Part shown: positions 1 to 64,000 of the stretch, one piece after another
Layout of the letters: every line of letters begins with the position of its first letter
How positions within the stretch are numbered: position 1 is the stretch's first letter
Translations under genes and position numbers: made by a program
Assembly: GCF_964204645.1 (NCBI RefSeq)
Contig: NC_134031.1
Span: 14,061,807 to 14,125,806, forward strand
Length of the DNA: 64,000 nucleotides
Direction of reading: 5' to 3'
DNA from: Tubulanus polymorphus
Lineage: Eukaryota; Animalia; Nemertea
The notes under the pieces: generated by a model
The model's database searches: none
What the model was told of the DNA's origin: nothing
The model's input: the letters and a program-made list of their open reading frames with translations, nothing else

Positions 1-737
1 CAGAAAAAGGTGCAGATTCGAAAGTATTGGGCCAAGGTACTAAAATCCAGGCCAAACAAGCTTATGCGAAAGTTATATGAAGTTATGCTTGCTGATATAT
101 ACAGTCACCCACGGGTGACGAACTGGGCTTCACAAGTACGCGATCTATCAAATAACCTAGGCTATGGACAAATATGGCATGATCAGAGTATAGAAAATGA
201 AAAATGGTTTTTCCGCTCCATTGAGCAGCTACTGAAATATCAATTTACCCAGGAATGGCATAACTGGTTAAGTAATTCCAATAAAGCCAAATTTTATCGA
301 AGTTTCAAATCATCAATTATGTACGAGCCGTATCTAAATGTAAGAAAAAACATCCGGATATCAGTGGCCAGATTTAGGTGCTCCAATCATAATTTCCGTG
401 TTGAATCTGGTCGTTGGCTACATCCTGTCTTGCCCTACCGTGAAAGAATATGCCAATACTGTGATCTAAATGCTGTTGAAAACGAATATCATGTACTAAT
501 AATCTGCCCCTTGTATAGGGACGAAAGAACGAGACACATCCCACAAAATGTTTTGTGCAACCCTAATTCTTATAAAACTGTTCGTTTTCTGAAAAACTCA
601 TGTTATATGAATGACCTCCATTTGTTTCTTTTAAAACTCAAAATTAAGCGTGAGTTAGTCAATCTATAGTTTCAATCTCCCCCTTTCCAATTAAAGAAAT
701 GTTTCTTTGACAATAAAGTTTATTATTATTATTATTA
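1..737 (+). mobile_element. 3' end of non-LTR retrotransposon (RTE-X-like LINE), C-terminal ORF2 plus tail
   Basis: ORF 10..669 ends in the CCHC motif ERICQYC..VENEYHVLIICPLY preceded by RFRCSNHNFRVESGRW. AATAAA at ~712 is followed by a (TTA)n tail to ~737. Clearly related to ORF 51667..52887. Confidence 0.85.
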
Positions 738-1078
738 AAATATGTTATTTTTAATAAAAAAAATGGTATGAGTGTGATTTGAATATACATTTATGAAATA
801 AAATTATAATCTGAAATATTATATAATCTAAATGGTATGAGAGTAATGATTAAAATATGCTACTTTTAAAGAAAAATTGTATGTGTATAAAAATGATATT
901 TATATATCATATTTTATGAAATTAAAAATAAACATAATATCTAAATTCTGTATTAAATATAGTAGAAAATTTCCATATTAAAATTAAACTTTTTCAAAAA
1001 GATAAAACCCACTATCTACAGATTAAAAGAATTTAAAAACAAGAATTTATTAATTCGACCAATCTAAAATATATAAAA

Positions 1079-1121
1079 TACACGACGTTTCGATCTCACC
1101 CTAGCGATCATCGTCAGGTGT
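1079..1121 (-). ncRNA. Minimal type I hammerhead ribozyme in a Penelope-like element (pLTR) remnant
   Basis: Minus strand reads acac-CTGACGA-t-gatc(gctagggtga)gatc-GAAAC-GTC-gtgt. Both conserved core boxes are present, with stem II (gatc/gatc), stem I (acac/gtgt), a palindromic ACGT stem III and a GUC cleavage triplet. AATAAA lies ~25 nt downstream on the same strand. Confidence 0.8.
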
Positions 1122-1429
1122 GAGATATAGACTAAAAACAGGGGTATATATACAGAGGAGAACAGGTTAATTGAGTAAATTGGTGAGTCCGTAAATAATT
1201 AGTGTTTGGCAAGGCATGAAGCAAGGCATAAAACAAAGAATACCATTATTAAAGACAGAAAAACAGCTGTTCTTAAGGTTCATGCCCTCTTACAGATGTT
1301 AAAAGTTAACAATTTACTCATACATAGTAGTTACATAGCATGCGATTGAACATCAGTTAACTGTTCTTTATAGCCTGACGCAGGTCATCACCTGTGAAAA
1401 CCTGTCAATATTTTCCTCAATAAATCTTT

Positions 1430-1820
1430 TTCTATCAACAAATGAGGACCGGTGACCCAAGATGGCTGCCATTTGCGTCACGCATGGCGGATCAAAGAAT
1501 CTGTGCGATATGTTTAAGAGCCTTTCTCAAAGTATAACCATTACGAATCTCAATGAAAAGTGGCAAACCATTTTCGGAATTAAGAATGACCTTTTTCAGC
1601 ACAAAAAGGTTACACGACGGCCATCTTGTGTCAGATCGTCCCAATTCTTCTTATGCTGGTGCACCATGGGGGGAAACAAACATACGTGAAAGATCAAGAT
1701 AATTGATTAAAGGGTCTTCAAAACTTCCCAAAATAACTGGAATCAGTCTGCGGACGAACAAAAGATCGAAAGTAAACGCAATAGCCCACAGGGACTCCAG
1801 TTCCAAGTGGGGTTAAAAAA
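1430..1820 (+). mobile_element. Non-autonomous Helentron/HINE-like repeat, copy 1
   Basis: Shares gatcaagataattgat, aaacttcccaaaataactgg, cggacgaac and agttccaagtggg blocks with 4100-4522. Ends in a GC hairpin (cccac..gtggg) followed by an A-run. Confidence 0.5.
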
Positions 1821-3871
1821 GCCTCTATAGTCAGAAGAAAATTAATGACTTCCCAATAATGTGCTTCAAATAGCCACATACTAGTAAGTGATTTGTTGAG
1901 ACATTTGCAGATGTAGATGGAAGTCTACGTCTTTTAGACGCATGCTGGGGAGATCATTGTCCAAATTACAGGGGCTCGTATCAGAGTTGTAGGTGATGTA
2001 AAAACGATAATCTGTTAATCCAATGTATATAGTATATATAAAATAACGTTACTTTATATATACTATATACATTGGATTCACAGAATATAGTTTTTACATT
2101 ACCTACAACTCTGATACGAGGCCCCGTGGTCCAAATCACACTGAGAGGATTCCTTGAAAAAAATATTAAAAATTTCGTCAGGAACAATATCAAAATTCGT
2201 CCTCGAAGCAATTTTCACAGTGGTGTCTAAGCAGACCTATGGCAAATTCGATGCCACATTTGAGACGGCTCCTTGACTGTCTCATTCTGAAATTAAATAA
2301 GGTAATTTTTTCTAAACAAAATTTACGATCAATGAAAAGCGAGCCATGAGAAATCGGTGAGACAAATAATCATTTATAATACAATCTTTTTTACTTATTG
2401 AAGTAAAACTTACTGTGGTAACCTCTGTAAGAAAATCTCTTTGAATTGGTCGCACAAATACCCTGCCACGTGGTACAAGGATTTCCATGACCGATGGGGA
2501 TATCAGAGCAACTCACCTAAATTAAGTTCGTATGTTTTGAGACTGAATGCTGACGGCATCTTATCTTTAAAATAGCCTGGTCACCCATTGTAGTCACACC
2601 AATTGATATAAGATCTTCGTACTGCATTACATTGACTGCAGCTGGAGTAACCTGAAGGGCCTATGATGAGGCATGTTGAAACATCAGTGGCTTAGAATGG
2701 GACCACAAAATGCTTAGCTGTTAGCTGTCAAGACAAATTTCCATTTAGGCTAATAAATAGAATTCAAGTCTAGCCTTAAACCTCGAGGGCCAGGGCATGA
2801 GTTACGGTGACAGGTCAGCAGACCCGGTCCTCACAGACCCGGTCAAAACATCCGCCTTCCAATACAACTTAATGAAACAGTAGGCCTAATCTTTTGATTT
2901 CATAAATCAATAGGCCTAATTTATTACCATTAACTGGGGGCTTTGGAGCAAGGTTAAAGTAAATTCCCTGATCCGCGGATGAACCTTAATTTTCATTCAT
3001 AGGCCTAAACCTCGTGTGTAGACGACATGATACAGACGAGGACGTGTTGACCGTAATTCTGAGTTACTAATGCCCAAGATTTTCATGAAAGTGGAACTTA
3101 TTGCAAGAAGCCACGTAAAAATCGGGTCCTGGGAGTTACTCGGACAGATAATTATTGAAAATTAGATGCAAAGTCAGAGAAACAATTTTACGTCTTTAAG
3201 AATATTTGGGGGGGGGGGGGATTTGCTTCTTGTTTCTACAATTGGGCCTCAAATCAAGTAAGCCGATATTTTGAACGAAAATAATTGAAAAAGTGTTACA
3301 ATGAGCGAATCTTTTGAAATTGATGCTCAAATTACCTTAAAGCCAGCATCTGGGGCAGGGCTGGGCTAAGCGGAACTTCATAAATGAGAGGGGGATTACG
3401 GGCCTGTAGGGCCTGGTAAACGAATGCACATAGATGGTTTGCACAACAAACATAAACAAGCACACGTCACAATTGTTTGCCAACACAGGCCTATATAGAG
3501 TGAAAAATCGCCGTTTAGTCTAGGGCAGGCCACATTTGTTTAATACTTTCAGTAACATTTTCACATATGCGCAATTTAATTAATGGCACATGGACAATAA
3601 GACGACCGGCACTGCTACCTTTTCTTTAACCACTATCATCGATACACTCTGTAGGTAAGTGTGGTGTATGTGACTAATAATTGAAATGAAGTCTGTTCAG
3701 TATTCGAGCAGCAAAAGGGCGATAATTTGGCGATCCAAAACTACCCACATAAACTTACATTTTCTTCTTGGAATCTGTCAAGCAGGTGTGTAAGGCTGAG
3801 ACTAATCAGAATATTTTCCATCTCCATGACGCGCCAAGTACACATGAAGTGCTACCTGGCGGTGATTTTCG

Positions 3872-3972
3872 GAAAAACAATTTACGTCGTCACAAAAACT
3901 AACGTCGTAGTTAAAACTTACGTCGTCACAAAAACTTACATCGTCACGAAAACTTACGTCGTCGCAAAAATG
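3872..3972. repeat. 18-bp minisatellite (aaaacttacgtcgtcaca-like), ~5 copies
   Basis: Directly visible tandem units; produce the KTYVVT pseudo-repeat in ORF 3727..4113. Confidence 0.85.
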
Positions 3973-4099
3973 CATGTATTATGTCGCAGTAAAAATATAG
4001 ATTCTTATGTTGGGACGCTATTACGTTGCAAAAAACTACGTCGGTGCAGCGCTCATATTTTTTTTCAATTATCGCGTTTCATAGTCTCGGGTATTAATG

Positions 4100-4522
4100 G
4101 TGCCCTTCTATAGAATACTCATCACAAATTGCAATGAAAATGGCAAACCAGTAGGAAGCTACACGACTTTTGGGCACAAACCAGGTTACATGACGGCCAT
4201 CGATCTACCCAATCTTTCTCATGCTGACAGGCCTTCGGGGGAGGGGGTACAAATACATACGAGAGATCAAGATAATTGATCAAAGCGTCTTCATAATTTC
4301 CCTCGAAAACTAGAAAATTGTGTAAAAAGTACTGCGAATAATTAACTCTGACAGGACCAGTTTTTTGGCTCAAGATGTGTCTAGGATAGATACATGTGTA
4401 ACCCAAATATAAAGACAACATCTAAAACTTCCCAAAATAACTGGATTCCGTCTACGGACGAACGGACGGACTGACGGACGCGATACCCCGTTGGGGTTAA
4501 AGTTCCAAGTGGGCGTATAAAA
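4100..4522 (+). mobile_element. Non-autonomous Helentron/HINE-like repeat, copy 2, with (GGAC)n microsatellite
   Basis: Homologous to 1430-1820; acggacgaacggacggactgacggacg tract and terminal hairpin are typical of invertebrate HINEs. Confidence 0.55.
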
Positions 4523-4536
4523 GATTATCTTAAATT

Positions 4537-4771
4537 TGTCGCGACTCATGTCGCGAGTATTATTATTATCAGTAATCCATGGTATCCAACACATGTATTA
4601 TGTTTCTACCGTACAAATCACGAATGAATATCAGTACCTGTCAGTACTTATCCTACCATGAAACTGATCAACTATAAATTGTGTACAGAATAAATCAGAG
4701 TGTCCACTCAAACTATATTGCTCACTGAAACACGTTCTTCGTAGTTCATATATGGTTTACCAGTCAGGACA
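4537..4771 (+). repeat. 5' LTR
   Basis: TGTCGCGACTCATG...GGACA; near-identical to 8127-8361. Confidence 0.95.
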
Positions 4772-4773
4772 TT

Positions 4774-4787
4774 TGGTCCCTCGAGCC
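4774..4787 (+). promoter_or_regulatory. Primer binding site, tRNA-Tyr-like
   Basis: TGGTCCCTCGAGCC just after the LTR; one mismatch to the complement of the tRNA-Tyr 3' end (TGGTCCTTCGAGCC), a common BEL PBS. Confidence 0.75.
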
Positions 4788-4938
4788 TGTGTTTTATCAG
4801 CTAAACTGCTGTTATCTGTAATGCTTTCGTGTGGGGAAGCGAGAAGAAATTTGGTCGAAGACGTGTATTCTACAACTTGAACAACTGGACAACTCGAGCA
4901 ACTGAAGAGGAACACATTGACAGCAACATCAGGGGATA

Positions 4939-7900
4939 ATGTCGGCGTTCGAAGAAGTGAAACTGATGAGGGCGACCCATAGAGGACAGTTCACGAAATT
5001 AAAAACCAAATGTGATTCGCTACTGAAAGACGGTCATACTGTGAAAGGTATGTCAACCTTATTCACTTTGAAGAATAAATATGCGAAATTGCAAGAACTT
5101 GAGAACCTGCTAATCACGGCATCTCAAAATACCGGTCAATCCTTGATGGACCTGATAATTGAAGGTGACGACGACTTGAACGAAAAAGTTGGTTTGCGTA
5201 AATACCCTGGAATTTGCGTTCAACGAATTATCAACAAAAACGGCTTCGTCTGTCTTGCCGAATACCCAGCGTATTACTCTGCCGAAATTACAGCTACCTA
5301 TGTTTGGAGGTAATATTTTAGAATGGCCGTCATTTTGGGACTTGTTTAAATCTAGTGTGGACAAACTGCGTTGAGTGACGTTGAAAAGTTCTCACATTTG
5401 AAATGTCATCTCGTCGGAGATGCAAAATTAACTATTGAAGGTCTGCCGCTTACGATTGAAAACTATGACAAGGCGAAAGATTTGCTAGAATCTAGATTTG
5501 GGCAGCCACACAAAATTTCAGAGGCAATTTTCAATGAATTGGTTAACTTAAATTCACCTCCGTATAGTCTACATTCATTGCGAGAATTCAATAACAAAAT
5601 AAAAATGTATATTAGAAGTTTAGAATCGTTGAATAAGTCACCAGACACATATGGCTCATTATTAGTACCAATTTTATTGAGTAAATTACCAAGAGAAGCT
5701 AGACGCAACATTGCCAGGTCTCATGGAAATACTGAGTACACTTTATCTCGTATTCGGTCTGGCATTCTTGTTGAAATCAATGTTTTAGAAGCCTGCGATC
5801 CTCTGAGCAATCTACTGTTCAGTCACTGCATGTTCAGTCAAACAAGAATCGAAGAACGCAACAAAAGCCAGATATTACAAGTGATATTCGAACAAATATC
5901 AAATGTAGATTTTGTTCTGATATGCATTTTTCTAGTGACTGTACTAAGTTCAATACACCTTATACTAGGGCTAAATTTGTTCAGAGGAATAATTTATGTT
6001 TGAACTATTTGGGAAAACACAGAATGCGAGATTGCTCTTCTAGTAAAACCTGTAGGATTTGTCAGAAGCGTCATCACACCAGTTTGCATGGGGCTACATT
6101 TCCTACTATTTCTAATGTGAATTCTGTTTTGGATAATTCCATCAGTCCAACAGCTGTTTCAAGCCTAGCGGTTTCTTCAGAGAAACATATTGTATCGATT
6201 CCTGAAAATTCGAAAACCGAATATCAATCAGTGTTTTCAGGTAAATGCGATATCATTCCTTCGACTGTTAATTTGAAAACAGCCGTTGCACCGATTGAAT
6301 CTAATTCCTGTCATTCTATCGGACATCTACTCTTAGACGATGGGTCTCATCGCAGTTTCATTGCGTCTAAATTAGCTGATGAGATTGATTTGAAACCATA
6401 TAGATCGGAGTCAATAAATTTGTCTGGGTTTGGCGCTAAAGGCTCTGGTAGTAGAACTGTGGATATTGGGAAAATCAATGTATTTTGTGAAGTGGACATT
6501 TCTGTTGTCTAGCTCATTTGTGAACTTGAAATTAGCTCATCCTGTTGACTACAATGTAAATCCATTTGATATTTCGATACTCGTTGGTTCTGACGATAAC
6601 TACAATTTTGTTCTAAATGAACCATTTATACAGTCAGAAGATGGTCCTGTAGCAGTACCATCAAAATTGGGTTTTTTGATTTTGCGGTTCAAACGGTAGT
6701 GTCAATTCTGTTTGTAGTAATGTCGAATCTATGGTTATTCATCAATTCACTGAACCTGATATCTCTGATCTCAGGCAATGCTGGGCATAAGAAAGTCTGG
6801 GAATTGAGTCATTGAACAATATTGATACGTCATTTCTTCAGGAATTCGTTAATAATTCGATTGAATTCGTTAATGATCGATATAGCGTGAAATTACCTTG
6901 GAAGTCCAATCATGATTCTTTGCCCAAGAATCACAATGTGGCCAAATGGCGCACTCGTTCGACTATTCGTAGACTTTCAAAAACACCAGGGTTATTGCAA
7001 CGGTATAACGATATAATTATTACTGGTTATCTTCCTGGGCTTTATTGAGATCATAGGTTATCCTTTGATTGTTGCGGGAAATCATGAACATTAAATTCTC
7101 CATCATCCTGTCTTCAAACAGTCTTCGACCACACCTAGAAATTAGAAATTAGAAATATGTCCCGATGATAGAGACGCCTGTAGATTTTTCTGGTTATCAG
7201 ACCCGAATGATCCAGATAGTGAATTACACGTATATAGGTTCAGACGTGTTCTATTCGGCGCCACGTGCTCGCCTTTTCTGTTGAATTGTTCTATCATTTC
7301 AAAAATTCATCAGTTCCTTTCACATCGAAACGTTAAATGGAAATTTATTTCTAAGGCTGCTCCTTGGCACGGAGGATTCTGGGGGCGAATGGTAGGTCTG
7401 ACAAAAAATTGTTTGAAAAAGACTCTTGGCAGATCGAGCATTAGTGAAATAGAATTACAAACTGTTCTATGTGAAATTGAAGCTTGCTTAAACGATCGTC
7501 CATTGACTTATGTATCGGCTGACTTTGAAGACGAGGTTCTCTCCACATCTCCTGCGTGGACGGCGCATCACCGCTCTATCCAAATTATTTCCAATTGAAA
7601 ATCTGAACGGTGATTCGATTTACTCAGATTACAATATTCTTACAAAACGTTATTTCTATTTGAATCGTCTCTTAGAACGTTTTTGGTCACGTTGGCAAAA
7701 GGAATATTTGCTTAGTCTAAGAGAAATTCATAGAACCACAGGCGACAATCGGGAGATGGTTAAAATTGGGTCAGTAGTCTTAATCCACGATGAAAATCTG
7801 CCCCGTTTCAGGTGGAAGATAGGGTATGTGCTCGATCTGGCAAGGGGTTCTGACCAGAAAGTGCGGTCAGTTACGATCAAAACGGCAAATGGGATAACCA

Positions 7901-7989
7901 ACCGTTCGTTATCAAAATTGTACCCGTTAGAGTTGAATTGTGAAGTTACAGAATCTGAATCTGCTATCTTACCTGATACAGTTACGTGA
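4939..7989 (+). pseudogene. BEL/Pao gag-pol pseudogene
   Basis: LPKLQLPMFGGNILEWPSFWDLF (gag), C..C..RHHTSLH knuckle, LLDDGSHRSFI (aspartic protease), YSVKLPWK and FRRVLFGATCSPFLLN (RT), APWHGGFWGRMVG..E and RFWSRWQKEYL..R.RW (integrase and C-terminal domain). Many frameshifts and stops. Confidence 0.92.
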
Positions 7990-8126
7990 AGCGGCTAGAG
8001 ACGCTCAGATTAAAATACGAAAACTCATGAATGATGGTGATTAATATTATGATTGTTGTTTGATTGATTATGTACATGTCTTAATATTTGTTAATTAGTC
8101 TCGTTACAGTATTTTGCCGCCCGGAG

Positions 8127-8361
8127 TGTCGCGACTCATGTCGCGAGTATTCTTATTATCAGTAATCCATGGTATTCAACACATGTATTATGTTTCTACA
8201 GTACAAATCACGAATGAATATCAGTACCTGTCAGTACTTATCCTAGCATGAAACTGATCAACTATAAATTGTGTACAGAATAAATCTGAGTGTCCACTCA
8301 TACTATATTGCTCACTGAAACACGTTCTTTGTAGTTCATATATGGTTTACCGGTCAAGCTG
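8127..8361 (+). repeat. 3' LTR (terminal bases diverged)
   Basis: Matches the 5' LTR except for scattered substitutions and the last ~5 nt (agctg vs ggaca); preceded by gccgcccggag. Confidence 0.93.
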
Positions 8362-9080
8362 AAATTCTCTATTTAATTGTTTCTGTTAATCTTGTGATCT
8401 TTGATTTGGAAGTTTTCTAGAATAGATATATAATCTATATTTTCTTATTCTTCCATCTATTTCATATAACTGGGGGAGGCATAATTACCGTATATCGAAG
8501 TACAGTGGAACGTCGTTATAACGTCCTCACATTCAACGATGTTGAGTGTCCCATTTCACCAATACCCAAAGAACAATGAAGTTTGATGAGGCATGTCTTT
8601 GGATGTTGAACTATTTGATACAATTAAATTATTGGGCCAGGCTAGTAATCGGGTCTCATAAGATAAACATACTACTGCTATTATTCATGTAAAATCATGT
8701 AAACTAGTCGTACATAGGATGTCTGTGTATTAAATAATTCTCTTCGGTTGTGAAGATAAGTTATTCATAAACGAGAAGCAGATGGTAAACTATAATGCCG
8801 TAATAGTGAAAAGCTTAACGTTCCATGCTATCAGAATTAAATAACACCCCGGTATAGACATTTTTAGTAACAAACAGCTTAGAGGAAGTACATAGTTCGA
8901 TAAAATCAGGGGTTACTATGACAATTTTGAAGGATTTTTACAATTCAGACTTATCTTTTGAAATTACGTTCATTTGTGACTAGGGTGGATTATTTGATGA
9001 ATTCAATGCAGTTGTATTGGAAAGAGCAGAACAATTACTCAGTTTTGTGGTGAAATCAGCTTAATGAATTAAAGTTTTAA

Positions 9081-11712
9081 CCCTTTAACACTTTGATACA
9101 TATTTATATGTATCAAATTCAAATTGCGTTAAAACTTTGATACATATAAATATGTACTGTGGCAAGCGAGGTTTTTCTCTGTTAGTAACAACATTATTCT
9201 AACTCGGGAGATTCAAGGTAATAGTGGAGCATCAACAAAACACTTTTTTCAATATTTCTCGCGGATTTGTAGGATTTTTAAGCATTTTATTATACATTTG
9301 AGATGGCAAAACGAACAGCTCACGCGATAGTAAGTGATCCTACATTCTTCGATTCAGAGACTAGTGATTTAGGCAGCGACAGTGGGGATAGTATGTGTTT
9401 TATTGATGTAAGTGACTCTATAAGTGAAAATAAACATTCTGCATCTCCAAGTCCTCGTGGTCTAGATATAATATCGGATGATAGTGACGGTCATGAGTCA
9501 AATGATGAAGTTGCAGTCTCAATCGATGATCCCAATGAGTCTGTAAATTCAAGTGATGATGAACAACGGACACGCTTGACCACCAACAGGAGGCCTGATG
9601 TTAGTGGTAACAACCAAGTTAGTGGACTACAACTAACCTGAGAGAACCAAGAAATATTCAATTTAGAGGGCCTAAACCTGGGATTCCTGATTCCGCCACC
9701 TACATTGATAATTCTCCATATGAACTTTTTGAACTATTTTTCACAGAATTCTGCTTTCGACGTATGTGTGAAGAAACTAATTTATACGCATCACAATGTC
9801 TAGCTAAGCCACCTAAACAGGGTGAAAAACATTTACCATGGACTGAAGTAACCGTACCTGAACTAAAAACAGGGTTAGGACTTATGATAGCTATGGGTTT
9901 AGTGCAAAAACGAGGACGTCTCGATTCATACTGGTCAAAATCCTGGATTCTGCAGACACCAGCATTCAACGAAACGATGACATTTCTCAGATTCTCACAA
10001 ATTCTGCGTTATCTGCATTTTGCTGATAATGAATCTGAACTAACTGGTAAAAATTCCAAAGTGTGGAAAATAGAGAGATTCTTGATCTATATACTACATA
10101 GATATAGGAAGTTCTATAATCCCCGTCGTGAGTTAGCGGTAGACGAAACAATGCAAGTTCAAAGGGCGACTTTCTCTAAAGCAGAACATAAAGAATAAGC
10201 CTGTCAAGTGGGGTATCAAGTTGTTTTCATGTTGCGAATCTCAAACTGGATATGTCTTGAATTTCATTCCGTATACGGGACAGCGGAAAGAAACTGATAT
10301 CGGAAAATGTTCCCAATCGGTGATTGGTGTTAGTAATGCATATCTACATAAAGGTCACTACATTTTTACAGACAATTACTACACTTCTCCAGAACTTATG
10401 AAGGCCGTGAGAGATAAGCACACGCTTTTATGTGGGACAGTGAATTCTAACCGCAAGGGATTACCAAAAAATATGAGTAAGAATTGTTCCACTGTAAAAA
10501 GACTGAAGAAAGGTGAAAGTATGAAGCAAATGAATGGTGATATTTTAGCAGTAACGTGGAAAGACAAAAGAATCGTGAATGTTCTATCAAATATACCTGG
10601 CTCTCTTGGAGATATTGAACTTGTAAGGCGAGTGAAACATGGGGTAGAGGAAAAAGTCAATAAACCATTGGCAATTCATATATATATAACACCCACATGG
10701 GTGGAGTAGATCTATCGGATCAGCGGGTCCCATCTTATCGGAGGCATATGAAAACCCGAACATAGCACCTTCAGTTATTCTTTCATATTGCAAGATTGAG
10801 TATAGTACAAGCTTACATTATATATAATGAGCTTCATCCTACAAGTCGACAGAAAGAATATGACATCTTTCTCGAGGTAACAAAAGCACTCATTGGGGGT
10901 CGCAGTTTTGTAACCAAGCCTGGCCCACTAGCAATAGTACCTGAAACTCGTCGCTCCAATATGCCTACCAAAGCAGTCTAATTGTGTGGTACATAAACAA
11001 AGAGTTGCAACTAAGTATGCCTGTGCGGTTTGTAAAGTCCGACTTTGCTCTGAACCATGTTTCGCTCGCTTCCACTACATGCAGGATTTTGCATTCGATG
11101 ACCCCAAAAAGCAAGGTACAGCCGCTGTCAGGAAAAAAAATAGACAAAAGTAATGCATATCTGTAATTTACATGTAATTCCAGACATAGAACTATATAAC
11201 AGGTGGTTAAATGTTTTAGTTTTCGTCCTTGAAACAATTTGTAAAAAGTTCCATAATTTGCCATTTTTTAAAATAAAAATGGTGAAATTTTATTTTTGTT
11301 CGGTCAACCCCTGGAGATGGCTATATTGACCCATTTTGTTATAATTTTTGTTTTCGTTATACCAGGGATTATGGTGAAACATATTGAGTGTTATTTTACT
11401 GAAATAAACAATATATCGCAGAAAATTTTGAAAATTGAAATTGTTCATCTTTTTTTCACAATTTTCTTGAAAAATGATTCGTTTCCATGGCAACAGCATC
11501 CTTCTCAGATAACAACATAAAAGGCAGGTAGTTGTGGTGATTGTTAGCCAATAATGTCAGCTGACAGAAAAACTTTACTTCATAAGTATAGACCAAGTGG
11601 TTAGATTTTTCTGAGCTCTTTACTGGGAAAGATGGGGGTCGTAAATCTTTGGAACAAATTATTGAAAGTACAGGGGAGATTTTTCGACAAAAAAGATAAA
11701 AGTATTAAGGGG
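9081..11712 (+). mobile_element. piggyBac DNA transposon, full length, decayed
   Basis: TTAA at 9077-9080 and 11713-11716; imperfect TIRs CCCTTTAACACTTTGAT / CCCCTTAATACTTTTAT; internal transposase. Confidence 0.93.
9303..11100 (+). pseudogene. PGBD4-like piggyBac transposase pseudogene
   Basis: Acidic N-terminus; LAVDETM, KPVKWGIK, IFTDNYYTS, MGGVDLSDQ (DDD triad); C-terminal cysteine-rich domain TKYACAVCKVRLCSEPCFARFH. Several frameshifts. Confidence 0.92.
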
Positions 11713-12492
11713 TTAAGTTTGTATGGATGTCTTATATGATCTTACTGAATTTTTCAAAGAAATTCAGGAGAATGAAGTGTTGACATCTTCAGATAAGGTA
11801 ACATGTGTTGATTTCAGAGTGAGTTCTATGTGAAGTAGGTTGCTGGCTAGGAGGCCTACAGATGCGCTGATAGAGTCTGCAAAATACCAACTTGAACTAC
11901 ATTTCCTGTGTCTGTCCATAAGACCTTTCGTTTTGAGCCTCTACACCACTATTTGTCCCGACATACACAATTCTGCTTTTTGGTACGCCCATGCCCACCG
12001 ATGAAACAAACGGGAAATTAACTTGACAACATGTCTTCGGGAAAGTTTCTTAAAAGGCAATACACGGTTATGCATTTAACATGCATTCGTTCCTACGTCT
12101 TATAAAATAACTATTTTCTATTTATGAGAGCAGCATAATTTTCATTGCAATAAGTTATCAAAATATTTTATAGGATGATTCTATAGTCCTACGGTTCTTC
12201 AATTTGCGGTAACCAAGTGTTCAAATTCGATTTTTGTAATTAAGGATGAGATTTCCATTCATCACTCGATTTCAGATCATCTATCGCAATTTCACGTGTC
12301 TCTTCCATTTCTGATCCAACGGAAACCACAGAGAACAAGTGTACAAGATATTTCAAAACATTGATATCAAATTCAGTATGAAATGAACACGACATGGATT
12401 AGCTCGCAATTCTTCTTAATTTTGTAAAGTGTTTTTAATTGTCGTGACACCATGCTCGTGGGTGACTAAGCATTATAAATCTGCAGACGTGC

Positions 12493-12694
12493 GTGACTAT
12501 GCCATTATGCTGAGTCCATAAGAAATAGGATGGAGAGGGAATGTCATTGACCTACTGTCGGGGCGATTACACTATGCCTTGTAGGGGAGGTAGGCACGTA
12601 GGCATATGACTATACCATTATGCCGAATACATGGAATGTCATTGACCGACGGTCTGGGAGTCGACACTATGCTTTGTAGGATGAGTAGGTAGGG
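12493..12694. repeat. Imperfect ~100-110 bp tandem duplication
   Basis: gactat(g/a)ccattatg...ggaatgtcattgacc...acactatgc(c/t)ttgtagg...gtagg occurs twice. Confidence 0.7.
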
Positions 12695-13939
12695 ATATGC
12701 GCTGCATCTGCTACTATTGAAATAATATAGAATAAGATCACTCTAATATCTTTAAAACGAAAATGAATTTTGTTTTACTATTCTTCAAAGGAATATTTCA
12801 GGATTTGGGGAAAATAGGACAAACTTTGGCTGGGGGAAATGTCGTTTTACGGTCGCAGTTTATTTGAATTCTCATTGAAAGCATTTAAATTTTTTTGTTG
12901 TAATATATAGTGTTGACTTCTAACAAGGTAATATATACTGAATGTTAAGCCTAATAACGCAAATCAATATCTTACCAACGCTTTATACAACCCTAAATTT
13001 CAATGCCGGCATAAATAACATTATAACTTGCTTCACTACTTATCTGTTGCAGCACACAGAAATATATACTCAGCGTATAGTCAGCCTATGTATACCAACA
13101 AAAAAATTAATTAGACCACGTATTTCTGGGCAAACTCGCCATTGGTTACCAGTATGTATTACTATGCGTACGTGTTTAACTAACACAATTCTATTTTTAG
13201 CGTCTTGAACCTGAGAATTATGGAGCCGTCTTGGTTTTAGAGAATAGTTCAGCCGACGGATACGTTGTCCTGGCAATGGACAACAATGATGAAACTACTG
13301 AAGTTTTATTTCCACGACGTATTAGTTTTCAAGATGAGTCGGTAGGTAGAAAGAAATATTCTTTGCCATATTTAATTGAAAAAAAAAAATTTATCACCTT
13401 TTTATATGGAAAAAATCTTCGTTGCAATTTCAAGAATAATTTTAAAATTCTAACTTCGTCATCATAAAATAATCAATGGCATGACCTCTTGTTGCCAGAA
13501 ATATTTAACCGATGGTATTGTTGGGGAGTGAAGTGATTTGCTCCTAATACATTAAGTAGGACCTTCTAATGTTATGTCATATATGAACTGATGTTATTAA
13601 CCGGTTGATGAAAGATGGGTACTGAAAAGACAAAAGTTAAATCAAACAAAAGCAGGAACAGTTGAAGTTGAGTCTTAGATTACTTCATTGCATTAAGTTA
13701 TAAAAGTTAATTCATACGTTGGTTCCGTATAGGCCATAAACTATTTGTTTTCAGCGAAAAATGCTGTATGTAGCGATGATGATAACACAGAGGGAATTTA
13801 GGAATATTGAGTCCCCTGCTTTTACATATACGTCTTGTCCATTGGATTGAAATAAAGCGATAAATATTGACCATCATAACCGCAGGAGACTTACAAAATA
13901 TGAAAAATAAGATGTAAACAATTATGTTTTCCTTTCCAG

Positions 13940-16900
13940 ATGGATCGTGATGGTTCATCAGACAAAACATGTATTGTCTGCCGAGAGAGTCTTCAAAATG
14001 GGAAGGAAACAGTGTAGATTCAACGAGCCCCGCCGTTAAGACATCGAATGATGCAAGTATATCTTGGAAACTCCATTGCTGCAAATTTCTGAAGGGCAAG
14101 AACTTCACATTGAGTGCAGACGCAATCACACTGATAGACGCAGAATTTAGTCAGCTAGGCAGAAGTCAACTGAACAGATTGCACCAGAGACTCCACGCCT
14201 CCGTTCTAAAACACCGAACTTTTCCATTAAAGACCACTGCTTAATCAGTGGTACAAAGATCAAACCATCAGAGAAGCAAAACAAAGACAATTTTCAAGTT
14301 AAGACGTATGCTTTCGAAAAATCTATCACTAATGCGTGTGATGCGCAAGACGAGAATTATAGCTCGGTTAATGAAGTAAGAAATATAATTATATATATAT
14401 ACGAGATCTACCGGCAGGAGACGCTCTTTTCCACCAGGTATGAAGCGTTAATTTCCGTTATAAGAAAGTAACTGTGCCCTCACGATACCAGCAATGCGGA
14501 GATACATTGAATCCTGGAAGGGAGTCTGATCTCACAAAAGAAGAAGCATTTCTGAAGGTTTTGAATGCTCTCGTGCAGGACGATGATGAGCAGATTACTG
14601 TATCCGACCTCGTGGACAAAATGTCTCAAATTACCCCTGAGCCATACAGCGCCAAACATATGCGCAGAAAAATTGAGGAACACTTAGGTGACTCTGTTTT
14701 AATCACTAATGTAAATGGTCGTTGTGACGTTGTCACATTTCATACGAAGGTTGCTAAAATTCTACAAAATTTCCATGACACTCCACAATCAACAGATGAA
14801 GCTGTTGAGAAGATGCATATTATAAATACTGCGACAGATCTGATATGCAATGAGATAAAGAACATAGAATCTTCGAAGGATTTTCATCCAAGTTCCAAGC
14901 AACTATCCTCGATTGATGAAAACTTGAAATATGTTCCAGAAGGTTTACGATCATTCCTCGATCATTAAACAATAGGAAAAACAAAAAATCTCAAAGTTGC
15001 CACCATTGGGCAATGCATTGCTCAAATGAACAGGCCAAGGGTTTTATTAGCACCAATACCCTTTGGCACTGGTGTACAAATGCACCATCAGTATGGATCG
15101 TGATTTTTAGTAGATTGTCTCTCCAGTCACGGGCTATGTGTTTCATATCCCGAAGTACTGAAATTTGGACCAAGTGCTGCATGTTCCAAACCTGTGGACA
15201 TTTTAGAACGAGGGAAATTTAGTCAATACATTGCCGATAATGTCGATCATAATCTTAGGACGTTAGACGGACGTGGTACTCTCCATGCTATAGGAATCAT
15301 TAAAACTTTGACGCCGGGTATGCTTTAATAGGCAAGGGGCTGTTTTGCGAATGGCACAACGCACTGCAGCTACAGGTCTAAATGATGCCAAAATAGAAAT
15401 ACGCTATTACAAACACAAAATCAAAGGGAAAAGTCTTTCAATGGCATTTAAAAAACTGCCTCCTATTCATTTCCCTGATCATCATTGTAATCTGGACACT
15501 TTGTGGAAAGTATCTTGGTCCTTCAGACCACAATGTCCTGGCTGGAGTAGAACTATGCAGACTATGTGCACTGGTGACCATCCAGGGAAGGCAAGCATTC
15601 ACTTTCTTCCTATCGTGGATCCGGATCCTACAGATATGACATGCATTTACTCAATTTTGTACTTCATTGCACCTGACAATGAACGTCAATGAACTGTTCC
15701 TGTACTAACGTTCGATCAGCCCCTCTAGTGGAAGTCCAGAATGGTTATCCAAAATGAAGGTGGCAATGGTATGATGAAGTCAGTTCAACTTATTCTGGGT
15801 GGATTTCATACAACAATGAGTTACCTTGGTTCTATTGGATATGTTATGAAAGGTTCCAGATTAAAGGAAACATTGGAGCTTGTTTATGCTAGTAACGCAG
15901 TTAAGCACATGCTTACTGGAAAAGCATACGCGAGAGCTGTCCGGGTGCACTTCTTAGTAGATGCAACATTAACTGCTTTAATGTAGATGTGTTGTCAACA
16001 GAAGATGAACAAAGCTTGGCAGAACTTGATGCGGCTGACATCTGTGAGGCCTTAAGTTAATGTGCGTTTCTAGCTGAAGATAAAAGTGATTCATTAGTTT
16101 GTGACTATAGATGATCTGTTAAAGAATTTTCTGAGATCCCAAAGGACATGTGATTTCCAAATGTATCTTAAGTGTCTGCAGATCCATCTCCAGGACATGC
16201 TTGATTTAAAAACAAGTAATCCTAATCCCTACAATAAGTTTGATTCGGGTTTGTTTGTGATAAGACGGAGTGATCATTTCTGGGTCGGATTACCTACTGA
16301 TTTGGTGATTGAACAAACATTAATGCGGACAATCAAGTCTACTGGAAGCTTGATAAGAGGACGTGGTATGGAGGAAACTCAGTGGACCCGTGGGCTTCTA
16401 GCAATGCCAGCACGTGCAGATATAAATGAATCAATGCAGGAACTAACGGGCACAGGCTACTACACAAGTGATCAGCATAAAGAATTGTTTATTGCACGGA
16501 AGGAACGTGATCACAAAGAAACATCAGAAATAGTCCAGTTCCTAACGGACTATAGTCCATTCGTGTCATGAGCAGAACGTTTTATATAGCATAGCAACTG
16601 GAATGACCGCAAATTCCTCATGTAACCAACACCATGCAAAAAAAGTTGGTGAAGCGCTTTAAAAAATAAATTGCCCATGGGCAAAGTGTGGTTTACCTTG
16701 AAAGCTAGAGGTTGTTTGGGGTAAGGGCATTGCTTGAAAAATCTTTTTAATTCGTGACTTCAAAGTTCTATCTTGTATTTCATCTTTCTCAAAGAATTAT
16801 TTTGTAGTCAAATAAGACCAAAATGTACATTTCGTAGGGTACAGGTAGGCGCGGCAGGGAAACTATTTTATATTTTCAAAGAAATATTTTTCACAATATG

Positions 16901-19175
16901 AAAAAATATTCAAATAAAATTCATTTGATGTCACATATCAGAGGGTGGCTGAATATTTAGTCTTGGAAACCTCTTCCAATGTATGGCCGCGGAATCTAAA
17001 CCAGCGCAGTAAGATATCGGCGTATTAGATCGTTTTAAATCCTGGAATTTACTACTACAATATTCAGACCTCGACCTATACTTGTAGTTTGCTGCTTATT
17101 ATTTTCAGGTCACAAGAAATTACAATTTATTATAAATTATATCAAACATAAAACATAGCGCTCATCTTCTGTTGATGAAATGTCAGACGCACCAGCAAGC
17201 TGCGTTTACACTATCACTATAGTAGTGTATACTGTACGAGCGAGTGTTTGTGTATGCAACAGTCTATAGCACTCCGCGCGCACGTGTGGAGGCCTTGTGT
17301 AAGTGAATGTTCGCTTGCACTTAAGTGTCAATCAAATCAATCACCGGGTATTAAAATGAAACAATACCTATGGCAGATAATAATTACATTCTCATCAGCA
17401 ATGAGCATTTGAAATTTGCACGTATACGGCACCTAGTCCAATGAAACGTTTGCCATTCTATGGCTTTCCCATAATTATTTTAGTAGCGCCGGAATTCCCC
17501 GTATATCCCAAAAACAGCCAATCACATTCGCTCGTAGAGACAACGGCCCCCAATCGAGGTCATTGCAATTTTATACGCGAGAGCTAAGAATTTCCCGCCA
17601 AAAACAGTTCATCGTAGAATTTTAACAAAGTTGACCATGTACATCGACGGAGGTTCGTCATGTCTTCAAGCGCATCGATTATACTTCGTTTAACCCGAGA
17701 ACCAATGAAACAAATGCTCATATAAAAAACGTACCGCGATTTTACTTGAAATTGGCTCAATGCCAACTTCATATCGCTGACAAAGGTAAACCAAAAATGG
17801 AAGGGACAAACGCATTGGATTTTGTCTTTAGGAAGAAGGATCAAATATATAGAATGGGTCTTAAACAAGTAGTAGTTTATTTGAAAAGTTGAAAGTTGAC
17901 CCCCAACTCCTGTTTCAGAGGCTTCTTATCCTGGCAAATAACAGTGACTATAGTGTAGATGATTAACTAAGATATGAATTATCTACACAGCCAACTTCAT
18001 TGTTTGATAGACATGGTCTAATGCGGTCAGCAAACAAGACACAATTAGCTGATGCCATAACCTCTGATCTTCCGAATGAAGAGTTAAATGATGCTGCACC
18101 ATCATAGTACCATGTATTTAAAGGAGGTTCTCTTCTAGAGCGGTTTCCATTGAAAAAAGGGGCAGACGTTTGAAACAATTTCATCATTGTATGTAAATTA
18201 TGTTAGACGGTTTTCCAATCTGATCGTTGTATTCGACGGATACGGACCCAATGCATCAACAAAACACATTACTCATCTCAGGAGGTCAAAGGGTGCCATT
18301 GGAACAAAAGCAAAATTTCATAAATTCCTTATCGGAGAAACTCGAAGCATCGCACATAAAAACACTTCATGCTGACGGTGACGCGGATGTTTTGATTGCC
18401 CTTACTGGTATCCGTTGTGCTCAAAATGGAACAACTCATGTTATAGGTGAAGATACGGATTTGCTTGTCCTCCTTTGTCGCCACAGTGCAAAGGATATGA
18501 ATACTTTAATTTTCCGTTCAGATAAAACTGTTAAACTAGATAAGAACACTAAAATTAAATATTAGATAAAAACACTAAACGCGAAAATCTCTTGGTGAAA
18601 AGATATGTTTCCTGTTACCTATGATACATTCAATCGGTGGTTGTGACACTACTTCGAGGTAACATGGTATTGGCAAAGGTCAGGTGTTGAAAAAGGCTAT
18701 ATCTAGGACTGGTTTATAGAGAAACTATAGCAACTACTGGATTGTTCAACTTCTGAGGAGTTAGTTAAATGTTCCAGGGAAAAAGGTTTTGGTCGGACTG
18801 TATGGAGGCAAAGATAATGATAAATTAGACTCACTGCGTATTCGGCGGTTTAGAGAAAAGGTCGTGAAATGCGCTACCAGTGTCGATGTTTAAAATCTTC
18901 CACCTACTATTGATGCAGGAAAATATCATATTCATCGATCATATTTCCAAGCGAAGGGTTGGATGGAGGAGTATGGATGGAGTTCTATTGAACGCTACAG
19001 ATTGGGATTGTTATTAAAATAATAAATGGATTCCAAACCTGTCCCTGATAGCATTCTTAAACTGATACGATATCAGTGTAAAGGTTTCTGACATCAAAAA
19101 GATCTACTTGTAAAAAGAATGATCTTAAATGCACAGATGCATGTCGTGACGGCGACTCGTGTACTAATAGGTAAC
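13940..19175 (+). pseudogene. Academ-type DNA transposon protein (transposase + XPG/PIN-like nuclease + Cys-rich C-terminus), heavily decayed
   Basis: Fragments ADNVDHNLRTLDGRGTLHAIG, VLTFDQPL, LGGFHTTMSYLGSIG..M.GS.L, DLVIEQTLMRTIK (Academ transposase). VVFDGY..STK, ADGDADVLIA..GEDTDLLVLL, GGCDTTS (XPG/PIN-like). CKKNDLKCTDAC..SCTN tail. TIRs not located. Confidence 0.8.
16661..17797 (-). mobile_element. Helentron-associated non-autonomous element (HINE/DINE-1-like) inserted in the Academ ORF
   Basis: 11-bp subterminal inverted repeats TGGTTTACCTT (16689-16699) / AAGGTAAACCA (17783-17793). Palindrome TTGCCCATGGGCAA (16671-16684) plus a T-run at the minus-strand 3' end. The Academ frame reads AKKVGEAL before and KMEGTNALDFVFRKKDQ after. 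Confidence 0.8.
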
Positions 19176-19299
19176 TTTCTGAATAATTTAGTTGACGCGT
19201 TGATGATGTTGATAATTAGATGATATACTTATCAGGTATGCTATGTAATATAAATGTATCGGTGTTTGATGGAGAAACATATCGAGCTATTACGATTTT

Positions 19300-20850
19300 T
19301 AAGAGAAAATGAAAACGGAATGGGACATTAGAAATGCTTAATCTGCTGCAAGAATAAAGAAAATTGTCGACATGTTGCAAAATTGCTGAAATCTATAAAC
19401 AATGAGTCCGATGTTGTATCAGATAATGTGGATGTTATTCGAGTGCATTCAGAGAGAATGTTGAACTAGTCAAAGTGAACATGGAACAGTGTTTGTCTGT
19501 TTCTAAAATATATTTCAGTGATCACAAATATCATCCACTAGAAGGTGATCCTTAATTTAAACCGTTATATGTAATTTGTAAGTGTAGCTATCCTCTTGAT
19601 GCAGTTCAGCATATGCAACCATGCATTAACGTGCAAACCACAATGATATTCTGAATTTTGACGGATGCTTGGCCGGTTTGCTTAATATGGGCAAGTATCT
19701 TGTGTACCATTCTGTTTTAAAGGTATTTAAAACAGCGATATTTTGTGTCAGATGGAACCACACTGCATTCATATCACAGAAACTTCTGCTGGCGCCAACA
19801 TGATTATGGGTGTAGCTCTGAAGAAATAATGAAGCATTTTTCATATGCACGTTTCAGATTGGCGTGGCATGCTTATTTAACATTGTTGCACATTGACATT
19901 GAGGATGGATTTATGTGCTTTGAACGTGGCACCATTGTTGTGTTTGATGGGATATCGTTAAGCTATCGTAGGGAAATGTTAAATTACAATTCTATCGTTG
20001 CCGAAACCGAGCCACAACTAGATAGATCATCATTTTCTAATCGTGTATTTATAAAAAATTATGTAGGGAGCTTCTTCAAAAGTACTCCAATTCTGACGCT
20101 AATAGTGTTCTAGTGGAAACTGAATTTTTAGAATTGATTCAACCTTTAGGCTTGTATCAACCATCATTAGTTTCTTTTTTTCAAGAGTTTCAAGCGTCGC
20201 CTGTAATTCCTTTGAAATATCCACTGAAATATCAAAAACTTTTGAATGCTGTAAGTAAAGCATCTCCTGTATGTGCTCTTGTGCCATATAATTGCAAGCT
20301 GCACAAAATCTTAATTGATATATTGTCGCATAAAGAAAACATTGATGTCAATGACTTAGCAGTTGTACAACAATATTCAACTGTAGTATTCAAGTTTATT
20401 TGTAACACTATTCATACGGCCTGTATTTGCGGAGTTGCTCAAAATTGCACAAAATACATTCCCAAGTTATTCGCACAATATTAATCTATCCGATAAGAAC
20501 TTTGCTAAATTTAGTTACTACCCTTGTTTGCCATTAGTTTCCAACAGAGGAGAAAATGTCCTAGATAATAAAGTATACAAAGCTGAATCTGTCTGCGAAA
20601 AGAAGACATGTGGGCATCCTACATCGGTTCCTGGTATTTTCACTTGCCATTGACCTCATGGTATATGCTATGGATATCAGGTGATGAGAGATCCCGAAAG
20701 CCCAAATGTACCGTTTTCATTTTTAAGAACACACTTTAAAGTACCACCTAAAACTGTAATTTATGACAATGCATGTTCATATTGTTTGAATAGAGATCCT
20801 GGTTTTTTCGGGAGACCTTATTTCTAGTCGACCGATTTCGCTGGTATATG
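19300..20850 (+). pseudogene. KDZ-superfamily (Kyakuja/Dileera/Zisupton-like, CxC) transposase pseudogene
   Basis: FRLAWHAYL..GFMC..VVFDG, CEKK..H..PGIF..HGICYGYQVM..ESP..PF, VIYDNAC..YCLNRDP.FF..FLVDRF motifs; multiple stops. Confidence 0.65.
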
Positions 20851-21119
20851 AATAGGAACAGCAGGGTGAATAGGAACAGGCAGTGGGAAAAGCTTTTTTC
20901 CTCCCTTTTATTTACTTTAACTGTTGATGAATTAATTCTAGATTCTTTTCAAACTTTTAGCCACAATGCTAGTTAAGAAATAACACAGTTAATCATGGTT
21001 ACAAGCATGTCCACCTCATGACTACTTCCAGATCATGATGTTTGTTTGAGCTAAAAGACCTGTGAGATGATGTACACATATTCATATTTGGTTAGGTAGG
21101 CTTGTTGCACAGATTAAAT

Positions 21120-21545
21120 TAGCACCATATGTTGTATATAAAGCTGAAAACATGTATGATACTTGGACTGTAGAAGCAAATCTGGCTGGTTTGATTTCGA
21201 TTGTTTTAGTGATTGGTTCCAATCTGTTGCTTTGCCCATTTAAAAATGTTACCTGGAACAAAAGTTGTAATTGGAGACAACTTGAGCTTCCATATTTCTG
21301 AAGAAGTTGTAAGGATGTGTGACCAGAATGATATTAGATTTAGTTTCTTGCTGTCAAATAGCACACATCTAATGCAACCACTGGATGCTGCGTTCTTTGG
21401 TCCTATGAAGAAGGCTTGGCGAAAAATCCTAAGAAAGTACAAAAAAGGTGAGGGCAGAAAACAAGCTTGTATTCCAAAGGATGTGTTGCCAAGGTTGCTT
21501 AAAGTAGTAACTTTTAATTCAAATGGTACAATTATAATCTCTTAA
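21120..21545 (+). pseudogene. pogo/Tigger-like (DDE_1) transposase fragment
   Basis: PYVVYKAEN..WT, SGWFD..F..WF, VIGDNLSFH, NSTHLMQPLD..FFGPMKKAW. Confidence 0.85.
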
Positions 21546-22443
21546 TCGTCAAAGTAGGTAAAAATCAACACTTGGCGATTTTTTTACGTGTAGTATTTTT
21601 CACTGTGCGATGCGATGAATTATTAGAATTAATTTTTAAATATTTTGAAATCAAGCTAGCCTAATACATTATTGATCGTATTATTGATTTTTACCAAGGG
21701 GACTTTTACCATTTCGATTTCCAGAGTCACGACTCCCCTTCAGGCATAGCTGTTGATATTTATTTAGTTTGACTTCATTCTCTTAATTGTAAGGAATCCA
21801 GCCAATACTTACATAATTAGTGGGACCAGGACTGTATAGCAATTGTTCGTATAAAACAACAGGACAATAGGATTGCAAGGCCAGGCAAAGCTCTTGGCCG
21901 GTCCGTATTGTCATAGAAGTTCGCTTACACTTCTATGATATCATGGATATTCAGACAGCTAGAATCATTTCTATGGGTGTTTGTTAATTCTTAGTCAATG
22001 AAAAATGACTAATACTTCAAAACACAGTCTTTGAAAAAAGATTTTTGAGTTTGAAAAAGATGTTCCAGTCTAGCCTTACTAAATGGGTAATGTAGGTAAT
22101 TTCACATAATAACACCAGCGAACAGACTTGGCAATACATTTCAATTACTACTGACAAAAGCCAGTCACAATTCAATGATACTTGCAATTGCTTTGGACAA
22201 TCCCTAGAGCTTGTCTTGGCAATATCTATTGCCACCAAATTTTGCAACAAAGGAAAAATGTCATTTTTTGTATAGTAGGAAAAAAAATTCAGTTCTTTAC
22301 ATACATATATTTGAGTTGAAAAGATTAAAAGTTAATCAAAAATTATAAGTCTATTGTTAGTTAAATTAAATAAGTAAGTAGTAATTATATTCTGAATGTC
22401 TATTGCATTTTTTCCTACAGTAATTTTCACTGGTGGTATTTTA

Positions 22444-23425
22444 TGACGCCTTATAAAACGTTACCATTATGAAACCTAAACAATGCTAACCATTCAGCGT
22501 CATTTTACAAACGACAACCGTAAATCGATGTGCAAAACGTCACAGGTTTATGTGTACACATACAAGCTATTTGGCAAAATATTATTGATAAAGATGTAGA
22601 ATGGCTCCCTGTGATTATATAATGGCCTCTATGTGAACGCCGGAATGTTATATTGCATTGAATATCATGAATGTTATATTGCATTGAATATCATGAGAAG
22701 ACGTATTGTAATAGTAACAGATGTATGATTATATCAGGAGCGGCAGGCATAAATAGAAATGATAAGTAAATCGGATTATTCGGTTAAATGGCGGATGTAT
22801 ACACGATTTGGAAGTCTGATATAAAAGTCAGACCCTGACATGGGGATGCTAGTGGAATGACGAAGCTATCTACGATCCGAGTAGGGCCGGTGTGAATTTC
22901 ATCGGCGGCTACAAGCGGTCTATATAAAAACACGTGTAAACATATAATTTCAATATTCAAATGTTTTAGAAAATATGCTCGATATTAGGGGTATGCAGGT
23001 TTCATGAGATTAGTAATTTATAATAGCATAACTGTCATATACGGCTCCGCGTCCACTGATGGCATGTGTATAAGGTGACAATTCAATTCAATACTTTATT
23101 GATCCTTATTACATTGAAATTCCGGGATAAAATTCCCAAATTCAATAAAGTTACAAATTTTAAACTAAGAAAATACAAAATACAAGACACACGGGTAATT
23201 CATACAGAATAACATGAATAAGTTATTTAAATGACAATGTCTACTTCAACCCAGACTCAAGTCTAGGATATCTATCGAGTGACAGCCAAACCGGGCCCCG
23301 GGATCCCGGTCGACCGGGCCGGCTAGCTACACGATATGCTCGAAGTCATGATGAAGCAGCCGACATCAGAAGAGCTCTTTCTTCAACCATGGAGGCAATG
23401 AAGTTGCAGACCAGCTTAGAGGCAA
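22444..23425 (+). repeat. ~1 kb direct repeat, copy 1
   Basis: tgacgccttataaaacgttacc...cagcttagaggcaa; collinear with 29333-30240. Confidence 0.95.
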
Positions 23426-24003
23426 AAGTGAATCGAAATCGGTCACAAGTTGACAATTTTTTTTAAAATTAGACCAGTCGAAGACTCAGTATCATCTACC
23501 CAATTCCCCAAAATCTCATAATTCCCCAAATTTCTTAAAACTTCGATTTTCAAATTTGCAATTCCACATTAGCTTATCCCAGAAATTCTACATTTTTTCC
23601 AGGCGTCAAATAATTTATTAAAGTTAATTTTCTTGTTTCCTACAATCGCCTCTTAGGAAAGTCAGGTAAAAAAAGTTCACATAGCACAACACTTTATCTT
23701 GAATTCATGGCTGCAGGAAACTGGAAAGTTAGTTTCAGAGTTCATCGCACAGTTGTAATGATTTATTTAAGAATCCATGGAAACAGTTCATTGCACGGTT
23801 CAGATATAATGCAGTTGTATTGCAAACTAATAGAATTGGAGAAACATCTTTCTTTGAAATGTTATTGGAAATGCCAAGTAGGGATTTTACCTACTTCAAA
23901 GGATTTCAACCTAGGGGTTTTTATCTACTACCCCATATCTTATACCAAAGTTAAATATATTTTTGATAAATTTGTAACGGTCATGCATTATTCTCATCTT
24001 CAG

Positions 24004-25490
24004 GCTGTTAAACGCAAGCTGACCTCTCTACAGAAGTTGAGTTGTCATGAAAGAAAAAGGTTTGCAAGAATAACTAAAAAGGTAAAAACAAAATTGCTTT
24101 TATAAGAACACCTCATACAAGAATCATGTTTTCATAATACATTCAAAAGTAAATGAAAGGGCCTATGAGATATTCATGTGATTATAACATTTTTCAGATA
24201 AAATCAGAAAAGAACGTGCCAGCAATGGTTTTACTTCAATATAACAAGGGGTCTGTAGATATTTTTTCAAGTGAGTACCAAACATGTTTATTGTTTCAAA
24301 TACTTGTTTAACGAAGATATATGATTTTCATATCTGACCTGACTTCCTAACTTTTTTTGCAAATCACAAGATTGAAAATTGAGATGAACATAAATTTTTA
24401 CAAGTTGCTAGATTGCAAATCAAGACGTACATGACAAAAAAAATTTATTACCTTAGAAAAATTGTGATAAAAACAGGGAGGACATTTTTTTAAATTTGAT
24501 GATTTCGGCAGAATTCTGGGAGGCTGATCCAAGTAAGGTTAAATCATATATTCCATACAAATTCGTTGTATGCCTGATAATCAGTGTTATTTCCAAAAGG
24601 AAAAAAAAGTCGTTCAATATGGGGCGATGACACGAATAAACCTACATGGTGGCCTGAAGACATTCCTTTAAGATTCCCATTTTATTTACCGAGGCAGGTT
24701 GGAAAATAAATATATGTCTATCCAAGAAACAAAAAATACTATTTGTGTTTTTCAGTATGACTTGGCAAGCCCAAACTTGATGGGTATTTATAACATGGGT
24801 GGAATGCATTGGGTATTGATATATGTAAATGTAGATGGTAAAATAATATATTACATCCATCCAATGGGAGAAACCGAAACAGCTACGAAGAAAATGTATC
24901 ATTATTGGCTGTTAGTTCTAGGTGTGAAATAATTATGTAAAAAATCCAAAAATTGTAGAAAAAATCAAGGCACACGATTTTTTAATGTGTGTTTTAGAAA
25001 TTTTGTAAATGTTAGAGAAACACATCTTAACCGAAACAAATGGAAAATCAGGACAATCCCACACACTAAGCAGAAGGATAGCACGTCATGTGGACTTCTA
25101 TGCTTTGCTGTGAGTATAAAAAAAACTCAATAACTCCTTCAAAATTATCATCGATAGTTTCTTTAATTTATAGATATTCGCATTACCTGAAATTCCATTC
25201 TTTCAGTTTGCTGAAAGTCTAATATGCGAAACCTCGCTAGAGGATTTTGAATCATCTAGTTCTGGAATCAAATCTATGCGAGACCAAGTGCTGAAAATTC
25301 TCCATAGTGTATGCGGTAGGTACCCTTCTATCAGGTGATCAAGGTGCAAGTGGTTGGTGGTCAAGACAGATCTGAAATAAATGAAGTGAGCAATATATAT
25401 ATTTCTATAGATAAATAAATACTAAAAATGGTACGCCGTTTGTGTGGCCAAAAGGAACCAGCTGATGACAAACACAAACGAATTCTCTGG
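24004..25490 (+). pseudogene. Intron-containing Ulp1/C48-like cysteine protease followed by a PHD-like start (probably transposon cargo)
   Basis: GT-AG exons encoding GIYNMGGMHWVLIYVNVDGKIIYYIHPMG (~24756-24910), PHTKQKDSTSCGLLCFA (~24999-25110), FAESLI..SMRDQV (~25207-25315) and LCGQKE..ILW (~25411-25490). Confidence 0.7.
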
Positions 25491-25700
25491 GTAAGAGTTA
25501 CAAAAAGCTGTTAATAATCACTTATATTACTATTACCGTACTCTAATCGGATTATTGGATTATCTCTTTTTAAGGAAGGATGTGAGAGGTGTGAATTCTT
25601 TTGGCAGTACAGGCAGTGTATTAAGAGGGTTAAAGGAAGTTGCCGACTGAGAAGAGGTGTTAGTCAATTTGTGCAATGTTATTATGTTTTGTTTTTTGTA

Positions 25701-26480
25701 AATAATAATAATAATAATAATAATAATAGTGATAATAATCATAATAATCATAATAACAAGTGTCTTATACAGCATTTAATCCAGCTCAACGGCTTCACAT
25801 AAAAGCCTCATTAAAGTGTAAATTTCTAAGTTGCCACCTGAAGATCTCCAAAGATGTTATAGACCGAGGTCTCCAGGAAGCTGATTCCACAAGGTCGGGC
25901 CATTGATGGAAAAGGCTCGAGAACCGAAAGACTTTCTATTGTATCTAGGGGCTGTCAGTGAGCTAAAGGCAGAAGAACGGAGAGGACGGCAAAGGACATG
26001 AATATGAATGAGGTCACAGTGATATTTAGGAGCCAAATTATGTATGCACTGGACGATGAAAATGAGAACTTTGTACTTGATTCTTTGTTCAATGAGTAAC
26101 TAATGTAATTCCATAAGGACAGGTTTGATTGATTTATATTTTCTGGTTTTACTAATTAGACGGGCTGCGATGTTTTGTACTCGCTGGAGAGATTTCGTTG
26201 AGGACTTTGGTAATTCAGCGAGAACAGAGTTACAAAATTCAAGACGGGTTGTGATGAGTGCCTGCAAATAAATTCTTGTGGCATCAACAGATAGATATTG
26301 ACGGATTTTACGAATGTTGCGAATGTGAAAATTAGCAGACTTCACACAGCTTGAAATTTGTTCTCTAAGTGAGAAGTTGGAATCAAAGATAACTCCCAAA
26401 TTTCTCACCGATGAGAAGGAAATATCAGTACCGATTATTCTAATATTAGGAAGCTGAACTTTGGGGCTTGTGGTGCTAAC
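25701..26480 (-). mobile_element. 5'-truncated L2/CR1-group LINE
   Basis: RNLGVIFDSN..SANFHIRNIRKIR.YL..RLEFCNS.L..LQRVQNIAARL..LH; followed on the minus strand by gctgtataag and a (TTA/TGA)n tail at ~25701-25756. Confidence 0.9.
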
Positions 26481-26744
26481 GAGATGACAATAGACAATTC
26501 GAAATTAATTTTATACTGTTATCGTTTTTCTCATACATTGGATTGTAGAACAGTATCTACTCGTTCAGACTCGCACTTATTAAGTTCAAGTTGGTCAAAG
26601 TTTACTGTATTTTTTGGTGAAAGGAGTTAGATATTTTCTAATGTTTTTATGGATATACAACAAAATGTTTGTAGGACTCGTGGTGCAATTTGAATCAAAA
26701 GTTTATGGATGGACGAATGGTTAGAGGATGCCAGCTATCCCAAG

Positions 26745-26990
26745 GGATGTTAATATGCCATATAATGTCCAGTCAAGGTCCACATGTTTGTTAATGCAGA
26801 TATCAGCTTCATGGATGTGAATATGCCAGATAATGTCCAGTTAATGTACCCAGGGTTTTTAATATAGATATCAACTTCAGGGATGTAAATATGGCAGATA
26901 ATGTCCAGTTAAGGTCCCAAGGGGCCCAGGATAGTTAATCAGCCCCATGGATGTAAATATGCCAGATGATGTCCAGTTAAGGTCTCCAGG
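26745..26990. repeat. ~68-bp tandem repeat, 4 copies
   Basis: gatgt(a/t/g)aatatgccagataatgtccagttaaggtcc at ~26747, 26815, 26882, 26950; related ccagttaagatcccc at ~27203. Confidence 0.85.
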
Positions 26991-29332
26991 GTTGTAAAAA
27001 TTTCTGATTATATCAACAATCCGGGGGGATATTTTGTTGAATTTTGACTTTGTCTATTTGCCACTTTTTTGGTCCGTTTTAAAAGCCAGATTTACTCATA
27101 GAAATCAAGCCATTTTATACCAAATTAATTTACCCTAAAACCTGTAAGTATGTCATATATGACCATTCAAGATCCCCAGGGACGTTAACGAACAATACCC
27201 ATCCAGTTAAGATCCCCGGGGCCGCTAATTGGGGCTGTTTGCTGTGAAACGGCATACAGTTACCTGATCGTCGACAGCGGCCATTTTGGAAAATCGCCAC
27301 TAGGCGGATCATTGCGTATTTCTATACTGAAATATGATTTTATCAATCTAAAAACCACAACCATATTTTTTTGGAATGAATATCTGTTAAAGATTTAGAA
27401 AAATGATAAAACGTTCATATATTGACAAGAAGCGCAGCGCAAAAATATAATCAGCAAGTTCACGCACGGTTACTAAGGATACGCAGGTACGCCACTGTGA
27501 AGGGTCAAGGTCAAATTCAGCTGAGCGATTATTCACGTGTAATAAACTATTTATTTATTTTTTGATGATCAATTATTTTGTTGTTTTTTTTTATTTGCAT
27601 TTGATTTGGGAGGTCATCTTGCTTAGGAGTCAGTTTGTCAATGCGTCGAAGCAATACAGTCTAACTCGTTTACGTCTCACTTAAAACGGGGTAGGGCGGT
27701 CATTATATTGCTGACTCCAAACTACACCTATACAGCCTGTGTAACTGTGTAAACTGTGAAATTGTACTTGGCATTAGAGGGATATTGAGGAATTGAATTT
27801 CAGCCTCCTGAGCCCTCGGCTTGAGCAAAAGACCTTAACTGACTACACAGAATTCAATTATGAGTCCCTAGCATTTTCTCAATTTCCGAATGCTTTCATT
27901 GGTTTTAAGATGAGGGGAACCAGAAATTTTAAGTTCCCCACATATTGCAACTGGAAACACATGGCTGGAACACAGCCGATATTTGATTATTCGTTCCATG
28001 TCCATGGCGGTAGCATTATTATCAAAATTATCATGATTAACAGTGCATTCAAGTTCAGTTTTTTACTCTAATTTGATAGAAACTATTTTTACGAGTGGAT
28101 ATTTACTGTAGGGATATAGCCCGTTTTAACTCATTCATGTTAATGGAACTTACCTTCACTTATAAGCTCTTGAATAGCTTGCCGGGCGTGATTCACGCCA
28201 ATAATTTCAAATTCTAATTCATTGAGATTGTTCAATTGAAAATCATAACTATGTACCGGCATGATATTATAGCAAGCTTCAGGGTTCTTGTCAATTGATT
28301 TTTTCTATTATATTCTCTATATGTGGTGAACATTAAGGTCTAAGTTTTGCCAACGTGGTGCTCTGAATTGGTTTTCACGAACAGTGACTGAACACCCCTT
28401 GAAAATGTTCATTGATGGCATCTGTTAGAAAACAGATTTTGTGATTTTGTGATTAAAAAGATCCCAATGGTTAAATAATGACTTAAATTGAATTATCGGA
28501 GACGAAAGCCTTCCTCTACCAGTTTTCGTTTGGGACGTTTTTTAATAGAATAGTTGAAATAAGTAATCTATTTACTTACTTCTCTCGCTACAATATCGGT
28601 AATCCTAAAAATCTTTGTTCGTTGATGATTTCCGAAACCGTCTGGTGCGCTTTAATATTCTAGTTAAAGATTACGACATACGTTCCTGTGATGCCTATAA
28701 TATATGAAAAAGGTAATATTATAATTGGAAGGCACGGCTTTTTGTGCCGAGTTAAAGGTATATATCATGTGATGTCAACTTACCAATATTAGCCCATCCG
28801 TTTTTCCTGGACGCAAACTGCGGATAGTGTCAATAACTGTTGTTGTTCGGTACGTTTTAAGTAGCTGCCATTTTTACATTCGATTCATATTCTATACTCC
28901 ATTTCGTAAGATCCGTGATTATTTTATCATCCATATCCAATAATCGTTGTATCATTAACTAAGTTAATAATCTTTATACTTGTGTGCTTCCCTCCGAAAA
29001 TGCAATTTGATGTCTCACGCCTTATCGCACCCTAAACGCCTAGATTTTATCGCGATTAAACGCTTTTTGTTTAATCACTCATGGCTGCATTCCAAACGTT
29101 TAATATGTCTAAAACATTTAGATCAACGATATTTGCTATCGGACATCTCAATATTCATTCACTACACATGGATCATTGAATAATTAATAATTAAGTGACA
29201 AATAATTATGTTCAATCTATAAATCTTTTTTTTAAAGATGAAGATTCTCTGCATTTTTTCTCTGAAATATCCAAGTCATAATTTATTTGTAAGTGTTACA
29301 GGAGGACTTCTACATGTTGACCGATTCTTTTT

Positions 29333-30240
29333 TGACGCCTTATAAAACGTTACCATTATGAAGCCTAAACAATGTTAACCATTCAGCGTCATTTTACAAA
29401 CGACAACCGTAAATAGATGTGCAAAACGTCACAGGTCTATGCGTACACATACAAGCTATTTGGCAAAATATTATTGACAAAGATGTAGAATGGCTTCCTG
29501 TGATTATATAATGATCTCCATTTGAACGTCGAAATGTTATATTGCATTGAATATCATGAGAAGACGTATTGTAATAGTGAAGGATGTATGATTATATCAG
29601 GAGCGGCAGGCATATATAGAAAGGATTAAGTAAATCGGATTAATCGGTTAAATGGCGGATGTATACACGATTAAGAAGTCCGATATAAAAGTCAGACCCT
29701 GACATGGGGATGCTGGTGGAATGACGAAGCTATCTACGATCTGTGTAGGGCCAGATTGAATTTCATCGGCGGCTACAAGCGGTCTATAAAAAACGTATAA
29801 ACATAATTTCAATATTCAAATATTTTAGAAAATATGTTCGATATTAGGGGTATGCAGGTTTCACGAGATTAGCAATTTATAAAAGCATAACTGTCATATA
29901 CGGCTCCGCGTCCACTGATGGCATGTGTATTAGGTGACTATTTAATTCAATTTATTATTGATCCTTATTACATTGAAAATGCCAAATTCAATAAAGTTAC
30001 AAATTTTTAAAATGAGAAAATTCAAGACACGGGTAATTCATACAGAATAACATGAATAAGTTACTTAAATGACAATGTCTACTTCAACCCAGACTCAAGT
30101 CTAAGATATCGAGTGACAACCAAACCGGGACCCGGGTGGGCTGGCTATACGATATGCTCATAGTCATGATGAAGCAGACATCAGAAGAGCTCTTTCTTCA
30201 ACCATGGAGGCAATGAAGTTGCAGACCAGCTTAGAGGCAA
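29333..30240 (+). repeat. ~0.9 kb direct repeat, copy 2
   Basis: Collinear with 22444-23425; lacks the 26-bp internal duplication of copy 1; ends exactly where the viral hairpin starts. Confidence 0.95.
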
Positions 30241-30300
30241 GGTCGAAAGGTCGAAAAAAAAATTCTCGCACACTCGAATTTATTTTTCGACCTCTCGACC
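30241..30300. repeat. Inverted repeat/hairpin at left viral boundary (25-bp stem, 2 mismatches, 10-nt loop)
   Basis: ggtcgaaaggtcgaaaaaaaaattc (30241-30265) pairs with gaatttatttttcgacctctcgacc (30276-30300); perfect 22-bp palindrome at 30337-30358 nearby. Confidence 0.9.
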
Positions 30301-30401
30301 TTTGACCTGAACCCCTGTTATCCCTATTACTCTTAAAATATTCATATATATGAATATTAATAACTTCTAAAATCAATTTTCATCAAAAATTTGATATCAA
30401 A

Positions 30402-30542
30402 ATGGAAGCAAATAAGAAGTACTACTGTCCGTCAGAACAACCACAAACCAACGATATTACAAATAATACTGGGGTTATGAATATTTATTACAAGAAATGT
30501 TCAAAATGTGAATTAGATAAACAACTCTCGGAATATTATTAA
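30402..30542 (+). pseudogene. Small viral CxxC ORF (MEANKKYYC...KKCSKCELDKQLSEYY*)
   Basis: ATG at 30402; the KKCSKC..K..SEY motif resembles zinc-binding leaders of viral HNH/endoVII-type proteins; convergent with the main gene block. Confidence 0.4.
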
Positions 30543-30589
30543 ACGGAAAGTTATGTAACCGGATAATACCAATTGATGATGAAAATAAA

Positions 30590-31698
30590 TTAATCTTTTT
30601 CATTTTCATATTTTTCTTTAAGCTTATTATATTCTTCTAACCCTATATTCCTTTGAATTGTCATTGATTTAATTTTCTAAATGATTCCCGAGTTTATATT
30701 TATTGAATGTTTCTCTTGAAAATATTTTTGGAATATAATTTTCGACTTCATTTTTAGATGGATGTTTATTTAAAAATTCTCTAAAATCATCATGTTTAAG
30801 TTCAAATAAGTTCATTGCATAAGTTACATTTGGTTTAAAGTTATCTAACTTTTTCAAATGGTAACTATATCATTACTCGAGAAATAATCTATAAATGTTT
30901 TTCTATACTACCGATAATCTGATATATTCATTTTATTGAATTTTGTATTCATAATTAATGGATTTTCTATTACATTATCTGTACCTATATGTTTAAATGA
31001 GTATCTATGATTCAATTGTTTATCATATATTACATATTCCCTACATTTTTTACACCAAGATTTAAATACGTGTATTGCATGGGCTGAATCATTTCCACCT
31101 TTGGTTTTTAATTTATAATGTTTTGACCAAGTAGTCTTTGCTATACATTCATTACAGAAGGCACAAAAATTTTGATCTTCTTTGCATTTATCTTTATATA
31201 TATTAGCATATGTTTTTACTAATTTCAAAATATGTTCATCTTTTCTTATATGCAATAAATAATCATTATAATTATCAAAATCTTCTTCACAATACATACA
31301 TCTAATGATATCTTTTGGTTTAACATTTGATTTTTCTATTTTATAGTTAGAGGTAGATGCTGTTACATCTTCTTTTTTTGTTTTAACATGATCTTCTTTT
31401 TTGTTTCAATATTATCTTCTTTTTTAGGTTCAACATGATTTTTTATTTCGTTATCAATATCATTTTCTATTTTAGTATCAATATCATTTTCTATTTTTGT
31501 TTCAACATTATCTTCTATTTTAGATTCAATATTATCTTCTTTTTTAGTTTCAATACTATTATCTATTTTACTTTTTCTATATTTGAATTGATTAGAGAAT
31601 TCTCCAAAATACTTACCATATTCATCATAAGGTATTATATAATATATATCTGATATCATTTCACTTGGACTTTGTATTTCATATATTCCTCCTTCCAT
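30590..31698 (-). pseudogene. Viral zinc-finger protein with 8-aa tandem repeats, frameshifted
   Basis: ORFs 31363..31698 (KIENDIDT-type repeats), 30908..31297 (C..C-x12-H-x5-H fingers) and 30669..30857 appear to be pieces of one gene. Confidence 0.6.
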
Positions 31699-31730
31699 TT
31701 ATTATAGAATTTTTTATTAAAATTAAAATT

Positions 31731-32913
31731 TTAATACATAACACTATTCAATTGAGAATTTATGATATTTAATTGCGCGTCAAATATAATATAAATGTGC
31801 ATTTTATAATTTAAACCTTTCTTCTTTTACATGAATAATTATATTCCATCTTTAGTGTTCTGTAATTTTTTACCGGATCCATGTAATAAGTTATCTTCAG
31901 TGGTTCTAAAATCTAACCATAGTGCATATTTATTACCGGTATAATAATCAATTTGGTTTATATTACAATCTTCAGGTGATTTCATTTTTTCATTCACAAA
32001 ATGTTTTTTAATTTCAAGCCATTGATCAATCATTCTCATTCCCTGGCAAAATACTTTATTAGCTATGCCTTCGATAGTTATTTCTACTTGTGATATATCA
32101 GGATTATAACAATTATCAACATTTATTGCACCATTAGAATATGTTGCAATGGTGAAAAATATTAATATACCTTTAATAGATCTTCTTGGGAAGTTAATAT
32201 TCTCATTAATTATTTCGTCATTTGCATTAATAGTTACAATTTTAAATTTATCAATATAATCATATAATAATGAAAATCCTTCATGATATTGAGTTTGAAT
32301 TGTGTTAGCAATATTTTCATCAGTTACTGTATCATATTCTAAACATATATTCGATAATTTATAACCCATGTCTTTAACAACGCTTGATAATACAATTTCA
32401 TTAACAGGAGCACAAGTTATTTCAAATATAATATCTTCTTGTATAGCATATTTATATAAAGGTGCATTATCATTTATCGATTCAAAATCTAATGGATTTT
32501 ATATTTTCTTCCATAGGTCTTTTTTATCAAATTATCTGTAGCATTAGTTACTACTGCATTATTAGCTTCTGATCTTAATTTAGTTTGGTTTTCTGATTGG
32601 ATGCCTTGAAACATCATATTATTTCTATTTTCTTTTGTTAACTATAAATCTTTGTAATGCGAAAATAAATTATAATCATCTATCTATCGACAACATAACT
32701 GTTATCATGGCCAGTTACTTTTTTATCAGCTGATAAATAAATACTATATGGAACATAAAAAGTATTTTGTGTTAATCGAGGAATTCGAACATATAAAGTT
32801 TCATCAGGATTAATATTAGAAGGATTATGAGTAATTATATGATGAGATCTTTCTGCCTTAATAGCATTAGATATTCTAGAATTCTTAGAAGGATTTATAC
32901 AACTCCCACTCAT
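31731..32913 (-). pseudogene. Major capsid protein (double jelly-roll type), disrupted
   Basis: N-terminus IKAERSHHIITHNPSNINPDETLYVRIP.L..YVP; core YKLSNICLEYDTV, N.PRRSIKGILIFF, YNPDI..VEITIEG, YALWLDFRT..DN.LHGSG; C-terminus DAQLNI. Recognised from memory as a Polinton-group MCP. Confidence 0.75.
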
Positions 32914-32933
32914 TTATTTAAGAGAAAAATTCA

Positions 32934-34645
32934 TTATTTATTTTTTATCATATTCACTAATACAAAAATAATTGCACTTATAACTGTAATTAAAAATAAA
33001 ATTATATGTTCAGCAGCAAAGTTAATAATATTTCCAGCAGATTTCAATATAAAACCAACAATTGATGCTATAACTCCGGGTAAAGCTGCAGCCCATTTTT
33101 TAGATAGTTCCCATAGATATTTTGCTAATTCTTTTAAACCATCTTTAACTTTATCTTGTATTGAATTATTATTTGGAGGTTTATCTGGTCCGGGAGTAGA
33201 TGTAGATTTTAATGAATTTGATATTGCTAAACCAATTGTTGTAAATAACATAGTTACAGCTGTTAGAATTGAAAGAATTGTTATACCTTCTAATTAAAAT
33301 AATAATTTTATTCTATCTTTTAATGATATTTCAGAATTTGGTTTTATCAACAAATCTTTAAAAATAACTTATAATTTTCTAATATGATTAAGATCATATG
33401 ATTTCAATAATATATCTCTTTCTCTTTCCTTTAAATTCTTTTAAAGTCATATTTTAAATCATCAATTTCTTTTTCTAAAGCTAACTTTCTGCTTTCATAA
33501 TCAGCTTCCTCGATTAATTGAAGATCTCTATTTAAGTCTAATTGTTTTAATTCTTCATTTGCATCAGTTAGTTTTTTTTTCTAACATGGTTATATTAGAA
33601 AATCTCATCTTAATATTAGCAATTTCACCAGCTGATTCTTGCATACCTTTAATTTCTCTACGTGCTTGTTCAGGAAATATTTTTAATTCTTCTTCATTTG
33701 AATCAAGTAATCCTTTTTTTAATAAAGATTGCATTCGATTTGTTCCAGTTTCAGTACCAGGTGTATCTAAAATACTATTCATCTCTTCTTCAAATGAATG
33801 AACTGTAACATGCTGTCAAACTGTTTTACTACTTGTAATTGACTTGAACCATTATCAATTTGTTGAATATCTCTTCTCGATGTTTCTGGTGTTGAAGATC
33901 TTAATTTATCTAATCGATCTCCATACTCATCCATTTCTGGATCAACAGAAGTAGGATTTAGATTTGGATTTTTAAATGGTGAATATTTGTTAATATCAAT
34001 ACCAACATTTGGTTCTTCTTCATTTATTCTATCGAGTGCATTCCATATAAGTCTGAGAAATTCTGTACCACCTTTTGAACGTTCAATTGTAGATCTCGCT
34101 AACATTTCAGGATGGTACAGATCTTCTTGTCCCATTTTAGATAATTGAATTGATACAGTTTTTTTATTTAATTCAACATTATAATACCATGAATCATTTT
34201 TAAATTCAAAATTATTCATGAAATGTATGTCATCTTTTATAATTTGTTCTGAAATATCTTCTGGTTCAATGTTATCTGTTACATTTTTTGGTAATAATTC
34301 TTCTATAACTGTATTTTACACTATGTTTTATGTATAGTAATTCTCTTTTCAATTCAGGGTTTTCTGTTCTTTATAATCTATTAATTAAATCTTTTCTTTC
34401 TGGTCTAGTTTTAATTAATATCTCATCGCGGGTTCTTAAATAATCTACTAATTTTTCACTTGTTTCAGTATCATCTTTAAATTCATCATAATCATATAAT
34501 ATAGGCTAGAATCACCTTCACCTAAATTAGTATTATATGCTGCTCCACCATCATTATCAATATAAGTTTCATTAAAATCAGGTTGTGGTTCATCACTTAT
34601 ACCAGGGGCGTCACCAAAAGTATCCATTGGAATATATTCTTCCAT
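32934..34645 (-). pseudogene. Large viral coiled-coil protein with C-terminal transmembrane helices, disrupted
   Basis: Fragments 34448..34645, 33779..34219, 33564..33782 and 32934..33251; hydrophobic GITILSILTAVTMLFTTIGL, AAALPGVIASIVGFIL and IILFLITVISAIIFVLV. Confidence 0.65.
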
Positions 34646-34661
34646 TTATATAATAAAAAAA

Positions 34662-35537
34662 TTAAGATTTAATATAATTAATATTCCTCCTATTACAATT
34701 CCTATACAAGTTATAGCTAATTTAGCATTTTCCTGTGATTTATTATCATTATTACTTTTAATTATATGATGTTGAATAATATCAGTTTTAATATTTTCTG
34801 ATATTTCCTGATATTTTTTCTGATATATGATTATTTATTCCAGCTTTAGTAAAACCTTCACTATTTTCTAAAATAAAATTAATCCATCCATTATTATTTT
34901 GTTGTTGTATATTATTATAGTATTTTGGTAATTTATTCCAATTGAGTGTTCTTATATCTGTATTTGTCATTATTTTTCCAAATTCTTCAGTATATAATAT
35001 TCCTAATCCACCCATTGTACCAATTTTTGCTCTTAAATCATTAATTGAATTAATATTAAAGTCATTACATATTTTATAAAACTTTGATAAATTAATATCA
35101 TTATTTAGTTCATTAAAATATTTCGAACCTAGTAAAGGGCACTCTAATTCATTTAATATTAATTTTATTTGAAAATATGTATGAAATCAAAAAAGTGATA
35201 ATATCAATGGTAAACTTGGTTTATTTAAATGATCATTCTAACTTATATCACACCCTGTTGTTGCGCAATAAACTGCAAAGTTTTGCCAATACTTCATATT
35301 AGATTTTAATAACCATTGTTTTGCCTCATTTAAATTTTTAAAATTAATTACGTTAATATTGAATATATTTTCCATCTTAACATTATAATTATTAGTTTCA
35401 GTAACATAAATATCTAAATTAATTAATGAATTTAAAACTTCATTTCTATATGAAATATCTTTATCAAAATCTATTGCTGGAATATTATATTCAATTGATT
35501 TATCATATTGAAAAGCTTTTGGATAACTAATTGCCAT
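34662..35537 (-). pseudogene. Uncharacterised viral protein with C-terminal TM anchor, disrupted
   Basis: WQNFAVYCATTGC..FHTYFQIKLIL.EL..PL..GWINFILENSEGFTKAG..AKLAITCIGIVIGGILII. Confidence 0.55.
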
Positions 35538-35553
35538 TTATATAATAAAAAAA

Positions 35554-35987
35554 TCAATAAATAATTAATTCTTTTAAAAATTTATCTTGTTCTTCAATTG
35601 TTATATTACCATTTACACTTATAATCTAATGTATTTTTTAATTTATTAATTTCTTTTATATTAGATTTTATTTTTTCTTTATTTCTTTTTATATTCTATT
35701 TTGAACTTATTCCGGTTTAAACACTTGAACTTAATCCTAACACACCAATTGATATAGCTAAAGGAGTTAATGGACTGAATATTGCTAAAAATGTTATTAC
35801 AGAACTTATTGTAACTGAACCACTAATAATGAAATAATGTATAATTATGCTTTTTAAATATTTTTTCTTTTTAACTTTTAAATCATTTTCAAATTCTAAT
35901 ATTTGTTTTTCCAAATATAATTTTAATTTAGTTTTATTTATATCATATCATGAGGAATAATATCAACATTATCAACTTTATTATCAT
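35554..35987 (-). pseudogene. Small viral membrane protein, disrupted
   Basis: KKKKY..IIIHYFIISGSVTISSVITFLAIFSPLTPLAISIGVLGLSS hydrophobic hairpin. Confidence 0.5.
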
Positions 35988-35998
35988 TAGAAAAAAAA

Positions 35999-36418
35999 TT
36001 ACTTATTTGTGAATTTATAAGCAACAAATAATACAATATTTGTTCCACCTAAAATCCAAATTATTTCATATTGTTGTTGTTCTTTACTTGGTCTATAATA
36101 ATCTGATAATTTAGGTTTGTATGGATGTAATTTTTCACGATTTGTTACTGCGTTACATAAACTCATAGCTTCATCAACTGATTGAAAATATCTATGTGTA
36201 ATTTTCTGATCATATGATTCTTTGTTAATATAATCCATATAATTTTGTCTTTTTTCTCTATATTCTTCTGCAGCTTTATTGTATTTCTCTAATGCTAAGT
36301 TATGTCTTCTCTGTTCTGCTAATGAACTATTTTTATCAATATGCTTAAATAAATACCCACCACCTGTAAATGCTAAAGCGTTAACAATTGCCGATCCTAT
36401 AATAGTTGCAGATACCAT
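35999..36418 (-). CDS. Viral 139-aa protein: hydrophobic N-terminus, coiled coil, C-terminal hydrophobic segment
   Basis: Intact ORF with TAAATG start; IGSAIVNALAFTGGGYLF...RRHNLALEKY. Confidence 0.7.
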   Translation of the reverse strand: MVSATIIGSAIVNALAFTGGGYLFKHIDKNSSLAEQRRHNLALEKYNKAAEEYREKRQNYMDYINKESYDQKITHRYFQSVDEAMSLCNAVTNREKLHPYKPKLSDYYRPSKEQQQYEIIWILGGTNIVLFVAYKFTNK

Positions 36419-36442
36419 TTATTTAACAAAAAAATTACGCAT

Positions 36443-36664
36443 TCATATAGGAGGAATATATTTTTGTTTTTCTAAATAATCAATAGTTAAATTAGATAAA
36501 GTAACTGCTAACGTTAATTTTAATATATCATTGATATCAAATCTATCAACATTAACACTTCCAATTTTTAAATACTTTTTTACCACCATTGTATATCCAA
36601 CAGTTCCAACTGATAGTAATGCTCCATAATATAAACCAGTTATTATCCACTTATTATCACTCAT
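36443..36664 (-). CDS. Viral 73-aa small membrane protein
   Basis: Intact ORF with TAAATG start; two hydrophobic segments. Confidence 0.7.
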   Translation of the reverse strand: MSDNKWIITGLYYGALLSVGTVGYTMVVKKYLKIGSVNVDRFDINDILKLTLAVTLSNLTIDYLEKQKYIPPI

Positions 36665-36681
36665 TTATTAATAAAAAAAAA

Positions 36682-37009
36682 CTATCTTCAAAATATTTAG
36701 TTATCTTATTTATGATGATTTCAACATTTATTTCATTACTACTTTTATGATTATCATATATTTTAGATAATATATTTTTAATAATATCAATAATAAAATC
36801 TTCATCTAATTCATTAAAGAATTTCTAATTAAATCAGTAATCTTTACTACACCATAAAATTCTTTATTTAATGTTGTTTCATAATCAAATGTTGTTTCAT
36901 TAAAAATGTAATATTTCTAATATGAGTTATTACATCATTAATGTTAAATTTCATTTCTTTCTCACGTTTAAAATCAAATCCACATACTCGGTCCTACTGT
37001 TATATTCAT
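36682..37009 (-). pseudogene. Small uncharacterised viral ORF, frameshifted
   Basis: TAAATG start at 37009 (MNITVGPS..); fills the gap between the penton-like gene and 36664. Confidence 0.45.
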
Positions 37010-37025
37010 TTATATAATGAAAAAA

Positions 37026-37642
37026 TTACTCTTTACATCTTATAACTAATTCATAAATTACAGGAAAGTTATTTAAATCAATAAAGTAACCATTATGATT
37101 TCTTACTTCTAATTTAAAATTATTAAATCGTGAAATACAAGGTTTGAAATCACATTCAGCTAAATTATAACTCATTTGAGTTCCAAATTGTTTAACATTT
37201 TTTAATGGTAAAATATTTAATATACTAGAATTATAAGTTGTATCTTTAGTTGCTTCAAATGTTTTTGTATGATCAATTTAATTGCAATAAATATAAAAGT
37301 GTGTAAAAGGCATTATATTTGAATTACCGTCTATGTTTCATGTAACAGTATCTGGTGCAATTCCTAGCAATCTAGCTAATGGTTTTTTGCCATAAATGCA
37401 TTTTGACTTTTATCATATACCTTTATTTTAATTTTATTTGTGCTAAACCATTTATTTAAAAGTATTATCTTCAATAGTTTTATCCGTATATTATAAAAAG
37501 AATTACATAAACTTACATTTACTAATTTTAATTCTACAGAATTCTTAAATTCTCTATCTAGTTGTACTAGTAAATTATGAGATTTAGAATTTAATAGTTT
37601 TTTAGAATCAACATATATTCTATATTCTTTTAATTCTACCAT
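37026..37642 (-). pseudogene. Minor capsid (penton-like, single jelly-roll) protein, disrupted
   Basis: IYVDS....S.N..VQL....VELKLVNVSLCNSFYNI N-terminus; FYIYCN, SILNILPL, FKLEVRNHNGYFIDLNNFPVIYEL C-terminus. Confidence 0.7.
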
Positions 37643-37656
37643 TTATTTTACATATT

Positions 37657-38022
37657 TTATTCAAAATCTATTTCATGGTGCATTTCATGGTGCCCTTTTT
37701 TATTCTTACCTTTATATATGAAATAGAAATCACCTGAACATAATTCCTCTAAATCTTCACTAGATAATCTATGAAATCTGTGTGGTAAATATGTTCTGAA
37801 TTTATATCTATTTCCTTTCAATCCCTCATATTCTAAATGAATAACTAATTCATCTCCATATTTGTTAGTAACTTTATCAATATTTGTTATTAAATATTTC
37901 TTATGAATTGTTAGTTCATTTAACTTCTTAAGTTTATAATCTACTGATTTAGCATTTGTGATATCTTTTATTCTATCTAGAAATGATTTATTGTTCTCAC
38001 TGTGTTCTTGTTTACTCTCCAT
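37657..38022 (-). CDS. Viral 121-aa protein, possible OB-fold ssDNA-binding protein
   Basis: Intact ORF directly downstream of polB; beta-strand pattern KKYLITNIDKVTNKYGDELVIHL..TYLPHRF..FIYKG. Confidence 0.6.
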   Translation of the reverse strand: MESKQEHSENNKSFLDRIKDITNAKSVDYKLKKLNELTIHKKYLITNIDKVTNKYGDELVIHLEYEGLKGNRYKFRTYLPHRFHRLSSEDLEELCSGDFYFIYKGKNKKGHHEMHHEIDFE

Positions 38023-38061
38023 TTATTATACATATTTTCATTAAAATTGAATTAAAGCCGA

Positions 38062-38990
38062 TTAACATGTTAGAATCCTTTTCATAATCTCATTCTCATT
38101 TGTTTCTTCCCTTTTAAATTTTAAGTATTCATCTAAATTGCAACCATAAGCAACTGTGTGTATACCATCGTCTGAAATATATCTTTTATCATCTCTTCAA
38201 TAAACATTTCATGATCTTTTGATTATACACATTTCATCTTATGTTTTCTAACTTCTTCATTGAATATACAATTGATGTAATCTTTGAAATGAATATTCTT
38301 TTCTAATACACTTTTTGTAATACCTTTCAACTTTTTAGCTTCATGAGTTTTAGTTTTATAACTATACATTTTAGATCGAATACCTATAAATTCAATCATT
38401 TCTTCACCTCCTAATTCATCCTTAAACTTTCCTGGCACCTTTTTATTATCATTGTTTAACAATTCTTGAGCTTTTGGATAATTACTAAAATCAAAATGAT
38501 GTTTTAATGTTTTTAAATCATCTGTTATGTTATTAGTTTTTATCTTTAATATATATGTAAGAATCTGTATCAAAATATAAGATTTCTATATGCTTTTCGC
38601 CAAAATGAGGTTATAATACGTTATAATAGAATTCATACATTAGTAACTTTGATATTTCTAAAACTGTTGCTCAAACATAAATTGGTTTATTAATTTTCAT
38701 TGATGTTCTCCTCATTTTAAGTGCAGCTAAATTTTCATCAAATATTCTGTTACCAATGAACTTAGGATATGTTTGTAAATGTCTTATTCTTTTACCATTA
38801 CTAACTAACTCAATATCATTTCTATTTCTAATATTTTCACAAGTCTTACCATAGAATGCATTATTCATTAACTTGAAGAAATCTTTCTCGAAATCAGTTT
38901 TAGCTTTAGTTCTCTGTTTGCTGTTAAAATCTATATATTTTTCTAACCATTTAGATTGACTGAATGATATATATCTATGTACATTTTTTA
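38062..38990 (-). pseudogene. Protein-primed family B DNA polymerase (pPolB), C-terminal part, disrupted
   Basis: KYIDFN..RTKAKTDFEKDFFKLMNNAFYGKTCENIRNR (motif B), DTDS (motif C), KKVPGKFKDE..EFIGIRSKMYSY, KLKGI, DKRYI....TVAYG. Confidence 0.95.
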
Positions 38991-40837
38991 CAGTGTAGAA
39001 GTACTTTCTGTAACTTTTCTTTTATGTAATAGTTATGACTGTATTTCTGTATTGTATCTCTTTAGTAAAGAACTTAAGTAAAACTTATATTATTATATAT
39101 ATATTATTAATTCAAGACCTTGTAAAGGGCTACTGACCAAATCAGTCCATAACATATGATATAAGACATAGGATATAAGGGATGATCGACTGCGCACGAA
39201 ATGCCAGCTGACTGTTGTTCGTTATGAACATCATACACTTAATCTTAGTATGCCCTTTTTGGGAAAACTATTAGGCAGACCTACATAAAAGAATACTATA
39301 GGAGAAACCGTAGTTTAGTCATATTTCAACAACTTGAATTCCTCTGGTAAGATGCATAGTTAACTATAGAAGACAAGGCATAGCCTTTCATCGTAAAATG
39401 TTATAGTAACATAATCATGATGTTTTTTCACTGTCGAATTATATACACTTAGCATGTCGTTTTCTTGTATTGCTTTCTTTTTTTCGTATTTATCTGTTCT
39501 GTGCAAATATCGTTTGTTGAGCAATAAACTTTGAAATACAAAAGTTGAAATCTACTATACGTGTTTATATCCAGAGTATCTTCGTATACGGCTATGCGTC
39601 ATCGGTGTACTCAAATAAATGAAAGATTGAAATCAGTGGATAAACATTCTATAAAGGGAGCCATATCAGTACAAGATGAATTTCCATTTTGGATCAGACT
39701 GGAGAAATACAGAAAAGACTTTGGAATCTAATAATGAAACTGTATTAATGTTTCAAAGGGGAACTAGCAAACTTAGCAGGGAGTATCTAACCACAACCAG
39801 TAAACCAGAATGTTTGAATAATATGAGAATGTATGGGTCCAATATTTTGGGTGTTGATGTTAAACATGACTTAATGTCTCTAGGCTTAATACATGTTTTA
39901 CCACTTATTGTGATGGGAAAAATGCTGGTAGATTGATTGGGTGATGTTGCAATCTGTAACAAAGGAGATACAAACTTTTTCAATCTTGTGTTTCAGTTCT
40001 TACTTGCCAACGTACCTAGCAGTGACAATAATTACAGTCAACCTAGTAAATTATATCGTTTTGATGATGGCAAAGGATCTTTCCGAGTAAGGCCTTGTTC
40101 AATGAACCATCCGATTAGACCATCATTTCAGCATGATAAAGATGATTCTGTGAAGGTGGCACTTTCATCGATCAATTGGAAATCAATTTCATGTAACTTT
40201 CATGCTTTTCAGGAATTCAGGCGGCATTTGGATGCCCTCAGTTGAAATTTATGTTGCGACCATTAGAAACGGCTCTGAAATGTGTCATGAGAGCATGGGA
40301 CAAGGAATCTCAAAGATGCTTTGGTAAAGCATTTAAAACATTTTATAAACCTTATACCCGATCATGTCATGTCAGCTATATGACTACATACTGGTTTGAT
40401 TCCCACTGGTCTGATTCATTTACTGACAGAAGACTTTACTGTATTCCACCAGAAGACCGGCGTAATCAATTGGCCATCACCGCCATTATCACCGAAAGAA
40501 AATTCCGAGGTGTAGAAGATACATACCTAGAGGACCATTTAAACAGACTTCTTTCTTATACTAGACCACTTTAGTCGTCAAATTATATTGTGGAATAGGA
40601 TTCCGATCTGAAGGCCGAGTCGCCCGGATATTCGGGCCGGTTCAATTCGGCACTCCGCGGTGCGGTCCGTTCGGGTGCTCCCTCTTCAGGCGGTTATTTT
40701 TCAACTATTCGAACGATAAATTTCACGGGTATTAAATCCCTCTTTTTAAGTTTTTAATGCTCGGTTCAGGCCGGAATTCTAATTAACTAATTTATGATGG
40801 AAAAGTTAGATCGAGCGTCGTTGTTGACAAAGTTAAT

Positions 40838-40976
40838 CACGTGTGATCGTGACGTCACGCGTCCCTCGTGACCTCGAACCAATGAGGCGCGTCGGGGACA
40901 AAGAACTCTGACCAATGGAGGGCATCGGGGACAAAAACTTCCATCCCTATATAAGAACTCTAGTTCAGGATTCATT
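40838..40976 (+). promoter_or_regulatory. Compact RNA Pol II-type promoter
   Basis: E-box CACGTG 40838, CRE TGACGTCA 40850, CCAAT at 40879 and 40912 in a 33-bp tandem repeat, TATATAAG 40948, Inr-like TCATT 40972, ATG 41003. Confidence 0.6.
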
Positions 40977-41804
40977 TTTCGATTGGCATCGCCGCGAGAA
41001 AAATGGACAGTGATATAAACGAGCGACTCTCGATCGACTTAAGTCTAAGACAATACGTGACACGACGTAAGCACTACCTCCTACATCCCGTCTTAGGGGA
41101 TGTGATTACTTATTACCACAGTTAAGATAGTTGATATATTATTATTGTTGCCTTGCCGCGGCCTTGATTGCACGGTTTTTGCGGTTACCGCCATGTTCTC
41201 TTGTCCAAATTCCTTATCCTAATCAATCATTATTAGAATATCTTATCAAGGGTCGCTCCTAATGATGACCTTGTAATTTCAACCTAAGTGGAATTACTGT
41301 ACCGGGTGGCTGGTGTTCGGTAGATGTCCTCACAGTCGTAACGGTCGCTGCCTTCAGTCCTGATGGTACAAGAATGGTAGACGATGGCTACTGGTGTGGA
41401 TGGTACAGCCGCACTGAGGGTATTACCGGTGTAAGATGAGGTTGGTGTGGAAGATTCAACCGCTGACGGGAATGGTACATTGGTCCTTGGAACGACGAAG
41501 AATGAAGCAGACCTATGCAGTCCACCGAATGATGTCCGATGAGATTCTGCAGAGACTGCACGCTGGCCGAGTACCGACCCTGTCGCTAGATCCATCCCCC
41601 GTCTTACCTTAATCCTTCCTTAGTTAATCGGGGCTTATCCGTCCTATATCTCGTATAGTATTATCGATCGACGATCGACCGTTTTAGTATTAAATTGCAA
41701 AGTATTAAGTATTATTATTGAGTCGCCACATCATTGTGATGCTGGGACTGGGACACGGCGAGGGTTATTCCTCTCCGTCTCCCAGTCGCTCATATTCCGA
41801 CCTA

Positions 41805-42760
41805 CACTCTTAGAACAAAGGGTTCTACCGTAGAACCTTTAGGAATTCTTGGGCTTGCCTCCCAGGGAGAACCCCTAAAGGTTCTTCAAAGAACCTTTTT
41901 TGCAGGGTTCCTTGAAGAACCCCTGGTAAAGGTTCTTTGAAGAACCATTTCGTATGAAGGGTTCTTGTTAGAACCCTTTCAATATTATCAAATGGTTCTT
42001 GACAGGGTTCTTGGGAGAATCATTTAAAGGTAATTTATTTTTAGGGTTCCTCATTCATTTTTTGACTGCTCAAGCTGTTCATGATTTGTCCATCCTCTGT
42101 TATGTTTGACTGCTCCCTTAATCCTCATGTGGATAAAAAAACTGATGATAAGAATCGCGTAAAATTAATATCATATTAACCTTTTTATTATAAAATCTCA
42201 TGAATTGAAATATTAATGATAAATATGTTTACAATAAATGATACAAAAATAGTTCCACTAATTGGTTACATGTACAATAAGATTGAAAGATGGAGAATTT
42301 TTTTCAGTGCGCTAATCGCTTGGTATCTTAAATCGGTTGGGATTTTTTCCACACTAAGTCTAAAACGCACTGCCACCCTCGCAACCTTTCAACCGCAGCG
42401 TCCGGATTATAGTCGTATATTTCCTGAAATATAAATAATATTGAGAACAATTAATGGTGTAATAAAATCGATTATGTTTTGCAATAATGCACACTCTGCA
42501 AGTAAATCTAAACACTTTCTTGTATTACATGCATAAGTTCCAAATACATTTACCAATAGAAAAGACAAACGGTTAAAGTTAACAGTGGGATTAGATTCAG
42601 AAAAATACGAACCTTTTTAATGGGTTTCAGGTCTTTCGCATCCTCTCTCAAAATCCCTGGTAATACGTGAAGCTCTGCTGTTCTCATCATATCTGAAAAC
42701 CAGTGAATATGTAGATTGAAAATGATTATCTTCTATCAAAATACAGTCACACAGTAAAGG
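41805..42760 (-). mobile_element. EnSpm/CACTA-type transposon end with decayed accessory-gene exons
   Basis: CACTCTTAGAAC terminus followed by ~250 bp of GGTTCT/AGAACC subterminal repeats; minus-strand exon AELHVLPGILREDAKDL resembles SAMD3-like EnSpm ORF2. Other end not found. Confidence 0.55.
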
Positions 42761-43577
42761 CTCATTGAGTCAAGATTTACTAACCTATTTCTGCAATTTC
42801 GCTACTTCGAAGGAAGGAAGCGACACGATTGCCAAATGTACAGACTTCGTACATTACTTTAATTCTTTCCGCCATAGGTCCGAGATTGGAAAAACATCTT
42901 TTGCACCGCGGTCTCACAATATGGTCAACTTCCATGGAACAATTTCTATAATACAAAAGTAATGGGAAAGTTTTAAATAATAATTATGGCTGATCCGATT
43001 CCGAGTCACTCCGGCTTTATGGCCTATATTTCATATATTTCAAATATCACAAATGTTATATACTTTCATTGAATACTACTTACCAGAATTAATTCACATT
43101 TCCAAGCTCCAGATATTCATCTTACAAAACAACGAAAAGAACGAGTCGATATACTATATGCACTATGCACTGGGCGTAGTTTGTATGAGTCGTGGTGGCA
43201 GATAATTATACAACAGTTAGTTGCATGAACAAAGGAATAATTGCCTGATCATGTACACATGGCCCTATAGACACGAACTACAATAGCATGATACTTATTA
43301 GGCCCAAAGCATTACGTTACTTTGAATTTCCACTATACTCTATGTTTTTATTCAACAAAAAATGTACAATGACTTCGACTGAATGTTTTGATAGAAATTG
43401 AGCCGAAAATACACACAATTCTCATTTTTGAGTTGCATTAGAACTTTGAATTTACTAGTTCTTTTTAAACTGCACAGTCCATTCAGAAACGCCTAGAGTT
43501 TAGAAGAGTTTAATTGTTTTTTTAAAGCATTAAAAAGCATTGTTCTATTCTCTGCCGTCTCTCCATAAAACCTAGTT

Positions 43578-43683
43578 GATGTCTCAGACTAGCAAATCAA
43601 GTTATTCAGTCTCTACATATTATTATCAGTCGATGTCTCAGACTAGCAAATCAAGTTATTCAGTCTCTACATATAATTATCAC
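43578..43683. repeat. 54-bp tandem duplication
   Basis: gatgtctcagactagcaaatcaagttattcagtctctacatat at 43578 and 43632. Confidence 0.9.
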
Positions 43684-43964
43684 GCATTAAAGGCGTTCAA
43701 CACACATTTTAAACATACGACTTTTTAAATCTTAAAGGACGAATTAAAATGAAGGTTCATTAATTTAAAAAATGCATCCTTGTCGCACACGGTCACCAAT
43801 TTTTAGATATTGTGATGATACATAGAAAATTGTTTTCAAAGTTAACCCAATTCTAATTTCCAGTCAAAATGTTTTGTATATAACCTACACCACATAGAAA
43901 ATCAGTTATATTCATCAGCTATACGAATTATTCCCTGTTGCAGTTCTACTTAATTCTTAATTGA

Positions 43965-44145
43965 CAATTGTGGCACCGGTTAAGAGATGTGAGGTTCGAT
44001 GGGTTTGACAATTGGCCAGAACATTCTGAAACAGGATTGCGATGTTGAAACTTTTCTCGGGCCCAAAGCAGGATCAAATGCAGGAAGTGTTAAGTTGGAC
44101 TCTGTCTGAACAAAGAACAAGACTGTTTTTACCTATACGATACAA
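43965..44145 (+). pseudogene. piggyBac (PGBD2/3-like) C-terminal cysteine-rich domain remnant
   Basis: DVRFDGFDNWP....RC......KCRKC.VGLCLNKEQDCF. Confidence 0.7.
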
Positions 44146-45289
44146 AATAGTATGTTTGATAGAAGTGTTGCATAGTAGTGTGAGTTCTATTTCCATGAAT
44201 TTAATTTTGTGCTGTAGATGGCTCAGAGTATTTGTCTGCACTTTTTGGGAACCTTAGTTACGATGATAATACTGATTCGTGTGCAAAGCAGGATCAAGTA
44301 AGTGAAAATAGGGACTCCTAAAAAAAGAATTACTGTTTGTACTTATAACATACATATCCAGTGGCTGGTTAAACTGGTGTGAAGTAAAAATCTGTCACGT
44401 AGGGTACCGGTATGCAAAATATTATTTCATTGAAAATCAAACAAGAAAAAATATATATAAAAAAGAACTCAATTTTGATAAGTGTGAACTTTAATGATAA
44501 CTGACTTTTAACGAGAATGAAATCTTCGAAAAATTGATTATGGGCCTTTTGTCTGAACAAATGTTCATAATTGTAATATCCCTTGAATGATGTAAAACAA
44601 CTAAAACTATGAGTGACCCGATAAGATACGGTACAAACTTGGTGTGAGCCTGGGTTTCATCGGAGGTTTTTTCATTTTTATCATACGGACCAATCAGGAC
44701 AGAAGCCCCCAAGTTCTTCAAATTTCAGGCCAGTCAGTGCCGGTTACTGACGACACAAAGTTCATCGACTGACATGATTAATAATAATTTCACGATAGGA
44801 TCGCTTTAAGTTGCTTACATCTTCACTCAGACAAATTGTTGTTCCGCGCGACCTACACCGTGGCGCGTGTACTCTATAACTGATACATACACGCAGTGAA
44901 CACGAGAGTATAAGGCTATATAGCCTACGCGACAACACACAACTGTTTTCAATGCGAACGCTCCACTGTGCCCCAGTTAACAAACTAATACAAATAATCA
45001 GTCTCCAAAATGGATCGCTAATGCGAAAATTGATAAAATGACTTCAATTAATGATGATAAAACAAGTATTCCAGCCGTGTTAATATCAGACTCATCTCTA
45101 AAATTCGCTGCTATCAGTGAATCAGCCGTGCGGTGAACACGGAAGTAAATTTCCGCATTTTGAAACCACATTTTCGTCAGATATCTTGATGCAACGTTAC
45201 CTTATGCACAGGATATCGAAATTAGACACATCGCACACAATAAATCGTTATATCATACGCCTTGAATATCAGTATTTTCGCCAGAAATG

Positions 45290-47359
45290 ATGTTGATACA
45301 TGTTATGAATCACTCGGAGGATATTTCCTGTAATTCCCGTTAAAATTAATTTATGCCACAGTGCTTTTCTCCATATTGTATCGAATGCTTTTTGGTAATC
45401 AATAAATATACAGTAAAGCTTCCGCTTATTACTAGTCAGAATATCTATAAGGGAATGCAATGTGAAAATATGGTCCATGACACTACGATTTTTTCGAAAT
45501 CCAGCTTGATTTTCATTCAGTAATTGGTTATCCATCAAAAACTCCTCTAAACGTTTATTAATCAGGCTCGTAAACAATTTGCTCATACAGCTTAATAGAG
45601 TAATTCCTCTGTAGTTATCCGGATTGGAAGGGTCTCCCTTATTCTTAAAGATTGGAGTGATAATACCTACAGCCCACTCTTCCGGAATGCAGCCAGTTTT
45701 CAAAATATTGTTAAACAACAAAACGAGGGTAGGCATGATTTCATTTTCTGCAGTTTTGAGGAATTCGTTTAAAATTTCGTCGTTTCCAGTGGCTTTATTA
45801 TTTTTGAGGCATTTTATACATTTAGATATTTCTCCCTCAGTGATTAGCCTATTAAGTGCATCATCATTGTGGTCATGAAGGAAGTCATTCACATTGAAAA
45901 AATTACGATTATCATTTTCTGCACTACGGTTTTGGTTAATGACGGAAAAGTGGTCAAATAAATCATCTAGCGACGCTTTACATTCATTTGGTTTTTCCTT
46001 TCGGAAATATTTCCAAAAAGCTTTTGGATCGTCTTTTGCTAACTTTCCTATTTGGTCATTGTGCAATTTAACTTTCTTTTGTTTTGGTATCTTTATCGAT
46101 GTTTTATACCTCTTATACGCCGAATTCAGATTAGTTCTATTTTGGACGGATCGATATCTTTTATAATTTCTTTTCGCTTTCCTATAAATTCTACGGTCTC
46201 GTTTCACTTTATAGTCATGTAACAAAGTTTTTGGTTTGTCAAAGTTAACCCGGCTTCGGCCCATTGTGGCCCCTGCCGCCTTATTTAAAATGTCGCATAT
46301 ACGCTTATTCGCACAGGCGCTGTCTATTATATCATTTTGAAGTTCGATATTTATTTTATTCAATTCGGTTTGGTTGATTGCCTCTCTAAAAACATCGCTT
46401 CGACCACTGTTCCATTTAATTTTACCTGGTATGTTAGGCATGTTTTGTACATTTGTATATGGACTTCTCGTGTGTGAAATAGAGAAGGAACACGTAACAG
46501 CACAGTGTACGTCTGAAATCATTTGGTCATAGTCGTTTACATTGAAGTTCACGCATTTTGACAACAAATAGGGAGACATAATAAAGTAATCAATAACATG
46601 GTTATTTTCCCCTTTGATGCACGTGTACTCACCGATTCCTTTATCCCTACCTAATCTGCCATTTGCAATGAACATGTTGTGATTTTTACAAAAGTCTAAC
46701 AAACGATAACCCCAATTATTGATAGAGGAGTCTTTGTTTTTCCTATTGAGTAGACCTTGTATTTTTAGTGCATCAAGGTTATGACGATCTTCCACAAAAA
46801 CTTCGTCTAGGCCTAGGAATTCCATGAGTATTTCGTCATGGGGTAAATAGTCTAATAACTGCTTTGTGTAGGCATTGAAATCGCCACATAGACAAAAATA
46901 AGCATCGGTAGAACTCATTCGGTTTATAACGTCAGTGTCGAGTTCATCGAATAAGTTAATATTTCCATATCTACTAGTTTCTGGGGGAATATATACTCCT
47001 CCAATTAACAAATGTTTTTTCCACCCTAGGAATCTCTTATCAATTTCAATCCATTGAATGATATTGGTTGATTTATGAATAGTTTTAATATATCTGTTTA
47101 GACTTTGCTTAAAAGCAACCAGGATTCCCCCAGATTTCCTTATAGCTAGATTTGATCTGTTATTCATGACTACTTCGTAACCGACACTTTTAAAATACTC
47201 TTTTACCCACAATTCATCGGAATCATCAAGTTTGGTTTCAGAAAAAACTAAAATATCAGCTGACTTGCATAAACTATCAAACTCTAGAGTATATGATCTA
47301 GATTTCAAACCACAAATATTCAGACACAGGATACTAATTTCTCCTGGCTCGGCGCAATC
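45290..47359 (-). CDS. LINE ORF2: APE endonuclease + N-terminal RT, 3'-truncated
   Basis: ILCLNICGL, SETKL, GGVYIPP, CGDFNA, IDYF, SDVHC (APE); NYRGITLLS, NQAGFR, FIDYQKAFD (RT). Homology stops after HNMYQ. Confidence 0.93.
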
Positions 47360-48613
47360 CTATTCTGGAGCTGTTGCTAGCGGTTGGGATAGATGTAATC
47401 CACTGTCCATATCCAAGACGAACCTGGCGTCTCGGAGCGCTTCGTTTACTGATGATTGTTCAGGTTCAGACGCTACTCTGGCTCTTTTTTCCGGAGGTCT
47501 AACGGTATCCCGTTTACGATTTCCAGCAGGCGCGGTTTTACGGGTGCGCGATTTCGTAGAGTTGGTCAGTGTGGCGTATTCCTTGCGGCTGGTTGTTTCG
47601 TTCGCACCAGATGTTGCATCATTATTAACAGCAACTTGAAGTGGCAGGGTAGGTGAAGCTCGAAACGTAAAACCAGAAAAAGTACTTTCATCACGGGAAG
47701 GGGTTACATCGGGCTCTGTCGCTGGGGTTCGGTTTCTTTGAGCCGGCGCGTTGCGGTTTATCGGTTGCCTATGTGGCACGGAGCGACTTATCAATCGCCC
47801 ATTACTCGCTATTTTAAGTTCTTTCTTGGCTTCTGGTATAAAATCTAGAACTCTTCGGAAGTTTATGTCATTGAGACGTTCCGCATGTGATTGGCTTGAT
47901 CTCAACCAGACATCAGTGAACTTAGGATTTTTTCTAAGATTATGTTTCTTTCGCAAGACATCGATTTTAATGGCTTTTGTTTTCAACGCGACCTTTACAA
48001 GCGGATTTCTCTGACCATTTCTAATCGGCAATTGCTTGTGAGCTGTGATTGCTTGTTTATGGCCAAGATAGTCAAACATTTCTTCGCATGTTTTTTGGAG
48101 ATCAGATTGGAATTCTTTCTTCAAGTCGCTCAAGATAATGCAGAGTTCTGCACAGTCTAGTGGGTCGGGGCAGTTTGCAGTGAGGCCTGAGTTCACTTGG
48201 CACTGCAGCTCTATGCAGAGGCTTTCTAATTTATTTATATCTGCCCTTGCGGCTTTAAGGCTTGTGGTGAGGCTGTTTACTTTCCCTGATGTGAAGTTCA
48301 AGTCTGAGATCAACTTTTGATTTTCATTTTGAAGGTCGTCGTAGGATTTGCTGGTGTATTGAACCGAGTCAGCGAGCTCGTCGATAGTTTTTGATTGGTT
48401 TTGTAGTTTTTCATTAATACTACTTATGTCAGTATCATGGACACGAACTGTGGTTTTCAAAGAATCGAAACTATCGGTCATTTGTTTCTGCTCAAGTTGA
48501 ATATCATTCAAGCGCTTCATGATGTCAGCGACTGAGCTTTTCATAAAAGATTCAAAATCTGATACTAAGTCTGATTCTGGTATATCACCAGAGCATCGGT
48601 TGTTTCGTTCCAT
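47360..48613 (-). CDS. LINE ORF1 (coiled coil + RRM-like/Tnp22-like domain + disordered tail)
   Basis: Long heptad region, then PLVKVAL..K..VLRKK.NLR....VWL; immediately upstream of and in frame with ORF2. Confidence 0.85.
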   Translation of the reverse strand: MERNNRCSGDIPESDLVSDFESFMKSSVADIMKRLNDIQLEQKQMTDSFDSLKTTVRVHDTDISSINEKLQNQSKTIDELADSVQYTSKSYDDLQNENQKLISDLNFTSGKVNSLTTSLKAARADINKLESLCIELQCQVNSGLTANCPDPLDCAELCIILSDLKKEFQSDLQKTCEEMFDYLGHKQAITAHKQLPIRNGQRNPLVKVALKTKAIKIDVLRKKHNLRKNPKFTDVWLRSSQSHAERLNDINFRRVLDFIPEAKKELKIASNGRLISRSVPHRQPINRNAPAQRNRTPATEPDVTPSRDESTFSGFTFRASPTLPLQVAVNNDATSGANETTSRKEYATLTNSTKSRTRKTAPAGNRKRDTVRPPEKRARVASEPEQSSVNEALRDARFVLDMDSGLHLSQPLATAPE

Positions 48614-51526
48614 TTTGTAGTCGCACGTCAAGCAGCCGAATAAGTGTTACACAACGAGTTAATACACACTACGCAGTTAGACCACAAAACTCCTAGCTAT
48701 TATATGGCTATCATGATTATCTTAAATTAGAATTCGATCACCATCACTATCATACATCAATAGATCCGCTCGTGTATTGTGAATCACTTTGAAAATAACC
48801 CGAAAGTGGAAAGAGGTATAATACACTGTGCCATAAAAGATCCAGTTGCGAGACGATACTGTGATTCAGCTAAACAACTTTCCATTAATTCCGTTAATAG
48901 AAATAAAAGCAATCAAGAATACATTTAGAATATATCAAAGAACATTTGAATGTTTTGCCTTGCATGCTAGTAAAAAATAGATAACTGATTTGTGTTGAAC
49001 CAGTGCCTTTGGGAATAAGACGAAAAGCTTATTTTGTGGTAGTGGTTCATGTAATGTGAATTCTGTTATGGCTTTTTTACTGAAAACTTCAATAATATCT
49101 ATAATTTAGGTAGGTAAGATAATAATTAGTAATTACTAGTTAAAGCAAGTTTCATCTTTTATTGGTAGGTCGACGTATTGGTTTGATGTCTGCTCTGGAA
49201 TTCTATTACTGACGAAATATAATTACATCCAGTTGAAGAATTAACTTATAGGATTTGAAAAAAAGACTTCAGTTTATATAAAAAATCCCGTTAGGAAATT
49301 CCAGTTCAGTAAACAATTCCATTCAACCTGAACAGCAAGCAACGATCTGGGGCTTTTAGCGTCGTCATTATATAGGCCTACTTTGAAATTCTGAAATAAC
49401 TGAGCCATATTGACTGTATTTTCTGCTCTCGATTTCAACGAATAAATAGTCCGAAAGTTAATATTAACACATAGACTATAAAGGCACGCTATGGTTAACA
49501 TAATAGTGAAAACGATAAGTCTATTGCGACACAGATTAAAATAATTGGTAATGAAAACTAGTGTATGGAAAATAGGGTCTGAAGTGCTGACTCCTACACC
49601 CTAAATTCTAGTAAAGAAATTATTTTTTCATGTGTCCAATCAGTATTTGATGAATCTATGCTAATGAACCTACATACAGATCGCATAGGAGACACTTTAG
49701 GTGATGGTCTCACTGTATAAACTATAGGGTTGCTAATGTTCACCTATTGATGACGATCGTTCAGCCGCTCTCAAGAGCTATCAAGAATTCTTAGTTTTAA
49801 TCCATCCCTAAATAAATTGGGCCATTTCTATTGAAGCCCGTTGCATTATACAAAAACAAGAGCATATCACCATAGTTGCACCATGGGCACGCTATAACAA
49901 AAACAACTGAGGAGGTCAATAGTCAACGGGATCCAATATTCGCTACTCTGCTTTAAAATTAAAATGGACTTACGAAAATTCGAATACATCTCTGCAGTTC
50001 GTTTCAGATCTTGCAAGAAAAAAGGAAAACCACACTATCAATAACGATGATGTCTAAAATGTGCAATGAACATCTTTAGGCAAATACTGACCTTCAAATT
50101 CAAACATTGTATATATAGATTAATGATACAAAATATGATATACATTGATACACATAATTTAGTTATCGGGCCCATTGCAGGTCTACGAAATTTTCTGATA
50201 TATTTTGAATGTGTATTTGTGACGCATTCATACGGTTGTTGATTGATAAGCGTGAGTCTATCCGGGTAACGGGTAATAATCCGCCACATGAAAATCTCGC
50301 CCTTCCAAATTGAATTTCATAACATGTTAATCGATGATTCTCATCTTGATTAAGAAAAACATATAATGATTTGACTATTTCTACTGAGCACTAGATGATC
50401 GACAGTAATCCCTTCAAAGTGTTAAAAAGCGATAAATTCGCCATATAAAACAAAAGCGATCAGACCATTTTAATACCCCGATAACACTGATTTAGGCACG
50501 GGTATTTGTGCGATAGATTATTGCTGGAGATTTATAATAAAATTCAGAGCACTCATGCAGCATTGTAGTAAAGATTGACTGTTTATTTCCTGATGCTCAT
50601 TGTGGCCTATAGGCCTACACAAGAATGGAGATCAGATGAAATGAAGTCCTGTCATTCAACCAAACGGATATTCAATTAATTTCATTAATAAAGAAGCAAA
50701 CAAAACTAAAGAAATAAAATCGTTTCTTTGACAGAATTTGAACTTGGACCCTGAATGCTTTGTTTTGCACACACTCAGCTGCTAACAAAATAAACAACGG
50801 TTTGTTTTGGCTATTGCGCATGCAGTGACGTCATTGTAGTGTATAATACTAATTCTTGTGGTTTTTATTGGAGGTTGGAAAATAAATGCGCTTACACTCT
50901 ACAAATATGTTTTACACTCTATCAAGCATCAGAATTTGATAAAGTAACTTCCCTATATTAATTGTGACTTTTATAATTACGGGAACTTTGTACCAGGTTT
51001 TGGAACTTAAGATTTCGATCGTTATAATATATTATAAAAAGATGTATAGTGCAACCCACTGGAGGTTTCAATTTAGGCCTAGAATAGTTTTTTGAGTTTT
51101 TCTTTATTTTCTACTTGATTTAAATTCGATTGCCTGGCAGGTTTAGAATTTTTAATGCTGCGTTAACTCTCAGATCCGTAAATCACGGTATTTGACCATA
51201 TTGGGCCATTAGAAAGACGGGAAATTATCGAAGGCTTCGATTCCGACATTCCATGTCAAAATGAGTTCCCGGAACTCACTGTTGCTGGGTTTTTGGAAAC
51301 GCTTGCCATCGAGGATGGGAATTTGATTATTCTGGTGTCCGTTTTGTGCAAATCAATGACATAATAACACGACATCGCCAATTCTAAGCCGGCTTGAAAA
51401 TGAGGTTAAGTGGTTCCCGCGGCTTCAATTCAAAGAAAACAGGTTTTCACCTACTTCAAATTTAAGCCGAAAACAGGGAAATTAACTGTATTTTCCTTAT
51501 TTGTCGCATACACCCTTTACTGTGGT

Positions 51527-53803
51527 TAGATAGATAGTTTATTCTTAATCAAAGTGTATACTACACTTGTATGACAGATAATCAAAATTACAAATCTTAA
51601 CAAAATAATTTAGTCAAAATTACATCTTGAAAAAACAGAAATATTTAGTTGATGGGGTAGCTATATTTACTCGGTTTGGTCGCCTCGAAGCATTTTCTGT
51701 CTACTGAACATTGAAATCAAATATCTTCCAACAGATCTAAGTTTTCCGATTGAATTAGTAGTTAGAAGTTGAATAAAATTTGCCATGCTAGGATGTGTTC
51801 TAAAATAACGAGGTAAGAGATTACTTCGAAGCGAGTTGTATGAGGGGCAGGACATGAGAACGTGATATTCGTCCTCAATTTCGTCAGTGGAGCAAGTTGT
51901 ACAAGTGCGGTTTTCTCTCGGCGTTAAGGGCCTGGTCCATCTACCTGTTTCAATCCTAAGATCGTGACTGCCGCATCTAAATTTAGAGATAAGGTTAACT
52001 ATTTTTGTGTCATTAATGTCAAGGTATCGTTCGTATACGAAACTTCCGTTGAAATATCTATAAAGATTGCACTTAGGGCTACGTTCTAAAGCCGCCCTCC
52101 ACGACTGAATGTAATGGTCTTTCAACCTTTGTTCGACGAGTTTTAAAAAGAATCGATCATTTTGAACTTCTTGCGCTAGCCAATAATTGCCGACACCTAG
52201 GCCGTTAAGGAAGTCACGCATTTTTGAGGCCCAGTTACAGGTGCGCGGGCTGTTCTGAATATCACCATAAAGCAGATTGTAAGTTTGGCGTAAAAGTGTG
52301 TTCTCCTCTGACCGCAGAATTTTTAACCAAAACTTTGCTACAGAGATTTGTATATCTATAGACAGAGGGAAACAGCCTAGTTCACCGTAGACCATTACAT
52401 TCGGTGTCGTGGCGCGCACATTGAGTATGTATTTACAGAATTTGACATGAACGGATTCTATATTTCTAACATTTTCCAATGCCCAGATTGGGCTACCATA
52501 CATTAATACTGATTTCACTAATGAATCAAAGATATCAAGCTTGGTTTTAGGTGAAATGAGTCTCGCGTTTAGCAAATACTTCTTGAGTCCAAAGCAAGCT
52601 CTTGTACCTTGATCGGCCTGCGACTTGATTGCAGCAGACATTTTGCCGTTATTTGACATAGTAATGCCAAGGTACTGAAAGGTTGACACCTCTTCCAGTA
52701 GGACATTGTTATAAAAACATAAAAGGGGGTTACGGTTATTTCTACGGTACCCAATTTTCATTGTCTTTGTCTTATCAGAATTCACAGATAGTTTCATCTT
52801 TTTACAATAATCATGCAGAATATCAAGCGCACCCTGCAATTCTCCGGGCGATTGGGCTAGAATGACGGTATCATCGGCGTAAAGCAAGACATATAGTTTG
52901 AATAAATTAAAGTCAATGCCTGAATGGCCATTGTTTATAAAAAATTCTTCATGTCATTAATATAGATATTGAAAAGTACAGGCGAGATACAGTCGCCTTG
53001 CCTTACGCCGACGGTGCAGTCAAAAAAGCTAGATATGAACCCATTGTTTTTGACACATGATTCACTGTTAGCATACATAGATTTAATTATGTCATAAACT
53101 TTGCCAGTGATACCAGCTTCCAGGATCTTTTTCCAGAGAATGTCGTGGTTCAAATAATCGAAGGCCTTAGAAAAATCTACGAATGCCATACACGCATTTT
53201 TCATTTTCTTCGTTATACAGTGATCGATGATTGAAGACAATACAAAGGATTGATTTATAGTACCATTATTTGGCCTAAAACCGGCCTGTGCATTATTTAA
53301 TACTTGGTGTGCCTCTAACCATTGTATAATGCGTGTATTCAGAATAATTGAAAATATTTTTCCGAAGCAGCTCAAGACGGTGATACCTCTATAATTGTTT
53401 GGGTCGGAAGTCATCCCTTTCTTATGAATGGGTGCAATGCAGCCACTGCTCCAATTTTGTGGGTAAATACCTGATTGAAGGATGACATTGAAAAAAATGG
53501 TCAGCACAGGTGTTAGGGTTTCAGAGGCAGTTATAAGCATTTCTGGTAGGATATTATCAAGACCCGGTGATTTGCCTTTTTTAGATTTCTTATCGCTCTT
53601 ATAACTTCATCTCTAGTTATGGGGATGTCTAGATCGTGAGGCATATTAATAGCTTCCGTATCATTTTCATTAAGCAAAAGATCAGGATCAATGTCATCGT
53701 TTGATTCAGATTGAATTATTCCGCGAAAAAAAGTTTCGATACAATTCTCATTCTTAGGATACGAATCGGTTGATTGAATTCGGTCATTTAAACTACTGGC
53801 TAA
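51527..53803 (-). mobile_element. 5'-truncated RTE-X-like LINE with TSD
   Basis: RT motifs GVRQGDCISPVLF and LYADD, C-terminal CCHC. AATAAA then a (CTAT)n tail at 51527-51543. 11-bp TSD tttac(t/a)gtggt at 51516-51526 and 53804-53814. Frameshifts near 52930 and 53590. Confidence 0.92.
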
Positions 53804-56550
53804 TTTACAGTGGTCACTATTGAAACGATTAATTGAAGTGCCCTTGAAATCAAGATAGATTCCTGTTGCGTAAATTAACTAATTTTCAAGCGACCAACTT
53901 CTATTGTCGGTATTCGGTTAGCTCTTGGTTAGCCAGAAGTTTTACCATAAAGACTCAGACTAGATGATTGAATTAAATCTTTGAATCAAAATATTGTCAC
54001 TGGAGTAAATATATATTTTACCTAGGGGATTTCTACCTACAACCATCTAAAATGCCCCAGGCCCTAAATCCAGTAGGTTTATGGCGAAAGGTTAAGATTA
54101 GGAATGTATTAGCAATATAATCTTTTGAAACAGTATTTTGTCTCCCGATGATTTGATTTGCAGGTCAGACTTATTGTTGTCCAAAGTTCTTAAAGTGAAT
54201 TGCTTTAAAGTAATAAGTATCAATGAAACAATATCATAAATTCTGAAGTGAGTTATTTTGTAATAATCCAATTTAAGTGCACTCCGATGCATGCTAAATT
54301 CTTATAAATTCATTTATAAATTTAATTTATACATTTTCCCTCCTCACTTATTCCTTCTATATTAGTTTTACTAATGAACATAACAGTGGCTTCTGCCTAA
54401 TGTCAATAAGCAGCGATTGGGTGCCGCCTCTCTGTGTTAATCTATCACGAAAGATTTAACTCGATTAGAGCCGCTGAAAACGTATTTCTTTGCAGCCATG
54501 AGTTTATGCATACATGTTCTAAATCCGTCGATACGCCCCGCATTCTTTCCATCAGTTCTTCGCAACTCGTTAATAGCTCGTACAGATGTCGTAGCTGCAC
54601 ATCGTGACTTTGTCGGTAGAATAATTTTCTGTTTCGATACACTCATTACACAGGAAAATAAAGCTGGCGAGCGTCCTTTGGTCACCCAGCGAGCACTTGA
54701 AATACTCGGTAACCGCGTCAAAGGGCGTGAAATCGTAATTGTTACCCAAACACGAGTGTTCTCGCTGCAAAAAACGACCATTTATACAGCAGAATCGACG
54801 TACGCGCGAATGCCTTCTTCCGTCCTCGCCTCGGGGTAGTAAAAAGTGTTCATATTTTTCTCAAGTTGCACGCGGGCTTCGACGATCGGCGTGGCGTGGC
54901 GTTACAGATTCATTTTTCAGAACGAACGATGTGTTATAATCCTTGTTGGCAAGCGCATCATTAGAAATGCCTGCACGATCGAGCCACAGGTATATTCTTG
55001 CGCGCGTCAAATCGTCCACCGATCACGTAAAGGAGGTGATTGGCGACGAAATGGGGGCGCGCTCTTTATAAGCAGAAAGCAGCTTTAATCATCGCCAAAT
55101 AAAACCGAAAACTATATCGAACCGACTGCGAAGCAGCGGAGTAGGGCGCCTAACAGCAGATATTGAATTAGCGGGTGAGTAGTTGTTACCTTATTTTCTT
55201 AACTCAAAACTTGATCCTGACGATCAGCCCAACAAAGCAGGTTCTCCCAAATGCGGTCGACATTTTCTACAGTCAACTCTTCGTTTGACAATGACAAAAT
55301 AATGTCGTAAATTTTCTCAGTAGTCCACGAAAAGCAGGGGCTAGGGACAGGCTGCTTCTCCAAAATGAGCACCTAAGGACAGGTTCCAATGGAAAATTTA
55401 AGACAGGTGTGCCCAAAGACCCACCCAACAATCGGCCGCTGCAGACATATCAACCGCTGATGGTTTGCCCACAAAAATGGAGTTACGGAGAGGTCTATGG
55501 GTAGCTCTATGTCGAATGGACTGTAATTACCTATAGGTGAACCAGGTGTCACCGAACAACAGCACGAAAAACTTGAGCCGCTGGAACAGGTCGAACCAGC
55601 CGATGAAAGCGGCCGTGTGTATGGCTCACTTGTCTGTATCGAGCTATACCCGTTCGAATCCGTACCTGAAGGACTTAAGGTCGGGAAAGGGAACGCTGAA
55701 AGTGGGCACGTGCACTTAATTTGGTCCTGAAAAAGAGCTGACGTTGGACACGCACAATACAAACAGCCATCCGAAAAATCAAAGTCGGACGACCGACAAT
55801 TCATCCTAGTACTGGCCCCAAAGGGTGACTGTGCAGCAGGAGCTGCAGGTGACAAGCGAACAGTAACGAGACACCTTTTCCGGGGTGGGGCACCCTAATA
55901 GCCAGTGCTCTGAAGTTTATTTGTACACCGAACTGGTATCAGCCCCGTCATTAACACACAATAGATGAATATCAAAAGAAATACGTAATATGTGAAACGG
56001 TATTATAAATAGCACTGTTAAATTCCAGATCACTGAAAGTAACTGTAAACACGTTGACCTGTCACCTAACGATACGTCGTGATCAGGGATAGCGCATAAA
56101 CTAAAATCCCCTTAATCCCAGGTAGACGTATAAGGCAACCTGCTGGGTTGAGGGTTGGAATCCCTCGGTTGCTGTTCAACAGTTCCGTCGGTGGTAGTAC
56201 CCTTGGTGCTGAGTGGTTTCGAATCCCACAGTGGCTCCCTTAAAGGATTTGTGACACCTAAATTATTTCTGCGGTTTTAGTTAGTATGAATAAAATTATT
56301 ACCGACAATATTTACGAAAATTAGAAGCAATGAACGTGCAATGAACGTTTATATGGTTTTGAGAGCGATTTTGATGGAAAATCTCGCACAACAGTTGAAG
56401 CGCGCATCTTCGGGCATTTCCGTCAAACATCGGTGATGATGACGTATAACCGAGAAGACGAACGCGGAAGTGGCTCATTGTACAACGAAGGATTGACTAG
56501 CGCGGACGATATATTATTCGATTATTCTGTTTTTTCTAAGTTTTTCGATC

Positions 56551-59500
56551 ATGCCTCGTCGTTGTATTTACTACAATTGTAGTTAAAGTAATCGCTCTTT
56601 GTTCTGGTGGCCACGGGATACGGTTATTGCGCGTAAATGGACCGCATTTGTGAGCAGAAAGAGAGCACAATGGAAGCCCTCATCCACGAGTGTATTGTGT
56701 GGGAGGCACTTCACCAACGATTCATTTACGAACTATTCAATGTTTACTTCAGGATTCGCGACTAAGTAAGTCTTTTAACATTCAATATTTAAAATAAAAG
56801 CAGTATTGCTATCTCATTCTTTTCATCAGGTCAGGTTAAAAAGTGTTTCAGTACACGGAAACTGGGTCAGGTCCTTTCTTTGTTCATTGCTTCGTTTAGA
56901 CATGTTTTCTGACTAACTGGTCTAGTAACTGCCTTCCCGACTCATTAATTGATGTATCATGGCTGGTTTTACAAGCTGCTCATATTGATTGCCTGAGGAC
57001 TAAATGGACCTCCTGACTCGATGTTAGGTCTACACTTAAAACCTTGAAGCCTAATCTAGTATGCAAGTATAACTATCATATTTTGAATTCCATTTAGATT
57101 ACATTTGAAGCCAGATGCCATCCCTACCATTCACATAAATGACGACGATGATAACAGTCAATCAGATACCACTAAAAGACCAACGTACGCAAAACGAAAA
57201 AGAAAAGAGTTGGTGGAAACTTTAGTAGCTGATACAGTATCTAACGAAGAGTTACAGCCTTCTACATCAACCGCTGAAACGTCATACAGTCCGACAGCTG
57301 ATACATCAACCAGTCCAACATCATCACCAGATAGGCCTCCCAAGTTTGTCGAAAAATCGTCACAGAAAGATATTGAAGCAGAAACCAAAGGTAAATTTCA
57401 CTATATCATAAAAAATTCATGCTACAATAATTTTCTGGCATTCCATTTATATTTTCAACCTGATTTTTAGAAATTATGTTGTGAAAAAGTCTGTAGGTTA
57501 TCTGAGAATAATTGGCGTATTGTTAATCGATGTTTTATTTGTGTCATTAAAGGTAATCAAACGCTTGCATGGAGACCGAAATGTAATCGACGACACTATC
57601 CGAGTCAGGGTAAATTAACAAGGAAGAAAACAACTGGCACACAAATGACCCCTAAAAAGTTTAAGCCTTCGTATGATAGCACCGATACCGACGTATCCAG
57701 CGATGACGAATACTTCGACGATGATCCCGATTATGATCCAGGTGAAGATCCTAATGGATCATCTTCAACTGAATTTGACGATGAATGTAGCTCTTCAGTA
57801 TTCGATGAAATGAGGTAGGATTTTAATTTTCCTACAGTGTTTTTTTACAACACTTATATCATAACTATGATAAGTATAATTTTTTTCAGGGATGACGCAG
57901 AAGTGCCATTACAAAAGAGGTCAAAATTCATTGTTGACCAATCTGCATTGCTGGAACTGTTTGTGTTTTGCATTTTGTGTCGTGGGAAAAACACTGTCCT
58001 TCGCAGAGTAATTTCTACCCAGCTCACCGTGAAGACGAAGTGTCAGCAGTGTCACCATGAAACCAAATGGCAAAGTGAACCATGTGTAAAGCGTATCCCA
58101 ATAACCGGTCTGTTATTAAGTTCACTGATAGTGCTGACTGGAAATCTCACCTCAAAAGTTATACGACTGCTCAGGTAAGAAAAAGAAAATCAAGCATTCA
58201 GTAAAAGGTTTACATCTTGATCGCTTTATAATATGGATAATTATCATTATTGGATTATCTGCTTATAGGTTGGCAGGTATCCAGTGCATGAGTACAAGAA
58301 CTGCGTTTCGGCACCAAGCACAGTTTGTACATAAGGCAGTGTACTCTGTTTGGAAATCAAGTCGTCAGTCTTTACTCGACAGCCTCAAAGGATCAGCACT
58401 TCTCATTGGGGGGATGCTAGGTGTGACAGCCCAGGACACTCTGCAAAATATTGTACATATTCGATAATGGACCTGAAAAGTAATAAGATAATTTCATCAG
58501 AACTGATACAGGTGTGGTATATCATTTGAAATTTTAGTCCTTTATAATAATATTAGTTCTTACTTATAAGAATATAATCTTATTATTCATTTAGTCAAAT
58601 GAGGTAACGTCATCAAACGCTATGGAAATAGAAGGTCTGAAACGTGCTGCAGAACGATTGAAGACATACGAAATCACAGCTTTCATTAGCGATATGCACC
58701 CTTCAGTGCATAAGTGGGCTCGAGACACCTGGAAAGTATCTCATTACTTTGATACCTGGCATTGTGTGAAGGGTAAGTCAATTATCAAATCAGAATCCTG
58801 TTATAACATCCCGCTCTACTTTGAATCAATATCAATTTCACTTGGTGTTAACTCATTCTGGTATGAGAGCAACAGACATTTATTTTCTGTGTAATATTAT
58901 GTTTTGCAGCAGTGATTAAGAAACTCGAGAAACTCAGTAAAAAGAAAGGTCTCGAAGATATCCAAGCTTGGATACAAAGTATCCGAGTTCACCTGTATTG
59001 GTGCGCTATGTCGTCGAAACCTGGGGACCATGAGGATATAAAACGAAAGTGGGAAACCTGTTTGGAACATATTTCAAACAATCATGAAAACTGTATGCAT
59101 GGAGATTATGAAAAGAAAAAAAAATGGATATTACCAGGTATCTATGATAACCAAAAGTCTTCATAAGCTATTGACTTGATACATGGGTGATTAGTTGCAT
59201 TTTACATGTACATATTATATTTCGTCATTTTTCTAGATACATATGCCGCAAGTGAGCTCAACATTCGTCTAATAAATTAGTGTCTTTACAAATTGGATCT
59301 GTGATATTTCTTTAATTTCCATAAACCTAAAGTGCGTGGGACATGAACCTGAGACTTATAAATCCTTCGTGGCTTTGTTTTGGTTCCAACTCGCTAGTGT
59401 TGCCATCTTTTGGTTTTTATTTTAACTTACTACATCTGTATGATTTCAAACCAGGCGATATGGAATAAATAAAATATTCAGATAATATTGTCACATAAAA

Positions 59501-60014
59501 TATGAAAAATGATTTCATTTTTAGGATGTGCACAGCAATCTTGCATTACAACGAAAATAGCGGCAGACTTCAAGCTAAAACTAAAGATGGGAATGAGCGT
59601 TTCACTGTATTTTATCCAAAACACAAAGATGGTCACACGCTTCGTAGAATATTGACCAAAGCAACATATGGTAGGTCACAATTGGATGCATATTAGAACC
59701 CTTTGATCATCGATAGTTTATAAACATATCATTGAAGCCTGTCTATAATTGAAAGCGGATCCTCATTTGCTTCATCAAATATCTTTTTAGGTTATGTCGA
59801 TGAATGCGTTGTTGCAGCAATAAAGATTGCAAACAAGGAAGTCGAAGTGAGTGATTACTGTACTCCTCCACCTCATTTGAGTTCTCAAAAAGTGAAAGTA
59901 ACCAAGGAAGAAGCCATAAACCAGCATTTGTCTCGCTTCAAGAAAGTTACAGAAATCGTGCAATCGAAGCCTCAATCCTCAGGACCAACACAGCAACAGA
60001 AGAGAAAAAGATAA
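56551..60014 (+). pseudogene. Multi-exon THAP + Kolobok DDE transposase
   Basis: THAP: MPRRC...C..WP..W..LCGRHF..LKPDAIPT. Core: DARCDSPGHSAKYC, MEIEGL, ISDMHPSV, HYFDTWH, HLYWC, AILHYNEN. GT-AG introns; in-frame TAA at ~56584 and a frameshift at ~58410. Confidence 0.88.
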
Positions 60015-60124
60015 AACAATAAACTGTAATCAAGATAACGATTAATGAAAAACTAATTCCTGAAATAATTTGTCCGTTTTATTTAATAAAGATACTTATA
60101 TTATTATTTACACACATAATTCAC

Positions 60125-61225
60125 TTAGTCGTCCAGTTTTGGCAGCCTGAATCCTATATAAATGGCGAATTCTTCATCACCGTCTTTCGGAAAGTGTGCC
60201 CGGATGCACGAAACAACACAAGATGGCAAAATAACCCTTATCTTAGGTCCACAGAATCCCCAGCACCAACGAACAAACTGGCGATACGCAATATGTCTGT
60301 ATTTATCATTGGTCTGGCCTTCAAATGCTCTTCTGCCGTATTGGTTTCTATAACCACTCCAGGCTGTTTGAAGAACCCAGACATGTAGGCACACCCCCTT
60401 AAATCCATCGGTGTCAGTGATGCAGTTGTATTCCCCGGAATCGTATCCTTCGAGTTCTCGAATTTTCCCGGCAACAACATCTATCTCACTGCAACACACA
60501 CATTCCGGTTCTGTTGTTAGAATTTGACAATGGGTGCATGTACACCTGTGAAAATAAATTAAAACATTCCATCAAGACATGAAAGGTGGATCTAATTATT
60601 TCTCGTCTGGGTCTAACTGCAGTTTGGGTCACCTTTCCACTGTGTGACGCTAGTTGTTAACGTAAGGTTAGGTACATAACCATTAGGGACACCTAAACTG
60701 CAGTCACTCCCTGGTCTGGAATGAGATATCGGGTAGGCTTTCTAGCAGTCTCTGATTGCCGTTTTAGATGGCTTAGTTAGTTTATACTGAATTCCTTAGA
60801 TACCGGCTGTACAAAAAAAAACTACAAAAGACTATAGAAAGCCTTCTGTTTTACTATTGGTTGACGGATGAATTTAATAACCGAATCCACCATTATCCTT
60901 AGATTGTGTCGCCCCATACTTTGTTAACAACAATAGAAATCCCTTACCATTCATTGAACCGATGAACATCTAATCTAGAGATTCTATCCGGTCTATTGTC
61001 CGGTCTAGCGCCGTCTTCGTCATCGTCTGATGCATCAGGCTCGTACAAATACGGCGGCTCTGCAGCATTAAAAACGTCCATATCGGGCCCCATTTCGCCC
61101 ACCTCAATTTCAGATGATAGTGCACTTTCATCTGAGAATTCTCTTTCGCTTATATTTTCGCTCACTTCGCTAGATGAGGATGAATTGTCGGAGGAATAAT
61201 CACTGCATTCTCTATTGTCGGCCAT
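60125..61225 (-). CDS. KolX accessory protein (P2X7 cytoplasmic ballast-like domain), 2 exons
   Basis: join(61225..60948,60545..60125) gives an open 232-aa frame: acidic N-terminus, PYLYEP, WCTCTHC..ECVCC.E, CIT..F..VCL, RHIAYRQFVRWCWG..RVILPSCVV..IR..FP. Confidence 0.9.
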
Positions 61226-62483
61226 TTTGTTTCTGTTTGTTGTTCTCGGTTATACGTCATTCGATGACGTCATTGCCAACGCACGTGGCAATGTAGTCAA
61301 ATGTAAACAAATCATCGGAATTTCTATTAAAAGTCGTATTTAGACCAGTTAGCTAAACCGTAGAAATGTTTTATTGATATCAGTCCAATCTACGATGATT
61401 CATCTACCAAATTAATCATTAAGAATGCAAAACCTGACTTATGTGTCACAAATCCTTTAAGTGAGCTGTTACCTCCCAACTAGACTTGGGAACTGAGGCA
61501 AGCGTGTGCGTATTAAAAACCGTTGCCCCGCAGTGACCACACTTCAACCCAACCAACATGTATCAACAACAAAAACAGACAATCGTAATGATATCAACTA
61601 ATGGTTCCTATAAGTTCCCTGGTCTAAGAAAGTAACCGTCTGCGCCCTTATCACCAAAGAACAACTTGGCCGGGGTTCGCAAAATCGCGAAAGAAATGTG
61701 CCCAAAATTAGTCGAATTTTTCTGGCACTCTCACTGGCTTTACCCTTTACCGGCGTTCAAAAGTGTTCGAATCCCTTGAAGTGATTGAAACTGAGGCCTC
61801 ATGCTGTGTAGCAGTTGGGTTAGAATCACGCAAAGGCACATCAGGGACGGCCAAGGTCGGCAGTGGGTTCAAATCCCACAATGGCTCCCTATGCTCTTGT
61901 CCTTTGCTCAAATGTCCCTTTAGTTTCTATTGTATGTCTCTTGAGTGTCTGATCTCCCAAGACTGCGGGCCCCTTTTATAGAAAGAGTCGGCATTCTTGA
62001 AATTCCGAGTCTCCCACTCAACTTTTGCAAAGGAGCAGCAACCTAACTGTCGTGACTGTTTTTGTCGTATAGAATTTAGTCCTAATGATTCGCTGATCTA
62101 AAAATATTTCTAAAACTGATTTGCTAAACTAACTTTTCTTTTGCCAACCCTGCTGTCACGACGCGAAATGATTTACTCACTCCTTGCTTATCATCGTTGA
62201 AAGAACAGCCATTCTCTGCGAGTTACCAACAGACGTATACAACATGAGAAACTTTAGAGAGCTAGTGTTAACATTTAGCACAAATTAATTTAGCACAAAC
62301 TTAAACTTTAGCGATTATTAACATTTTGTTGTTAAATAACATCCAGACTACTCAAATTGTATATATTTTCAAAACTTTGTTTTCATCCAAATTAAGGTAC
62401 AAACTCATTGTTTCTTTTTCGACTTATTAATATTACTTATTCGGAAATACTTTGTGATTAATGATCAACCCTAAAATCATTAT

Positions 62484-63229
62484 CAGGGATGAGAACGCCG
62501 ACCTGTAAAATCCGCGGGTTATTTTTTTTGAGTGACATACGCGAACCAGCTGACGGCGTAGCCGTCAGCACTAGCGAGCGCCGAAGGCGCGAAGCTATTT
62601 CGGGGGGGTTTGGGATTGGGGGGTTTGGGGGTTTGGAAAATTTTAGAAATTAAATACGTTTTCCGAGCACTTAGAGCGATCTCGAACCCATGAACGACTA
62701 TTATATTTTGGAAGGTAATGGCTAGTTCCAATGTGGTACATCCTCATTTGATGACATTCAGCATCTCATGCATTACGGGTCGAGCCCTGAATTATTGCAG
62801 TAAAAATGCGCCGATGAATGCTCACTAAAAATCATCACCAAGTAGTGTATAATATCCGAAAGCGTTCGCCACACACACGCAGCAACAGTAAGTAGACCTA
62901 TATACGTTACTACTGTTGCTGTGCGTGCGTGTCTGCAACCGATCGATAAAATACATACAAACTCATCGTAGTACAAATGTACATACAAAATCACTGTGTT
63001 GCAATGAATATGCATTGAAATGCGATACTTTTACGTGACGATAAGTAAAACAGGCACTGAACGCTTTTACGGTTCACCTGATTACCGATCGCGCCGGACC
63101 AATTGAGTGAGATCATCACCCCCCCCCCCCCCATACTTTTACATCATTTTTGGACTATTTGGAAAATTGATATTTTTCAATACTGAAATCCGCGGGAAAC
63201 CGCGGATCCGCGGGGAATTCTCATCTCTG
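62484..63229. mobile_element. Non-autonomous hAT-like element with 6-bp TSD
   Basis: TIR CAGGGATGAGAA / TTCTCATCTCTG; CATTAT on both sides; subterminal CCGCGG repeats; gcgccgaaggcgc hairpin and G/C runs. Confidence 0.8.
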
Positions 63230-64000
63230 CATTATATAACTTTTTTTTAATTTTTCATCTATAATCCAACCAATTCTATGATGATACAGAATAATGCAAA
63301 ATAAAAATGTCTCCCTATAATTCCGTTTCCTCCTTTTATAGGAAGTAGCCGGGAGTATCAAAAAAGATACAGCGAGATCCCAGTTAACATGTGATGTCGG
63401 GCGTGTTGATGAGTCAGGATAACGACAAAGTCGGCTGTGGGTCGACCCGGGAAGCAGTGCCAACTTACCAAATACATTTTAAAAGTCTCAATTATGTTTT
63501 CTCGCACTAAAAAAACCAATATTCGGCAATGATTCAAATTCCAATAATTTAGAATGAAATATTGGTTCAATGTAAATGAATATATGCAAACGCTTTAAGT
63601 ACGTCGGTCCATCTGCGTAGTCGAGAACTTGCTTCACCGTCTGGTAGCGCCATCTGCACTCCACGCCGGCATCGATCACAAGAATCGCCATTTTGCTGCC
63701 TTTGTTGCCAATTTGAAAACTTCCATTCGTCGCTATTATCTATTATTTGTCGAAGTTATTTACATCACGACAGGTAAGATCAAAATACCATTTACTGTTT
63801 TAACGTAATTGTGTTGCACGTTGGCCAATAATTCGCAGTATTTCTGGTTTATTTCTATTTTATCTGCAATATTCAATAGAATCCCTTGCCGGTGATGGCT
63901 TTTCCTTTCTTGAAGGCCAAGTCATATTGGACTAAATGGCGACACATTAAACGATCAGTCGGAAATCATTTGAGAGATATTGATTTTCAGAAAAGGCTAC

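Follow-up and report, generated by a model that had tools for sequence, protein, structure and literature searches.

The Polinton-like viruses (PLVs) linked to entomopoxviruses are present in the occlusion bodies of the latter and have been proposed to be hyperparasites of poxviruses, with one of them being integrated in an insect genome (PMC11296320). In protist virophages, namely the mavirus-type elements and Gezel-14T, mimicry of the promoters of the helper is established. The late promoters of vaccinia virus feature TAAAT(G) over the start codon and a conserved T at the 10th nucleotide upstream (PMC11980589), and slippage at TAAAT yields poly(A) leaders (PMC6211774). A strict, clade-specific promoter makes it directly testable whether the Polintons and PLVs of animals are autonomous or helper-dependent. 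Here we describe a PLV family in which two capsid clades, one of them represented in the genome of the nemertean Tubulanus polymorphus, have TAAATG at nearly every homology-checked start codon.

Organization and identity of the element

The window analysed is a stretch of 64,000 nucleotides from contig NC_134031.1 (positions 14,061,807 to 14,125,806, forward strand). It contains a decayed endogenous PLV copy at ~30356-39200 on the minus strand: this is ~8.9 kb in length, 24% in GC (76% AT) and has approximate ends, the bounds being taken from the drop in GC, the tblastn map and a read depth that climbs across 30356..39200. The preliminary description had rightly recognized a PLV but had confined it to 31696..38050; the element is larger, and a probable plus-strand start at 30402, outside that span, had been overlooked. 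The element is broken and multicopy, with tens or more copies. Its recognizable components are:

30402..30542, plus strand: probable short gene remnant; start CAAAATG, not TAAATG
30908..31698, minus strand: broken variable gene; TAAATG with A6 but without a T at -12
31731..32913, minus strand: major capsid protein of the double jelly-roll type, split into three; TAAATG, T5 ending at -12
32911..32930, minus strand: promoter-like element at the capsid gene, family D9; T box at -16..-12, spacer, TAAATG
32934..34645, minus strand: broken protein of ~485 aa with a hydrophobic C-terminus, family F2; TAAATG with T7
34706..35537, minus strand: broken conserved protein of ~440 aa, family F5; TAAATG with T7; 74% to L001:2996
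35557..35987, minus strand: hydrophobic protein, broken, its start damaged; 75-78% to L001:2541
35999..36418, minus strand: intact 139-aa conserved protein, family F4; TAAATG with T7; 72% to L001:2014
36443..36664, minus strand: intact 73-aa hydrophobic protein, family F7; TAAATG with T9; 87% to L001:1733
36657..37009, minus strand: small broken gene; TAAATG with T6; syntenic to L001:1333
37026..37642, minus strand: penton (minor capsid protein), broken; TAAATG, A run, T at -12
37657..38022, minus strand: intact 121-aa ORF; TAAATG, A run at -16..-13, T at -12; orthologue L001:125
38125..39057, minus strand: C-terminal fragment of pPolB, the protein-primed DNA polymerase B, in pieces with frame changes and stops

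The window copy thus retains the double jelly-roll capsid, the penton and a pPolB fragment, and its relatives additionally possess an A32 ATPase and an rve integrase. According to the tblastn map the window copy lacks the ATPase, the integrase and the 5' part of pPolB, and neither terminal inverted repeats nor a target-site duplication were found in it, truncated as it is. The capsid pieces show 65-76% identity to those of the relative loci L001 and L004 (tblastn). An intact relative, P0002, yields a model (pLDDT 90) with Foldseek matches to iridovirus and PBCV-1 capsids (E ~1e-16) and to mavirus (E 2e-11): its top fold matches are NCLDV-type capsids, with adintovirus and MELD entries ranking 29 and 45. 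The penton is 57-68% identical to L001:565 (tblastn), the single jelly-roll model of which matches the mavirus penton (E 4e-10) and the PBCV-1 capsid chain (VIA; Z 11.9, rmsd 3.0, 130 aligned). The pPolB fragment matches DNA_pol_B_2 at E 6e-5, which lies under the curated cut-off, and is 35-67% identical to the pPolB of relatives. In L001 the packaging ATPase (Pox_A32, E 5e-11; a family found in 48 loci) and the integrase (rve, E 2e-10) are recovered. By this set of capsid, penton, ATPase and pPolB/rve genes the element is a PLV. No family match to an adenovirus-type maturation protease was observed among the proteins scanned, which include part of the ORFs of the long loci.

Among the remaining genes, F7 and F4 are found in 27 and 34 loci respectively; the 121-aa ORF has 37 relatives and no Pfam or PHROG family match; F5, the internal part of which is absent from the window copy, has no Pfam or Atlas match; and F2 is 68% identical to L001:4328 across its C-terminal part. 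The gene at 36657..37009, for which tblastn gave no match, is assigned by gene order and a likeness of the N-terminus judged by eye. That at 30908..31698 has a 24-bp tandem repeat, a Cys/His-rich C-terminal piece and a weak match to L004:2461 (E 0.03). The sequence upstream of 30402 resembles that upstream of 38022, and read joints link 30433 and 38018 on opposite strands. The viral contigs searched contained no capsid relatives and there was no PDB sequence match; the genome contigs searched gave two capsid relatives, each with TAAATG at 0/7 starts. A dNK encoded in L001 has four close relatives with no named viral source, and hence gives no pointer to a helper.

A TAAATG element at the start codons

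TAAATG is found at nine of the 10 minus-strand starts (38022, 37642, 37009, 36664, 36418, 35537, 34645, 32913 and 31698), as had been proposed. The exception, 35987, reads CTAATG in a gene that is indeed damaged, and its L001 orthologue starts with TAAATG. Only 12/235 other minus-strand ATGs in 30356-39200 have this context (Fisher p 3.7e-10; binomial p 1.4e-9 given the upstream base composition), as do 64/2202 ATGs in the host flanks. Six of the nine starts (38022, 37642, 36664, 36418, 35537 and 32913) are confirmed by tblastn to intact relatives; 37009 and 34645 rest on gene order, the former also on its N-terminal likeness by eye; and 31698 has no homologue at that start.

Upstream of the hexamer, runs of 5-9 T had been reported at six starts at a distance of 7-8 nt: the lengths are borne out, but the runs end 5-8 nt before TAAATG. 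The constant feature is instead a T at position -12, counted from the A of ATG, seen at 8/9 window starts. The arrangement of T box, spacer and TAAATG at the capsid gene is repeated at 37009, 36664, 36418, 35537 and 34645, and the remaining three TAAATG starts (38022, 37642 and 31698) have an A run in place of the T run. The genes are tightly packed, with 11-32 nt in the six gaps measured, and the L001 orthologues, being single ORFs, suggest that introns are absent, both as had been described.

Conservation across two capsid clades

Starts in the relatives were checked by homology; as the loci are related, the resulting counts are not independent. In the capsid clade of the window (clade A; SH-aLRT support 99) TAAATG is present at 29/30 starts from 10 loci, against 97/1863 other ATGs, and in a second capsid clade (clade B; support 100) at 15/17 starts from eight loci, against 43/1142. 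The similarly AT-rich sister loci (<30% GC) have it at 0/15 starts and other loci at >=40% GC at 0/183. It persists in L005, L006 and L045 at 36-44% GC. Hence, the motif is kept in intact relatives and the TAAATG signal is inherited by capsid clade. Sister clades have other fixed motifs.

The upstream T is similarly conserved: it occupies -12 in 96% of clade A and 82% of clade B starts, within a T-rich -16..-12, and -13 in 76% of clade A. These two positions correspond to the 9th and 10th nucleotides upstream of TAAAT, and the resemblance to the poxvirus late promoter, TAAATG with a T ~10 nt upstream, is accordingly upheld (PMC11980589). At -3, T is found in 44/47 starts of clades A and B and a purine in 33/41 of those of the other AT-rich loci. 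A-runs occur at 5/8 ATPase starts and T-runs at 12/16 capsid starts, so that a split into intermediate and late promoters by gene is weakly suggested; the class is unstable among orthologues, with 38022 and 37009 differing from L001. The homology-checked starts of both clades include no validated pPolB start.

A probable helper polymerase and its alternatives

We consider it probable that the PLV is a helper-dependent satellite transcribed by a post-replicative RNA polymerase of the poxvirus/NCLDV type. Of the earlier proposal of such transcription, the motif's frequency above chance, its retention in relatives and its late-promoter geometry stand, but the hexamer also occurs in a non-pox NCLDV clade. 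In the latter, icosahedral, clade it is found at 145/639 starts, and some of its gene families carry the T box as well, one of them at 9/13; a poxvirus stretch has it at 8/18 starts, four of those with T at -12. Since a non-pox NCLDV also uses TAAATG and the poxvirus stretch has it at only 8/18 starts, the hexamer cannot name the helper. At least eight loci with two or more TAAATG starts were seen in a motif scan of 120 of ~850 viral-contig stretches. A poxvirus or close kin can be put forward only tentatively as the helper, and another NCLDV is a somewhat doubtful candidate.

The T-box/spacer/TAAATG element would, on the satellite reading, be a promoter recognized by a late RNA polymerase that a large cytoplasmic DNA virus, poxvirus-like or other, supplies when it infects the same cell. 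The rve integrase would place copies in the nucleus, where host Pol II would read them poorly. In a helper-infected cell, element DNA would get to the cytoplasmic factory; there, initiation by the polymerase of the helper would take place in the AAA of TAAATG, and slippage would put a 5' poly(A) leader directly onto the AUG, as in vaccinia; pPolB would then replicate the DNA, and the capsid, penton and ATPase would package it. At -3 a T makes for a poor Kozak context; its retention there would follow from a poly(A) leader joined directly to the AUG. Counterpoints are the plus-strand start at 30402 and the full-length integrase starts, at 2/3 of which TAAAT is displaced from the ATG. Moreover, a copy number in the tens or higher implies that integration took place in the germline, and thereby a need for nuclear access, which counts against a cytoplasmic helper, and no early promoter for the element was seen. 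Two further statistics do little to discriminate: internal splice-site depletion does not separate the TAAATG clades from other loci, and TTTTTNT is lowered in both clade A (O/E 0.36) and the non-TAAATG loci (0.47-0.71).

It is unlikely, though the strongest of the alternatives, that host Pol II reads these genes in the nucleus from an unusual, compact initiator, helped perhaps by an activator that the element encodes, TAAATG being a lineage-specific promoter or translation context whose likeness to the poxvirus one is superficial. The family does integrate and is multicopy, TSV is a nuclear lytic PLV, one sister locus has a weak VLTF3-like ORF (E 6e-4, under the cut-off), and the other fixed motifs of the sister clades could be element-specific. 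The poor Kozak base at -3 speaks against this alternative, and no transcription factor family was recognized among the clade A or B proteins scanned. Coding-strand AATAAA, at 3.1 per kb in clade A, is undepleted, which would be unexpected for nuclear transcripts, but with O/E of 0.92 in clade A, 1.16 in clade B and 1.03 in the AT-rich sisters the measure does not discriminate. The TATA-box hexamer TATAAA ends at the ATG in 21/77 TAAATG starts; however, a Pol II TATA box lies 25-30 nt before the start site (PMC5294985), and one abutting the ATG cannot serve that gene. A polymerase of the element's own, related to that of poxviruses, or one from a companion linear element like yeast pGKL, would dispense with a large helper. 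Transcription in the yeast elements is indeed pox-related, starts from a TAAAN initiator and yields poly(A) leaders (PMC6211774), and the clade A loci examined contain no complete element; nevertheless, no RNA polymerase, capping enzyme or helicase family was matched among the proteins scanned, relative loci of 11-18 kb are already full of known core genes, and the yeast elements have an early-type upstream sequence instead of a T box. Hence, we regard this as quite improbable.

The remaining alternatives concern the hexamer itself. In a compact genome, the poly(A) signal of one gene might directly abut the start codon of the next, the T run being a terminator element: the A of the ATG is the last base of AATAAA in 28/77 starts and of ATTAAA in 9/77, AATAAATG is present at 6/9 window starts, and gaps are mostly short. 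Alternatively, TAAATG might reflect stop-start translational coupling, AT bias in an AT-rich element, or a calling rule that always makes an ATG after an in-frame TAA a start. Of the 77 starts, 19 face a divergent gene and just two share the stop of the upstream gene, and between tandem genes the gap varies from -140 to 499 nt without any shift of the motif relative to the ATG: thus, the motif is tied to the start codon and not to an upstream stop or poly(A) site. Neither AATAAA nor ATTAAA is present in 40/77, making the poly(A) signal very improbable. Stop-start coupling, AT bias or a calling artefact is more improbable still, as the identical rule gives 0/15 in the loci of <30% GC, the motif holds at 44% GC, the starts are homology-checked and the T at -12 is left without explanation. 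The sister-locus counts and the geometry of the 77 starts therefore largely reject an overlap with poly(A) signals, a coupling of stop and start, and AT bias.

Comparison with known systems

A literature search found no report in which a PLV integrated in an animal genome has pox-type promoters. One possible, if speculative, synthesis is that the two clades of this widespread family are virophages, endogenized in non-insect invertebrates, that parasitize poxviruses or their close kin, with promoters that mark the hosts of an as yet unfound poxvirus-like virus, and that the family as a whole has switched helpers, leaving clade-wise promoter dialects: TAAATG as pox late-like, the T box plus TATAGA as asfarvirus late-like and TTGAA as early-like. 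If transcription by a helper holds, the virophage strategy, and perhaps also its antiviral effect, would reach animal germlines, and the motif could be used to look for cytoplasmic DNA viruses of invertebrates that are yet to be discovered.

Like these starts, the intermediate/late promoters of vaccinia place TAAATG across the start codon, have a T ~10 nt upstream amid a T-rich stretch and include a second class that is rich in A. The difference is that here an integrating virus of small size has the motif at almost all of its genes, without a polymerase among the proteins scanned and without a stable A-run/T-run class between orthologues. The yeast pGKL1/2 virus-like elements are comparable in being linear and cytoplasmic and in having a TAAAN initiator of pox-like type (PMC6211774). 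Both a polymerase and a capping enzyme are encoded by the yeast elements themselves, whereas neither was matched among the PLV proteins scanned. We know of no capsid or integration in the yeast elements.

Like our element, the entomopoxvirus-associated AHEV_PLV1, AHEV_PLV2, CBEV_PLV1 and Ca_PLV1 are small jelly-roll animal PLVs; however, their genes include those for an adenovirus-type protease and for an L2 mu-like protein, and two are without a detected integrase (PMC11296320), whereas the window family has rve and no protease match among the proteins scanned. Their capsids, of lineages 1 and 2, appear unlike those of the window family by eye, and the main text of that study does not contain "promoter", "motif" or "TAAAT". 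Polinton-3_NV, N1A_NV and the octocoral, hydrozoan and bivalve elements resemble the window family in being animal-integrated, in possessing pPolB and in a capsid or ATPase nearer to PLVs than to Mavericks, and the passages on animal PLVs in that report contain no promoter analysis (10.64898/2026.06.19.733378). These animal PLVs, which fall outside Maverick-Polinton groups 1 and 2, are probably the published group closest to the window family. Mavirus, the endogenous mavirus-like elements and Gezel-14T (PgVV) differ in their protist hosts, mimivirus-type helpers and motifs, and their helper dependence is experimental where we infer it here. Nevertheless, they are likewise integrated small viruses that bear the promoter motif of a helper and depend on it for transcription, and the predicted fold of the L001:565 penton finds its nearest counterpart in that of mavirus.

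Identity and surroundings of the element

The element stands out as an island of 24% GC, about 8.9 kb long, inside a repeat-rich animal genome, and its genes are colinear with those of a relative on contig L001. Its capsid family comprises 57 proteins with a double jelly roll fold. The capsid relatives analysed were the best 80 of 179 confirmed loci; relatives encode an A32 ATPase, an rve-chromo integrase and pPolB. In the window copy pPolB is present as a C-terminal fragment only, the ATPase and integrase are absent, and most of the long genes are broken. Raw reads (run X4) reach a depth of about 770-840 over the capsid bins, versus 3-15 in the lowest flank bins, and are mostly 90-95% alike over the element; together, depth and likeness point to a copy number in the tens or higher, the other copies having diverged from the one in the window. 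Features of the copy and its flanks, in window positions, are:

37642, minus strand: penton gene
30322-30335, minus strand, left edge of the element: 14 nt identical to the beginning of the I-SceI recognition site, a match that we presume to be due to chance
4939-7989, 9303-10198, 22439-23425, 29328-30240, 45269-48613 and 51667-53540: flank features

The flank features include LINE elements (RVT_1); there are also fragments resembling, by eye, pieces of LTR retrotransposons and piggyBac, and a high-copy repeat with two occurrences. These surroundings indicate an animal nuclear genome.

Several accessory observations concern the relatives. At L036:2448-2858 and L036:6543-7049, one PLV of the same family carries a gene of the Bcl-2 family (E 2e-18) and an ORF weakly resembling VLTF3 (E 6e-4). 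Some capsid proteins of clade A, the window's capsid clade, are deposited as Bartonella sp. on short contigs (cluster P0007); they probably stem from the DNA of an animal that served as host or vector.

A motif at the start codons

The nine minus-strand starts for which the preliminary description had claimed TAAATG all carry it, and its single exception, at 35987, reads CTAATG. TAAATG is found at 9/10 starts, versus TAA before 12 of the 235 other minus-strand ATGs of the element (Fisher p 3.7e-10); in the host flanks TAA precedes 64/2202 ATGs. Counting from the A of the ATG, T occupies -12 in eight of the nine TAAATG starts. The T run of 5-9 nt described for six starts is there, ending at -9 to -12 and not about 7-8 nt upstream as first put; the remaining three have an A run. 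The intergenic gaps are short, as had been noted (11-32 nt in the six measured). Comparison with intact relatives by tblastn confirms six starts and gene order supports two more, with the start at 31698 confirmed by neither. On the plus strand, the probable start at 30402 is CAAAATG, which counts against the completeness of the motif.

Inheritance across relatives

Starts were counted in core genes of at least 70 aa, pPolB left out, where the first ATG lay at most 12 residues from the family's start and 30 nt upstream were present.

TAAATG at core-gene starts of related loci
Clade A, 10 loci: 29/30 (two further loci without a usable start)
Clade B (the second TAAATG clade) plus L079, 8 loci: 15/17
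Other loci below 40% GC: 5/41, all five within L046, L058 and L073
Other loci below 30% GC: 0/15 (5 loci, two near-identical)
Loci at or above 40% GC: 0/183

The motif is thus present in intact relatives, where its absence had been held to speak against it. The capsids of L046, L058 and L073 are too short or unlabelled for a supported tree, and their later pooling with clade B by motif is a circular choice. A quick tree built from 55 capsids gives clades A and B SH-aLRT values of 99 and 100 and places L079 on a separate long branch; the TAAATG label requires three changes on it. The layout in clade A is a T box at -16 to -12 (66-96% T), a spacer, and TAA (96-100%); the base at -3 is T in 44/47 starts of A and B, versus a purine in 33/41 starts of the other AT-rich loci. 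The TAAATG signal is real, inherited and well above chance. A deoxynucleoside kinase gene of the L001 relative (L001:10343-10981; E 2e-31) also starts with a full T-box TAAATG.

Alternative readings of the hexamer

The hexamer might reflect the calling of starts, as an ATG behind an in-frame TAA is always scored as one; the sister loci are the proper control because the identical rule acts on them. It might also belong to the upstream gene. Among 98 ORFs surveyed in 23 loci, 77 begin with TAAATG: the TAA doubles as the upstream stop in 2/77, a divergent neighbour lies upstream of 19/77, and tandem gaps span -140 to 499 nt. With few shared stops, with divergent pairs and with variable gaps, the hexamer is anchored to the ATG. 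The hexamer forms AATAAA at 28/77 starts and ATTAAA at 9/77. Loss of AATAAA from coding strands served as a test for nuclear transcription; its observed/expected ratio against synonymous shuffles is 0.92 in A, 1.16 in B, 1.03 in the AT-rich sisters and 0.79 in the GC-rich loci, values that do not set the TAAATG clades apart from their AT-rich sisters. In L043 and L051, at the interval between F2 (a protein family of ~485 aa) and the capsid gene, divergent genes are 14-15 nt apart and both start with TAAATG, such that two promoter-like elements overlap on opposite strands.

Sister clades bear motifs of their own. TATAGA occurs in 10/18 upstream regions of L036, L011, L056, L017, L055 and L078 (0.6 expected), in L036 often preceded by a TTTTCT box, a layout resembling the asfarvirus late layout of TATTT plus TATATA (PMC5294985) and the TATA of the late Inr (PMC7163114). 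TTGAA is found in 56/145 upstream 50-nt regions of 34 GC-rich loci (L013-L070 group; 10 expected), at varying positions and in related loci whose counts are not independent. These motifs suggest that non-Pol II promoters are in use throughout the PLV family; they make the sisters weaker as a nuclear control and leave them sound as a composition control.

Comparison with known viral promoters

Late promoters of vaccinia contain TAAAT, in most cases with an adjoining G so that the start codon is overlapped, and the 10th nt upstream is a conserved T; intermediate promoters are A-rich upstream (PMC11980589); 5' poly(A) leaders arise through slippage at TAAAT (PMC6211774). TAAAT is also reported in ranavirus polymerase promoters (PMC5294985). 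TAAATG stands at 145/639 first-ATG starts of a non-pox icosahedral NCLDV clade (fifty loci, near-duplicates included), 43% of them with T at -12, and at 8/18 starts of a poxvirus stretch (Pox_LP_H2, NPH-II). Its specificity for poxviruses is imperfect, and PLV clades A and B are stricter in its use than either. In the icosahedral clade L203-L252 (Capsid_NCLDV, VLTF3), some gene families have TAAATG in 7/7, 8/8 or 9/13 members and the capsid gene starts AAAATG; these families are possibly an undescribed late-promoter class.

The most plausible explanation of the motif is that an integrated animal PLV mimics the promoters of a helper. Building on the observed gene set, copies, motif, geometry and inheritance, we consider it rather probable that the element's genes would be read in the cytoplasm by a helper's post-replicative polymerase, with helper dependence, a transcription start site, a 5' leader and packaging as the predicted parts of the mechanism. 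No polymerase subunit turned up among the proteins scanned. That this helper is poxvirus-like is a tentative suggestion, at less than even odds.

PLVs occur in entomopoxvirus occlusion bodies (PMC11296320), with a gene set that differs from that of the window's family; a term search of that paper's main text returned no promoter analysis. Animal PLVs outside the Maverick groups have been noted, with no promoter work in the available text of these sources (10.64898/2026.06.19.733378, 10.64898/2026.10.13.758929, PMC11131425), and the available text of three others names no helper (10.1101/2024.03.23.586382, PMC11097642, PMC8400408). Literature listings, a scope outside which most subscription papers and bioRxiv supplements fall, gave no match for TAAATG or TAAAT promoters in Polintons or Mavericks. 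Promoters read by the helper are known for mavirus and Gezel-14T (10.1101/2025.10.09.676808, 10.1101/2022.07.28.501842), whose transcription by a helper polymerase is the likeness proposed for the element.
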